Shown here one piece after another: positions 1 through 40,859 of a stretch of DNA of 40,859 nucleotides. How positions within the stretch are numbered: the stretch's first letter is position 1; the number at the start of each line of letters is the position of its first letter. Under the pieces are notes generated by a model. That model had not been told where the DNA came from. It did no database searches and saw only the letters and a list, made by a program, of their open reading frames with translations. The translations under genes and the position numbers were made by a program. The DNA comes from a virus: IMG/VR virus record IMGVR_UViG_3300029766_000013; one strand, given 5' to 3'.

Positions 1-99
1 ATCTTAGATGGGGCAGAATTTACATATGTATGTAAAAAGAAAAAGACTGATCATTCACTGCAGATCGAACAGTTACAAAAAGAAATCAGTAAGCTCACC
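1..99. repeat. Terminal direct repeat, identical to 40761-40859 (circular-contig overlap)
   Basis: Both copies read atcttagatggggcagaatt...cagtaagctcacc base for base. The overlap lies inside one ORF and preserves its frame. Confidence 0.97.
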
Positions 100-411
100 A
101 TGAGAGAAAGCAGAATCAAAGAGGCTTATGAGGCAGGCGTAGATACTCTGGAAGAATATAAGAATAATAAGGATCGTCTGGTATCAGATCGGTTAGAATT
201 GACTGCTGCCCTTTCACAGCTATTGCAGGAAGAGCAGGCAGAGCAGCCTGACGCAGAAGAAATCCTGAAAGAGATCCGTTCTGTTGCGGATGTCCTGAAG
301 AATCCAGACGTAGGTTACGAAGAAAAAGGAAATCTGATCAGAAGTGTTGTGGAACAGATCATATATGATAAGGAATCCGGAAAAATGTCTTTTGACATCA
401 TTATTTCCTGA
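1..411 (+). CDS. int: Large serine recombinase (integrase), C-terminal part; the 5' part is 39756..40859
   Basis: Frame 1 is open from base 1 (ILDGAEFTYVCKKKKTDHSLQIEQLQKEISKLT) and runs into listed ORF 100..411. The helical tail is typical of large serine recombinases. Stop TGA at 409-411. Confidence 0.9.
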   Translation: MLDGAEFTYVCKKKKTDHSLQIEQLQKEISKLTMRESRIKEAYEAGVDTLEEYKNNKDRLVSDRLELTAALSQLLQEEQAEQPDAEEILKEIRSVADVLKNPDVGYEEKGNLIRSVVEQIIYDKESGKMSFDIIIS

Positions 412-420
412 ATTGAAAAT

Positions 421-504
421 CCCGCAAACCCGCATAAACACTAGGGTTGCGGAACTATTATAGGGTACTGCACTCCGGTGGCCCGGATAGCAATACCCTA
501 TAAT
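421..504. other. Nested inverted repeats 3' of int; candidate attP or RNA structure
   Basis: CCGCAAACCC (422-431) pairs with GGGTTGCGG (444-452). ATTATAGGGTA (457-467) pairs with TACCCTATAAT (494-504), a perfect 11-bp inverted repeat enclosing TCCGG-tggc-CCGGA. Confidence 0.3.
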
Positions 505-520
505 ATAAAAATACCGAAAA

Positions 521-535
521 ATGATACAATATCTT
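521..535 (+). promoter_or_regulatory. Third, oppositely oriented copy of the 15-mer ATGATACAATATCTT (extended -10-like TGaTACAAT)
   Basis: This is the exact reverse complement of AAGATATTGTATCAT at 38952-38966 and 39653-39667. TG at 522-523, TACAAT at 525-530. Confidence 0.35.
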
Positions 536-543
536 ATGGGTAA

Positions 544-573
544 GGGTACTCATTGTACCCATACTCTTTTTTT
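544..573 (+). terminator. Hairpin plus T-run between the convergent int and endolysin genes
   Basis: GGGTAC (544-549), loop tcatt, GTACCC (555-560), then atactc and TTTTTTT (567-573). Confidence 0.6.
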
Positions 574-586
574 ATTTATATTTACT

Positions 587-2020
587 TTAAATCGCAATTA
601 AATCTTTCCAAGTAGTAGATCCGCAAATACCATCCACTTCCAGAACTTCTTTTCTGGATTCCTGATAAGCTTTCAGAGCGTAAATCGTGTTTGCATCTGC
701 TGTCCATGTAAGTTTCAGGGCTTTGCCGTTTTTGCCTTTAAAGCCTCTGGCTCTTAATATTTCCTGTAAGAGAAGCACAGATGTATTTTTGTCTCCTGCT
801 TTTACTGTCTCTGGGTTAAACATGTAGCTGCCTCCTTCTGGGTTTGTTGTCTTGTCTGTTTCATCTTTATCTGCAGATAAAACAATTGAATAGTCCGGTG
901 TACAAAATTTTGTCCCCGGAAGATTACTGTTGTAATAGCTCTTCTGGCACACCCCGCCACCATTTGCCACGATACCGGATGCTCCGGAAGTATTTCCCTC
1001 AATCGTCCAGAACCTGTCTCCGGCTACTTTTGTTACAAAGCCGGTGTGGGTAAATGTATCGCCGTGTTTAAATATAACAATATCTCCAACTTTTGGATTG
1101 GCATTTTTTACAAATAAGACGCCTAAGGTTGGGCAGTATACATACGGCCAGTGTTTTAAGAGTTTCTTTGCATTATCCAGACCAAAAGCTTTCATGAAAC
1201 ACCAGGAGATAAACGCTGCGCACCAGGGCTGCCCCTGATAGGATGGTTTTATATCTCTCCAATATTTTGTATAGTTTGCTGATCCGGCATTTCCAGTCTT
1301 GCTGTCAAGCTTACTGTTATTTTTCTTTTCCAGGTACCCGATCTCTTCTTCTGCAATTCCCAGAACTACGTTGATAGCTTCACTCTTTGTCATGACTGTG
1401 TTTTCCTTTTTTATATCTTTTGCTTCGTTATAATCTTTGTAAAATATATTTCTATCTACAGTTCCGCTGATGCCAGGTATCTTTGCTTTACTGGAATACT
1501 GCCAGCCCACACCAAAGTCCGGCCGGAGTCGTTCCTGTAAAGTACCGTTATCTGATGCCGGATAACGTGCAATCCAGAAATCGTATTTTTTCAGATGGCT
1601 ACAAATTACATTCAGGTACCAATCCACATTGCAATAAATACCAAATTTATATCCCGCTGCCGTGATAATCTTTTCGAATGCTTCTGCCAATTTATGGATC
1701 TGTTCAGCTCCGAGGCTTCTCTGATTATTCCATTCCAGATCCAGCCAGACCGGATACTGCAGTTTTCGCCCGTTCAAAACTTTCACTACTTTTCTGGCTT
1801 CGCTCTGTATCTCCGCAACTGTCATGGCATAACTGTATTTATATGCTCCGGTTGGAATGTTATGTTTCTGACATCCGGAGTAATTTTTCTCAAAGCAGCT
1901 ATCAATCACGTTTCCGGCTTCTGTGATCCGGAGTATTGCAAAGTCCATTCCGTAGTTTGCTACGGTATCCCAGTCGATTGCTCCTTGCCATGCTGAAACA
2001 TCTATTCCTCTTATTTCCAT
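587..2020 (-). CDS. Three-domain endolysin: GH25 muramidase + CHAP amidase/peptidase + PG_binding_1-like domain
   Basis: N-terminus GIDVSAWQGAIDWDTV...DFAILRITEAG is a GH25 signature. The centre has QPWCAAFISW...THTGFV...EGNTS, the CHAP Cys/His pattern. The C-terminus LLLQEILRARGFKG...VDGICGSTTWKDL resembles a peptidoglycan-binding repeat. The gene follows the holin. Confidence 0.9.
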   Translation of the reverse strand: MEIRGIDVSAWQGAIDWDTVANYGMDFAILRITEAGNVIDSCFEKNYSGCQKHNIPTGAYKYSYAMTVAEIQSEARKVVKVLNGRKLQYPVWLDLEWNNQRSLGAEQIHKLAEAFEKIITAAGYKFGIYCNVDWYLNVICSHLKKYDFWIARYPASDNGTLQERLRPDFGVGWQYSSKAKIPGISGTVDRNIFYKDYNEAKDIKKENTVMTKSEAINVVLGIAEEEIGYLEKKNNSKLDSKTGNAGSANYTKYWRDIKPSYQGQPWCAAFISWCFMKAFGLDNAKKLLKHWPYVYCPTLGVLFVKNANPKVGDIVIFKHGDTFTHTGFVTKVAGDRFWTIEGNTSGASGIVANGGGVCQKSYYNSNLPGTKFCTPDYSIVLSADKDETDKTTNPEGGSYMFNPETVKAGDKNTSVLLLQEILRARGFKGKNGKALKLTWTADANTIYALKAYQESRKEVLEVDGICGSTTWKDLIAI

Positions 2021-2076
2021 GTCCGTCTCCTTTCACAGAGAAAATAGGGATTAGGGATGATCACTCATCCCCTGAA

Positions 2077-2376
2077 TCATTCGTCCTTATTTGTCTGTTT
2101 AATGATCTGATTTACGTATGTAGAAAGTCCCGCAATGAGAATTCCCTGCGTGATTGCTGTGAAAATCGCCATTGCAACGTCCTGGCCGGTCCCGCAAGTA
2201 CAAGTGGCAAACACATAGATTGCGCAGATTGCAATACTGATTCCGCCAAGGATGAGCGGGATGTACTTATCTTTTACTGCCTGTGCCTGTTTTAATGCCA
2301 TTCCCACGAAATACAGGGCAATTGCTACTACGATGAGTTCCGGTTTTACATAATTTGTGATCTGTTCCATAGTCAT
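2077..2376 (-). CDS. Holin (Hol44-like, about 3 TM segments)
   Basis: 99 aa with hydrophobic segments LIVVAIALYFVGMAL, IPLILGGISIAICAIYVF and AMAIFTAITQGILIAGL, and a charged C-terminus KQTNKDE. Immediately upstream of the endolysin. Confidence 0.8.
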   Translation of the reverse strand: MTMEQITNYVKPELIVVAIALYFVGMALKQAQAVKDKYIPLILGGISIAICAIYVFATCTCGTGQDVAMAIFTAITQGILIAGLSTYVNQIIKQTNKDE

Positions 2377-2624
2377 TCTCCTTTTCTTTCCAGGTCTTCT
2401 ATTCTATGATTCGCAACCTTAATCTGTTCCTCATGTACACTCATTTTTTCTTCCAGAGCATAAGTTCTTTTGATAAGGTTATTATGTTCATTCACTCTTT
2501 TGGTCAACTCTTCCAGCTTGTACTCCATAAGAGTTCGCGTCTTTTCCTGCTGTGCATTATTGCTGATCACACATACAATTAATGTAACCGCCGCACTGAT
2601 GCAGGCTGAAATGATTGTTTCCAT
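2373..2624 (-). CDS. Small membrane-anchored coiled-coil protein of the lysis cassette (XhlA-like?)
   Basis: N-terminal TM segment (IISACISAAVTLIVCVI) followed by a heptad-like helix (LEELTKRVNEHNNLIKR...RIEDLERK). Has a 4-nt overlap with the holin start and an RBS AGAAAGGAAAAAGAG. Confidence 0.5.
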   Translation of the reverse strand: METIISACISAAVTLIVCVISNNAQQEKTRTLMEYKLEELTKRVNEHNNLIKRTYALEEKMSVHEEQIKVANHRIEDLERKGE

Positions 2625-2642
2625 CTCTTTTTCCTTTCTGGC

Positions 2643-2660
2643 AATTGCGCCGGCGCAATT
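2643..2660. repeat. Perfect 18-bp palindrome AATTGCGCCGGCGCAATT (copy 1, intergenic)
   Basis: Read directly. Lies between the fibre stop (2716) and the RBS of gene 2373..2624. The core 16-mer recurs at 10171 and 27997, with degenerate copies at 19066 and 31496. Confidence 0.9.
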
Positions 2661-2715
2661 TGGGTAAAATAAAAAGAACCTTTCGGTTGTGCTCTGATCT
2701 TCTTCATGTGTTCTC

Positions 2716-5208
2716 CTATGCTGCAGTTACCTGCCAGTCAAATTCCAGATCCGGGGTTCCTGTTACAATGAAACTGTTTCTGTCTTTTTTAGATATGTAA
2801 AGATCTCCTTTTCCATATTTCGTGAGGGTTATGTAATATTGGCTTTCTATTGCATTAAGCAGGATGATGCATTTGCCATCTTCATTTAAGATTCCATGAC
2901 CATGTTCTGGATAAAGTTGCTGGATAGCCGCAACCATATATGGAATTAACATACGTTCATTCCAGTCTTCCACCTGATCATTCTGATATCGGGCAGCTGC
3001 AGGCAACAGATCATTCATATCTTCTGCATAGAAACCTGGAATTGGTTTATTGTACATCCTATCTTCTTTCGAAAGGTAGCCTTCTTTATATTCAAACCAA
3101 ACCACCGGTATCTTCCAAAACATGTCAATATCAGTTTTATCCATATATCGAACATGTTTTTTATACCTTTTCGATGAAGATGGTGCATAAGCTAAAGTTG
3201 CTCCATCAGATGCAAATACTACATGTCCACCCTGCGAGTAATGTACACAATTAAAAAGTTTTGGCGGCTCTGTAAATGATGCAATATTATTAAAGGTTGT
3301 AGTCCCATTAAATGTTGTTTGATATTTAAACGCAATCATTGAACCAAAGTATACACTCGAATTAAGATTAACATCCGCATTAAAGTCAACAGTATCTGTA
3401 AATGTAACCGGATCTATAAATTTAGCCGGATCTTCAATTTTGATTTCTTTTCCTGCCTGCAGGTGCAAATAATCCATACCTTTTAGTGAAGCATGACGTG
3501 CATTATCAGAATAATACGCCGACATATCCAAAAGTCCAGTTTGTGTATCACCCATATATCCTTTAATAACGCCTTCTTCTACTTTTGTAATCTTATAGGA
3601 ACTATACCAGGCTTGTTTTGTTTCAAAACTACCTTGTATCGCAGCTCCTGTACAGGTCAATTTTCCAGCTTCAGTCATAGAGGAATAATCACTCTGCCAC
3701 ATTATTTTCTTGGCCTGCAGGCGAATGCTGTCTGCTGATTGCTCTATCAGGGAACTTACTTCTGATTTGGTGACCGTTTCTATTCTCTGCCAGAAAGATG
3801 TATTCGTACCTACAGCAGGGCCTGTACATTTCCAGAGCTGATTGACGTTATTTCCATAATTGCCATGACTGCTCTCCGGATATGTTTCAGCGCTCAAAAT
3901 TGTTGCTGTATATCCAGGAAGTCCATCTGCTGATCCGGTCTTTGTTCCAGCTCCCTGAGTAACAGAATCAATCTTGAATCCATAGAAAGAATCCTGACTG
4001 CCATCTGTATGCCAGTATACATAGAATTCCTGAGTTGGTACATAAACAGTCGCTCCTGCAATACTGGTTCCACCCAGCTTTGCAGCACACTTCATCGTTC
4101 CATTATCATTATAAAAAATTTTCACATAGTCATAAGTTGTACTCTCTGTCCTACAATTTTCTGAAAACTTTATGATAAGGCCTGTATCACCGTAAAAATA
4201 CCTGTAGGTATTTCCTGTAGTAGTTTGGATATAGATGTCTCCATTATGCTGTTTTTTCAGGTCCTCTGTTGTCCAGGAAGATGCCGGGGCATTACTGGTT
4301 GTTGGAATATCCAGGCCATAGAAATTACCGTTTTTCTGGTCTATAGTTTCTCCTAAAGATTCCACTCGAGATGTTATTTTATTGGCAGATACCTCAATAG
4401 CAGCATTCATCGCTGCCGTGGTTGCATAGCTTTTTAATGTATCATTCTTTACATAGCTTTCAGAAACTGCCAAGGAAATGCTGTCAGCTGACTGCTTTAT
4501 TGCTGAATTCATCTCTACAGTTGTGCTGTATTTCTTTAATTTCTCATCTGTAGATTCCTGGGCAAGTTTTAAAGCTTCTTCCTGAGCTGCCTTTGCGGCA
4601 TCCTGTCCCGCTTTCGTGGCTGTGGTCTGCGCATCTGAAGCATATCCTTGTGCCTGCTGCCTTAGAGTTTCCTGCGCAACTGTCAAATTTTCAGTTGTTG
4701 CATATGTCTTTGATACTGTAGTTGATAAGCCGTCTACGCTGGCTTTTATTGCTGCATTCATCGCCTCTGTCGTACTATAATTTTCTGACAGTCTTGTATT
4801 TACTGCAGTAATGTTCGCAGATAAACCATCTACTCCTCTCTTGTATTCCGCTACTTTTGCATCAAGAGCGCTGTACTGACCAGTTACCGTATCATACTTT
4901 GTTGTCAGATCCGAGAAGCTTTCTGTCAGACCAGATACATCCATCTGAACACTTGCTAACTTGCTGTACATGGTTTCTTTACTGTTCTGTAATTCAACCA
5001 GTTCACTCTCGCTGATCAGAGCTGAAATCTTTCCCTGAGTAATAGAAATACTTGTTTCGTTTGCCTGAAAACGTTTCAGGATGGCATCCTTGGCATATAT
5101 GTTGATTTCCTTTTCAAATATCACACCGCCTTCCTCCTTTTCTGGAAAAATCCATAATAAAAGACATCCTAGATGGATGCCTTTTAGCATAGGTTTTTCT
5201 TTAATCAA
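2716..5208 (-). CDS. Tail fibre with a coiled-coil shaft and a C-terminal S74-type intramolecular chaperone domain
   Basis: Repeats of the YSTTxxMNAAIKxS type are present. The C-terminal stretch SSSKRYKKHVRYMD...PVVWFEYKEG...GFYAEDM...IPYMVAAIQQL matches the Peptidase_S74 pattern. The longest ORF begins at a TTG (5208), but GTG at 5124 preceded by AGGAGGAAGGCG is the more likely start. Confidence 0.8.
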   Translation of the reverse strand: MIKEKPMLKGIHLGCLLLWIFPEKEEGGVIFEKEINIYAKDAILKRFQANETSISITQGKISALISESELVELQNSKETMYSKLASVQMDVSGLTESFSDLTTKYDTVTGQYSALDAKVAEYKRGVDGLSANITAVNTRLSENYSTTEAMNAAIKASVDGLSTTVSKTYATTENLTVAQETLRQQAQGYASDAQTTATKAGQDAAKAAQEEALKLAQESTDEKLKKYSTTVEMNSAIKQSADSISLAVSESYVKNDTLKSYATTAAMNAAIEVSANKITSRVESLGETIDQKNGNFYGLDIPTTSNAPASSWTTEDLKKQHNGDIYIQTTTGNTYRYFYGDTGLIIKFSENCRTESTTYDYVKIFYNDNGTMKCAAKLGGTSIAGATVYVPTQEFYVYWHTDGSQDSFYGFKIDSVTQGAGTKTGSADGLPGYTATILSAETYPESSHGNYGNNVNQLWKCTGPAVGTNTSFWQRIETVTKSEVSSLIEQSADSIRLQAKKIMWQSDYSSMTEAGKLTCTGAAIQGSFETKQAWYSSYKITKVEEGVIKGYMGDTQTGLLDMSAYYSDNARHASLKGMDYLHLQAGKEIKIEDPAKFIDPVTFTDTVDFNADVNLNSSVYFGSMIAFKYQTTFNGTTTFNNIASFTEPPKLFNCVHYSQGGHVVFASDGATLAYAPSSSKRYKKHVRYMDKTDIDMFWKIPVVWFEYKEGYLSKEDRMYNKPIPGFYAEDMNDLLPAAARYQNDQVEDWNERMLIPYMVAAIQQLYPEHGHGILNEDGKCIILLNAIESQYYITLTKYGKGDLYISKKDRNSFIVTGTPDLEFDWQVTAA

Positions 5209-5216
5209 ATAGTAAG
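5203..5216. repeat. Left inverted repeat of the predicted invertible segment (AATCAAATAGTAAG)
   Basis: 13 of 14 positions match the reverse complement of 7056-7069 (AATTAAATAGTAAG). The 10-bp core AAATAGTAAG is identical. Confidence 0.7.
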
Positions 5217-5531
5217 GCTGGGACGATTTACAGCAAGGGTATTACAAATTATGGAGCTGCATACGATGCAGTAGTAATACATTCACCTGATATTTCAGTG
5301 AGAGAATTAGGCTTATTTGTAATGCTTGCTGGAAGCGAAAGCAATCAATTTGGGGCGTTTATTTACGGTGTGTCGGATAACAAAGTAAAACGCACAGAGA
5401 TAATAAATAATGGAAATGTATCAGTTACAGGTGACCCGACAGGTAATAGCATAACCATAAAAATCGGGAATTGGGGCAGAGGTGTTGTTTTTTCATATGC
5501 TCGATTCGATATAGAAATAAAAAAATTATAG
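5205..5531 (+). other. Silent, start-less alternative C-terminal cassette for the tail-tip gene 6768..7280
   Basis: The frame is open from 5205 (SNSKAGTIYSKGITNYGAAYDAVVIHSPDISVRELGLF...NSITIKIGNWGRGVVFSYARFDIEIKKL*). No RBS or plausible start precedes the repeat. AAT AGT AAG is in the same codon phase as N73-S74-K75 of the expressed gene. Confidence 0.65.
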
Positions 5532-5664
5532 TCTTCCCATTTCCTCTAATAACACCCATTTCAAAATGCTTCCATTTTCTGCTATTATTTTCAACATTTC
5601 TTATCACGCAAAATAGACCACCATTTCTGGCAGTCTCAAAAATTCCGTATGAAATCGTTCCTGG

Positions 5665-6696
5665 TTATGAAATGTATCGTCTAAAGGATGCTTTTACATT
5701 CTCTTCACTGACTGTTACGTACATCATCGTTGTATCCGGTTTTTGATGTCCTGCATACATTTGAATTTCCTGTAAAGGGATTCCTCTGTTGCCTGCATCT
5801 GTCAATAATGTTCTCCTGAACTTATGTGGATGAGCATGAATCTCTGTCTTGTTTCCTAAAGTCCTGAGCATGGACTGTATCGCCTGTTTGCCCAATCTTG
5901 TATGTGGTTGCTTGTTGCTCACAAATAGAGCTGGATTATTATCTTCTCTGGTAGACAGATATTTCTGCAAGTGATATGCGCAATCATCTGTCAGGTATAC
6001 TCTTCTCTCCTTTTTGCCTTTTTCTCCATATATGATTACCTCTTTGTTTCCCCAATCTATATCCTTTCGGTCCAGTCGCACCACCTCTCCTATTCTGGCT
6101 GCGGTACTGTATAAAAACGCCATAATCGCTATATCTCTCTGGCATCCGGCATTACAGCGTAGATGCTCCATTTCAGCTTGTGAGAATGGTTTCTTGATCA
6201 TTCTTGGTACCTTGATTTTCTTGAGTCTTCGTATGGGATTTCGGGATATGTATCCTTCATCACTGATCCATGCAAAGAAACTGCTTAGATACCTTCTGAT
6301 TGTATCCATGTAGCTCATGGAGATCTTGCGCTGTTCCTGATACATGGCCAGATAATAGCGGATGTCATTTGTTGTGATGTCCTGTAGTCTCTTATTCAGA
6401 GATGTAACCAACTTGGTTACACAATCCTTATAACGTTCTAATGTTCCTATGCTGCAGTTTTCTATTCGTTTACTGGCAATAAACGTTCGGAGAATTTTTT
6501 CCCAATGACTCTCTGATGTGACCAGCTGAGTACATTCCTGCTGCACTTCAATTCCATGAAATTCTATCGCCATTACATTCTCTAATTTCTGTAATTGCTC
6601 ATTTGACAGAATTTCCTGCATTTGTTCCAGTATTCTATTCTGGATCTGTTCTATATTTGTCAAAATAATGCACCTCCTACAGGACAATTCTGCCAT
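5665..6696 (-). CDS. Tyrosine recombinase (XerC/D / phage-integrase family), predicted invertase
   Basis: Catalytic pattern seen: ...STAARIGEV (Arg), HPHKFRRT (H-x-x-R), YAGHQ (His), TTMMYV (Tyr). N-terminal SAM-like core-binding region present (TLERYKDCV...YLSSFFAW). An alternative start is TTG 6663 behind GGAGGTG. Confidence 0.9.
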   Translation of the reverse strand: MAELSCRRCIILTNIEQIQNRILEQMQEILSNEQLQKLENVMAIEFHGIEVQQECTQLVTSESHWEKILRTFIASKRIENCSIGTLERYKDCVTKLVTSLNKRLQDITTNDIRYYLAMYQEQRKISMSYMDTIRRYLSSFFAWISDEGYISRNPIRRLKKIKVPRMIKKPFSQAEMEHLRCNAGCQRDIAIMAFLYSTAARIGEVVRLDRKDIDWGNKEVIIYGEKGKKERRVYLTDDCAYHLQKYLSTREDNNPALFVSNKQPHTRLGKQAIQSMLRTLGNKTEIHAHPHKFRRTLLTDAGNRGIPLQEIQMYAGHQKPDTTMMYVTVSEENVKASFRRYIS

Positions 6697-6767
6697 ATAA
6701 GAGGTACCTTTACAATTTGTTCATCCCTAAATTAAATGGGAAGTCATATCAAAACGGGTGTTACTAT

Positions 6768-7280
6768 CTAACTTATAGTCACAGACTCCAAGCAGATTAA
6801 AAGTGCTGTGCTCCAGGAGCCAAGTGTCACTTTTAATGTTGCCGAAGAAGCATCAAGTACGGGTGGTACTGCGTATTCAGATTTTTTTGATATTTCTGTC
6901 ACTCCCGACAGCTTTCCTGTTATGTATAAAGAGGTAATGCGGTTGTTATCAATTAGTAGAAACGAAGTCATATGACTGTTTGTATCACCCCATTTTACGC
7001 TTACTGTTTTGGTAGAGCCATCACTATATATAATATAACTATTGGCCTTGAACCGCTTACTATTTAATTGGTTTAAAGCCTGCAAAAGTGTCAGATTTCC
7101 CTGATCCAGAGCGAATGTCTGGGAGGTCAGATTTTGTAATATCTGTTTTGAGAGGTTTTCTAATGTGATGATCCCACCTTCGTTGGTGTCTGGATCGGTG
7201 AAGATGAGTTTCTTTCCAGTTGGGATGGTTGTTACTTCCGGGAGGGTGTTGGCTGCTACGCTTTCTTCTGGTAATGACAT
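6768..7280 (-). CDS. Small tail-tip / receptor-binding-like protein with a constant N-terminus (aa 1-75) and exchangeable C-terminus (aa 76-170)
   Basis: Lies directly after Tal, with RBS AGAAAGGAAACACT. The right inverted repeat sits at codons 73-75. The C-terminal part resembles the silent cassette (ATLKVTLGSWSTALLICLESVTI versus NSITIKIGNWGRGVVFSYARFDIEI). Confidence 0.6.
   Translation of the reverse strand: MSLPEESVAANTLPEVTTIPTGKKLIFTDPDTNEGGIITLENLSKQILQNLTSQTFALDQGNLTLLQALNQLNSKRFKANSYIIYSDGSTKTVSVKWGDTNSHMTSFLLIDNNRITSLYITGKLSGVTEISKKSEYAVPPVLDASSATLKVTLGSWSTALLICLESVTIS
7056..7069. repeat. Right inverted repeat of the predicted invertible segment
   Basis: The plus strand reads CTTACTATTTAATT, whose reverse complement is AATTAAATAGTAAG. 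It lies inside CDS 6768..7280. Confidence 0.7.
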
Positions 7281-7304
7281 AGTGTTTCCTTTCTGGCATG
7301 TGCC

Positions 7305-10300
7305 TTATGCATCTGTGCTGAAGCAGAGAGCTTTTCCACTCAGAGTTAGAGCTCCGATGCTTACTGTTAATAGTTGCTGTTTATAGGTTTCGAATCGTCC
7401 GACTACAACACCGCCAAATATGTAATTTTCATTATTTACGGTGATCGTATAGCCATATCCCAGGAAGGTTTCGCCGCTTTCTGTCTTTCTGGTCCAGCTA
7501 TACCAGGTGGAAGGGTATTCTTTTGTTACTTCTCTGCCGTCTTTGTATACCACTGCTGTTAATGTTGTGGTCCCATCTCCGTTATCATGGTATCTGGCAT
7601 TATAGATCAGGGAATTGTTTGTCAGGCCATGAAGGTCTGTCGTTACTTCTGACAGGTTTGCTTTGATGCCATCTATTCCTGTTTGGATATCTGCCACCTT
7701 ATTATTGGTGGTTGTTATTGCCTCTTTTGCTTCATCTGCAGTATCCTGGGCTTTTTTGATATCTTCTGCCAATCCCTCTGCATCTGCAATGATTGCTACT
7801 GTCTGGGTGTCAAGCATCTGCACTCCTGTCGTATCATAAAGAGTACAGCGAATCAGATTTACATCAGGTCCTGTCGGTGTGTATATTTTCAGTGTTTCTG
7901 TTCCAGAAGAACCATAGGTAATGTTATAGGTTTTTCCGGAATCTTTGGATTCTTCTATCTGGAAAATCCCTGCATAGCTGCTTATCAGACCATTGTCATT
8001 TTTATATGCTGAGAAAGTCACACTGGATGGCAAAAGTGTTTTTCCATCCTTTTGTTTTCTCAGAACCAATGTGCTGGTCTGAATATTATAAGAAATACCG
8101 ATCTTTCCATCTTTTGACTTGCTGATAGAAAAACGTTTTTTGATCCAGACACCATTATTTTTTATCGTCAGGATCTTTCCGCCAATCACTAATATTTCAT
8201 CACCGAGCTGCAGGGCTTTTGATTCCAGGCCGTATTGTGCTTCGATATCTACATAACCGCTGTCAGTGGTCATGTCTGTTACCTGATAGGTCCGGGTTCT
8301 GGCATTCCAGGTACCCGTGATTCCTTCTGAAACTGTTACCCTCATTGCGTCAATATGGTCTGAAACGTCTGTATCTCCCAGATATACTTTCATGGTTGTA
8401 TGGCAGGTGCTATAATCCCCGCCGGTTCCATCCGGATTCGTATGAACTACATGCGCATCATTATCAAGTAATGCTCCGATCGCATCCAGTGTACTGATCC
8501 CGGATAATGTATCCAGTGCTTTTCTGGCTGTATCTGCCGCAGCGTCTGCAGTATCGCTGGCAGCCTTTGCAGTGCCGGTGGCACTATTGGCAGTTTCCTG
8601 CACGGTAGTAATATTTTTGCTGATCTGAGAGTATGCCTGGTTCAGATTCTGTCCGGAATCATCAAACCAGATCCGGCTACTCTTGATCACCTGGGCACTG
8701 TTATTGATCTCCTTAAACAAGCTGTCAATGTCCAGCTTGGAAGCTGCGATATTCGCATTGTCTGAAACCATGCTGTCTACTACAACGCCATCTGCGATTG
8801 CGCCTTTTTGAACGCCGGCTGCATCAATCAAAATCCCTTTTCCAGTCTCATCGAACAGTGCAAAAGCAAAGTTCCCGGATGCATCTTTTCCTGCCTGCAG
8901 TCTCACCACGCCGTTGGCATCCTTCCACTGCTGGGTGGCTCCCTGTATCTGGATCCCGCCATCATCTGAGACGATCGTAAATTTATCCGTAGAAATAGTT
9001 CCCGCCAAAAGATCGGATATCGTGACCGTCTGCATTACTGCATTCCGGATCAGTGCCGAATCGATCACCGCATTCTGAGAAGTCAGGTGAATATTCTGTA
9101 GATCCCCCACTCCAGCATTTCCGGAAAGAAGTGTCTTGATATTGGCATAGTTGCCATCCAGGATATCAATCTTTGCATTGGCAGCTTTGAACTGGGTCGC
9201 GGTCAGATCCCGGAAATTTCCTACGTCTGCATTCAGCATTTCAATATTGGCATTCGTAGCATTCAGGTTTGTAATCGTCGCATAGGTGATCTTAGCCGTG
9301 TCTACATCCAGCTTGTTGATCATCGCATGATCGATCATGACCAGCTGGGCGTAATAACGATCCATTTCTTTTGTCTGGGGACCTTTATAGTCTGCATTTG
9401 TTTCTTCTTCAGACAAGCCAACCGCTTCGATCGTATGCGTCAGACCGCCGTCATACTCCCATTCCAGCTTCATAGCAGGAACCTTGTAAGAATCTCCATT
9501 CAGGTCCTCTACTGTTAAAATATCCCAGGGATCCAGGCGGGGATCTCCTAAGAGTTTCAGATTTCCAGGCATATAAGAAAACTGGCCGATTGCTGAAAGG
9601 ATATTGTTCAGCACATCTTCTGTCATAAATGGATTGGAAAAGGTAACCGCTCTTGCTCCGTTGCCTGCAGATATGGAGCTGCTGTTCCCTTCTTCATCTT
9701 TTCCTGTATAGCAGGTCAGTTTTTCTACGTTAAATGGATACTCGTTATGCTCAAAATTATCCCAGTACCGTCCGGTCCCTACCGTGTAGTCGCTGTCTGT
9801 ATATGTGTGGATCTCTATCTGCCCCTGACGATTACAGAGAGCAAATCCGCCATACATCTGAGCTACATAGGAAAGGACCTCACGACAGGAATAGCCTTTC
9901 GGGTTCGCCATTGTGATTGCATCAAGTCCTTCTGTTATCACCGGTACCCGTGTAATCTCTGCAATGCGTTTCAATATTGCAATCGTATCCGTATTATCTG
10001 GAAGGCTGGAAGAAAAAGGTGTTTCCAGGTTCATCATACGGTCATATGCCGTAAATTCTATCTGGTTCTCCGTCTTTTTGGGCTTTCCGGCTGTAAAATA
10101 TCCAATGGGAATGTATTCCGTCAGGCCATCTATGTCCATGCCGATCTGCAGTAAAAATTCATGGTTTTCAATTGCGCCGGCGCAATCCGGGATTGTTGCT
10201 TCTACATACTGGGACACCACGGAGCCCAGGGAGAAATCATCCTCTCCTTCAGATCCGCCGGTAAACTTAATGTTTTTGGCATTCGTGATGCTGGTGTCAT

Positions 10301-10376
10301 CATAAGTGATCAGGCTTTTAAACGTTCGGGAATCCTGCTGTATCAGATTTCCGAAGGCTTCCGTTGACTGATACAT
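7305..10376 (-). CDS. Tail-associated large structural protein (Tal / prophage tail endopeptidase-type N-terminus)
   Basis: 1023 aa. The N-terminus MYQSTEAFGNLIQQDSRTFKSLITYDD...FTGGSEGEDDFSLGS resembles the phage minor structural protein N-terminal family. Positioned after the TMP/Dit-like genes, with RBS AAGGAGG. Confidence 0.8.
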   Translation of the reverse strand: MYQSTEAFGNLIQQDSRTFKSLITYDDTSITNAKNIKFTGGSEGEDDFSLGSVVSQYVEATIPDCAGAIENHEFLLQIGMDIDGLTEYIPIGYFTAGKPKKTENQIEFTAYDRMMNLETPFSSSLPDNTDTIAILKRIAEITRVPVITEGLDAITMANPKGYSCREVLSYVAQMYGGFALCNRQGQIEIHTYTDSDYTVGTGRYWDNFEHNEYPFNVEKLTCYTGKDEEGNSSSISAGNGARAVTFSNPFMTEDVLNNILSAIGQFSYMPGNLKLLGDPRLDPWDILTVEDLNGDSYKVPAMKLEWEYDGGLTHTIEAVGLSEEETNADYKGPQTKEMDRYYAQLVMIDHAMINKLDVDTAKITYATITNLNATNANIEMLNADVGNFRDLTATQFKAANAKIDILDGNYANIKTLLSGNAGVGDLQNIHLTSQNAVIDSALIRNAVMQTVTISDLLAGTISTDKFTIVSDDGGIQIQGATQQWKDANGVVRLQAGKDASGNFAFALFDETGKGILIDAAGVQKGAIADGVVVDSMVSDNANIAASKLDIDSLFKEINNSAQVIKSSRIWFDDSGQNLNQAYSQISKNITTVQETANSATGTAKAASDTADAAADTARKALDTLSGISTLDAIGALLDNDAHVVHTNPDGTGGDYSTCHTTMKVYLGDTDVSDHIDAMRVTVSEGITGTWNARTRTYQVTDMTTDSGYVDIEAQYGLESKALQLGDEILVIGGKILTIKNNGVWIKKRFSISKSKDGKIGISYNIQTSTLVLRKQKDGKTLLPSSVTFSAYKNDNGLISSYAGIFQIEESKDSGKTYNITYGSSGTETLKIYTPTGPDVNLIRCTLYDTTGVQMLDTQTVAIIADAEGLAEDIKKAQDTADEAKEAITTTNNKVADIQTGIDGIKANLSEVTTDLHGLTNNSLIYNARYHDNGDGTTTLTAVVYKDGREVTKEYPSTWYSWTRKTESGETFLGYGYTITVNNENYIFGGVVVGRFETYKQQLLTVSIGALTLSGKALCFSTDA
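10171..10186. repeat. Palindrome ATTGCGCCGGCGCAAT (copy 2, inside the Tal coding sequence)
   Basis: Read directly. Encodes D-C-A-G-A-I in Tal. Shares a 21-bp stretch CCGGATTGCGCCGGCGCAATT with copy 3, in the opposite orientation. Confidence 0.9.
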
Positions 10377-10389
10377 TCAGGTACCTCCT

Positions 10390-10776
10390 TTACTCTGTCA
10401 TAAATTCCAGGGCAGTCAGCTCCTCGATGGTCAACGGATCAAATCTGGGATCATCGCATTTCTCCAGCACATCAAGAGAGACTGTCTGGATCTCTGCTTC
10501 GGTTTCGATATTCAGAAGTTCCTCAATATCTTTTGCATATCCTTCCTGATCCGGGATCGCATAACAACCGTCGTTTACCAGAAACTGTCCGTTTTCGCCT
10601 TTCTGTGCGTAATGCTCTAAAAGCTCATTTCTTTCTGCAGAATAAGCTTCAGAAGCTGCAGTTACTGCCGATACGTTCTTTTTGATTGCATATCCCAATT
10701 TTACAGGGAGTTTCTTTGTTTTTATTGCAGCGTATGTGTTCAGAAAAGAAATAATCTGACTATTCCTGAGTTTCAT
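10390..10776 (-). CDS. Hypothetical acidic helical protein (128 aa from ATG 10776)
   Basis: An internal ATG (MKLRNSQIISFLNTY...) follows the RBS AGGGGAGGA. The longer listed ORF start (10866) overlaps the upstream gene and is unlikely to be used. Confidence 0.55.
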   Translation of the reverse strand: MKLRNSQIISFLNTYAAIKTKKLPVKLGYAIKKNVSAVTAASEAYSAERNELLEHYAQKGENGQFLVNDGCYAIPDQEGYAKDIEELLNIETEAEIQTVSLDVLEKCDDPRFDPLTIEELTALEFMTE

Positions 10777-11041
10777 CTGTGGTATCCTCCCCTGTTGTGC
10801 TGTCTGCCTCTTCCATGGAATCCTGCATATCCCATACTGCTTCCTGGAAGGCAGCAACCTGGGCACGGATTTCTTTTTTGTTTTTATTGTATGTTTCTTT
10901 GTCCTGGATGGATTGAGTTACTCTGTCAGTGCCATTGGCACTTGTTGAAAGTTCTGTAAAGAGGCTCATTACAATTTTATCATCTACTTTAATGGTTCCG
11001 TTTGCTGTTAAGCTCTTATTAATTGTTAATTCTGCTGCCAT
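10760..11041 (-). CDS. Hypothetical protein with an acidic tail (93 aa)
   Basis: Compact ORF between the Dit-like gene and Tal. C-terminus EEADSTTGEDTTDETQE. Called only from coding context. Confidence 0.5.
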   Translation of the reverse strand: MAAELTINKSLTANGTIKVDDKIVMSLFTELSTSANGTDRVTQSIQDKETYNKNKKEIRAQVAAFQEAVWDMQDSMEEADSTTGEDTTDETQE

Positions 11042-11054
11042 GCTTCTTTTCCTC

Positions 11055-11414
11055 CTATTTCTGAATTACACTTACCGATGCGCTTTTATAATAAAATATC
11101 CCATCGCCAAGCCAGCCTAGCTGTTCTTTTGACAAAGTTCCGCGATAGGAACTGATTGTCAGGTCAATACCATCATCGTGGAACGAAAATGGAAAGTACC
11201 CTGCGGTCAGGACGTTCTTGATTATTACAAGTTCCGATTCTGTAAGTACTCCCCATTTGATTGATATGTTCTTTTTCTGCGCTATTACATCACCGATCAT
11301 CTCACCGGAAGCAGACCTTCCGGTGTTTGATGACCATATAATTTCGTCGTTTACTGTTATCTCTGTAGGTGCAGGAAGCGTAGTATTTCCTGACCATAAT
11401 ATTCTCTTAGCCAT
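11055..11414 (-). CDS. Short tail protein at the position of the distal tail protein
   Basis: 119 aa, immediately after the TMP (11-nt gap). No diagnostic motif recognised. Confidence 0.4.
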   Translation of the reverse strand: MAKRILWSGNTTLPAPTEITVNDEIIWSSNTGRSASGEMIGDVIAQKKNISIKWGVLTESELVIIKNVLTAGYFPFSFHDDGIDLTISSYRGTLSKEQLGWLGDGIFYYKSASVSVIQK

Positions 11415-11424
11415 ACACGCCTCC

Positions 11425-14400
11425 TTAGTAAATCAGTTCTGATTTTCCCTTTGCTTTTGTATTCTGGTTCGTTTTTTCAATGAAATATTTCCGCAGTGTT
11501 TCCGGATCCAGACTTACTATTGGAAAATCTTTCGGCATATTTTTGATCAGATCTATCAATTCCTGCAGTAATCTTGCGGCATCTCCTCCAGATAGTTCAG
11601 CTGCTGCCCTTGCCATTTCCAACATCTTTCCTTCTGGAGCTACAACCTCTCCCTGATGAAGGTTGTCACCAATCATTGCCAGCTGTGGAGTGTTCTTCTG
11701 TACAAATCCGCCTTCTGCAAGATGAGGTATAGTCGGCACTCTGGGAAGAGACAGACCATAATGTCCATAATGCCGGGTACCTGTAATAGGATTCTTAAAA
11801 TCATAACTGAATGAAAATGCGTTCTCTATTGCCGATAAACCGGAGTTAAGTTTTTCCATCAGGCTGTTGATAATGTCAATAACTACATTCAGTGGTGTCT
11901 TAGCCAGAGTTATTAATCCGTCAAATATTCCACCAAATATGTTTTTGATGCCTTCCCATGCCTGTGTCCAGTTTCCTGTAAAAACACCCGTAACAAAATC
12001 AATGATTCCGTTAAATATCTGTTTTATATCCGACCAGATCCGGCTTACAGATTTCCCAAATGTGTTCAGTATTGTTTTTAGCGTTTTAAAACTTCCCGCC
12101 CAGGATCCTTCAAAGACTCCTTTTATAAAGTCAATAAATGGCTGAAAAATATGTTCTTTCACATATTTAAAGATTGATTCAACAATAGTCTTGAATCCCT
12201 CTATGATTTCTTCAATTCCCTGCCAGCATTTATCAAAATCTCCAGTAAAAGCACCCGTGCAAAAATCAATGAATCCTCCCAGAATATCCGTGATTCCCTT
12301 GATCACATCACCTGCAACAGCCAGCAGATCGAGAATCTGATCTCCGATGTTAGCAATAATCGGTCCTAAAATAGGTAAAATAGTTGCAATGATCCAGTTG
12401 ATCACAGGTACCAGGAGTGTTTCCCATAATGCCTGTAAATTCTCAAAGATCTTGCCAATCAGTTCGATGACTCCGTTGAGTGCGGGTTGTATATGTTCTG
12501 CCCACACTGTGCTGAACTTATCCGCCAGATAATCCAAGACAGGAACAATGTATGTATTATATGCATCAAGGAAGGTACCTACGATATCTGAAATTCCCTG
12601 TGCAAGAGAATCCATGAAAGGTTTTACATATTGATCGTACGTTTCAGATATCTTTTCAAATGTATCTACAACCGCCTGGTGCAGGGTATTCAGAACTATT
12701 TCAATCGGAACCAGTGTATTTTCGATTGCTGTTTTTATCTTGTCTACATTCTGGGTAACAGGCAAGATAAAAATCTGTTCTATATCCCTTGTAAATTTCA
12801 AGAGTACCTCACAAGCTCCAAGAACTCCATCGGCAAAAATTCCTATAATGTGTCCGGTAATGCTTTTGGCTGTTTCCCCGGAGAATACATCGAAAATGTC
12901 AGCCATGGCAACATAAAAATCACCTTCTAAATCTGCAATTTCTGCTCTGATATCGAAAATAGATGCCAGTTTTTCCTTAATGTAATCCTTGCTTCCTGTG
13001 AGATATTTATCAAATCCGCCAATCAGATTGTCAGCTATGGTTAATCCTATTCTTGCAAAGGAACCAACCATTTTCCCAAAGCATAATGCCAGGGAGTCTA
13101 AGAGATGATTTGCTGACTCTACAACAGCCGGATCTGTAAATATTTCCTTAAGTGTTTTTCCTATATTTTTAATACTGTCATTGATAGACTTTATTTTCTT
13201 CTGGGAATCCCCAAAACCAATCTGGAATCCCTTTTTGAAGATATTAGCCAGTTCTTTACAGCGTTTCAGAAGTTTATCCAAACTCTTGTTGGTTTTATCA
13301 ACAGTTGTATCTCCTTCTGCCAGTTTTCCAAAATCAACAGCATCTCCCAGATTGACTCCGGGATTTCCTGTGCCACCTGCTGTGCCAGAATCCGAATCAG
13401 ATTCTGCATCAGATGGGCTATCTAGCTTTTGGATCTGGTCAAATCCCATCAGAGAGCGCATCTCTTTTGCTGCTTTTTTCGCAGCATTTCCGGCTTTCTT
13501 CGTAGAATCTGCCATGTTGTCGGCAGACTGGGAGGCATCTTCCATACCAGCTCCCGCATCAGCTGCCGCTGCGCCTGTTGATGCGATCTGGCTTGTTCCG
13601 GATGATTTATTGCCTGTTATCAGCTCCGTAAAGCTTTTGAATGCATTTGCCAGAGTTGCTAATTTCCCGATCAGAGTATTTACTGCTTTGATGATGGGCG
13701 TAAATAAATTGATCAGTCCCTGTCCAATCGTTGCTTTTAGAGAATCAAACTGCAGCTTCAGGATGCGGACCTGATTTGCCCAGCTTCCAGATGTCCTTGC
13801 GAAATCCCCGGAAGCTGCTGACAATTGCTTTTGCACAAATGAATACCGTAAAGCTACTTTCTCAGCTTCCGTCATCTGTGATGTGGTCTTGCCGAATCCG
13901 TTTGCCAACGCATAACTGTCAAGGGCTGTCTGAGTCATTACAACGCCCAGATCCTTTAAAGACTCTGTCTCACCTGTAAATACAGATTTAAGCTTTGTGT
14001 AAGCTTCATCCTGACTCAGATTATAGAACGAAGCTACATCTCCGGCTAATCCGGTCAGACTGGAACCCATATCGTAAGCCTGCTGTTCTGTGAATCCAAA
14101 AGCTTTCGCCATGGCTCCAAATGTACCAGTGTACTGTTTCGCCATAGTCTCTGAGAGACCGAAGCTCTGTGCTGCAGATTTTGCAAATTCATCGACCTTT
14201 GCAGTCATATGAGGAAACGTCACATCTACTACGTTCTGGACCTCTACCAGATCAGAGCCTAATTCCAAGCACTGTTTGCCAAAATCAATTAATTTCTTGG
14301 TTCCGAAAGCTGCTGCCAGTGCAACACCTGCTTTTTTTGCCAGTTTGGTAATACCGTTCATCTGCTGCTGGAACTGGTTCTGGTTTACTACAAGATCAAG

Positions 14401-14427
14401 TGCAATCTGTCCTATACTTGTTGCCAT
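11425..14427 (-). CDS. Tail tape measure protein (TP901-type core)
   Basis: 1000 aa. The N-terminal region ...AAQSFGLSETMAKQYTGTFGAMAKAFGF...VFTGETESLKDLGVVMTQTAL fits the TMP core family. A Gly/Ser/Ala linker and long helical repeats follow. Confidence 0.9.
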   Translation of the reverse strand: MATSIGQIALDLVVNQNQFQQQMNGITKLAKKAGVALAAAFGTKKLIDFGKQCLELGSDLVEVQNVVDVTFPHMTAKVDEFAKSAAQSFGLSETMAKQYTGTFGAMAKAFGFTEQQAYDMGSSLTGLAGDVASFYNLSQDEAYTKLKSVFTGETESLKDLGVVMTQTALDSYALANGFGKTTSQMTEAEKVALRYSFVQKQLSAASGDFARTSGSWANQVRILKLQFDSLKATIGQGLINLFTPIIKAVNTLIGKLATLANAFKSFTELITGNKSSGTSQIASTGAAAADAGAGMEDASQSADNMADSTKKAGNAAKKAAKEMRSLMGFDQIQKLDSPSDAESDSDSGTAGGTGNPGVNLGDAVDFGKLAEGDTTVDKTNKSLDKLLKRCKELANIFKKGFQIGFGDSQKKIKSINDSIKNIGKTLKEIFTDPAVVESANHLLDSLALCFGKMVGSFARIGLTIADNLIGGFDKYLTGSKDYIKEKLASIFDIRAEIADLEGDFYVAMADIFDVFSGETAKSITGHIIGIFADGVLGACEVLLKFTRDIEQIFILPVTQNVDKIKTAIENTLVPIEIVLNTLHQAVVDTFEKISETYDQYVKPFMDSLAQGISDIVGTFLDAYNTYIVPVLDYLADKFSTVWAEHIQPALNGVIELIGKIFENLQALWETLLVPVINWIIATILPILGPIIANIGDQILDLLAVAGDVIKGITDILGGFIDFCTGAFTGDFDKCWQGIEEIIEGFKTIVESIFKYVKEHIFQPFIDFIKGVFEGSWAGSFKTLKTILNTFGKSVSRIWSDIKQIFNGIIDFVTGVFTGNWTQAWEGIKNIFGGIFDGLITLAKTPLNVVIDIINSLMEKLNSGLSAIENAFSFSYDFKNPITGTRHYGHYGLSLPRVPTIPHLAEGGFVQKNTPQLAMIGDNLHQGEVVAPEGKMLEMARAAAELSGGDAARLLQELIDLIKNMPKDFPIVSLDPETLRKYFIEKTNQNTKAKGKSELIY

Positions 14428-14435
14428 ATGTAGTT

Positions 14436-14693
14436 TCAGTCACCTCCTAATCCAGCCATTCGTAAAAAGGCATTTTTAAATCCATCCATAGCGGTATCCA
14501 TTTCCTGTTTTGATATGGATTCAGCCACTACCTTTGCATGTTTTTCTTTCCATTCATTTCTGATCCGATGCTGTTCCTTTGTAAAAGTCTTCAGAACTTC
14601 TTTATCATCCTCTGCACGTATTGCGATAATCCTTCCAAGCGCTGTTTTATTGTCAATTCCCACGAGCATCTGTTTAAACTCTGTCCATGACAT
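14436..14693 (-). CDS. Tail assembly chaperone, T part (probably made as a G-T fusion by -1 frameshift)
   Basis: This frame is the -1 frame of 14768..15094 and stays open from about 20 codons before the G stop through to 14693. Canonical position before the TMP. Confidence 0.6.
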   Translation of the reverse strand: MSWTEFKQMLVGIDNKTALGRIIAIRAEDDKEVLKTFTKEQHRIRNEWKEKHAKVVAESISKQEMDTAMDGFKNAFLRMAGLGGD

Positions 14694-14767
14694 TTTGTGT
14701 ATTTCTCTCGACAGTCTCAGCCCATACTGTGACTGGAAGGAAGATACGATCAGGTCATAATCTTCAA

Positions 14768-15094
14768 TCAGGTCATAGTATGGGTCAGAGCTTCCCCCGC
14801 AGTTTCTTCCTCTCCTACAATAAGTTTCTGGGCTTCCATGACAATTGTTGTCAGATCATTAAAGCTGATCTTCATTTTTTCAATCTTTTCCCGACTTTCC
14901 TCCGGGAGCATTAAATTGTATAAATCCAGAATGTCTTTTGCTGTAGCATTTTCCGAGGTAAATTCTGAATATTTTCCCATGATCTTTAACATGGTTGCTG
15001 CATCTGCGTTTACTTCTAACTCCTCTTTGCCAATAATCAGGGATGGATTGCCATCCAGTTCCAGTTTTTCTGTAATATTTACTTTTTTCGCCAT
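14768..15094 (-). CDS. Tail assembly chaperone G
   Basis: 108-aa acidic protein between the major tail protein and the TMP. A G5 run (plus-strand ccccc at 14794-14798) lies in the frame-overlap window. Confidence 0.65.
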   Translation of the reverse strand: MAKKVNITEKLELDGNPSLIIGKEELEVNADAATMLKIMGKYSEFTSENATAKDILDLYNLMLPEESREKIEKMKISFNDLTTIVMEAQKLIVGEEETAGEALTHTMT

Positions 15095-15105
15095 TATTCT
15101 TCTCC

Positions 15106-15576
15106 TTATACAGCGGGTGTTACAGTAGGCTTGCCATTGCTGATTGCATCAAACTCTAATGCAGCTACATTTGTGGAATCTCCACCACCACAGTTCTTAA
15201 CATCAAATACAGCGGCATCCCAGGATACGGTTGTTCCATCCGGGAACTCCCATTCAAAATATCCTTCTGCATCATGTCCGTTACTGAACTGTTTTCCTGC
15301 AATGTAGTCGTTTCCTGTGTCTCCAATGTTTCTCTTTCCACTGAGAGTGATGGTAACCGCCTTTGCAGTCATCAGGGCTCTCTGCCAGCCTTCCTGGTCC
15401 ATAGGTGTCCAGGTTTCCACACCATTAGAAAACTCTACGGAAAATGTCTCCATATCTGCAATGGTTGTCGCTGATTCCTTTGTCTTTCCAACTTTGAACT
15501 TGTTATCAAGAACCGGAAATACGTTTGTTTTTCCTGCGAATTTCTGTAAATTCATCTGTAAAGCTTTACGTTTCAT
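15106..15576 (-). CDS. Major tail protein
   Basis: About 156 aa from ATG 15576 (RBS AGAAAGGAA). Begins MKRKALQMNLQKFAG. Placed between the connector genes and the chaperones. Confidence 0.7.
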   Translation of the reverse strand: MKRKALQMNLQKFAGKTNVFPVLDNKFKVGKTKESATTIADMETFSVEFSNGVETWTPMDQEGWQRALMTAKAVTITLSGKRNIGDTGNDYIAGKQFSNGHDAEGYFEWEFPDGTTVSWDAAVFDVKNCGGGDSTNVAALEFDAISNGKPTVTPAV

Positions 15577-15976
15577 TCTGTTTTCCTTTCTTCGCATAGA
15601 TAACAGCCGCCTCTATTACCATTTCACAAATTCCGGAATCGTTCGTTCCAACATCCTGGATTTCATAAAGTGGCTGTATAAATTTAATGGTTTCATCATT
15701 AATCGTTATATCCCTTGCCCGTCTGAGCACTTCAAACAGCTCTGTAGCTGTTTTTTCGGTATCCCTTGGAGATTTATTCCAATGTATCAGCAGAGTTATA
15801 TATTTCTGCCCGTATCCCTCCTGAGCGGGGCCTCCAAGTGCTATGTGCTGTGGATACTGATGCTTGCTGTTGTATACTCCAATAGATTTATCTTCCTTAT
15901 CCGGAAGTTTCCCCATGTATACGTGTGCAGCCAATTCAAGGGAAGCTATATAGTCTCTCACGTCTGCTAATGTCAT
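15566..15976 (-). CDS. Head-tail joining / tail terminator-type protein
   Basis: 136 aa. Fourth gene of the overlapping connector block, with a 4-nt overlap to its upstream neighbour. Confidence 0.5.
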   Translation of the reverse strand: MTLADVRDYIASLELAAHVYMGKLPDKEDKSIGVYNSKHQYPQHIALGGPAQEGYGQKYITLLIHWNKSPRDTEKTATELFEVLRRARDITINDETIKFIQPLYEIQDVGTNDSGICEMVIEAAVIYAKKGKQNET

Positions 15977-16356
15977 ATTCCTGTCAGCCTCCTGTAGATT
16001 CGTTTAAATGCATTTGTACAGTAATCTGCCTCTCTTCCTCCCGGAAGCCAGTCTTCATACCATTTTCCTTTTGCGTTCGGGTTTTCGTCTGTATGGAAAT
16101 GATATTCCGGATGAAAATACAGCCTTCTGGCATATGGAGTTGATGATACTATAGATACTTTCCCCTGTTTGCTTTTGGAAGTATCCACGAACGTGCTTTC
16201 ATTCTGCAGGTTTCCGGTATCTCTCGGGAAAACCTGAGCCTGTACCACTTCTGTGTGAAGCGCTTCTGCCGTCTGTTCCAGAGCTTTCACCTGCATCTCT
16301 GAGAGTTCTCGGATTTTGGGAAGATTCAATCTCACTGTTGAATTTACCCGGATCAT
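15973..16356 (-). CDS. Head-tail joining protein (HK97 gp10 / minor-capsid-like)
   Basis: 127 aa. The pattern ...FPRDTGNLQNES...SSTPYARRLYFHPEY... resembles tail-completion / minor capsid families. Translationally coupled on both sides. Confidence 0.5.
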   Translation of the reverse strand: MIRVNSTVRLNLPKIRELSEMQVKALEQTAEALHTEVVQAQVFPRDTGNLQNESTFVDTSKSKQGKVSIVSSTPYARRLYFHPEYHFHTDENPNAKGKWYEDWLPGGREADYCTNAFKRIYRRLTGI

Positions 16357-16691
16357 ATTAGCTGAACCTCTGTATAATTTACTGAACCGTCAGAATTTCG
16401 TGCCTTTGTTCCCTGTTCGATCCGTCTTTTTACACCAAATATGACAGCCTCACCGCCGGATATGACTGGAAGTTCCGGGCATATGTCCCCGCAAAACAAG
16501 GCTGTTCCTGTGATCTTGATCAGTTTCTTTTCAGCAGTCAACACTGTCCGGGCTTTATCCTGATAATTACATTTTCCTGAATACTGTATAGGTTCCAGCG
16601 GTTCTCCGTACTCATTTAAACCTTCTCTGTCAAACGACAGGCTGATATCTGTTTTACATAACCGTCTGGGTACCAGACATGGATATTTCAT
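16353..16691 (-). CDS. Head closure / head-tail adaptor protein
   Basis: 112 aa in the connector block. Called from position only. Confidence 0.45.
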   Translation of the reverse strand: MKYPCLVPRRLCKTDISLSFDREGLNEYGEPLEPIQYSGKCNYQDKARTVLTAEKKLIKITGTALFCGDICPELPVISGGEAVIFGVKRRIEQGTKARNSDGSVNYTEVQLI

Positions 16692-16695
16692 ATGA

Positions 16696-17082
16696 TTACC
16701 TCGCTAATTGGCAACAAAGGCCGGTTTGACAGAGAAGTGTATAGTCATCTCTCTTCATTGCAATGCCTTTTCCTGTAAATACATTCCATGAACTGCCAAA
16801 CTGGGCAGATACGCCGTTAATGCTGTAAGAGGACAGGACGCTACTTATTTCGTCTGCATTCTCGTACTCAAATTCTGCCTGTCTGCATATAACTTCCCGG
16901 ATAATTTCCTGTTGAAATTCTGTAAGATTTAAAAATCCCCGGCCTACAATCCTGTTGTAGGTCAGGGAATCTACATGTCTGCTTGCCTGCTTTAATGCTT
17001 TTTCTATTTCATCTTCAGGTATCAGAATTCCTTCATAGGTATCCAGGTAATAGCTTTCTGTTGCATATGATTTATATCTCAT
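16696..17082 (-). CDS. gp6-like head-tail connector (DNA-packaging adaptor)
   Basis: 128 aa, first gene after the capsid gene. The helical N-terminus (EDEIEKALKQASRHVDSLTYNRI) is typical of this family. Confidence 0.55.
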   Translation of the reverse strand: MRYKSYATESYYLDTYEGILIPEDEIEKALKQASRHVDSLTYNRIVGRGFLNLTEFQQEIIREVICRQAEFEYENADEISSVLSSYSINGVSAQFGSSWNVFTGKGIAMKRDDYTLLCQTGLCCQLAR

Positions 17083-17096
17083 ATGACGCCCTCCGA

Positions 17097-18050
17097 TCAG
17101 GCACCAACCTCTGTTGTGTCTACGTCAACATAAATACTGTCGATATTGCCATCACGTCCATTCGGGAACACAAATACATCAGAAAATGATCTGTTCTGAT
17201 ACAGGTATCCGTCTCCCTTGGTGTGTCCGCCTGGCTCAAAGTAATAAATACTGTTAATCTTTGGTACGGTTTTGCAGGTCTGACCACAGGCAACCAGCAC
17301 ATTGATCTTGTGTGCTCCTGTCACTCCGGATGCTTTTTTGAGTGGCTCAAATCCGCCGCCTTCCGGCTCCCAGTTGAATGCATCATAGAAACGCTCATCG
17401 TCAATAACTTCCATGATCGGCACGCCATCAATTTCAGTTACTCTGGTCTCAATGCCAAGACCGCCTTCTGCAATCTGGGTCATTTCAATCTTTCTGGTGA
17501 ATTCTGTAGACTGCTCCAGAGCGTCCATAATCTCACTGCGAACATACATAAGCAGAGAACCATTTGCTTTGTATCTTCTGAGTTTCCCTTTTGCAAGGAT
17601 ATCTTTGAGCATACCGAATACTTTTGCCTTTGTGTATGCAGATGTTGCTGTGGATCCATGATAGTCTTCTGTCTTCTGAGCTGCCTGAGCTACCTTGGAG
17701 AAGAACAGCGCATCTGTTTCCGGAACTACCCATGTCTGTTCAAACACGCGGGAAATGTTCTGAATGGAAGCTGTAGCATTTGTCTCATCAACATCTGCTT
17801 TATCTACCATAAATTCAACATCACGGTCGTGTGTCAGTGTGTATGGTACGTCTTTCTGTTCGTAAGAGCCAACATTCCAGCCGCCTTTTCTGCTGTGGTT
17901 CTTGTATCCGGATGTACTCATCTGAGTAAAATGAAATGTTTTGGCATCAAGCCATCTAACATTGCTAGTTACAAATGGAGATGTCAGGGTTCCCTGCATC
18001 AGGATTTCAAGGAGCTCCGGGCTCCACTGTTCTGCATAATTTAATGCCAT
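17097..18050 (-). CDS. Major capsid protein
   Basis: 317 aa directly after the scaffold gene. N-terminus MALNYAEQWSPELLEI... Size and position fit an HK97-fold capsid of a Firmicutes siphovirus. Confidence 0.8.
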   Translation of the reverse strand: MALNYAEQWSPELLEILMQGTLTSPFVTSNVRWLDAKTFHFTQMSTSGYKNHSRKGGWNVGSYEQKDVPYTLTHDRDVEFMVDKADVDETNATASIQNISRVFEQTWVVPETDALFFSKVAQAAQKTEDYHGSTATSAYTKAKVFGMLKDILAKGKLRRYKANGSLLMYVRSEIMDALEQSTEFTRKIEMTQIAEGGLGIETRVTEIDGVPIMEVIDDERFYDAFNWEPEGGGFEPLKKASGVTGAHKINVLVACGQTCKTVPKINSIYYFEPGGHTKGDGYLYQNRSFSDVFVFPNGRDGNIDSIYVDVDTTEVGA

Positions 18051-18070
18051 AGTTTATACCTTCTTTCTTT

Positions 18071-18706
18071 TTAGTTCCAGCGATTCCAACGTTTTGTTGG
18101 CACTGCTGTTTGGTTTGTAGTTGTCTGAGAATGCTGTGCCGGATTACCGCCAGTTCCTACCTGAGTAAAACCGGTCTTTCCGTCAGCCTGTGGTTTCAAA
18201 GCCGGAACAGCTTCCAATACCGTATTAAGTGCTGTTTTCAGTGCTTCTTCGTTAATCTTCCCATCCTGTCCTGATGCCTGACTAAGATCAGCCATTTTCA
18301 AGACGTATGGAATTGTCTTTGCATCAAGCCCCAGGGATACTGCCATCATTGTAGCTGCGTTTTCAACCTTTGCGGCCTGCACTGCTGCCTGTGCTGCTGT
18401 CAACTGGTTCTGAGTCTCTGTAATCTGACTCTGCAGTCCTGCTACATCAGGAGTATTTGCCGCCTGCTGCTGTTTGAATGATGCAATTGCCTGGTCCATC
18501 TGTTCCTTTGAAAGCCCCTGCTGTTTAAAATAGCCTTTTAAAACAGATTCCTCTGTTACGCTCTGCTTTCCCGCGATCAGACTGGCCAGTTTATCATAAT
18601 CAAACTGTGGTGTCTGCTGTGTTCCTGTTGGTGGTGTTCCGCCTTCTGCTCCTGAACCTCCTCCACCGTCACCAGTTCCGCCTTCTGCAAATGTCTGCAG
18701 GTTCAT
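18071..18706 (-). CDS. Scaffolding protein (GP20-like)
   Basis: Starts MNLQTFAEGGTGDGGGGSG..., followed by a Q/A-rich helical body. ATG 18706 is preferred over the listed 18736 start. Confidence 0.75.
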   Translation of the reverse strand: MNLQTFAEGGTGDGGGGSGAEGGTPPTGTQQTPQFDYDKLASLIAGKQSVTEESVLKGYFKQQGLSKEQMDQAIASFKQQQAANTPDVAGLQSQITETQNQLTAAQAAVQAAKVENAATMMAVSLGLDAKTIPYVLKMADLSQASGQDGKINEEALKTALNTVLEAVPALKPQADGKTGFTQVGTGGNPAQHSQTTTNQTAVPTKRWNRWN

Positions 18707-18872
18707 TGATAATTTGCATCTGAATCTCTTATACATTTTTACATGCTCCTTTACAGTTTTTTATGTGCTGTCTGCACGAATACAGTTTTACGTGTGTCTC
18801 ACATAAACAGTTGTTAACCCGGTGTCTCCGCGTAGTTTTAAGCCTTCGGGCATAAAAATAAGGCGTTTCACC

Positions 18873-19049
18873 CTACGCCTCAGCGGGAGATTCTGGATCA
18901 CCGCCTTTCTGTTCCGGGATCTCTTTAGCCACTTTTAATGCTATGAGATATTTCCCTCTTTCTTTTGATACCGAATATTTGTCTCCAACCTTTCGAAGCT
19001 TCAAGTTGTTTTCTTTATCGTAGAAATTATGGATAACTTCGATTTTCAT
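18873..19049 (-). CDS. Small hypothetical protein (58 aa), below the ORF-track cutoff
   Basis: RBS GGGAGGTGAG then ATG at 19049. Translation MKIEVIHNFYDKENNLKLRKVGDKYSVSKERGKYLIALKVAKEIPEQKGGDPESPAEA, stop TAG at 18873-18875. Confidence 0.55.
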   Translation of the reverse strand: MKIEVIHNFYDKENNLKLRKVGDKYSVSKERGKYLIALKVAKEIPEQKGGDPESPAEA

Positions 19050-19065
19050 GTTCTCACCTCCCTCT

Positions 19066-19081
19066 GTTGTGCCGGCGCAAT
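19066..19081. repeat. Degenerate palindrome copy (GTTGTGCCGGCGCAAT, 14/16)
   Basis: Lies between the terminator at 19085-19128 and the RBS of 18873..19049, the same context as copy 1. Confidence 0.7.
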
Positions 19082-19084
19082 TTT

Positions 19085-19128
19085 AAAAAAGAGTATAAAA
19101 ATACCACCGGCCATTTCTGACTGGTGGT
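19085..19128 (-). terminator. Rho-independent terminator after the head-morphogenesis genes
   Basis: On the minus strand: ACCACCAG, a 10-nt loop, CCGGTGGT, then ATTTTTATACTCTTTTTT. Confidence 0.7.
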
Positions 19129-19129
19129 A

Positions 19130-19255
19130 CTAAATACGTCCTTCTTTTTTCAATTTCTTAATTTCTTCTTCTGTAAGCTTTCTCGGTTTACCCAGCATTG
19201 CCACTCTGTCCTGAAAGTCTTTATAGGCTTTCTTTTCCTTTGATTTCATCTTCAT
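19130..19255 (-). CDS. Small basic protein (41 aa), translationally coupled to the MuF-ART gene
   Basis: ATGA overlap with the stop of 19252..20928. Translation MKMKSKEKKAYKDFQDRVAMLGKPRKLTEEEIKKLKKEGRI. Confidence 0.45.
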   Translation of the reverse strand: MKMKSKEKKAYKDFQDRVAMLGKPRKLTEEEIKKLKKEGRI

Positions 19256-20928
19256 ACGATCACCTGCAATTCTATTTCTTTTTCTTTCTTTGATACTACT
19301 CTGAATATAGTATCCTTGTCAAGCAATAACTCTCTTTGCTTAGGATATCTGCTTATCCTTTCAATATATGCTCCTTTGCTGCCTTTTGGTACATATATCA
19401 AAATTTTATATGATTTGTTCAACGCAGCTCCTTGAGTCACCGAAGTACTGATAAACTGTCCTTCCGTGACCAGATCATTTACTTCAAATTCATCATAAAG
19501 TGGTATGTCCAGATTTCTATATGTAATAACATCATGCTGAATCTTACTCTTTTTCAATGCACCTGATATTGTTTCTGCATACTCTCTAAGTTTTTTATCT
19601 TCTGCTATATCTCCACGAAGCATAGCATTAAGCCGTTCAAAGAATCGATCCGGCTTTTGATCGCCAGAATTGAACGTGTATTTTTCAATCGCATGTTTTT
19701 CTTTTTCTGATAAACAATCAATCCAATCCTGTGATTCTGTACGAAGAAGGCTGACAATCTGATTCTGCGGAACTGCGTGGAAATCTGCAAGTGGTCTTTT
19801 TGATTCTGCATATTCCTGGCTGTCCATATTACCAGTCTTCATTCTAACATGTTGCCACTCTTTTTGTTTTTGTCCATACACCTGTTGGTTCTCCGGATCC
19901 AGAGAGAATTGTGACAGCCTATTATATTTCTTTTCCTGGCGTTCGGCATATTGCTGACGTTCCCGCCTGGCGTTTTTCTCTACAAGGTTGTTGAGCTCTT
20001 CTCTGGTATATTTCCCATCGGGTGGAGTATTGACTCCTTCAATGTAGGTTGTATGGCTGTCACGGCATCGGGGATGGTAAAGTCCAGCTGCTATGGCAGC
20101 ACTTATCAGCGGATACTTAATTCCTGTAACGGGAGATACTCCGTCTTTCGGACCTCCGCTCCATACATCATCAATCATGACTTTTCCCACGAATGGAACA
20201 CACAAAGAGCAAGGACAGCCACTGCCACGTTTATTGATAATCACTGTGTACACGCCCCATTCCCGGCGTTTCTCTCCTTCCCCCTGCAGGTACGCTCTTT
20301 TCGTTGCTGTTCGGATTGCCATATCTGCATAGTCTGCAAGGGTATGTCTGGCACCATTGGCATATTCCACGCAGTTTAGACCTGCTTTGAGGAAATCCTT
20401 AGTTGCCATATCCACAGCTTTTTCATAGGTTCCTGCACCGGTATTGGCATATACCTGAGCATTATAAATAATTCTCCGATATTGATCATTAGCCATGCGA
20501 AGCACTGCAGTTTCTGCTTTCTTCATATCATCTGTTGTGGCTTTGATCAGAGCTTCCAGCTTCCGATCATTCAGCTTAAAAAATTCTGCAGTACCTCCCT
20601 TGCTTATTTTATTTGCCGGAAAGCCTTTTTTTATGGCATTCAAAATAGTGATCTCCTGCTGCATATTTCCTTCTGTTCTTGCAGTCCGAATCAGCTCCGC
20701 TATCTTTGCATTGATATCCTTAAACTGTTTGCCATATTTCTTTTGATTATTATGTTTATATTCTTCCAGGGATTTCAGCATTTCTGTCTGCCACATGGAC
20801 CATTGTTTGTCTTCGTCAATTTCTTCCTGCTTATGAGATTCCATATTGCGGATCATGGATGCTATGAGTTCATTCTCTATAGCTTCAAAGGCAGCTCCAA
20901 TATCGTATTCATCATTTATCCTTGCCAT
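19252..20928 (-). CDS. MuF/SPP1-gp7-like minor head protein fused to a C-terminal ADP-ribosyltransferase (C3/VIP2-type) domain
   Basis: MuF core with YHPRCRDSHTTY (compare HPNCRC). The C-terminal roughly 190 aa carry EKHAIEKYT...LNAMLRG, then ITYRNLD (Arg), QFISTSV (S-T-S) and YPKQRELLL (Q-x-E), which is the R-S-E ART signature. Confidence 0.85.
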   Translation of the reverse strand: MARINDEYDIGAAFEAIENELIASMIRNMESHKQEEIDEDKQWSMWQTEMLKSLEEYKHNNQKKYGKQFKDINAKIAELIRTARTEGNMQQEITILNAIKKGFPANKISKGGTAEFFKLNDRKLEALIKATTDDMKKAETAVLRMANDQYRRIIYNAQVYANTGAGTYEKAVDMATKDFLKAGLNCVEYANGARHTLADYADMAIRTATKRAYLQGEGEKRREWGVYTVIINKRGSGCPCSLCVPFVGKVMIDDVWSGGPKDGVSPVTGIKYPLISAAIAAGLYHPRCRDSHTTYIEGVNTPPDGKYTREELNNLVEKNARRERQQYAERQEKKYNRLSQFSLDPENQQVYGQKQKEWQHVRMKTGNMDSQEYAESKRPLADFHAVPQNQIVSLLRTESQDWIDCLSEKEKHAIEKYTFNSGDQKPDRFFERLNAMLRGDIAEDKKLREYAETISGALKKSKIQHDVITYRNLDIPLYDEFEVNDLVTEGQFISTSVTQGAALNKSYKILIYVPKGSKGAYIERISRYPKQRELLLDKDTIFRVVSKKEKEIELQVIV

Positions 20929-21139
20929 TAGACAATACCTTGAATCCTTGAGACTTAAACTGTCGTGTCAGTTCCTTCAATTTTGTAATGCTGTCGCAAT
21001 GATCACATCGAAGTTCCGCATAATCTGCTTTTTCCAAGGCATATACGCCCATAGGAACCTGTTCTTTTGCAATTTTAAGAAGTCCCTGATACTCCCTTCT
21101 GTTCATCCGGTATATTCGATTGTTTACCTTCACTTTCAT
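20912..21139 (-). CDS. Small hypothetical protein overlapping the portal 3' end
   Basis: 75 aa. AGGAGG lies 8 nt before ATG 21139. Contains a CDHC motif. Confidence 0.5.
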   Translation of the reverse strand: MKVKVNNRIYRMNRREYQGLLKIAKEQVPMGVYALEKADYAELRCDHCDSITKLKELTRQFKSQGFKVLSNGKDK

Positions 21140-22646
21140 CTGATCCGCCTCCTGTATCTACTTCAAAATCACCAAGTTCCATATTGACTGCCGGTTCTTC
21201 CAGATCCTGGATTCCCTGTTCTGCTTTCAGACGGGCTATTTCTTCTTCCTTGCAATGTTCATCCAGACTATCTCCGTAAAGTTCCTCCACGCAGCGCTCA
21301 ATGCTCATAATTCCGCCCTGTTTTGCTTTGGCTACTGTTTCCACCTGGGATTCAAAAGAAGGGTTGGCGTATTCCCCAAAAGGAATATTTACTTTCACTT
21401 CTTCTATAGACTGCTTATGAAGGATATTGTTGGCATTGATGCACATTCCCACTACATTTGGCAGTGTTTCCTGCATTGCCTCCACAATAGAATTTCTGGT
21501 ATAGAGAGTAGTTTTTTCTTTCTCTCTCTGTGCTTCCGCATTGTCCAGTTTCTTTGTATCAATACCGAGAGTAGAGGGGCTGATCACTCCCTGCAGGCAC
21601 AGATCCAAGGCTGTTATGTATGATGCCAGATAGCTCTCATGTGGAATTGCCGGCTGTTCCATCATGATCTGGTTTTTCTGTCCTTCTCTCATATCCCCTT
21701 CTGCTGCCAGATAACGGTTATCGAAAGGATTTGGTTTCATAAGCTGTCCTGTTTCGGGATCATGAGGGATCAGGCAGTCAGGGACGTATGTCTTTGCCCG
21801 TCCTGCTCTCAGGGCATCCATCCACTGTGACCATGTCTCATCCAGAGAATCAAAGTTGTCCAGCTTTCCATCAAAGATGCTTCCACCCCGTCCCTCATAT
21901 TTGGCAGATTCAAAGATCATGAAGGGTTCTGCCAGGATCAGTGAATCATCAAATGTAACGTCTTTAAGATTCTCTGTTGCCTTGATCGTTTTCATATCTA
22001 CAAGTTTATTTCCCTGGTACAGTTCGTTAATGATATATCCATATCCGTATCGTTCGTTCAGAACATAAGTCCTGCCTTTCTCGTAATAAGGAGTTTTAAA
22101 TACGATCTCACGGATCCGGTCTCTCTGGTAAACAAATTCTACTCTGTCTCCCGGGTACCATTCCAGGATCGGATAATCACTGATAGAAGTATCAATAACT
22201 GCTTTAAAAGCTCCATCACCAATAAACAGAGCCTCTTTCAATGCGCTCTCCATCTTTTTCCGGAACTTGTTCTCTTTCTCTATCTCTTTCCAGAGTGATT
22301 CCTGAGCCGGAGACTCAAATTCGAACTCATCCATATCCGGCAGGACTACTGCAGAAAGTGTCCGCACGGTTAATCCAGGCAGCCCCGTATGGATTTTTCT
22401 CATATCCATACCCGGGGAGCATTTGCTTGTCCAGAACTTATATTTGTCTGCATATTCGCTGTTCTGCTGGTAGAACTGTTCCAGTTCATTACTGTCTCCT
22501 CTGTACCAGATCCTGTTGCGGATCGAATGGTCCTCGAAGTCCAGCATTTCATTGATCTGGAAATTATATGGATTTGCCGGGACCACGTTCAGCCAGCTCC
22601 GGACTGTCTTTTTAATATTCTCATTCAATTTATCCATCCATTTCAC
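21075..22646 (-). CDS. Portal protein (SPP1 gp6-like)
   Basis: 523 aa between TerL and the MuF-like gene, with a 4-nt overlap to the TerL stop and an acidic C-terminus. Confidence 0.85.
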   Translation of the reverse strand: MKWMDKLNENIKKTVRSWLNVVPANPYNFQINEMLDFEDHSIRNRIWYRGDSNELEQFYQQNSEYADKYKFWTSKCSPGMDMRKIHTGLPGLTVRTLSAVVLPDMDEFEFESPAQESLWKEIEKENKFRKKMESALKEALFIGDGAFKAVIDTSISDYPILEWYPGDRVEFVYQRDRIREIVFKTPYYEKGRTYVLNERYGYGYIINELYQGNKLVDMKTIKATENLKDVTFDDSLILAEPFMIFESAKYEGRGGSIFDGKLDNFDSLDETWSQWMDALRAGRAKTYVPDCLIPHDPETGQLMKPNPFDNRYLAAEGDMREGQKNQIMMEQPAIPHESYLASYITALDLCLQGVISPSTLGIDTKKLDNAEAQREKEKTTLYTRNSIVEAMQETLPNVVGMCINANNILHKQSIEEVKVNIPFGEYANPSFESQVETVAKAKQGGIMSIERCVEELYGDSLDEHCKEEEIARLKAEQGIQDLEEPAVNMELGDFEVDTGGGSDESEGKQSNIPDEQKGVSGTS

Positions 22647-23890
22647 CTTTTCGTTTCCTCCGTTTCGAATCCGATCATATTCCGGTATGGGATCCAGCCA
22701 TACTGCTGGGAGTTTATCGTATGGTCGTTTCGGTCTTCCGGGATATCTTTTTCCTCATCCCAGGAATATTTCTCCAATTCAGCTATGTGATTGATACATG
22801 TATCTACAACCAGATAGCAATCCTGTTGTATCCATCCAAGCTGAAGCTTGATTCTATCCAAAATTTCTACTTTTTTGTAAGATTCTACAAAGTTGTACAT
22901 GCAGCCATGAAGACGTTTGTACTTTTTCAATTCTGTGATCGTAGCAGCATCTGCGCAATCAACAAAGGTATCTTTTGCAAATCCCCAATCCTTTCGGCAT
23001 TTCTCCAAAAACTCTATGAATTTTACGGCTGTATCGGAAGGGGCAAGCGGCTGATCCAGATCCTTATTGCTGTATACTTTTTCAGCCAGTGTGATCAATC
23101 TCCTGTCCTCTGTGATTCCCTGGAATATCATTGCGATTGTGTCCGGAGACTTTGAAGAATACGAAGTATCCAGACCACAGGTGAATTTTTTAAATTTCAG
23201 CTTTCCTGCTACCATCTGGGCTTTTATCCATTTCTCTGAAACGACATGCTGCTTCCTGCTGAAGTTAGGGAATATCAAGCCTGTTGCTTTTCCTCTCAAG
23301 CCCTGTATCTTGTTTTTCCAAATTTTTGTGCCTTTCGGTGTATTCTGGATGATCTGCTGTTTCTTTTCTTCCGGAAGTCCGGCATTATCATCAAAAGAAA
23401 AGAACCAATGAACCCAACCGGGTTTTGGTTCTTCTCTTAATTCATCTTTTATTTCCTGTGGTGTGCTGTCTGCCCATTCCGGCAAAGGTCTGCTACAATT
23501 GATATATTCTTTGTATACATCCAGGGTTGGATCATCCGGGTTGAGAGTTGCCATAAGATAGTCACACCGCATAGACGCTTCCCGGACAAAGTCAATGTCT
23601 GCTGTATTAACCTCGTCAATATACAGGCAGCCATACTGTCCGCCTAAAGCTTTCTTCCATTTCTTTTTATTGCCATATCCAAGAACATATATTGTCTTAT
23701 CACCCTGTGGGGCATGAAACAATATATGGGGAATCTTATCATCTTTTGTTCCAGATCCGTTGTACTCTACCAAAATTCCAAAATCATCCAAAATCCCTAA
23801 ATCTTTATTGATGATATTCTTTTCTGCTGTTCCTGTATCGTCCGCTGCAAGAATATGCAGTTTCTTTGGAGATTCTGCAACCTTACACAT
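22643..23890 (-). CDS. terL: Terminase large subunit, main ORF (5' end is frame-disrupted; see 23932..24018)
   Basis: Walker B-like CLYIDEV and a C-terminal nuclease region are present. The same frame is open upstream to 23941 and encodes the P-loop TTAAGKTTVG, but has no start codon there. Confidence 0.85.
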   Translation of the reverse strand: MCKVAESPKKLHILAADDTGTAEKNIINKDLGILDDFGILVEYNGSGTKDDKIPHILFHAPQGDKTIYVLGYGNKKKWKKALGGQYGCLYIDEVNTADIDFVREASMRCDYLMATLNPDDPTLDVYKEYINCSRPLPEWADSTPQEIKDELREEPKPGWVHWFFSFDDNAGLPEEKKQQIIQNTPKGTKIWKNKIQGLRGKATGLIFPNFSRKQHVVSEKWIKAQMVAGKLKFKKFTCGLDTSYSSKSPDTIAMIFQGITEDRRLITLAEKVYSNKDLDQPLAPSDTAVKFIEFLEKCRKDWGFAKDTFVDCADAATITELKKYKRLHGCMYNFVESYKKVEILDRIKLQLGWIQQDCYLVVDTCINHIAELEKYSWDEEKDIPEDRNDHTINSQQYGWIPYRNMIGFETEETKR

Positions 23891-23931
23891 GAATTTAAAA
23901 AGTCCTACTGTTGTTTTCCCTGCTGCCGTAG

Positions 23932-24018
23932 TCAGGTTCCTTCAAGAAATTCTACCGGAGCACTGCAATGTAGAAATGCTTTGTATTTATCTGATAATAC
24001 TAATCTCTGAGAACTCAT
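23932..24018 (-). other. terL: 28-codon ORF carrying the true TerL N-terminus, in the other frame
   Basis: ATG 24018 lies 6 nt after the TerS stop. Translation MSSQRLVLSDKYKAFLHCSAPVEFLEGT then TGA. The main TerL ORF is in the -1 frame relative to it. Confidence 0.7.
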
Positions 24019-24023
24019 GAAGG

Positions 24024-24527
24024 TTAATCACCCCCTCGGAGCTGCTCCAGGATGTCTCCCAGTTTCTTTTTCTCTTCATCCAATCCGGATACTTCCAGTT
24101 TATCCTTAAACATTCCCAGGTGTCTTCCAAGAAGTTCCAAGGCCTGCTCTTTATTATTTAATTTCACCTCAATACCGAATTTGCCCTCTTTTATCCCAGC
24201 AATAGCTCTGATCTGCTGCTCATCCAGGTTTGCTGTGTCTTTTATGTTTACCTGCCCGTCTTTAACTTCTGCATAGTCTGTAGCTTTAGCAAAAGCTATG
24301 GCGGCCAGTTCTTTCAGTACCCTGTCCTGAGTGATTTCTGTCCGCTTCTGGCGTTCCTGCATCCGTTCCTGAATATATTCCGCAACCTTGACATTTCTCA
24401 ACATCCTGCTGCCGGCTTGGGCTGCTGTTTCATCCCGTTTTACAGACGGATATGCTTTTCGGTAAGCCCTTGTGGCATTTAAGTCTATCAGGTATTCATC
24501 TGCAAATATTTTCTGTTTTTTTGTCAC
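24024..24527 (-). CDS. terS: Terminase small subunit (Terminase_2 / P27 type)
   Basis: N-terminus MTKKQKIFADEYLIDLNATRAYRKAYPSVKRDETAAQAGSRMLRNVKV is the classic family signature. Confidence 0.9.
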   Translation of the reverse strand: MTKKQKIFADEYLIDLNATRAYRKAYPSVKRDETAAQAGSRMLRNVKVAEYIQERMQERQKRTEITQDRVLKELAAIAFAKATDYAEVKDGQVNIKDTANLDEQQIRAIAGIKEGKFGIEVKLNNKEQALELLGRHLGMFKDKLEVSGLDEEKKKLGDILEQLRGGD

Positions 24528-24602
24528 TCAGCCTCACCACCTCTCATTCGTTTCGTTTTTGAGTATAGAAAAAGCAGCCTCTAAAGAAGCTACTTTTCAC
24601 TT

Positions 24603-24863
24603 TTATATTTCAATGCATCCATAATACTTTTTCAAACATTCAAAATTTCTTGGTGAATTCATGGGATACAACATTTTTCCTGCAAGCAAATTGTCATCGT
24701 TTCTCTCTATTCCATGATAAAAATTAAATTGTTTCAATGTTTCTCTTACATCCTTATCTGATACTCCTACTTCAGCAGCTACAACTGGAATAGTCCTTTT
24801 TCTTGAATAGCATTCGTAAATTTTATCTGCTAATTTTCTTACAAAGTTTTCCATAGTTTCCAT
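24603..24863 (-). CDS. Hypothetical protein (AT-rich moron)
   Basis: 86 aa. The region is visibly more AT-rich than its flanks. A terminator-like hairpin lies downstream at about 24560-24590. Confidence 0.5.
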   Translation of the reverse strand: METMENFVRKLADKIYECYSRKRTIPVVAAEVGVSDKDVRETLKQFNFYHGIERNDDNLLAGKMLYPMNSPRNFECLKKYYGCIEI

Positions 24864-24949
24864 GATTTCCTCCTATAAAAATTTTATCGTATGCCTTTAA
24901 TCTCTATATTTCAATGATTAATATTGACACTTTCTAGCAAAGTATCATA

Positions 24950-25423
24950 CTATCCTACCGGAAAAGTTCGCGAAATATAATACTTTTTTCCGCTTATATC
25001 CGTCACTCTTATTTTCACATATCCATTTAAATTTATAGCATGTTTAACAAATACGGGATCACTAAATATTCCCTGACATGAATAGCTTTTACTAGCACCG
25101 AGTTCTTTGCACTGACTATATCTTAAATTCATGTCACAAGATCCAAGATTTTTCCCCTTCCAATCTATTATATCTACGCTCTTAATATAGACTGGTACCC
25201 TTCCTACATTAGTCAAATATACTTTTATAATACTTTTATAGGATGTTTCATTCTCTATTTTTTCCAATGTAACATCCAATGACCCAACAATTTTCTTTTT
25301 ATATGGAATTTTCGCAATTGTAATAGTTAACGTCAACGTGCATATCGATAATATTACATTTAAAAATCCAACATTTCCATCACACCACTGAATAACTTCA
25401 TTAAATAATTTAAAAATATTCAT
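24950..25423 (-). CDS. Membrane-anchored hypothetical protein (AT-rich moron)
   Basis: ATG 25423 follows GGGAGGAACAA. N-terminal TM segment GFLNVILSICTLTLTITIAKI followed by a beta-rich body. Confidence 0.55.
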   Translation of the reverse strand: MNIFKLFNEVIQWCDGNVGFLNVILSICTLTLTITIAKIPYKKKIVGSLDVTLEKIENETSYKSIIKVYLTNVGRVPVYIKSVDIIDWKGKNLGSCDMNLRYSQCKELGASKSYSCQGIFSDPVFVKHAINLNGYVKIRVTDISGKKYYISRTFPVG

Positions 25424-25463
25424 TTGTTCCTCCCACATACATTTTCTTTTATAATACTACAAA

Positions 25464-25498
25464 ACGCCCTATATTTCTACAGGACGTTTTTTTTAATG
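25464..25498. terminator. Bidirectional-looking terminator hairpin
   Basis: ACGCCCT (25464-25470) pairs with AGGACGT (25481-25487). T8 follows on the plus strand. On the minus strand the mismatch becomes a G.U pair and TTTG follows. Confidence 0.5.
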
Positions 25499-25529
25499 TA
25501 TGTGGTTTGAATTTCTCCATAGGAGAAAA

Positions 25530-25597
25530 GCAGAACATCAGGATTCGAACCTGCGGCTCCATAGCTCACGCTCACTCCCTCTCGGTGAGATGTTCTG
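25530..25597 (-). ncRNA. Degenerate tRNA-like element
   Basis: On the minus strand: 7-bp acceptor CAGAACA/TGTTCTG, D arm TCAC-CGAGAGGGA-GTGA, and T arm GCAGG-TTCGAAT-CCTGA. Only 16 nt lie between the D and T arms and they do not fold into an anticodon arm. Confidence 0.4.
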
Positions 25598-25692
25598 GTG
25601 ATCTGCCAGGTGGGTACTGGCAGTCATCTAAGGGAAGGAGAACTCTGTATAATCTTCCACTGAGTTCAGTTTATACTATAGCATATTAAAAT

Positions 25693-25716
25693 CGGACATA
25701 TCGGACAAAACGGACA
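25693..25716. repeat. Three direct CGGACA repeats at a 9-bp period
   Basis: CGGACA at 25693, 25702 and 25711, directly 3' of the stop of 25720..26142. Confidence 0.6.
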
Positions 25717-25719
25717 ATT

Positions 25720-26142
25720 TTACTTTTTTTCAAAAAATCTATTAAATTCTTTGCGAACGCCTTCTTCAGTTGCTCTTCTTCCCATCTTTCCAGCTACCTG
25801 CTGCCAGGTCAGTTCTTCAAAGACCTTGTATTTTATGATTCTCTGCATTCTTGGAGGAATTGTATTTAGCCACTCTTCCACGTTTATTTTTAACTGCTCT
25901 GCCTGGGATTTTCTTTCTTCCAAAATCTTCTTCTGATATCGAAGCTGGCTGTCATCTGCATAGTTAAATGTTGTTCCCTGGATTTTAAAATGTTGTGGGT
26001 TATAAGGAAACTCAGGGTTGCTCCCGGACACATTTGTCTGTATCACTGTCTTTTTCTTTCTGTTTAGCTTCTTGATTTCCTCTTCTGTTTCTTTGATCAG
26101 CTCACAGGCATCTATGTACTGACTTAAGATATTCTTGTCCAT
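25720..26142 (-). CDS. Putative late-gene transcriptional activator (sigma-70 region-4-like HTH, RinA/ArpU-like position)
   Basis: C-terminus IPPRMQRIIKYKVFEELTWQQVAGKMGRRATEEGVRKEFNRF looks like a region-4 HTH. It is the last regulatory-looking gene before the packaging module. Confidence 0.5.
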   Translation of the reverse strand: MDKNILSQYIDACELIKETEEEIKKLNRKKKTVIQTNVSGSNPEFPYNPQHFKIQGTTFNYADDSQLRYQKKILEERKSQAEQLKINVEEWLNTIPPRMQRIIKYKVFEELTWQQVAGKMGRRATEEGVRKEFNRFFEKK

Positions 26143-26306
26143 CGGTATCGCTCCCCTTTCACAAATTCTTCAAATCTGTATCACATATTGCTCACATTTT
26201 CTGGATATATTATTACCTGTACAGAGCAAAGAGTAATTGCAAATAAAACTTTTTCTTTTTCATACTTTTAGCCGGGAGCTGTTGATAGTTCCCGGCCTCC
26301 TTCTTT

Positions 26307-26489
26307 TTATCGGCTCCATTCCTTTCCAGATCCTAAATCTTTTATCCTGGTTATCTTTAATCCCATGCGGTATGCCATTGCTCTGAGTATGCAATAATCT
26401 CTATATGTATGCTCTGGCATATGATCTGCTGCCTGAATTGCTTTGCTGGCTGTCGGATCCGGATAGCCTTCTTTGTTCTTTCCTGTCAT
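26307..26489 (-). CDS. Small hypothetical protein (60 aa)
   Basis: ATG 26489 follows GGGAGGA. Starts MTGKNKEGYPDPTASKAIQAA. The longer listed start overlaps the upstream gene. Confidence 0.5.
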   Translation of the reverse strand: MTGKNKEGYPDPTASKAIQAADHMPEHTYRDYCILRAMAYRMGLKITRIKDLGSGKEWSR

Positions 26490-26491
26490 TC

Positions 26492-26740
26492 TTATGTCCT
26501 CCCACATAATTTTAAAAACCAGTTTCTTCGCATTTCCCATTCGGTCCATATTGGATCCTGTTTTGCAATGGCTGTATCTATCACTTCTATTGCATATCTA
26601 TGACCAATTGCATAATTTCCATAATAAGCTCCTGATACTGCACTTCCGGAACACTTCAGTCTTTCTGCTGCCTGTTTCAGCGTAACCGCCGGTTCTATAG
26701 TCTTTCCTGTCTTTATGTCTGTGATTTCATATAAATTCAT
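26492..26740 (-). CDS. Hypothetical protein (82 aa)
   Basis: ORF with an ATGA overlap to the upstream small gene. Confidence 0.5.
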   Translation of the reverse strand: MNLYEITDIKTGKTIEPAVTLKQAAERLKCSGSAVSGAYYGNYAIGHRYAIEVIDTAIAKQDPIWTEWEMRRNWFLKLCGRT

Positions 26741-26904
26741 TTCCTCTCCTCATAGAATCTGCATTCCTTGCAGTTCGTTCTGGCCGTAACATATTTGCCT
26801 TTGATGATGTGCATGTTTGGACAGGTGGGACGGGTGTATACTGCTACAGCTCCGATGTGTCCTGTACTATGTTTACATATTTCTGCTCTTTGTGCTATGT
26901 TCAT
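26737..26904 (-). CDS. Small Cys-rich protein (55 aa), below the ORF-track cutoff
   Basis: AAGGAGGACAT then ATG 26904. Translation MNIAQRAEICKHSTGHIGAVAVYTRPTCPNMHIIKGKYVTARTNCKECRFYEERK. Confidence 0.5.
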   Translation of the reverse strand: MNIAQRAEICKHSTGHIGAVAVYTRPTCPNMHIIKGKYVTARTNCKECRFYEERK

Positions 26905-26913
26905 ATGTCCTCC

Positions 26914-27273
26914 TTAAATATATTCTTCCTCCAGATAGTTTTTTCCAAACGTCTTTACGAATTGTTCCCTGCTACCACATTTCTCTTCAAATGCTCTCTG
27001 ACCGATCCGTTGCAGGGTAATCCTGACTTCTTTGTTCCTGTGTGCAGATATCTCTGATGTTCTGTGGCATTCCGGGCAAAGATATACGGTTAAGCCATAT
27101 TGCTCGGAGTATTTGCGGTTTGCACTACCATAGATGTGATGGCGTTCTGTATAGCCTGTTTTTCCGCAGATGAAACACTGACCTTTTGCATCTCTGTCTA
27201 TGATGCTTTTGTGGTGCTTCTTTCGTTTTTTTCTAATGGTTCCTTTTGGGAATAATAATCCTTCCTGATTCAT
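26914..27273 (-). CDS. Zinc-finger HNH/NinG-like protein
   Basis: The pattern CFICGK...ERHHIYG...LCPECH is CxxC...HH...CxxCH. ATG 27273 forms an ATGA overlap with the upstream stop. Confidence 0.45.
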   Translation of the reverse strand: MNQEGLLFPKGTIRKKRKKHHKSIIDRDAKGQCFICGKTGYTERHHIYGSANRKYSEQYGLTVYLCPECHRTSEISAHRNKEVRITLQRIGQRAFEEKCGSREQFVKTFGKNYLEEEYI

Positions 27274-27527
27274 ACCCAGCATCCTTTCATTGACGGTACA
27301 TCAAATTCTGTTCTCTGGAAGAATATCCCTATCCAGTATGTCTGAATATCTTTCTGCAGTTCTTCCAGTGTATCTTTTACAATCACGGTATCTGTTGGTT
27401 TGGTTAATTCAAATATTCTGCCTATGGATTTCGTCGGATAATCTTCCGGGTGTTCAAATACTGCAATGATTGGGAATCTGATGTCCTCTAAATTTATCTC
27501 CTGTATCGATGTGACGATCTTATCCAT
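27270..27527 (-). CDS. Hypothetical protein (85 aa)
   Basis: ORF in the early operon. No motif recognised. Confidence 0.45.
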   Translation of the reverse strand: MDKIVTSIQEINLEDIRFPIIAVFEHPEDYPTKSIGRIFELTKPTDTVIVKDTLEELQKDIQTYWIGIFFQRTEFDVPSMKGCWV

Positions 27528-27718
27528 TCATTTCTCCTTGAAATATTCCAGTTAAAGTCTTCTACTGCTCTGGTGGCTGCCTGTTTCTTCAGCTCTGCCA
27601 GACCGCCCCAGGGGTTGCAAAGAAAATTATGGAACCGGCGGCTACTGTAATGCATCCATCTCGGAGGATTCTGACCGGTTACTTTTCTAAATAATTTCTT
27701 TTTCTGTCTGAGATTCAT
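27494..27718 (-). CDS. Hypothetical basic protein (74 aa)
   Basis: ORF in the early operon, overlapping the next gene by 34 nt. Confidence 0.4.
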   Translation of the reverse strand: MNLRQKKKLFRKVTGQNPPRWMHYSSRRFHNFLCNPWGGLAELKKQAATRAVEDFNWNISRRNEWIRSSHRYRR

Positions 27719-27793
27719 TTTTCTCCTTTCCCCTTCCTGTGATTTGACAGGCTCACACAGGAAGGATGTATCTATGTGAATTTTAGGGCACCC

Positions 27794-29164
27794 TTAATCT
27801 TCCCAGGGTCTTCCGTTATGATCTACTTTTCCGTTTAGCCATTCATTCCAAAAGTCCGGATCCAGAAGTGTGTTGTATGTCTTGTTTGTAAACTGTCGCA
27901 TGGCTCTCGCTATATACTCAGCTGTGCCATAAGCTGTTAACGTATCTATATACTCTTTTCTGGTCTTAGGTTCTGCTGCCGGTGGCTCTGATCCGGATTG
28001 CGCCGGCGCAATTTCCTGTTCTTTCGGTTCTACGGGTTTGGGCATATATTCCGGATGGTTTTCAATGCTGTCCTGACCTGGAATCTGTGGTTCCGACTCT
28101 GGAAGTGCTGTTTCTTGACTTTTTTCTATGTTTTCCGATTGAGATTCCGGCGTTTCAGAATAGAAATCTGCTTTAGGCTTTCCTGGTACGGAGTCCTCTT
28201 TTTCTGGAACTGCTGTTTTTTGACCTTCTGTATGGTTATCCACAGAGTTTTCCACTTTTCCAGTTGGTTTTATTTTTTCTGGCTTCTTCTTTTCCAGTTT
28301 CTTTGCCTTTTGGACTTTGGGCTGTTTCTTATCTGGTTTGATTTCCTTTGGCTCTTCTCTTGGAAATTCTTCTCCGTACTGTTCTTTCCAGGATTCCTCT
28401 GGTCCGTTTGTGAAATCCATAAGTTTTCTAAATGCCGCCTCAAGCTGCTGCCAGGTGAAATCCTCTTTTTCCTGTGAACGGACATTGATCAATCTTACCT
28501 GTTGTTCGCTTAGTTTCAGCGATAAGAGTATGCGTCCTGTTCCCGGGATACGGAGGGAATAGATTTTCTCTTCATCCGGAGCCAGGATCTCTGCTGCTGC
28601 CTGGCTTTCATTTATGTAAAGGGTTTCGAACAAGTCTATATATATCTGCGGTTGATCTTTCCCCAGCTGATATGCCGTCTGTTCCAGGATAGAAGGAAAC
28701 TCTTCCTGTGTCTGATCTGTTTCTTCCATCATCACTTCCAGATCTGTGATCTCATTTTCCTCTTTCAGTTCCGCACTTAAGGCTCTTACATCTTCTTTGG
28801 AAAAGTTCTCTGTAATCTCGTCACTTATAATGTCCGGAAGCGTCAGCATCTCCATCAGGATTGTTTTGCCTATGCCGGTATATTTTTCTTTCAGTCTTCT
28901 GGAATATCCATCCTCTGAATATTTATCATTGAGCTGTATGTATCGCGTCGTCTGATCCGGGCGGAGTCCATATTCTGCACGGGCAAATTCTCCCATTGAA
29001 CTGTAGCCGGATTCCTGAAGGACTCCTGTGTCTCTTGCGACTTTAAGCTGATATCCCAGTTCTACAGCACCCTGGGCCATGGTCATTGCCCCTGTCCTTA
29101 TCTTTTCGACTGCAAGATCTGTGTCTCTTTTAAATCCCTGATAGTCTGTTGTCATGTTTTCCAC
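27794..29164 (-). CDS. Early protein with a helical (possibly DNA-binding) N-terminus, a long K/E/P-rich disordered linker and a small C-terminal domain
   Basis: 456 aa. The N-terminus has GYSSMGEFARAEYGLRPDQTTRYIQL (HTH-like). Residues about 270-400 are low complexity. Palindrome copy 3 lies in the linker. Confidence 0.5.
   Translation of the reverse strand: MENMTTDYQGFKRDTDLAVEKIRTGAMTMAQGAVELGYQLKVARDTGVLQESGYSSMGEFARAEYGLRPDQTTRYIQLNDKYSEDGYSRRLKEKYTGIGKTILMEMLTLPDIISDEITENFSKEDVRALSAELKEENEITDLEVMMEETDQTQEEFPSILEQTAYQLGKDQPQIYIDLFETLYINESQAAAEILAPDEEKIYSLRIPGTGRILLSLKLSEQQVRLINVRSQEKEDFTWQQLEAAFRKLMDFTNGPEESWKEQYGEEFPREEPKEIKPDKKQPKVQKAKKLEKKKPEKIKPTGKVENSVDNHTEGQKTAVPEKEDSVPGKPKADFYSETPESQSENIEKSQETALPESEPQIPGQDSIENHPEYMPKPVEPKEQEIAPAQSGSEPPAAEPKTRKEYIDTLTAYGTAEYIARAMRQFTNKTYNTLLDPDFWNEWLNGKVDHNGRPWED
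27997..28012. repeat. Palindrome ATTGCGCCGGCGCAAT (copy 3, inside a coding sequence)
   Basis: Read directly. Encodes I-A-P-A-Q-S, a different frame usage from copy 2. Confidence 0.9.
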
Positions 29165-31321
29165 TTATATCGCCTCCATAAAATCTTCTTCCAGTTTCTT
29201 CAGGACAAACGTATTCTGGTTTTTCTGAAGTTCCTTTATGTTCTGCTCCCTTAAAATGGCACTTTGGGCAGCGTGTTTCTTATCCTCTTTCGTGAGTCTC
29301 TTTTTGATTTCTTTCTGCCACAGTTTCAGAAATCCGCGTATTTCCTCTATCCCCGGTTCCTCATCATAGTAGGAACGGTTCTGGCGGATCGTGCCACCCG
29401 GTTCAAATTCTATTGTGTAGAACGGGATGCCCGGTTCCTCCTCCCGTCTCAGGAAACCTATGAAAGTCTCTCTGTTCTCTATCCGGTTAAAATATCTCTC
29501 AGAGCTTCCGGCGCAGTGATGCAGGGCATACCCTTCCCGAACGATCTCTACCGGGTTTTCCGGCATGATCATTCTGTAACCCTCTGCTGCAAATTCATAT
29601 TTTTCCTTTACTTCTTTCATTACTTCCGTTGTTCCAGGAAACTTTTCTTCCATTATCCGGGCTTCCTGCTGTCGTAATTCTGGATTTTCACTCATTCTTC
29701 TTACTGTGTCCAGTTTCTTTTTATCGGTTATCAGTTCGTCATGTCTCTGTTTCAGGTCTTTGGGCTTATAGAACAATTCGTCATTCAGATTTTTATTCTG
29801 TGCCTTGCGCATGAATAAATAATCCACCCATTGGCTTAATGCCCTTTGCGGCGTCCCATAATGCTTTCCTGCCTGCTTCCGGATATAATTTACAATCTGT
29901 TCTATACTCATTCTGTCTGTGATCTCATCCGGAAGTTCTTCGATTTCTTTTGTCGCGATTCTGTTTTCTTCCAGATAGTCCATGGTATTTTTCGGAATCT
30001 TACAGCCATAGGCTTCTGCATATTTGAGCCATTCCAACCGGATGCATCCACCATTCTCATCCCTGAGGCGATTGATCTTCTGTTTATCCGTCAGCCCCAT
30101 GACTTCTTCTATGCTGTTTCCATTTACGGATAAGGGTCCTGAATAAGAGCCATTATATGCCCAACATGATCTTGCAGTTTCCTTACACAGACGGTAAAAA
30201 CGTCCTTTTGCCAGATATTCCATCATAATTCCCAGCTTGCGAAGGCGACAACCTGCTGCCATGAGGGAATTGTAATTGAGCATGAGTCCCAGTCTTGCCA
30301 TCTCCACAAAAGCATTTGTCACACTTTCATACTCTGTTCCTTTTAATGCCTCCGGAATTCCTTTAGGATACAGAAAGCAATCCTCCATCCGTTTGTTTTG
30401 TGGGTTGCTTGTATACCAGTCACTTCTTATCAAACCGTTACTCCATTCATAGGTTTCCCCGTCCTGGTTGTAAAAGATCATATAGTTTGGTCTCACATGT
30501 CCTTTGTTATATAAAAGAATACGTACACCTTCCTCCAGAAAAACACGGTGACCATTTATACAGTGTTCAATTTCTGCCCTGTAGTGTCTGGCGACACCAT
30601 ATTCCGGAGTTATCCGTTCCAGCTTGCAGGCTCTTGTTTTGCTCCATATCCGCTGTGTTCTCTTTTTTACCACTGCTGGCTGTCCACATTCTGGGCATTT
30701 TCTGGTTTCTCCCTGTCTGGGTTTATCCAAATTCTTTTCCAGTATCTGAGAGCCGCAGTTACTGCATCCATAAGTGTTGTTTCCTTTGTTCCAGAAGAGA
30801 TATCTTTCTGTGCTGCAGATTTTATAAAGCCACTCTTTAAATTCTTCATCGTTATCTGTGATCCCTTCCATAAGCCGGTCAATCTTCCGGTATTTGTTAT
30901 CGAGACTGCGGAGACGCTTTTCTTTACCGTAATCCTCTTCCATGCTTTCGATCTTAGACAGAAGATATTTATCCGAATATACGGTCTGTACGGCATTTTT
31001 CACAGTTTCTATATCTTCTTTGGTATCCCACCTGACTTTTTCAAGTATTCTGGAATTATAAAAACTTTCATACAAAGGATCGTATCCCATGATCCGGATC
31101 AGCTTCTGGGTGTTCCAGTCTCCCTGTTCATATCTGCCGGCATGCTCCCCGGTTTCCGCGTTTAATACATAACGGCTGATATATCTGTTGTACCGGAACA
31201 GATCCAGAATCAGGTACTCTTTCTCAGTCTGGGCTTTTACAATGATCTTTTCTCCGATATCCTTTTTGTTCTTATGTCTGGGTATTGGTATCGGTACCTT
31301 TTCAATCAGCTTATATTTCAT
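29165..31321 (-). CDS. PcfJ-like protein
   Basis: The C-terminal block VREGYALHHCAGSSERYFNRIENRETFIGFLRREEEPGIPFYTIEFEPGGTIRQNR matches the PcfJ-like pattern. Zinc ribbon CSNCG...CPECG in the N-terminal half. Confidence 0.65.
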   Translation of the reverse strand: MKYKLIEKVPIPIPRHKNKKDIGEKIIVKAQTEKEYLILDLFRYNRYISRYVLNAETGEHAGRYEQGDWNTQKLIRIMGYDPLYESFYNSRILEKVRWDTKEDIETVKNAVQTVYSDKYLLSKIESMEEDYGKEKRLRSLDNKYRKIDRLMEGITDNDEEFKEWLYKICSTERYLFWNKGNNTYGCSNCGSQILEKNLDKPRQGETRKCPECGQPAVVKKRTQRIWSKTRACKLERITPEYGVARHYRAEIEHCINGHRVFLEEGVRILLYNKGHVRPNYMIFYNQDGETYEWSNGLIRSDWYTSNPQNKRMEDCFLYPKGIPEALKGTEYESVTNAFVEMARLGLMLNYNSLMAAGCRLRKLGIMMEYLAKGRFYRLCKETARSCWAYNGSYSGPLSVNGNSIEEVMGLTDKQKINRLRDENGGCIRLEWLKYAEAYGCKIPKNTMDYLEENRIATKEIEELPDEITDRMSIEQIVNYIRKQAGKHYGTPQRALSQWVDYLFMRKAQNKNLNDELFYKPKDLKQRHDELITDKKKLDTVRRMSENPELRQQEARIMEEKFPGTTEVMKEVKEKYEFAAEGYRMIMPENPVEIVREGYALHHCAGSSERYFNRIENRETFIGFLRREEEPGIPFYTIEFEPGGTIRQNRSYYDEEPGIEEIRGFLKLWQKEIKKRLTKEDKKHAAQSAILREQNIKELQKNQNTFVLKKLEEDFMEAI

Positions 31322-31874
31322 CGTCTTCCCTCCGTACCTCTCCGGAATTCAAAAAATATGTTCCGTCTTTATCGGCCAGAAAAACTCTGGCAGCTACAAT
31401 CACTCCGTTTATATCTTCCTCCATCAGCCCGCCTACTGCTCCGGTCTGTAAATAAACTTTCGGATTTCTTCCCCGTGCAATCGCAATCTCGTCTTTTTGT
31501 GCCCGCGCAATTTCCTGTTTTATCTGCAGATGGGCAGCTGTCCTTTCCCAATCCATTTTGGGATTCTGAATCATGTATTTCATGGATATCCCGGCAAATG
31601 CTTTTAAATCCAATTCTTTCACCAGGGTAATCTCTGTGCAGCAGCAGCGAAAATGCTGTTCTTCGTTGATGTCTCCTGCTGCCTCGATCAAAAAATATCT
31701 GTTTCCTGCGCCTAAAGGAAAATAGCTCAGGCAGTCTGGAGCATATTCAACGAAATGCCAGCCATTCCGGTATACTTTGCATTCCTTTTCTTTATAGGTT
31801 TTTCCCGGTTCAAGTTTTACTCCGGATCCGTATGAAGTAGCCAGTTCTTTTGAAAATCCTTTAATTCCCTGCAT
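31311..31874 (-). CDS. Hypothetical protein (187 aa from ATG 31874)
   Basis: MQGIKGFSKELATSYG... begins 2 nt after the upstream stop. The listed longer start overlaps the upstream gene. Confidence 0.5.
   Translation of the reverse strand: MQGIKGFSKELATSYGSGVKLEPGKTYKEKECKVYRNGWHFVEYAPDCLSYFPLGAGNRYFLIEAAGDINEEQHFRCCCTEITLVKELDLKAFAGISMKYMIQNPKMDWERTAAHLQIKQEIARAQKDEIAIARGRNPKVYLQTGAVGGLMEEDINGVIVAARVFLADKDGTYFLNSGEVRREDDEI
31496..31511. repeat. Degenerate palindrome copy (13/16) sharing the right flank GCGCAATTTCCTGTT with copy 3
   Basis: Compare TTTGTGCCCGCGCAATTTCCTGTT with GATTGCGCCGGCGCAATTTCCTGTT. Confidence 0.5.
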
Positions 31875-31875
31875 C

Positions 31876-32382
31876 TTACGCCTCCAGGTAATATTCTTTT
31901 GCAATCCTGCGCACGTCTGCCTTGGTCTCCCCGCCTTCATAGACCGGGCTGCGCATGGCTTCCTTTTTGCCATTCATACGAAATTCTGCCAGTTTCACAA
32001 TTGCGTCCGGTACCTGTATTGCGCACTCACTCGAAAAAGTGAGGATCTTCGCAAGGCATTCCGTCAATGATTTCTCTTTTTTTCTCACAGCAAGGCACAG
32101 TTCATCGTTTCCATCCAATAACGCCAGGATGGTATCTTTCTGATCAAGCTGATGTCCCTTTATTCCCAGTTCTTTCGCTTCACCTTCGATTTTGGCAACT
32201 GCTGCCATGTAAGGAGTTGCAAGAGAGTCCACGATATAATCCATGTAGTCTTCTGCATCTTCTTTTTCCAGACCGTTTTCCACTGCCAGGGTGACCAACG
32301 CTTCCAGATCACCTTCCTCTCTTTCCGCTGCTGCTGTGCGGATCAGTTCCTCATAATCCATCTTTCCAAATTTATCAAACAT
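31876..32382 (-). CDS. Acidic helical protein, possibly PcfK-like
   Basis: 168 aa, two genes upstream of the PcfJ-like gene in the same operon. The family call is from memory of the pcfJ/pcfK pairing and general sequence character only. Confidence 0.3.
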   Translation of the reverse strand: MFDKFGKMDYEELIRTAAAEREEGDLEALVTLAVENGLEKEDAEDYMDYIVDSLATPYMAAVAKIEGEAKELGIKGHQLDQKDTILALLDGNDELCLAVRKKEKSLTECLAKILTFSSECAIQVPDAIVKLAEFRMNGKKEAMRSPVYEGGETKADVRRIAKEYYLEA

Positions 32383-32402
32383 TGTGTTCTCATCTCCTTG
32401 TG

Positions 32403-32798
32403 TTAAAATTCCGTCTGGAATCTTACTGCATGACCGCTGAGCTGTTTATCTATCTCCTGCCAGAGGTCTGCATTTTTTAATTCCCGGTCCCCGCTTCTTT
32501 TCCATCCGTTTGTCTTCCATACGTTAAGGTTCTTATGACCATTTGCAAGATATTGGCAGGTTGTATGGATTGTGATCAGGGACGGTCTGCGTATTCTTTT
32601 CAGAGCGGCGATCAGTCCTAGCATGACAAGACGGTGCGGTGTGGTATCTTCTGCTTCTTCTCTGCCGCTGATCGGATTCCCCGGACCTTTGGGGAAATCC
32701 TGACTGGCAATGATGTATACGCACCTTCCTTTCTTTATCCTTGCGCTTTTGTCACTGACAATAAGGGAAATATCTACTCTTGCCATTTTCTGGTCCAT
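32403..32798 (-). CDS. RNase H-like protein (131 aa)
   Basis: AGGAGG lies 8 nt before ATG 32798. ...EAEDTTPHRLVMLGLIAALKRI...ITIHTTCQY...WKTNGWKRS...LKNADLWQEI fits the RNase HI D-E-D-D layout. Confidence 0.6.
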   Translation of the reverse strand: MDQKMARVDISLIVSDKSARIKKGRCVYIIASQDFPKGPGNPISGREEAEDTTPHRLVMLGLIAALKRIRRPSLITIHTTCQYLANGHKNLNVWKTNGWKRSGDRELKNADLWQEIDKQLSGHAVRFQTEF

Positions 32799-32800
32799 CT

Positions 32801-33556
32801 TCAAATCCTCCTGTCTATCTTTACAAGTGTGTAATGGCGGTATGCGTATCCTGTCACAGGATTGATCCCTTTTTTGATGGAATCCGGATCCACATAGTAA
32901 CCTTTGGGGGCTTTGGGTTCTCTGACTACTCCATCTTTGTCTATCAGGGAACGTCTTTTTATTTCTTTTCTGGCCGGTTCTTTGCGGATCAGGTTTCTGG
33001 ACGGATGATATGCTTTTGCTTTTTCCGGTTCCCATTCCTGTAAGGGTGTTGCTATGTACTCTGCCAGATCTCCGTTCTTCAGGTCGTATACAACTTTCAT
33101 GTTCGGATTCCCATGTGTCCAGAGTTCCCTGACAATCTTTTCTGTTCGGGTCTCTGTATTTGATTCGGCATTTAAGAGGATATGGATGTGGATCGCACCC
33201 CTCTTTCCTATCTGTGGTCTCCAGATATACTTTAAGATCCAACCGTATTTCCGGTATCTGGTCTGAAGCTGCCTTATGAATTTCTGCATATGCTTTATCA
33301 TCTCTTCCCAGCTTACTCTCTTGTCCTTCTGGTACGTGAGAGTGATCCAGCTGTCTCCGGTTGTGAAGTTCCACTTTACCAGTCTCCTGAGTTCTCTCAC
33401 CCTCTTCCACTGATTCTGCCTTATGATATCTTCCGGGGTGGGTTCCTTCTTCGGCTCCCTCTTCTGACCCCTTGCACCATATCTTCCTGTATGCTTTTCC
33501 TCTACCTCTAAGGTTTCCCCACAATCCCATGTATCTCTTATGTATCCACACTTCAT
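32801..33556 (-). CDS. HUH-motif (rolling-circle type) replication initiator-like protein
   Basis: KRGAIHIHILLN is an H-u-H motif followed by hydrophobics. A downstream Tyr candidate sits in GDLAEYIATP. Basic N-terminus. Confidence 0.55.
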   Translation of the reverse strand: MKCGYIRDTWDCGETLEVEEKHTGRYGARGQKREPKKEPTPEDIIRQNQWKRVRELRRLVKWNFTTGDSWITLTYQKDKRVSWEEMIKHMQKFIRQLQTRYRKYGWILKYIWRPQIGKRGAIHIHILLNAESNTETRTEKIVRELWTHGNPNMKVVYDLKNGDLAEYIATPLQEWEPEKAKAYHPSRNLIRKEPARKEIKRRSLIDKDGVVREPKAPKGYYVDPDSIKKGINPVTGYAYRHYTLVKIDRRI

Positions 33557-33663
33557 ATGTCACCCCGGTGTCGTAAGTTTAATACCCTTAATCAAGCCCT
33601 GAAGGGACTTCCCTGTCCCCTGAAAAAGGTTAAAAATATAGCAGGTTTTCTCCTGCTTAAATC

Positions 33664-33692
33664 TTGACTTTTCGCCACCTGGATGTTATATT
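33664..33692 (+). promoter_or_regulatory. Near-consensus sigma-A-type promoter on the plus strand
   Basis: TTGACT (33664-33669), 17-nt spacer, TATATT (33687-33692), with TG at 33684-33685. Confidence 0.6.
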
Positions 33693-33698
33693 TTTTAT

Positions 33699-33766
33699 AG
33701 GTTCGATATCCAAGTGGCAAAAGTCACCCCGGCTCATGTATTTGCGTTACATGAGTCTTTTTTATT
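33699..33766 (+). ncRNA. Predicted roughly 65-nt RNA with an anti-SD sequence for rep (countertranscript-like)
   Basis: The promoter above is followed by the hairpin CTCATGTA (33733-33740)/TACATGAG (33748-33755) and TCTTTTTT. The single-stranded GTCACCCCGG (33723-33732) is identical to 33559-33568, the complement of the rep Shine-Dalgarno region. Confidence 0.45.
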
Positions 33767-33971
33767 CTATGTGTTCGATCGGTCCGTAGAGTTCTTCCAT
33801 TCGTTTTGCATTTCGAATGGCATCTTCCAGCATTCCTATACAAGTTGCCAGTTTTCCGCTCTTAAATCGAACAATACGGATGATTCGTTGCTGATCTGGC
33901 GGGATCTTGACGGATTCTTTGGTTCTTCTGGAAATCTGTTCTACTTCCCTTATTCTTTCTTCTTCAGTCAT
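33762..33971 (-). CDS. Hypothetical protein (69 aa from ATG 33971)
   Basis: MTEEERIREVEQ... with an ATGA overlap to the upstream stop. Confidence 0.45.
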   Translation of the reverse strand: MTEEERIREVEQISRRTKESVKIPPDQQRIIRIVRFKSGKLATCIGMLEDAIRNAKRMEELYGPIEHIE

Positions 33972-34183
33972 TCTGTTCTCTCCCCGATCAGGTTTTTGAG
34001 ATACTGAATGCATTCTTCTGACCATTCTTCCATATACTCATTGTCTTCAAAGGCAAATACCTTTGCATTTGTTATAATCGTTAATGCTTTTGTGTTTGTG
34101 TCATAGTTGTATGCCACATAAATATTCTTTTCTTCAGCTTTGAGTACAAGCTCCAGAATCTCTCTTATTTTGTCTCTGAACAT
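33968..34183 (-). CDS. Hypothetical protein (71 aa)
   Basis: ORF in the early operon. Confidence 0.45.
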   Translation of the reverse strand: MFRDKIREILELVLKAEEKNIYVAYNYDTNTKALTIITNAKVFAFEDNEYMEEWSEECIQYLKNLIGERTE

Positions 34184-34320
34184 GTTTCTTCCTCCTGAAC
34201 TCTTCTAAGCTGATCTACCGCCCAGTATGCGGATATCCCAAAGAGGATGTTAAACCAGATCGGGATGTCCACATATTTCCCTGCAAGGATGCAGAGGGCT
34301 ATGATTATGTACTGTTTCAT
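34165..34320 (-). CDS. Small membrane protein (51 aa), below the ORF-track cutoff
   Basis: MKQYIIIALCILAGKYVDIPIWFNILFGISAYWAVDQLRRVQEEETCSETK, with two hydrophobic stretches. Confidence 0.4.
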   Translation of the reverse strand: MKQYIIIALCILAGKYVDIPIWFNILFGISAYWAVDQLRRVQEEETCSETK

Positions 34321-34344
34321 AATGTTTGTCCTTCTTTCTCCGCC

Positions 34345-34500
34345 TTAACCGGCGGCTTTTCTTTCGTAATTCATGCTCAGAAGAAGTTCATCCTGTTTCT
34401 GGATGAGCAGGCATTTGATTTCTTCTTCTGACATATCACTGGCTTTATGCTGAATTCCATTAATACGGATATTTCTTGTTACCAGTTTTAATTCTGACAT
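34345..34500 (-). CDS. Small hypothetical protein (51 aa), below the ORF-track cutoff
   Basis: GAGGTGAGGAAG then ATG 34500. Translation MSELKLVTRNIRINGIQHKASDMSEEEIKCLLIQKQDELLLSMNYERKAAG. Confidence 0.45.
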   Translation of the reverse strand: MSELKLVTRNIRINGIQHKASDMSEEEIKCLLIQKQDELLLSMNYERKAAG

Positions 34501-34665
34501 CTTCCTCACCTCTTTTTTATGGTATGGGAAATGATATGTATGGGTTACTGTTTATAAAAATTTAAGCAGTTTGTCGAACGGCCTTTGTTGACTTCTCTTT
34601 GTTTCTCTCCTATTCTTGTATTACAGGCACTGGCATGCCGAGTATCTAAGAAAGGAGTATCGTTT

Positions 34666-34875
34666 ATGGAACCTATTTCAATAAATATCAATGGATATGA
34701 TACTTACTTTACTGAATGTAAGGATTCTGCCGGAAATTATCTTTTAATTGCTATTCCGTCTAATGCTGGCAAAGATATTTCCGAAATCTGTGGAACGATC
34801 ATAAACGGTCATTTCATTAAAATGATTGATTATGCTGTATCCAATAACATTCGTTTTATCAAAGCTTATTATTGA
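34666..34875 (+). CDS. Orphan plus-strand small protein (69 aa) inside the minus-strand early region
   Basis: AAAGGAG lies 7 nt before ATG 34666. A promoter-like TTGACT (34588-34593), 17-nt spacer, TATTCT (34611-34616) lies upstream. The gene is AT-rich. Confidence 0.5.
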   Translation: MEPISININGYDTYFTECKDSAGNYLLIAIPSNAGKDISEICGTIINGHFIKMIDYAVSNNIRFIKAYY

Positions 34876-35197
34876 TAGTGACTGTGATACGTCCATACTC
34901 TTCATAGGGTTTGATTTCCGGGTTGAACATTTTCTGTATGGGCCATCCATCAGGCCCTGGGAGAGTTACAATAACTGGCTTCTCTGCTTTCTTTCCATTG
35001 ATTTCTAATATGTCTTTATCAAAGTCAATTTTTATAGATCGAATTTCCATCTCGCTCCACCTTCCCTCTCTATGCTGTCTCATTCTGGTCTGACAGCTAT
35101 TGACTTTTCTTCTTTGCTCCTTTGGGAGAGAATTTCTTTGAAGTCTGTGTAAAATAGCCAATGTCTTTTCATTATTTTTATTTGTCATTTCACACAT
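34859..35197 (-). CDS. Hypothetical protein; the frame is open further upstream to 35293
   Basis: The listed ORF starts at ATG 35197. The same frame continues upstream as ISTIVVAIIASAITAKIVATYYFKKVDGYVKE (TM-like), beginning at ATA 35293, which lies 5 nt after GAGGTGA. Confidence 0.5.
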   Translation of the reverse strand: MCEMTNKNNEKTLAILHRLQRNSLPKEQRRKVNSCQTRMRQHREGRWSEMEIRSIKIDFDKDILEINGKKAEKPVIVTLPGPDGWPIQKMFNPEIKPYEEYGRITVTINNKL

Positions 35198-35328
35198 TTC
35201 TTTAACATAGCCATCTACTTTTTTAAAATAGTAGGTGGCTACTATTTTGGCGGTAATTGCTGATGCAATTATGGCTACTACAATCGTTGATATTTATCTC
35301 ACCTCTTTCTGGATATGCCTGTTGTTTT

Positions 35329-35342
35329 TTCAACATGTTGAA
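35329..35342. promoter_or_regulatory. Perfect 14-bp palindrome TTCAACATGTTGAA (operator-like), abutting the cro stop
   Basis: The half-site ATGTTGAAC is shared with 35556-35571 and 35610-35618. Confidence 0.5.
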
Positions 35343-35537
35343 CTATGTTTCAAAAAAAATATCCACAACCTTTTTATTCATAGCACGTGCAATTCTAAGT
35401 AATGTTTCTGTAGTTGTTACTGTAATTGTACCGTTCTCTAAACCTGAAATGATTGTTCTGGATACACCAGATTTTTTAGATAACTCTTCTTGAGACATAT
35501 TTATTTCATTTCTACATTCTCTTATTTTAAATCCCAT
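35343..35537 (-). CDS. Cro-like XRE-family HTH protein
   Basis: MGFKIRECRNEINMSQEELSKKSGVSRTIISGLENG is a canonical HTH_3 motif. AGGGGGATAGTAAA precedes ATG 35537. Divergent from the repressor gene. Confidence 0.85.
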   Translation of the reverse strand: MGFKIRECRNEINMSQEELSKKSGVSRTIISGLENGTITVTTTETLLRIARAMNKKVVDIFFET

Positions 35538-35555
35538 TTTACTATCCCCCTTTCT

Positions 35556-35571
35556 GTTCATCATGTTGAAC
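35556..35571. promoter_or_regulatory. Imperfect palindrome GTTCATCATGTTGAAC (operator-like)
   Basis: 14 of 16 positions are self-complementary. Lies in the cro leader just downstream of the predicted cro promoter. Confidence 0.5.
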
Positions 35572-35578
35572 TATTCGT

Positions 35579-35607
35579 ATAGTATCATTTGTCGAATTAT
35601 TTGTCAA
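35579..35607 (-). promoter_or_regulatory. Predicted early (cro) promoter
   Basis: On the minus strand: TTGACA (35607-35602), 17-nt spacer, TACTAT (35584-35579). Confidence 0.6.
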
Positions 35608-35625
35608 GTATGTTGAACAATTTCG

Positions 35626-35654
35626 TTGACTTTTATTTTTCATTATTGTACAAT
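35626..35654 (+). promoter_or_regulatory. Predicted repressor promoter
   Basis: TTGACT (35626-35631), 17-nt spacer, TACAAT (35649-35654) preceded by TG. The operator-like half-site ATGTTGAAC at 35610-35618 lies between the two -35 boxes. Confidence 0.6.
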
Positions 35655-35683
35655 ATACTAAACAAAGAAAAGGTGGTGTATCA

Positions 35684-36253
35684 ATGACACTGGGAGATAT
35701 CATAAAAAAATATCGAAAAGAAAATAATATAAGTATGAGTGAATTTGCAAGTAACTGTTCGCTCAGCAAAGGATATATTTCAATGCTGGAAAATAATGTA
35801 AATCCCAGAAATAACAAGCCTATTTCTCCTACCCTTCCCTCAATAGCCAAGGTTGCTTCTGGAATGGGACTTGAACTAGATACTCTTTTAAAAATGATGG
35901 ATAATGAGCAAACAATAAATCTTGCTTCTGAAAATACCTCAACAAACCAGAATTCTGATTTTGTTTTTCAATTGGGGGATCCCATAGGAACCATTGAAAT
36001 GACAGTAATATCTAACAATAAGGAGCAAACAGCTAAACGTATATCACGCTATATTGATCTTTTAGTTTTATACGATCAATTATCTACATCCAATAAAAAT
36101 AAAGTTTCAACTTATTCAAAGAACCTCCTCTCCACCCAGCAGATGGAAGAAGATCTTCTTGCAGCTCATTCCAGGACGGATGTAGAACAGACTCCTGAGG
36201 GTGTTCAGCATGATCTGGATATTATGAATGATGATTCAGAATGGGAGGAATGA
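35684..36253 (+). CDS. CI/ImmR-like repressor (XRE HTH plus C-terminal domain)
   Basis: LGDIIKKYRKENNISMSEFASNCSLSKGYISMLENN is an HTH_3 motif. Divergent from cro, with RBS AAAAGGTGGTG. Confidence 0.85.
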   Translation: MTLGDIIKKYRKENNISMSEFASNCSLSKGYISMLENNVNPRNNKPISPTLPSIAKVASGMGLELDTLLKMMDNEQTINLASENTSTNQNSDFVFQLGDPIGTIEMTVISNNKEQTAKRISRYIDLLVLYDQLSTSNKNKVSTYSKNLLSTQQMEEDLLAAHSRTDVEQTPEGVQHDLDIMNDDSEWEE

Positions 36254-36254
36254 T

Positions 36255-36575
36255 ATGGCATTAGATATATTGAAATTGCGTAAACTATGTATACCCAAAA
36301 ACATTCGTATTACACTCCACGCAGCTAAAAGGCTGGAACAGCGTGGAATATTCTTAAAAGATGTAATATCCTGTATTATGAATGGAGAAATCATCGAACA
36401 ATATCCAGATGATTATCCTTACCCCAGTTGTTTAATTCTGGGGATGAGCATCGAAGATAAATATCTTCATGTAGTCATCGGAAATCACGAATCGGATTTG
36501 TTCCTTATAACAGCTTATTTCCCCAGTTTTGATAAATGGGAATCTGATTTCAAGACTAGAAAGGAGAACGCATAA
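36255..36575 (+). CDS. DUF4258-type toxin candidate
   Basis: ITLHAAKRLEQRGIFLKDVISCIMNGEIIEQYPDDYPYPSCLILG...LHVVIG fits the DUF4258 pattern. GGAGGAA precedes ATG 36255. Confidence 0.6.
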   Translation: MALDILKLRKLCIPKNIRITLHAAKRLEQRGIFLKDVISCIMNGEIIEQYPDDYPYPSCLILGMSIEDKYLHVVIGNHESDLFLITAYFPSFDKWESDFKTRKENA

Positions 36576-36802
36576 TGACTTGTTTTTACTGCAAAGGTAA
36601 TATTGAATCTTCTACAACAACTTACATGACTGATTATCAGGGATGCTATATCATTATCAAGAACGTTCCTTGTGAAAAGTGTTCTCAATGCGGGGAAGAA
36701 TACTTAAATGGTGAAACACTTGAGCGAATCGAAGAAATTATTCAAAAAGTTAAAGGTATGCTGACTGAAATTGCAGTTGTTGACTACAAGCAAACAGCTT
36801 AA
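36575..36802 (+). CDS. YgiT/MqsA-type zinc-finger antitoxin candidate
   Basis: CFYCKG...CEKCSQCGEEY forms two CxxC pairs in 75 aa. Its ATG overlaps the toxin stop (ATAATG). Confidence 0.6.
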   Translation: MTCFYCKGNIESSTTTYMTDYQGCYIIIKNVPCEKCSQCGEEYLNGETLERIEEIIQKVKGMLTEIAVVDYKQTA

Positions 36803-36843
36803 AGAGAACCGTTTTATTTTAATTGCTAAAGGGGTGATCCCAA

Positions 36844-37311
36844 TTGAATTACGAACAATTACTGACTGCTGCCGATCAGGAAGGGTTACTTGTTAAAGAA
36901 CAGCCTCTTACTGAACATGATGGCCTGATCCGTGGCAGTCGCATAGCAATCCGAAAGGATATAGAAACGCAAGCCGAAAAATCTTGTGTGCTTGCCGAAG
37001 AAATCGGGCATTATCACACCAGTTCCGGAAACATTTTAGACCAGAGCAAGGCAGAAAGCCGAAAACAGGAGTATCGAGCTCGGCTTTATGGGTATAATCT
37101 AAAGATTGGACTTACCGGTCTGATCAGTGCTTATGAAGCAGGATGCAGAAATCTTTATGAGATGGCTGAATATCTGAACGCTACGGAAGAATATTTAAAA
37201 GAGGCTATACAGTGTTACCATTCTAAATACGGTGTATACGCTGCTGTCGATAATTATGTCATTTATTTCGAACCATTTGCGGTGATACATATGATTTCAT
37301 CAACAGATTAA
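36844..37311 (+). CDS. ImmA/IrrE-like domain protein with an atypical metal motif
   Basis: Starts at TTG 36844 after AGGGGTGA. Reads LAEEIGHYH where the family has HExxH, so the first His is replaced by Glu. Lies downstream of the repressor. Confidence 0.5.
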   Translation: MNYEQLLTAADQEGLLVKEQPLTEHDGLIRGSRIAIRKDIETQAEKSCVLAEEIGHYHTSSGNILDQSKAESRKQEYRARLYGYNLKIGLTGLISAYEAGCRNLYEMAEYLNATEEYLKEAIQCYHSKYGVYAAVDNYVIYFEPFAVIHMISSTD

Positions 37312-37314
37312 AGA

Positions 37315-37437
37315 ATGGAGCTATTATTACCAGATTCGCTTTTGGAAGAATATAAGGATTTTACTATTGGACAGATATCTCGAATGACGGGGTATCATCA
37401 GGAACTGATTGAATTACGCATTTCGAAATATTTGTAA
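37315..37437 (+). CDS. Possible 40-aa ORF
   Basis: MELLLPDSLLEEYKDFTIGQISRMTGYHQELIELRISKYL. Weak RBS and below the ORF-track cutoff. Confidence 0.3.
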   Translation: MELLLPDSLLEEYKDFTIGQISRMTGYHQELIELRISKYL

Positions 37438-37455
37438 ACCATTTAGGAACGGAGG

Positions 37456-38871
37456 ATGAATATTGTGGGATTATTCGATATATTCAGAGTTGGCAAAATT
37501 AAGGCCGAAAATAATTCTTTAAAACAGCAGTTACAAGAATTGCATGCTGATGAATATTTTCAAGTAAAAGCTCGCTTGAATTCTATGACCCAAGAAATTG
37601 TTGATAATAATGCGCTTATATCTAAGCAGCATGAAGAACTTTCTTCCCTTACTGAACGTTCTCAAAAAGTCAGTAAGCAGCTAAATACACAGACATCTAA
37701 AATTAATCGCTACAAAGAACTGTATAAGAGTATTGAATATGTACTTGATAATTTTCTCATATCTGATATTCAGTACAGCAACTGTCGCCTAAATCCCCAT
37801 GATAAAAAGGATTTGGAAGCGCTCACTCCCTCGATATCATTATGTTTTCATTCTTTAGATGTTAAAGAGCTTCGTAAGGCATATAAAGAAAATGAGAAAC
37901 AAATAGATCAGTTGATGAATCTTTACAAGTCTCGTTATACTACTAAAGCAAATAAATCTATATATTCTCTTGTCGTTATCGCTCTTAGAGCTGAACTGCA
38001 AAATGTTTTGTATAATCTAAAATACGATAAATTAGAAAAATCTATTGAAGACATTAAAACCATCTGTGCAAAATATCTTAAGATTGCTGCAGAAGGAAAT
38101 CAGAGTATTGCCAGCACTCTCACGAAATTTATTGGTGAAATGGAATATCTTTTTATCAACGCTGTTAAAATAGAATACTCTTACTACACAAAGAAAGAAC
38201 AGGCTCGTCAAGAACAACTTGCTTTAAAAGAACAAATGAGGCAAGAAGCCGAGGAAAGAAAAGCTCTTGAAACAGAACGAAAGAAAATTGAAAAAGAAGA
38301 AACTAAATATAAAATTGAGATTGAAAAACTTCAAGGTTCTCTTAACCAAGCCTCTTCCGATACCGAAACGCAAAAATTACGCGCCCGAATTCTTGAATTA
38401 CAGCAACAACTTTCTAATGTAATTGTCAAAAAGGATGAAATTACTACTTTGCAGAACGGTAAAGCAGGAAATGTATATATAATCAGTAATTTAGGAGCTT
38501 TCGGAAAGGATGTATTCAAAATCGGAATGACTCGTCGTTTAGACCCTCAGGATCGTGTTAACGAGCTTGGCAGCGCAAGTGTTCCATTTAAATTTGATGT
38601 ACATAGTTTTATCTTTTCTCAAGATGCTGTTGGACTCGAAAAGCAACTCCATGATATTTTAAATGAGAAAAGGCTCAATAAAGTAAATCTTCGCAAAGAA
38701 TTTTTCAGAGTAGACATTTCCGAATTGGAAAGTATAGTTACTTCTATTGATCCAACTGCAGAATTTAATAAAACTATGTTTGCAGAGGAATTCCACCAAT
38801 CAGCTGAAATTGATTTGTCGCAACCATCCAATAAAACTATTTGGATAGATGAAGAAGACAATAACGAATAA
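37456..38871 (+). CDS. DUF4041-like coiled-coil protein with a C-terminal T5orf172 (GIY-YIG-related) domain
   Basis: A long coiled coil (QEQLALKEQMRQEAEERKALETERKKIEKEE) is followed by GNVYIISNLGAFGKDVFKIGMTRRLDPQDRVNELGSASVPFKFDVH...LHDILNEKRLN...EFFRV, the T5orf172/MUG113 pattern. Confidence 0.7.
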   Translation: MNIVGLFDIFRVGKIKAENNSLKQQLQELHADEYFQVKARLNSMTQEIVDNNALISKQHEELSSLTERSQKVSKQLNTQTSKINRYKELYKSIEYVLDNFLISDIQYSNCRLNPHDKKDLEALTPSISLCFHSLDVKELRKAYKENEKQIDQLMNLYKSRYTTKANKSIYSLVVIALRAELQNVLYNLKYDKLEKSIEDIKTICAKYLKIAAEGNQSIASTLTKFIGEMEYLFINAVKIEYSYYTKKEQARQEQLALKEQMRQEAEERKALETERKKIEKEETKYKIEIEKLQGSLNQASSDTETQKLRARILELQQQLSNVIVKKDEITTLQNGKAGNVYIISNLGAFGKDVFKIGMTRRLDPQDRVNELGSASVPFKFDVHSFIFSQDAVGLEKQLHDILNEKRLNKVNLRKEFFRVDISELESIVTSIDPTAEFNKTMFAEEFHQSAEIDLSQPSNKTIWIDEEDNNE

Positions 38872-38883
38872 ATTAACATTAAC

Positions 38884-38950
38884 AAAAAACCGCCCCAGTA
38901 TTGGCGTACTGAGACGGTGATCAAAATCTCCGAAGAGATGCTCGATTTGC
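38884..38950 (-). ncRNA. Predicted minus-strand sRNA, copy A (promoter at 38957-38985)
   Basis: On the minus strand: TTGTGT (38985-38980), 17-nt spacer, TGaTACAAT (-10 at 38962-38957); hairpin ATCTC-UUCG-GAGAT (38926-38939); terminator stem 38890-38896/38911-38917, which pairs with G.U only on the minus strand, then U6. Confidence 0.45.
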
Positions 38951-39042
38951 AAAGATATTGTATCATCTTCGGAACAGTTACACAAGTCGAACGTTTATGT
39001 ATATGTGATCACATCAATGGATTGAAGAAAGGAGTTTTCATT

Positions 39043-39585
39043 ATGCCATTACCCAAAGAACGGATTTATACAATAGATGACATCTACGCTCTTCCTGATG
39101 GCGAACGTGCAGAGCTGATTGATGGACAGATCTATATGATGGCACCACCTAATACCAGACATCAGGTAATCGTCGGTGAACTGTATGCTACTATCCGCAA
39201 TTACATTAAAAGTAAAAGCGGATCCTGTAAACCATATGTTTCTCCATTTGCAGTGTTCCTGAATGAAGATAACAAGAACTATGTCGAACCAGACTTAACA
39301 GTTGTCTGCTCACCGGACAAAGTAGATGAAAAAGGTTGTCATGGTGCACCTGACTGGGTAATTGAGGTTGTTTCTCCTGCTACCCAGAGTAAAGATTACG
39401 GAATAAAATTATTTAAATACCGGATGGCCGGAGTCAGAGAATATTGGATTATAAATCCCCTGAAAGGTATCGTAAATGTCTACGATTTTGAAAATGAATC
39501 GGGTACCGGATTGTATTCTTTCGACGATGAAATTCCAGTATGTATATATCCCGATTTATCAATTGTGATCTCTGAATTATTATAA
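39043..39585 (+). CDS. Uma2-family (DUF820) PD-(D/E)xK nuclease
   Basis: AELIDGQIYMMAPPNTRHQ...EPDLTVVC...APDWVIEVVSPAT...K...Y...GVREYWIINP is the Uma2 signature. AGGAG precedes ATG 39043. Confidence 0.8.
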   Translation: MPLPKERIYTIDDIYALPDGERAELIDGQIYMMAPPNTRHQVIVGELYATIRNYIKSKSGSCKPYVSPFAVFLNEDNKNYVEPDLTVVCSPDKVDEKGCHGAPDWVIEVVSPATQSKDYGIKLFKYRMAGVREYWIINPLKGIVNVYDFENESGTGLYSFDDEIPVCIYPDLSIVISELL

Positions 39586-39586
39586 T

Positions 39587-39651
39587 AAAAACCGCCCCTG
39601 TTGGTAGCAGGGACGGCTCAAGAATCTCCGAAGAGATCCCTTTCTTTTGGC
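39587..39651 (-). ncRNA. Predicted minus-strand sRNA, copy B (promoter at 39658-39686)
   Basis: Same architecture as copy A: TTGTGT (39686-39681), 17-nt spacer, TGaTACAAT (39663-39658); ATCTC-UUCG-GAGAT (39624-39637); terminator CCGTCCC/GGGGCGG (39592-39598 paired with 39610-39616) plus U5. Confidence 0.45.
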
Positions 39652-39755
39652 AAAGATATTGTATCATCTTCGGAGCAGTTACACAATCAGAACGTTTGTG
39701 TGGCTGTTATTTTTATACTCAAAATTACATATTTTATAAAACCGAGGTGATATCT

Positions 39756-40859
39756 ATGAGTAGTAAAGTAGCAGCTCTCTATATCCGTGTGTCCACAGAA
39801 GATCAAACAGAACTTTCTCCTGATGCGCAGAAACGTCTTTTGCTGGATTACGCTCAGAAGAATGACATGATTGTTTCCGGAGACTTTATCTTTACTGAGA
39901 GTGTTTCCGGCCGGCACGCACAAAAGCGCCCGGAGTTTCAGAAGATGATCGCCCTGGCGAAGCAGCCCTCTCACCCCATTGATGTGATCCTGGTATGGAA
40001 ATTCAGTCGTTTCGCCCGTAACCAGGAAGAGTCTATCGTATACAAAAGCATGCTCAAGAAGGATAATGTAGACGTGATCAGTGTATCTGAACCATTGATC
40101 GAGGGACCTTTTGGCAGCCTGATCGAGCGCATCATCGAATGGATGGATGAATACTATTCCATTCGATTGTCGGGTGAGGTCTTGCGTGGCATGAAAGAAA
40201 AAGCCCTGCAAAAAGGCTATCAGACGTCTCCCTGTCTTGGCTATACTGCAGTTGGACATGGAAAGCCTTATGTTATCAATGAGGCTGAATATGCCATTGT
40301 CTCTTATATTATGGACCTGTATGATAATCAGAACTTAGATGAGACAGCTATTGCCAGGCGTTGCAATGATCTCGGGTACCGGACAAAACGTGGAAAACTC
40401 TTCGAGCGGCGCAGCATTGACCGGATTCTTGGAAATCCCTTCTATTGCGGAACTGTTGTCTGGAACGGAGTGGAATTTGAAGGAAACCATGAGGTACGTC
40501 TTTCCAGGGAACGGTACGAAAAACGTCAGAAGCTGATCACTTCCCGGAAACGTCCGGTCAAGGCACGGAATGTCTCTGCCTGTAAGCACTGGCTATCCGG
40601 TCTTTTGAAGTGTTCTGTCTGCGGGGCCACGCTTTCTTACACCGGTAATAATAAGTGTCCTTATTTCCAGTGCTGGAAGTACGCAAAGGGATTTCATAAG
40701 ACTTCTGTTGCCTTATCGGTCAAAAAGGCTGAAGAAGCTGTGATAAGTTATTTTGATCAGATCTTAGATGGGGCAGAATTTACATATGTATGTAAAAAGA
40801 AAAAGACTGATCATTCACTGCAGATCGAACAGTTACAAAAAGAAATCAGTAAGCTCACC
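39756..40859 (+). CDS. int: Large serine recombinase (integrase), N-terminal 368 codons; continues at base 100 of the window
   Basis: Not in the ORF track because there is no stop in the window. GAGGTGA precedes ATG 39756. MSSKVAALYIRVSTEDQ carries the catalytic Ser; the resolvase domain is followed by a recombinase domain (GYRTKRGKLFERRSIDRILGNPFYCG) and a zinc ribbon (CSVCGATLSY...CPYFQC). Confidence 0.92.
   Translation, partial: MSSKVAALYIRVSTEDQTELSPDAQKRLLLDYAQKNDMIVSGDFIFTESVSGRHAQKRPEFQKMIALAKQPSHPIDVILVWKFSRFARNQEESIVYKSMLKKDNVDVISVSEPLIEGPFGSLIERIIEWMDEYYSIRLSGEVLRGMKEKALQKGYQTSPCLGYTAVGHGKPYVINEAEYAIVSYIMDLYDNQNLDETAIARRCNDLGYRTKRGKLFERRSIDRILGNPFYCGTVVWNGVEFEGNHEVRLSRERYEKRQKLITSRKRPVKARNVSACKHWLSGLLKCSVCGATLSYTGNNKCPYFQCWKYAKGFHKTSVALSVKKAEEAVISYFDQILDGAEFTYVCKKKKTDHSLQIEQLQKEISKLT
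40761..40859. repeat. Terminal direct repeat, identical to 1-99
   Basis: See feature 1..99. Confidence 0.97.

What the first reader, a model, noticed from the sequence alone, without database searches (positions are those of the whole stretch)
5203..7069. Predicted invertible tail-tip cassette driven by an embedded tyrosine recombinase
Seen in the sequence:
- A 14-bp inverted repeat, AATCAAATAGTAAG at 5203-5216 and AATTAAATAGTAAG on the minus strand at 7069-7056. The two copies differ at one position and share an identical 10-bp core.
- The right copy lies inside the expressed gene 6768..7280 at codons N73-S74-K75.
- The left copy is followed on the opposite strand by a 104-codon open frame (5217..5531). 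This frame has no start codon or RBS, but it is in exactly the same codon phase (AAT AGT AAG = NSK).
- Inversion of 5217-7055 would therefore join residues 1-75 in frame to a new 104-aa C-terminus in place of the present 95 aa.
- The two C-termini look homologous: HMTSFLLIDNNRITSLYITG versus ELGLFVMLAGSESNQFGAFIYG, and ATLKVTLGSWSTALLICLESVTI versus NSITIKIGNWGRGVVFSYARFDIEI.
- A complete tyrosine recombinase (R, HxxR, H and Y motifs) sits inside the segment.
- The phage already has a large serine integrase, so this second recombinase has no obvious integration role.

Established knowledge: Mu Gin/G and P1 Cin/C switch tail-fibre C-termini using serine invertases encoded outside the segment, and the R64 shufflon uses the tyrosine recombinase Rci.

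Inference: this is a host-range phase-variation switch with a tyrosine invertase inside the flipping segment. Flipping would also reverse the recombinase gene and change read-through into the 830-aa fibre gene.
Basis: partly seen in the sequence, partly recalled or inferred. Interest (0 to 1): 0.9.

Follow-up and report, generated by a model that had tools for sequence, protein, structure and literature searches.

The report
Invertible tail-protein switch in Blautia phage
A gut-bacterium (Blautia wexlerae) phage carries a small DNA segment that flips to give one of its tail proteins either of two different tips; public assemblies hold all four arrangements of the switch, so the prediction is confirmed as a new variant of a known kind of phage switch.

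Summary
The 14-bp inverted repeats (5203-5216 and 7056-7069) share the core AAATAGTAAG, which encodes N73-S74-K75 of a 170-aa tail-module protein.

- **Predicted product found.** The 179-aa fusion exists exactly as predicted (P0150), in 182 index blocks against 225 for the 170-aa form.
- **Flipped block found.** Contigs that are otherwise 99.8-100% identical carry 5203-7069 inverted as one block.
- **Isogenic pairs.** Two pairs of lysogens with no mismatch in 18.6 kb of flanks differ only in switch state.
- **Second, nested switch.** This gives four states, and all four are observed.
- **Wider family.** Relatives carry up to 10 cassettes, each opened in frame by AAATAGTAA, always with the recombinase in the middle. 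This locus is therefore the smallest member of a shufflon family.
- **Mobile cassettes.** Cassettes bounded exactly by the two site types also occur in unrelated phage backbones that have no recombinase nearby.

The closest precedent is the Rin shufflon of Bifidobacterium and Eggerthella prophages. Still inferred: that this recombinase is the catalyst, and that the switched domain binds the receptor. Verdict: new variant of a known kind, interest 0.62.

The parts
7056..7280 (-). Constant part of the switched tail gene: codons 1-75, ending ...LNQLNSK.
   Evidence: The sequence is nearly invariant in more than 100 homologues whose C-termini are unrelated to one another. The AF2 models place the junction at the end of a helix (residues 60/65-75), just before the beta domain.
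7056..7069 (-). Site S1-R: AATTAAATAGTAAG. It lies inside the expressed gene; its last nine bases encode N73-S74-K75.
   Evidence: The site is invariant in 22 related loci, and the sequence diverges completely immediately after it. It is the breakpoint of every flipped contig.
6768..7055 (-). Cassette C1: 95 codons plus stop. In this window it is the expressed C-terminus.
   Evidence: It is found inverted and silent in L027 and in L042-L048 and L050 (L051 breaks off inside it, L049 at a scaffold gap).
6734..6743 (+). Site S2-R: AAATGGGAAG, 24 nt past the C1 stop codon.
   Evidence: It is the breakpoint, with a 10-nt overlap, of the inner inversion in L004, L005 and L007. The window holds only two copies, where 0.14 are expected.
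5665..6663 (-). Xer-like tyrosine recombinase, 332 aa, with a TTG start behind AGGAGG.
   Evidence: It matches PF00589 and PF13495. Its best NCBIfam match is XerA-type at 199 bits, below the cutoff of 220. In the PDB it matches XerC-like, XerA and XerD chains. It is present in every multi-cassette relative and in neither orientation exclusively.
5615..5636 (-). Terminator-like hairpin just after the recombinase stop codon, inside the inner invertible segment.
   Evidence: This is a consensus match only; no function is shown.
5533..5542 (-). Site S2-L: AAATGGGAAG on the - strand, 1 nt past the C2 stop codon.
5217..5531 (+). Cassette C2: 104 codons plus stop, with no start codon. In this window it is silent.
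   Evidence: It is fused in frame to codons 1-75 in P0001 and P0150 and in loci L001, L027 and L042-L051.
5203..5216 (+). Site S1-L: AATCAAATAGTAAG.
   Evidence: The C/T difference at 5206 stays with its flank after inversion, so the crossover lies within AAATAGTAAG.
7038..7043 (-). Secondary crossover point: AATAGT in C1 codons 5-6.
   Evidence: L009 and P0002 join here to S1-L, giving ...NSKRFKANSKAGTIY.
2716..5127 (-). Downstream 802/803-aa fibre-like gene. It lies outside the switch and is shown for context.
7305..10376 (-). Upstream 1023-aa tail protein. It lies outside the switch and is shown for context.
   Evidence: It matches phrog_6616 (tail protein) and phrog_9680 (host range and adsorption protein).

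Best explanation
The region 5203-7069 is a site-specific DNA-inversion switch, a two-cassette 'mini-shufflon'. It sits in the tail module of a temperate, circularly assembled Blautia wexlerae phage.

A Xer-like tyrosine recombinase is encoded between two alternative C-terminal cassettes of a small tail protein.

- **Outer inversion.** Recombination between the inverted S1 sites flips 5217-7055. The S1 core AAATAGTAAG encodes N73-S74-K75. The flip replaces the 95-aa C-terminal beta domain (C1, giving a 170-aa protein) with a different 104-aa one (C2, giving a 179-aa protein).
- **Inner inversion.** A second, heterospecific inverted pair, S2 (AAATGGGAAG), lies just past both cassette stop codons. 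Recombination there flips only the recombinase gene (5543-6733).

Together these give four interconvertible states.

**What is shown and what is inferred.**
- Shown: the four arrangements, the breakpoints, and isogenic lysogens that differ only in state.
- Inferred from strict co-occurrence: the embedded recombinase catalyses both reactions.
- Inferred from gene position, from extreme C-terminal diversity on an invariant N-terminus, and from analogy with Rin, Gin and Min: the swapped domain is the receptor-binding head, so the switch changes host range.
For: **The predicted product and the flipped arrangements exist.**
- The predicted fusion exists: P0001 is 99% identical over 100% of its length, and P0150 is identical to the prediction. 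P0150 is on 104 contigs and 182 index blocks; the 170-aa form is on 150 contigs and 225 blocks.
- L045 (NCBI GCA_022715305.1) and L048 carry window 5203-7069 inverted as a single 1867-bp block.
- L027 and eight of the ten loci (all but L045 and L048) carry the outer and inner inversions together.
- L004, L005 and L007 carry the inner inversion only.
- L002, L003 and L006 are colinear with the window. All of these are 99.3-100% identical to it.

**Isogenic lysogens differ in state.**
- L004 (state 2) and L044 (state 4) have 0 mismatches in 18,613 bp outside the switch, including 3.7 kb of host DNA. They differ by one S1 x S1 inversion.
- L002 (state 1) and L042 (state 4) also have 0 mismatches in 18,613 bp. 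The other pairs compared do not align base for base over the host flank; their host flanks are 98.5-99.6% identical to L002's.

**Both junctions occur in one sample.** Contig L007 contains both the B-C1 and the B-C2 junction.

**The sites are specific and conserved.**
- There are exactly two S1 and two S2 cores in 40.9 kb, each pair inverted.
- S1 is invariant in 22 relatives, with a sharp boundary after it.

**The family shows the same design.**
- 70 S1 sites in 13 loci each open an in-frame cassette of at least 40 codons (44-114 in the ten loci printed), falling into 41 sequence families.
- The recombinase is present, flanked by S2, in all multi-cassette loci. It is absent from the single-cassette loci.
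- L016, L018 and L019 hold the same cassettes in a different order and orientation.

**Assembly artefact is unlikely.** The repeats (10-14 bp) are far shorter than assembler k-mers, which argues against artefactual flipping.
Against: - No read-level or experimental data were available. The rate, the timing (lysogen or lytic growth) and the catalyst are not shown.
- The 170-aa protein has no Pfam, PHROG, NCBIfam or PDB match.
- The fold searches gave only generic Ig-like hits, with E > 1e-3 and TM about 0.3. 'Receptor-binding' therefore rests on context alone.
- C1 and C2 are not demonstrably homologous.
- No sigma-70-like promoter was found for the recombinase, so how it is expressed in either orientation is unknown.
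- The purpose of the inner flip is unexplained.
Confidence: 0.85

Rival explanations
1. The inversion is real, but the switched protein is not the receptor-binding protein. The variable domain might instead serve antigenic variation (for example escape from host antibodies), decoration or mucus binding, or a role in the lysogen.
For: The protein matches no family or fold. A much larger 802-aa fibre-like protein follows it and a 1023-aa 'host range and adsorption'-like protein precedes it. Either of those could be the primary adhesin.
Against: The gene lies between tail and fibre genes. An invariant 75-aa N-terminus is combined with dozens of unrelated ~45-115-aa C-termini, which is the pattern seen in modular receptor-binding proteins. 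The Rin, Gin, Cin and Min precedents all target receptor-binding proteins or fibres (PMC6109161).
Confidence: 0.25
2. The inversion is real but is catalysed by another enzyme: a host invertase or the phage's large serine recombinase. On this view the embedded Xer-like gene has another job, such as dimer resolution or integration.
For: No experiment links the enzyme to the sites. The phage also encodes a serine recombinase. The Xer-like protein scores best against XerA, XerC and XerD models.
Against: The recombinase is present in every locus with two or more cassettes, always between the oppositely oriented site sets and itself flanked by S2. It is absent from the single-cassette loci. The inner segment is 99% conserved in L010 although both cassettes differ. 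A 40%-identical recombinase sits among four copies of a different 15-bp site, so enzyme and site appear to co-vary. Its scores are below the Xer family cutoffs.
Confidence: 0.07
3. The arrangements are old, fixed alleles produced by rare homologous or illegitimate recombination. They are not products of an active switch.
For: No single-sample read counts were available. Most contigs show only one state.
Against: Lysogens with 0 mismatches in 18.6 kb, host flank included, differ in state, while the other pairs compared do not match base for base there and have host flanks 98.5-99.6% identical to L002's. Both junctions occur in one contig. The breakpoints are confined to 10 bp. The two forms are about equally common (225 against 182 blocks). 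Four IMG/VR contigs break 43-48 bp after S1.
Confidence: 0.03
4. The alternative arrangements are assembly artefacts.
For: Some supporting contigs are short (L001 940 bp, L009 908 bp). L049 contains a scaffold gap.
Against: The repeats are 10-14 bp, well below assembler k. The same arrangements recur in many long contigs (up to 168 kb) from SPAdes, MEGAHIT, Logan, JGI and an NCBI genome, drawn from independent samples.
Confidence: 0.01

Closest known systems
Rin shufflon of Bifidobacterium breve/longum prophages (Mavrich et al. 2018, PMC6109161), also reported in Eggerthella lenta prophages (PMC8778435)
   Same: It is phage-encoded and uses a XerD-like tyrosine recombinase without an arm-binding domain. 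A constant N-terminal part of the receptor-binding-protein gene is combined with several ~95-100-aa start-less C-terminal cassettes, each preceded by a short (11-bp) crossover site. One site lies inside the gene and another just after its 3' end. Its variants were also recognised by comparing prophages and virion DNA.
   Different: The host phylum differs (Firmicutes/Lachnospiraceae, not Actinobacteria). The site sequence differs: AAATAGTAAG and AAATGGGAAG here, TTCCCTAACCC (rix) there, and rix is absent from the window. Here the recombinase sits in the middle of the cassette array and is therefore inverted by every productive flip. It also has its own second site pair that flips it alone, whereas rin lies at one end of the array. 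The constant part is 75 aa here and 168 aa there. Orthology of the two recombinases was not tested.
Gin/G (Mu), Cin/C (P1), Min (p15B) and Pin (e14) tail-fibre inversion systems
   Same: Inversion swaps the C-terminal part of a tail-fibre gene downstream of a constant N-terminal part. Min has multiple cassettes.
   Different: Those systems use serine invertases encoded outside the segment, with ~26-bp sites and a Fis-dependent enhancer (established knowledge). Here the enzyme is a tyrosine recombinase (PF00589) encoded inside the segment.
R64 / IncI plasmid shufflon (Rci, sfx sites, pilV)
   Same: A tyrosine recombinase acts at short asymmetric sites in which only the core and one arm are conserved. 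Multiple cassettes give alternative C-termini of an adhesin. Only inversions are seen, not deletions.
   Different: The R64 target is a conjugative pilus tip adhesin, not a phage protein. rci lies outside the shufflon. No Rci-specific model appears among the matches listed for the recombinase.
Phase-variable Type I R-M hsdS loci with an embedded tyrosine recombinase (for example the Streptococcus pneumoniae ivr/SpnD39III locus with CreX/IvrR). This comparison is from my own knowledge and was not tested here.
   Same: The recombinase gene lies between the expressed gene and inverted silent half-gene cassettes, so it rides on the invertible DNA. The system has multiple states.
   Different: The target is a restriction specificity subunit. 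The repeats are longer, and some inversions there are independent of the recombinase. There is no separate site pair dedicated to flipping the recombinase gene.

Membership tests
Rin-type phage shufflon (tyrosine-invertase switch on a receptor-binding-protein gene) | A phage-encoded tyrosine recombinase without an arm-type N-terminal domain lies adjacent to the cassettes. | tested here: met
   The protein matches PF00589 and PF13495 only, is 332 aa, and aligns with XerA and XerD over residues 58-328.
Rin-type phage shufflon (tyrosine-invertase switch on a receptor-binding-protein gene) | A constant N-terminal coding part is combined with start-less alternative C-terminal cassettes, each preceded by a short conserved crossover site. 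| tested here: met
Rin-type phage shufflon (tyrosine-invertase switch on a receptor-binding-protein gene) | Inversion variants whose breakpoints lie at the sites are observed among otherwise identical genomes. | tested here: met
Rin-type phage shufflon (tyrosine-invertase switch on a receptor-binding-protein gene) | The rix crossover sequence TTCCCTAACCC is present. | tested here: not met
   The window has no match even with 1 mismatch allowed. The sites here are AAATAGTAAG and AAATGGGAAG.
Rin-type phage shufflon (tyrosine-invertase switch on a receptor-binding-protein gene) | The recombinase lies at one end of the array, outside the invertible DNA. | tested here: not met
   The recombinase lies between the oppositely oriented S1 sets and is flanked by an S2 pair. 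Both orientations are observed.
Rin-type phage shufflon (tyrosine-invertase switch on a receptor-binding-protein gene) | The recombinase is orthologous to Rin. | not tested
Rin-type phage shufflon (tyrosine-invertase switch on a receptor-binding-protein gene) | The target is the receptor-binding protein. | tested here: inconclusive
   The gene is in the tail module and has hypervariable C-termini, but it matches no family or fold.
Serine-invertase fibre switches (Gin/Cin/Min/Pin) | The recombinase belongs to the serine (resolvase/invertase) family. | tested here: not met
   The embedded enzyme is a tyrosine recombinase. The phage's serine recombinase is a large integrase-type gene located at the window ends.
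Xer chromosome/plasmid dimer-resolution recombinases | The protein scores above the curated family cutoff for XerA, XerC or XerD. | tested here: not met
   XerA scores 199 bits against a cutoff of 220. XerC scores 135 against 335. XerD scores 118 against 330.
R64-type shufflon (Rci) | An Rci recombinase acts at 19-bp sfx sites on a pilV target. | tested here: not met
   The target is a phage tail-module gene, and the conserved site is about 13 bp, A-T-n-AAATAGTAA-G. The site asymmetry is analogous.

The most novel reading that the evidence does not exclude
The two heterospecific site types (S1 AAATAGTAAG, S2 AAATGGGAAG) may do more than flip DNA.

- **Cassette exchange.** Every recombinase-proximal cassette is bracketed by S1 on one side and S2 on the other. 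That is the geometry of recombinase-mediated cassette exchange. The same 340-bp cassettes, bounded exactly by S1 and S2, occur at 89-98% identity in otherwise unrelated phage backbones that have no recombinase nearby. The system may therefore be an integron-like, site-specific trading network for receptor-binding heads among gut phages.
- **Orientation reset.** The dedicated S2 x S2 self-flip may re-set the recombinase gene's orientation, and hence its expression or read-through, after each productive inversion. The gene is co-directional with the tail operon in about 38 of 46 contigs of this phage.
Probability: 0.3. Interest if true: 0.8.

Novelty: new variant of a known kind. Interest (0 to 1): 0.62.

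Why it matters
- **Abundance of the host and of both states.** Blautia wexlerae and other Lachnospiraceae are among the most abundant human gut bacteria (my own knowledge), yet their phage-host specificity is almost unstudied. This prophage is common: hundreds of index blocks carry it, and its two tail-protein forms are about equally frequent.
- **Consequence for host-range prediction.** If the swapped domain is the receptor-binding head, one phage genome would encode 2 receptor specificities, and its relatives up to about 10, selected by DNA inversion. Host-range prediction from a single assembly would then be unreliable.
- **Consequence for assembly.** Several IMG/VR contigs break just past the switch site.
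- **Practical value.** The 10-bp sites and the compact 332-aa recombinase, with two apparently non-cross-reacting site variants, could serve as a natural orthogonal inversion and cassette-exchange toolkit for Clostridia.
- **Catalogue of heads.** The set of more than 40 cassette families on one invariant 75-aa adaptor is a ready-made library for engineering receptor-binding proteins.

Tried and rejected
- **Nucleotide search.** The region has no match in 50,697 GenBank phage records.
- **Genome scan.** Scanning genome contigs with the recombinase returned one locus only, L008, labelled as an Eggerthellaceae MAG. It was not informative about the host. The host came instead from cluster names, which give Blautia wexlerae.
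- **Homology of C1 and C2.** BLASTP gave E = 0.1, and hhalign gave P = 0.0099 with probability 4%. Homology is not established.
- **Structure.** The AF2 models have pLDDT 65 (170 aa) and 77 (179 aa). Foldseek against the PDB gave only antibody-like or Ig-like beta-sandwich hits, with E > 1e-3 and TM about 0.3. No similarity to TP901-1-like heads could be shown.
- **Profile search.** The profile of 121 homologues found nothing in the PDB.
- **Promoter scan.** It found fewer sites than shuffled sequence does and none upstream of the recombinase. A promoter-in-segment model could not be supported.
- **Cultured relatives.** phiCp-D and TPELB_ph1 have recombinases 28% identical to this one, lying between the fibre and holin genes, but no convincing inverted repeats were found. 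They were not pursued. phiCs5676-1's homologue is not in a tail context.
- **S1 x S2 hybrids.** The hybrid cores AAATAGGAAG and AAATGGTAAG were sought in 550 kb of loci and none was found.
- **Literature.** Five searches found no description of this system in Blautia or Lachnospiraceae phages.

Full report
**1. What the sequence shows**

All the tail genes here lie on the minus strand. In order they are:
- a 1023-aa tail protein (7305..10376; phrog_6616 'tail protein' and phrog_9680 'host range and adsorption protein');
- a 170-aa ORF (6768..7280);
- a tyrosine recombinase (5665..6696 as the longest ORF);
- an 802/803-aa fibre-like gene whose real start is the GTG near 5127, behind AAGGAGGAA.

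The gene callers use the TTG at 6663, behind AGGAGG, as the recombinase start, which gives 332 aa.

The reported inverted repeat is exact: AATCAAATAGTAAG at 5203-5216 (+) and AATTAAATAGTAAG at 7069-7056 (-). These are the only two matches in 40.9 kb.

The repeat alone would be weak evidence, because one search lists several chance inverted repeats of similar quality. The context is what matters:
- the right copy encodes L72-N73-S74-K75 of the 170-aa ORF;
- the left copy is preceded by an in-frame TAA and opens SNSK followed by 104 codons with no start codon.

The window has a 99-bp terminal direct repeat, so it is a circular assembly.

**2. The predicted flipped product exists**

I searched the protein collection with the hypothetical fusion, made of residues 1-75 plus the 104-aa frame.
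- P0001 came back at 99% identity over 100% of the length.
- Its cluster contains P0150, which is identical to the prediction residue for residue.
- P0150 is recorded on 104 contigs and in 182 index blocks. The 170-aa form is on 150 contigs and in 225 blocks.

At the DNA level:
- L045 (NCBI GCA_022715305.1) and L048 carry window 5203-7069 inverted as one 1867-bp block, between flanks that are 99.4-100% identical.
- L001 is the same junction on a 940-bp Logan contig.
- The single C/T difference between the two repeat copies (position 5206) stays with its flank after inversion. The crossover therefore lies within the shared 10-bp core AAATAGTAAG.

**3. A second, nested inversion**

Loci L004, L005 and L007 have the 170-aa gene unchanged but window 5533-6743 inverted, with a 10-nt overlap at each end. 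The breakpoints are a second inverted pair, AAATGGGAAG, at 6734-6743 (+) and 5542-5533 (-). They lie 24 nt and 1 nt past the stop codons of the two cassettes. These are the only two copies in the window, where 0.14 are expected. This inner segment holds only the recombinase gene and a terminator-like hairpin.

Combining the two inversions gives four states, and all four are observed for this same phage:

| State | Arrangement | Where seen |
|---|---|---|
| 1 | C1 expressed, recombinase co-directional with the tail genes | window, L002, L003, L006 |
| 2 | C1 expressed, recombinase reversed | L004, L005, L007 |
| 3 | C2 expressed, recombinase reversed | L001, L045, L048 |
| 4 | C2 expressed, recombinase co-directional | L027, L009, L042-L044, L046, L047, L049-L051 |

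**4. Active switching rather than fixed alleles or artefact**

- L004 (state 2, ERZ27238170) and L044 (state 4, ERZ27238168) show 0 mismatches in 10,200 + 8,413 bp outside the switch, including about 3.7 kb of host chromosome. They differ by exactly one S1 x S1 inversion.
- L002 (state 1) and L042 (state 4) are likewise identical over 18,613 bp. The other pairs compared do not align base for base over the host flank; their host flanks are 98.5-99.6% identical to L002's.
- Contig L007 contains the N-terminal segment twice, once joined to C1 and once, at its end, joined to C2. This requires both junctions in that one sample.
- Four IMG/VR contigs end 43-48 bp after the S1 site, and three more end within 430 bp of it. 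That is the pattern expected from assembly-graph forks at a polymorphic junction.
- The repeats are 10-14 bp, below assembler k-mer sizes. The arrangements recur in contigs up to 168 kb from several assemblers and sources. Artefact is therefore excluded for practical purposes.

**5. The family**

- *Constant part and site.* The 75-aa N-terminus is nearly invariant in more than 100 homologues. After ...LNS(K/N) the C-termini fall into dozens of unrelated types. In 22 related loci the site AATTAAATAGTAA(G/C/T) is invariant, and the sequence diverges completely immediately after it.
- *Cassette arrays.* Relatives carry many cassettes: L020 has 1+7, L021 8+1, L022 3+6, L023 2+6, L038 6+4, and L016 and L019 1+4. 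All S1 sites on the gene side of the recombinase point one way, and all those beyond it point the other way. The recombinase is always flanked by an inverted S2 pair.
- *Cassette content.* All 70 S1 sites examined in 13 loci open an in-frame N-S-K/N cassette of at least 40 codons (44-114 in the ten loci printed). These fall into 41 BLASTP families.
- *Compact packing.* In 32 of the 70, the stop codon of one cassette overlaps the next S1 core. In 15 of those the stop is the TAG inside AAATAGTAA. The site thus reads NSK in one frame and as a stop in another.
- *Shuffling.* L016, L018 and L019 hold the same cassettes in a different order and orientation, with flank-cassette re-assortment exactly at S1.
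- *Site shape.* A logo of 70 distinct S1 sites shows conservation only of A(-3), T(-2), the 9-mer and G(+1). The site is short and asymmetric.
- *Inner flip in relatives.* L017 and L021 also show the inner inversion.

The window's locus is therefore the minimal, two-cassette member of a shufflon family.

**6. The recombinase**

It has the tyrosine-recombinase catalytic domain plus a SAM-like core-binding domain and no arm-binding domain. The catalytic residues can be read directly in the sequence...TAARIGE..., HKFRR, GH and MMYV. Its best models are XerA, XerC and XerD, all below their curated cutoffs, and its PDB matches are XerC-like, XerA and XerD chains.

That it is the catalyst is an inference from three observations:
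- it is present in every multi-cassette locus and absent from the single-cassette loci;
- its S2-bounded segment is 99% conserved in L010 even though both cassettes there are different;
- a 40%-identical homologue (L052, MT835621) sits among four copies of a different 15-bp site, TAAATGATAATTTAG, two in each orientation. This suggests that enzyme and site co-vary.

**7. The switched protein**

It matches no Pfam, PHROG, NCBIfam or PDB family. The AF2 models (pLDDT 65 and 77) show a small N-terminal beta element, then helices ending at the NSK junction, then an all-beta C-terminal domain for both C1 and C2. Foldseek returns only generic Ig-like sandwiches. The receptor-binding role is therefore inferred from position, from the architecture of an invariant adaptor joined to hypervariable heads, and from precedent.

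**8. Cassette mobility**

C1 and C2, as 340-bp units running exactly from S1 to S2 (window 7069-6730 and 5203-5542), occur at 89-98% identity in phages whose flanks share no nucleotide similarity with this one. Those phages have a different N-terminal domain, ending ...ALNELNSK, and no recombinase within the locus. No S1/S2 hybrid cores were found in 550 kb of loci. This fits two non-cross-reacting site types that bracket each recombinase-proximal cassette. It suggests, but does not prove, site-specific cassette exchange between phages.

**9. Comparison with known systems**

[quoted passage not shown] It has also been reported in Eggerthella lenta prophages (PMC8778435).

Shared features:
- a Xer-like armless recombinase;
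- a constant N-terminus plus ~95-100-aa start-less cassettes;
- short sites, with one inside the gene and one just after it.

Differences:
- the host phylum;
- the site sequence (rix is absent from the window);
- the recombinase lies in the centre of the array, so every productive inversion flips it;
- a dedicated second site pair flips the recombinase alone.

Gin, Cin and Min work similarly but use serine invertases encoded outside the segment. R64's Rci is analogous in its asymmetric sites. From my own knowledge, pneumococcal hsdS loci also carry the recombinase on invertible DNA. Five literature searches found no description of this system in Blautia or Lachnospiraceae phages.

**10. Verdict**

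The locus is a new variant of a known kind. The main unknowns are the catalyst, the role of the self-flip, how the recombinase is expressed (no promoter was found), and the phenotype.

The recombinase is co-directional with the tail operon in roughly 38 of 46 contigs of this phage. This count is approximate, because 'similar places' were not inspected individually. The bias hints that orientation matters.

Noticed in passing
window 1-99 and 40761-40859; serine recombinase ORF from about 39750 across the end to about 410: The window has a 99-bp terminal direct repeat, so it is a circular assembly of a phage of about 40.76 kb. A large serine recombinase gene (MSSKVAALYIRVSTEDQ...) spans the junction. 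Integrated copies diverge from the window at position 476, next to host cotJB/cotJA.
   Followed up: partly
window 7038-7043; L009 535-540: Logan contig L009 (protein P0002, 186 aa) joins C1 codons 1-6 to S1-L through a 6-nt AATAGT overlap, giving ...NSKRFKANSKAGTIY. This looks like a rare crossover at a secondary pseudo-site. It would narrow the strand-exchange region to AATAGT.
   Followed up: partly
L052 (MT835621.1) 4185-4199, 4876-4890, 6466-6480, 7076-7090: A human faecal phage contig encodes a recombinase 40% identical to this one. It has four copies of a different 15-bp site, TAAATGATAATTTAG, two in each orientation, around the recombinase, plus a 144-nt diverged direct repeat. It is probably a sister shufflon with its own site.
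   Followed up: partly
L028 (Clostridium phage phiCp-D) 5001-5978; L029 (Terrisporobacter phage TPELB_ph1) 4929-5924: Two cultured Clostridia phages carry a Xer-like gene annotated 'integrase' (28% identical) between the tail-fibre genes and the holin. TPELB_ph1 also has a separate large serine integrase. No clear inverted sites were found.
   Followed up: partly
window 5615-5636 (-): A 9-bp-stem hairpin followed by AUUUUG lies just after the recombinase stop codon, inside the self-flipping segment. It folds well only on the recombinase strand. If it is a terminator, the inner flip would change read-through from the tail operon into the fibre and lysis genes.
   Followed up: partly
window 19252-20928 (-): The 558-aa minor capsid protein 2 homologue (PF06152) carries a C-terminal ADP-ribosyltransferase exoenzyme domain (PF03496 at 1e-19, and PF01129).
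   Followed up: no
protein P0030; window 7848-8009 (+): A database protein joins residues 1-75 plus AGTIY to the translation of the + strand of window 7848-8009. It is either a chimeric assembly or another rearrangement.
   Followed up: no
L014, L015, L024, L026 (IMG/VR contigs): Four viral contigs end 43-48 bp after the S1 site, and three more end within 430 bp of it. The switch appears to break short-read assemblies of this phage group systematically.
   Followed up: partly
window 37456-39585 (+) and 29165-31321 (-): The accessory genes include a 471-aa protein with a T5orf172/MUG113 domain, a Uma2-family putative restriction endonuclease and a 718-aa PcfJ-like protein.
   Followed up: no
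L008 (CAVBVT010000014.1): The only species-representative genome hit for the recombinase (89% identity, three cassettes) is binned as Eggerthellaceae, whereas cluster names point to Blautia wexlerae. This may be a mis-binned phage contig. It was not checked.
   Followed up: no

What the first reader, a model, noticed from the sequence alone, without database searches (positions are those of the whole stretch)
38884..39686. Two paralogous convergent sRNA-like modules just 3' of two nuclease-domain genes, with a third partial copy beside the integrase
Seen in the sequence:
- Regions 38884-38985 and 39587-39686 are direct repeats with long identical blocks: AAAAACCGCCCC, AATCTCCGAAGAGAT, CAAAGATATTGTATCATCTTCGGA, CAGTTACACAA and GAACGTTT.
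- Read on the minus strand, each copy contains TTGTGT, a 17-nt spacer, then TGaTACAAT (an extended -10). This is followed by a 5-bp hairpin capped by UUCG and then a stem plus U-run.
- The terminator stems differ between the copies (CCGTCTC versus CCGTCCC against GGGGCGG). Both pair through G.U only in the minus-strand sense; the plus-strand sense would give C.A mismatches. This points to a minus-strand RNA of about 65 nt.
- Each module begins within about 15 nt of the stop codon of a plus-strand gene with a nuclease-type domain: the T5orf172 protein (stop 38871) and Uma2 (stop 39585).
- The 15-mer ATGATACAATATCTT recurs at 521-535 in the opposite orientation, followed by its own hairpin and T-run, 3' of int.

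Inference: these may be antisense or antitoxin-like RNAs controlling the upstream genes, as in type I toxin-antitoxin layouts where the antitoxin overlaps the toxin 3' end. They could instead be insulators that stop antisense read-through into the lysogeny module.
Basis: partly seen in the sequence, partly recalled or inferred. Interest (0 to 1): 0.65.

Follow-up and report, generated by a model that had tools for sequence, protein, structure and literature searches.

The report
Small antisense RNA boundary before integrase
The two repeats are copies of a widespread, unannotated small-RNA gene with its own terminator that sits just upstream of the integrase gene in temperate phages of gut Lachnospiraceae, and it looks like a two-way transcription boundary, not an antitoxin for the neighbouring nuclease genes.

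Summary
Both repeats, 38884-38990 and 39587-39692, carry a minus-strand promoter (TTGTGT-17-TGATACAAT), a C(UUCG)G hairpin and a strong terminator. This predicts RNAs of about 65 nt.

The unit belongs to a large family: 222 modules and 162 distinct cores in more than 120 IMG/VR loci. It also occurs in Blautia, Dorea and Ruminococcus genomes and in isolated R. gnavus phages. It has no Rfam match and is not annotated.

Both hairpins covary. G.U pairs fall almost only in the minus sense (152 against 12).

The conserved partner is the divergent integrase gene: 45 serine and 45 tyrosine recombinases among 98 diverse neighbours. The convergent gene is not conserved. It falls into 51 unrelated clusters of cargo and defence genes. 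This argues against a cognate type I antitoxin.

I also found an opposite-sense terminator directly before int (39676-39716). Its hairpin overlaps the sRNA -35 box.

The "third copy" generalises to a second outward-facing promoter plus terminator across attP from int.

My best reading is a two-way transcription boundary with an embedded cis-antisense RNA that limits read-through into int. The closest precedent is a set of 81-91-nt antisense sRNAs upstream of int in S. pyogenes prophages. No function has been tested.

The parts
38884..38990 (-). Module copy 1 (Uma2-proximal). It has a -35 box TTGTGT (38985-38980), an extended -10 TGATACAAT (38965-38957) and a predicted start at G38950. The hairpin H1, ATCTC-UUCG-GAGAT, is at 38939-38926. 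The terminator stem-loop is at 38918-38889 and the U run at 38889-38884. The predicted RNA is about 66 nt.
   Evidence: The covariance model R1 scores it at 102.7 bits.
39587..39692 (-). Module copy 2 (int-proximal). It has a -35 box TTGTGT (39686-39681), an extended -10 TGATACAAT (39666-39658) and a predicted start at G39651. H1 is at 39637-39624. The terminator is at 39619-39589 and the U run at 39591-39587. The predicted RNA is about 65 nt.
   Evidence: R1 scores it at 77.7 bits.
39676..39716 (+). T(+), a plus-sense intrinsic terminator immediately upstream of int. It reads CAGTTACACAA, loop TCAGAACGT, TTGTGTGGCTG, then TTATTTTTAT. Its 5' arm contains the -35 box of the minus-strand promoter.
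   Evidence: 141 wobble pairs are G.U in the int sense against 30 in the opposite sense, and the int-sense fold is the more stable in 66 of 79 modules. Searches give covariation. Searches show only about 15-45 nt to the int start codon.
38975..39005 (+). Degenerate remnant of T(+) in copy 1. It has 2 mismatches and no T tract, so plus-strand read-through into Uma2 is not blocked.
   Evidence: The flank TGTGATCACATATAC is conserved in all Uma2-proximal copies.
514..574 (+). P3/T3, the 'third copy'. It reads CCGAAAAATGATACAATATCTT (extended -10 at 522-530), then a hairpin at 538-566 and a T run at 567-573. It abuts the stop codon of the convergent lysin gene (587).
456..505. Probable attP: inverted repeat 456-478/483-505, with the crossover within 476-488.
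   Evidence: I10. In integrated relatives, homology on the int side stops at 478-488 and homology on the lysin side starts at 476.
39756..40859 (+). Large serine integrase, 5' part. It continues at window 100-411, because 1-99 duplicates 40761-40859.
   Evidence: (Resolvase, Recombinase, Zn_ribbon_recom).
37456..38871 (+). T5orf172/MUG113-domain cargo gene, convergent with module 1.
39043..39585 (+). Uma2-family cargo gene (PADLOC candidate PDC-S03), flanked by the two module copies.

Best explanation
Shown by sequence and comparison:
- Each module is a compact minus-strand transcription unit. It has a sigma-A-type promoter with a TG-extended -10, a C(UUCG)G hairpin and an intrinsic terminator.
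- The predicted RNA is about 65 nt. It runs convergent to the plus-strand lysogeny/cargo operon and is fully complementary to the untranslated stretch between the last cargo gene and int.
- The family sits immediately upstream of the integrase gene, serine or tyrosine type, at the int-proximal edge of a variable cargo/defence slot in temperate Lachnospiraceae phages.
- The int-proximal copy carries a second terminator in the opposite sense, T(+). Its hairpin overlaps the sRNA -35 box, and it lies 15-45 nt before the int start codon.

Inferred:
- The unit is a two-way transcription boundary.
- T(+), the head-on promoter and pairing of the sRNA with read-through RNA (probable duplex cleavage) together limit how much lysogeny-operon transcription reaches int.
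- T(-) ends the sRNA. It also ends any minus-sense transcription coming through int (late-operon or host read-in) before that transcription enters the cargo and immunity genes as antisense.
- Copy 1 is a partial duplicate that arrived with the Uma2 cassette. It lacks a working T(+).
For: Family size:
- 61 loci hold the exact 25-mer, and more than 120 loci match a looser pattern.
- These give 222 modules and 162 distinct cores.
- Hosts are Blautia, Dorea and Ruminococcus. The module is also present, unannotated, in R. gnavus phages.

RNA sense:
- Terminator stems have 698 Watson-Crick pairs, 152 G.U and 12 A.C. The minus-sense fold is the more stable in 79 of 79 modules.
- H1 has 45 G.U against 4 A.C.

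Covariation:
- 17 of 18 pairs show changes on both sides.
- 214 cells carry double changes, against 51 +/- 9 in shuffles (0 of 500 shuffles reach this).
- 96.5% of cells are paired, against 39-54% when the partners are slid.

T(+):
- 141 wobble pairs are G.U in the int sense against 30 in the other sense. The int-sense fold is more stable in 66 of 79.
- 98.3% of cells are paired, with compensatory changes.

Context:
- 197 of 205 modules have a divergent ORF that starts in most cases about 70-100 nt away.
- 90 of 98 diverse ones are integrases, 45 serine and 45 tyrosine.
- 191 of 215 have a convergent ORF that ends within about 10 nt of the T run in most cases. These ORFs fall into 51 clusters of cargo and defence proteins.

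Other points:
- There is no room for an int promoter after T(+).
- There is no minus-strand terminator after lysin, so T(-) of module 2 is the first strong one met by late or antisense transcription on a circular template.
- The phage's early promoter has the same ATGATAC.AT flavour.
- Precedent: dRNA-seq detected 81-91-nt antisense sRNAs in the same position in four S. pyogenes prophages. The authors proposed that they silence int (PMC6431027).
Against: - There is no expression data for this family. The promoter, start site and RNA are predictions.
- Masking the sRNA-complementary part of the read-through RNA does not change formation of T(+) in folding. No attenuator-type switch is visible, so the sRNA's specific contribution is unclear.
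- The sRNA does not cover the int ribosome-binding site.
- A similar promoter plus terminator (P3/T3) on the other side of attP would make little more than a hairpin RNA. That suggests the act of transcription or the DNA element may matter more than the RNA.
- The module persists in L267, a relative that has lost int.
- The invariant spacer CCGAA is not explained by this model.
Confidence: 0.5

Rival explanations
1. Generic 3'-end antisense regulator of the cargo genes. The sRNA pairs with the 3' UTR of whichever gene sits in the slot. This triggers RNase III cleavage that removes the protective T(+) hairpin, which tunes or dampens expression of possibly costly defence genes. It is type I-antitoxin-like in mechanism but not gene-specific.
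For: - The sRNA is fully complementary to the untranslated stretch after every cargo gene, and that transcript is predicted to end only at T(+).
- The apical terminator loop keeps TTGG or CCAA in 59 of 79 modules, in either orientation. That is compatible with a YUNR-type kissing loop on one of the two complementary RNAs.
- Many cargo genes are nucleases or abortive-infection-like.
Against: - Cargo also includes lipoproteins and membrane proteins that are unlikely to need damping.
- Not every cargo gene in multi-gene slots has its own module.
- The conserved linkage is to int.
Confidence: 0.15
2. The module is mainly a DNA-level boundary or recombination linker. Conserved terminators and promoter-like sequence act as the homologous flank at which int cassettes and cargo cassettes are exchanged, and the RNA has no function of its own.
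For: - The same module joins serine or tyrosine integrases to 51 different cargo clusters.
- It is duplicated around the Uma2 cassette.
- Related promoter sequences flank int-attP in inverted orientation. In some lineages they share their first transcribed bases.
- The terminator tip occurs in both orientations.
Against: - Selection is strand-specific at the RNA level. G.U falls only in the sRNA sense, and the UUCG-capped hairpin has covarying stems.
- The -35 TTG, 17-nt spacing and TG-extended -10 are conserved.
Confidence: 0.15
3. Trans-acting regulatory sRNA that targets phage or host mRNAs.
For: - It is a stand-alone promoter/terminator unit with a short unpaired 5' end.
- Some family members carry an extra hairpin.
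Against: - The unpaired 5' segment is the least conserved part.
- No pairing with any translation-start region in the window beats shuffled controls. The fraction of shuffles at least as good is 0.53 for sRNA1 and 0.67 for sRNA2.
- Host targets could not be tested.
Confidence: 0.08
4. One reading: type I toxin-antitoxin-like antitoxin RNAs specific for the T5orf172 and Uma2 genes.
For: The layout is convergent and the sRNA terminator lies 1-12 nt from the stop codons. Both neighbours have nuclease-type domains.
Against: - The neighbour is not conserved. Only a minority of modules lie next to Uma2 or T5orf172.
- The neighbours are not small toxic peptides.
- The RNA does not overlap the coding sequence.
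- The sRNA sequence stays the same while the neighbour changes.
Confidence: 0.04
5. Promoter plus immediate terminator units awaiting an antiterminator, as with lambda PR'-6S RNA-tR' and Q.
For: - Two strong promoters are each followed at once by a terminator.
- A conserved CGAA(G)A motif lies in the promoter spacer of both, which is where lambda Q binds.
Against: Downstream of both terminators lie only the antisense strands of genes: cargo/immunity in one case, lysin in the other. No Q-like gene was identified.
Confidence: 0.04

Closest known systems
Antisense sRNAs upstream of prophage integrase genes in Streptococcus pyogenes (SP119_SR034, SR071, SR086, SR106; Rosinski-Chupin et al. 2019, PMC6431027)
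   Same: - They lie in the intergenic region between the last lysogeny/cargo gene and int, and are transcribed opposite to int.
- They have their own TG-extended -10 promoter and an intrinsic terminator.
- They are short, 81-91 nt, and are annotated as antisense to the upstream gene's 3' UTR and to the int 5' UTR.
- The terminator loop also contains CGCCAA.
- They are widespread in their host clade: 192 Streptococcus phage records.
   Different: - No sequence or structure homology is detectable. Model R1 does not hit phage Javan489, even with filters off.
- In the streptococcal phages the sRNA -35 box overlaps the int start codon. There is no UUCG hairpin and no opposite-sense terminator between the sRNA promoter and int.
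- Function is untested in both systems.
Type I toxin-antitoxin pairs with 3' overlap (bsrG/SR4, txpA/RatA of B. subtilis prophage-like elements). This comparison rests on established knowledge.
   Same: A convergent small RNA with its own promoter and terminator is complementary to the 3' end of the partner mRNA. The location is a prophage.
   Different: The partner here is not a small hydrophobic toxin and is not conserved. The RNA does not reach the coding region. The conserved linkage is to int.
Lambda OOP RNA. This comparison rests on established knowledge.
   Same: A terminated cis-antisense RNA of about 77 nt, made from a constitutive promoter, convergent with an upstream gene of a phage regulatory operon.
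   Different: OOP overlaps the 3' end of the cII coding sequence and acts on cII. Here there is no coding overlap, and a second, opposed terminator is present.
Countertranscript-driven attenuation in pT181 and pIP501 replication control. This comparison rests on established knowledge.
   Same: An antisense RNA gene sits in the leader, and an intrinsic terminator lies just upstream of the regulated gene's ribosome-binding site.
   Different: No alternative pairing that competes with the terminator was found. T(+) forms with or without the sRNA-complementary region available.
Lambda sib retroregulation of int. This comparison rests on established knowledge.
   Same: An RNA element beyond attP (P3/T3) is linked to the int transcript only in the circular form and is separated from it by integration.
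   Different: There is no evidence that T3 is an RNase III site. P3 looks like a promoter, and it resembles the promoter upstream of int.

Membership tests
Type I toxin-antitoxin (3'-overlap class) | A small (<60 aa), usually hydrophobic toxin ORF convergent with the RNA | tested here: not met
   The neighbours are 471 aa (T5orf172) and 180 aa (Uma2). Across the family they range from 53 to 578 aa in 51 unrelated clusters.
Type I toxin-antitoxin (3'-overlap class) | Toxin and antitoxin RNA are inherited together as a cognate pair | tested here: not met
   The same sRNA core lies next to different genes. The conserved neighbour is int.
Type I toxin-antitoxin (3'-overlap class) | The antitoxin RNA overlaps the toxin mRNA | tested here: inconclusive
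   The RNA ends 1-12 nt before the stop codon. Overlap exists only if the mRNA runs on to T(+), which is predicted but not measured.
Prophage int-upstream antisense sRNAs (S. pyogenes SR034 family) | Located in the intergenic region upstream of a prophage int gene, on the opposite strand | tested here: met
   (197 of 205 modules; 90 of 98 diverse neighbours are integrases).
Prophage int-upstream antisense sRNAs (S. pyogenes SR034 family) | Own promoter and intrinsic terminator giving a short RNA (81-91 nt) | tested here: met
   Predicted RNAs of 65-66 nt with a TG-extended -10 and a terminator. The transcript itself has not been observed.
Prophage int-upstream antisense sRNAs (S. pyogenes SR034 family) | Sequence or structure homology to the family | tested here: not met
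   Covariance model R1 gives no hit on the Javan489 sRNA. Only the CGCCAA loop motif is shared.
Prophage int-upstream antisense sRNAs (S. pyogenes SR034 family) | Detected as a primary transcript | not testable with these tools
   No transcriptome data are available here.
Intrinsic (Rho-independent) terminator | G+C-rich hairpin directly followed by a U tract, in the sense of transcription | tested here: met
   - T(-).
- T(+).
- T3.
Antisense-RNA-mediated transcription attenuation (pT181/pIP501 type) | Alternative pairing that pre-empts the terminator and is removed when the antisense RNA binds | tested here: not met
   T(+) is in the minimum-energy fold both with and without the sRNA-complementary segment available, in 8 diverse members.
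Lambda PR'-6S RNA-type antitermination unit | Same-sense genes downstream of the terminator that need read-through | tested here: not met
   Only antisense strands of genes follow T(-) and T3.
Any Rfam 15 family | Score at or above the family's gathering threshold | tested here: not met
   There are no matches at the gathering threshold in the whole window. Only chance-level matches, 19 bits or less, appear at E <= 10.

The most novel reading that the evidence does not exclude
In gut Lachnospiraceae phages, int-attP is bracketed by a matched pair of outward-firing promoter-terminator units. One is the module and the other is P3/T3 across attP. Together they would act as a dedicated insulator of the recombination module. 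The upstream unit encodes a structured cis-antisense RNA that sets integrase levels. It would also serve as the portable, conserved edge of a defence-gene hotspot, so that newly captured cargo and swapped integrases are plugged into ready-made transcriptional control.
Probability: 0.2. Interest if true: 0.7.

Novelty: new variant of a known kind. Interest (0 to 1): 0.5.

Why it matters
- If the RNA is made, this is one of the most widespread non-coding elements of temperate phages of abundant human-gut Firmicutes, and it is missing from Rfam and from all annotations.
- It marks precisely the int-proximal edge of a slot that collects defence and superinfection-exclusion genes, so it is useful for finding such genes.
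- It offers a testable handle on how integrase expression is kept separate from constitutive lysogenic transcription. That question has been answered mostly for lambda.
- The element also occurs in cultivable R. gnavus phages whose attP has been mapped, so direct experiments are possible.

Tried and rejected
- **Rfam.** The whole window at gathering thresholds and the region at E <= 10 gave nothing meaningful.
- **Attenuator switch.** Folding the int-sense leader with and without the sRNA-complementary part left T(+) unchanged.
- **Mirror-image int promoter.** TTGTAT-17-CACAAT, overlapping the sRNA promoter, exists in window copy 2. Its -10 T is not conserved across the family (reading), so I rejected it as a general feature.
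- **Promoter between T(+) and int.** Only 15-45 nt are available and no conserved hexamers appear.
- **CI operator in the module.** The repeated TGTTGAAC(T/A)ATT motif of the cro/cI region is not present in the module.
- **Coding potential.** The ATG inside the -10 opens antisense ORFs. Family members differ by indels that are not multiples of three.
- **Trans targets in the phage.** None is better than shuffled controls.
- **Homology to the S. pyogenes sRNAs.** Not detectable.
- **Leader-based collection scan.** AAAATAACAGCCANNNCA was too unspecific and mostly returned unrelated contigs.
- **Pairing of the T3 loop GGGUAC with GUACCC after T(+).** Seen in a few lineages only and partly palindromic. 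Not pursued.
- **Strand asymmetry of T3.** None, because the stems are nearly perfect.
Full report
**1. The observation**

The window is a circularly permuted temperate-phage genome: bases 1-99 repeat 40761-40859. Its plus-strand lysogeny block reads as follows:
- an HTH repressor-like gene (35684-36253)
- DUF4258
- a weak MqsA-like gene
- an M78/ImmA-like peptidase
- a T5orf172/MUG113 protein (37456-38871)
- a Uma2 protein (39043-39585)
- a large serine integrase that starts at 39756 and ends at 411 across the window junction

Everything from 587 to 35564 is on the minus strand.

A 19-mer from them occurs exactly twice, against 0.01 expected. On the minus strand each copy has:
- TTGTGT, 17 nt, then TGATACAAT
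- a C(UUCG)G hairpin
- a 12-pair terminator with a U run

The predicted RNAs fold far better than shuffles (z = -4.7 and -5.3). The third copy at 521-535 is real and extends to about 22 nt of homology.

**2. A large family**

The 25-mer TCCGAAGATGATACAATATCTTTGC is found exactly in 61 IMG/VR loci. Together these give 222 modules with 162 distinct cores.

Species-representative genomes with the exact 25-mer are Blautia, Dorea, Ruminococcus and other Lachnospiraceae. The module is present but unannotated in the isolated R. gnavus phages phiRgPS_6, phiRg519T2 and RG-TP1. Rfam 15 has nothing like it.

**3. It is an RNA element in the minus (sRNA) sense**

In 79 non-redundant modules I located each hairpin with a scoring scheme that treats G.T and A.C alike. 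I then counted which wobble type occurs.

| Hairpin | Watson-Crick | G.U in sRNA sense | A.C in sRNA sense | More stable fold |
|---|---|---|---|---|
| Terminator T(-) | 698 | 152 | 12 | sRNA sense in 79 of 79 |
| H1 (UUCG) | 484 | 45 | 4 | sRNA sense in 78 of 79 |

A covariance model built from 16 members re-aligned 94 matches, 85 of them distinct. On that alignment:
- 96.5% of cells form standard pairs
- 17 of 18 pairs show changes on both sides
- 214 cells carry double changes, against 51 +/- 9 in shuffles (0 of 500 shuffles reach this)
- slid registers give only 39-54% pairing

This alignment is fitted to the model and therefore leans toward the structure. An independent count on the nine basal terminator pairs gives the same picture. 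Those stems were themselves chosen as the best inverted repeat, so only their wobble type and covariation are informative.

The -35 TTG, the 17-nt spacing and the TG-extended -10 are kept throughout. The phage's own early promoter has the same ATGATAC.AT form. A G seven bases after the -10 is the likely start site, which gives RNAs of 65-66 nt.

**4. A second terminator in the opposite sense**

Upstream of the sRNA promoter lies an inverted repeat whose 3' arm carries the -35 box. Its wobble positions are A.C in the sRNA sense (141) far more often than G.U (30). They are therefore G.U in the int sense, and the int-sense fold is the more stable in 66 of 79 modules.

In the int sense the hairpin is followed by TTATTTTT. 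In the window this is CAGTTACACAA/TTGTGTGGCTG at 39676-39706, with the T tract at 39707-39716. In the simple-hairpin subclass 98.3% of cells pair, with compensatory changes.

Only 15-45 nt separate this T tract from the int start codon, and the ribosome-binding site takes up part of that. I found no int promoter there, so int appears to depend on transcription that reads through T(+).

Copy 1, upstream of Uma2, has a degenerate version of this hairpin and no T tract. Read-through from T5orf172 into Uma2 is therefore not blocked.

**5. What the module is linked to**

With modules oriented in the sRNA sense:
- 197 of 205 modules with enough flanking DNA have a divergent ORF of at least 100 aa, starting about 70-100 nt away in most cases.
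- Among 98 diverse ones, 45 are serine recombinases and 45 are tyrosine integrases.
- Exceptions are Uma2 (the duplicated copy), an HNH gene, and insertions of an IS605-type TnpB.

On the other side:
- 191 of 215 modules have a convergent ORF, which ends within about 10 nt of the T run in most cases.
- These proteins fall into 51 unrelated clusters.
- The clusters include Mrr-type nucleases, Abi_2/AbiD, ThsB-like TIR, PD-Lambda-1, several PADLOC candidate systems (Uma2 = PDC-S03), Ltp lipoprotein, PIN, NYN, HicB and T5orf172.

The constant partner is int. The variable partner is whatever occupies the cargo/defence slot. This is the main argument against a cognate antitoxin.

**6. The third copy generalises**

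Comparison with integrated relatives places the crossover at 476-488. This is the centre of the inverted repeat 456-478/483-505, so that repeat is attP. The third copy, P3, therefore lies across attP from int.

About 35 loci (25 distinct sequences) have an equivalent (A)AGATGATACAATAT, usually with a hairpin and T run. It is in the int sense, 1.1-2.3 kb from the module, between attP and the stop of the convergent lysin gene.

In phiRgPS_6 the attP mapped experimentally by Buttimer et al. (PMC10072058) lies at locus positions 4450-4470. P3 is at about 4547-4562, T3 at 4565-4598, and the endolysin stop at 4598.

So int-attP is bracketed by two outward-firing promoters, each followed by a terminator that abuts a convergent operon. 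In some lineages the first transcribed bases of the two promoters match within a genome: ATCTT here, ATTC in the gnavus phages, ATGTT and ATAGTT in others.

No minus-strand terminator follows lysin. On a circular template, late transcription would therefore run antisense through int until it meets T(-) of module 2.

**7. Mechanism**

Shown:
- the anatomy of the module
- the strand of each structure
- the linkage to int
- the variability of the cargo

Inferred: the module is a two-way boundary.
- T(+), and possibly head-on firing from the sRNA promoter, restrict lysogeny-operon transcription from entering int.
- T(-) protects the cargo and immunity genes from antisense transcription.
- The sRNA is fully complementary to the read-through RNA and could direct its cleavage.

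I tested a pT181-type attenuator and did not find one. T(+) forms whether or not the sRNA-complementary segment is available. No trans target in the phage stands out.

Several points remain unexplained:
- The invariant CCGAA lies in the promoter spacer. It is the reverse complement of the H1 loop region, so any long transcript spanning both could form a 7-9-bp helix.
- The purpose of P3 is unclear, because its RNA is little more than a terminator hairpin.
- Both elements persist in a relative that has lost int.

**8. Comparison with what is known**

[quoted passage not shown] The authors suggested that these silence int in lysogens (PMC6431027). That family occurs in 192 Streptococcus phage records.

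In phage Javan489 the layout is repressor, cargo, sRNA (opposite strand), int. The sRNA -35 box overlaps the int start codon.

My covariance model does not detect these RNAs. They lack the UUCG hairpin and the opposed terminator. They do share a CGCCAA terminator loop. In the present family 59 of 79 apical loops contain TTGG or its complement CCAA.

I therefore treat the window's modules as a positional and architectural analogue, not a demonstrable homologue. Resemblances to type I antitoxins with 3' overlap, lambda OOP, lambda sib and PR'-6S RNA are partial, and at least one defining feature fails in each membership test I ran on them.

**9. Verdict**

- The antitoxin interpretation is not supported.
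- The insulator idea is closer, and I extend it to an int-linked, two-terminator boundary with an embedded cis-antisense RNA.
- I rate it a new variant of a known but barely described kind. Interest is moderate, because the family is large, structured, unannotated and experimentally accessible, but its function is untested.

Noticed in passing
window 1-99 and 40761-40859: The two ends of the window share an identical 99-nt sequence, so the window is a circularly permuted complete phage genome. The serine integrase gene runs across the junction.
   Followed up: yes
window 456-505: Probable attP: an inverted repeat at 456-478/483-505. Homology with integrated relatives breaks at 476-488.
   Followed up: yes
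window 2642-2664, 10169-10191, 19064-19086, 27995-28017: There are four copies of a palindrome built on TTGCGCCGGCGCAA (CAATTGCGCCGGCGCAATT). Two of them are intergenic within the minus-strand structural/late genes. It could be a regulator site or hairpin signal.
   Followed up: no
window 36228-36802: A DUF4258 gene is followed by a small gene with weak MqsA/YokU-type antitoxin similarity, below Pfam's cut-off. This is a candidate protein toxin-antitoxin pair inside the lysogeny operon. An M78/ImmA-like peptidase follows at 36844-37311.
   Followed up: partly
L002, L004, L014, L022, L026, L036, L044, L058, L060: Many metagenomic contigs join the lysin gene (window 587-2100) to the repressor-to-int block with only about 1.4 kb between them. 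They appear to be a common deletion derivative that lacks the structural and replication genes.
   Followed up: partly
L002, L008, L014, L015, L026, L036 (about 200 nt from the module): An IS605-type TnpB gene (367-402 aa) is inserted between int and the module.
   Followed up: partly
L267 about 1310-1700 (sRNA-sense orientation): This is a relative of the R. gnavus phages in which int and the left half of attP are missing. P3/T3 and the module are only about 150 nt apart and both are intact.
   Followed up: partly
window 39004-39013: A perfect palindrome, TGTGATCACA, lies between module 1 and the Uma2 start. It is conserved in all Uma2-proximal copies and could be an operator.
   Followed up: no
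terminator tips, e.g. window 38898-38909; L124: The tip of the sRNA terminator occurs in both orientations across the family (GTA-CGCCAA-TAC against GTA-TTGGCG-TAC; TTGGTAGC against GCTACCAA). TTGG occurs in 38 and CCAA in 21 of 79 modules. The S. pyogenes int-upstream sRNAs also have CGCCAA in their terminator loop.
   Followed up: partly
L074, L223, L270, L288 (downstream of int): In RG-TP1-type phages the P3 promoter is followed by a longer stretch with two hairpins, not by an immediate terminator. This could be a longer RNA.
   Followed up: no
window 39670-39674 and 38969-38973 (minus-strand CCGAA); 514-518: The promoter spacer CCGAA is invariant or nearly so in 76 diverse modules, although it lay outside the search pattern. 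It is partly kept in P3 copies. It is the reverse complement of the H1 loop region CUUCGG.
   Followed up: partly
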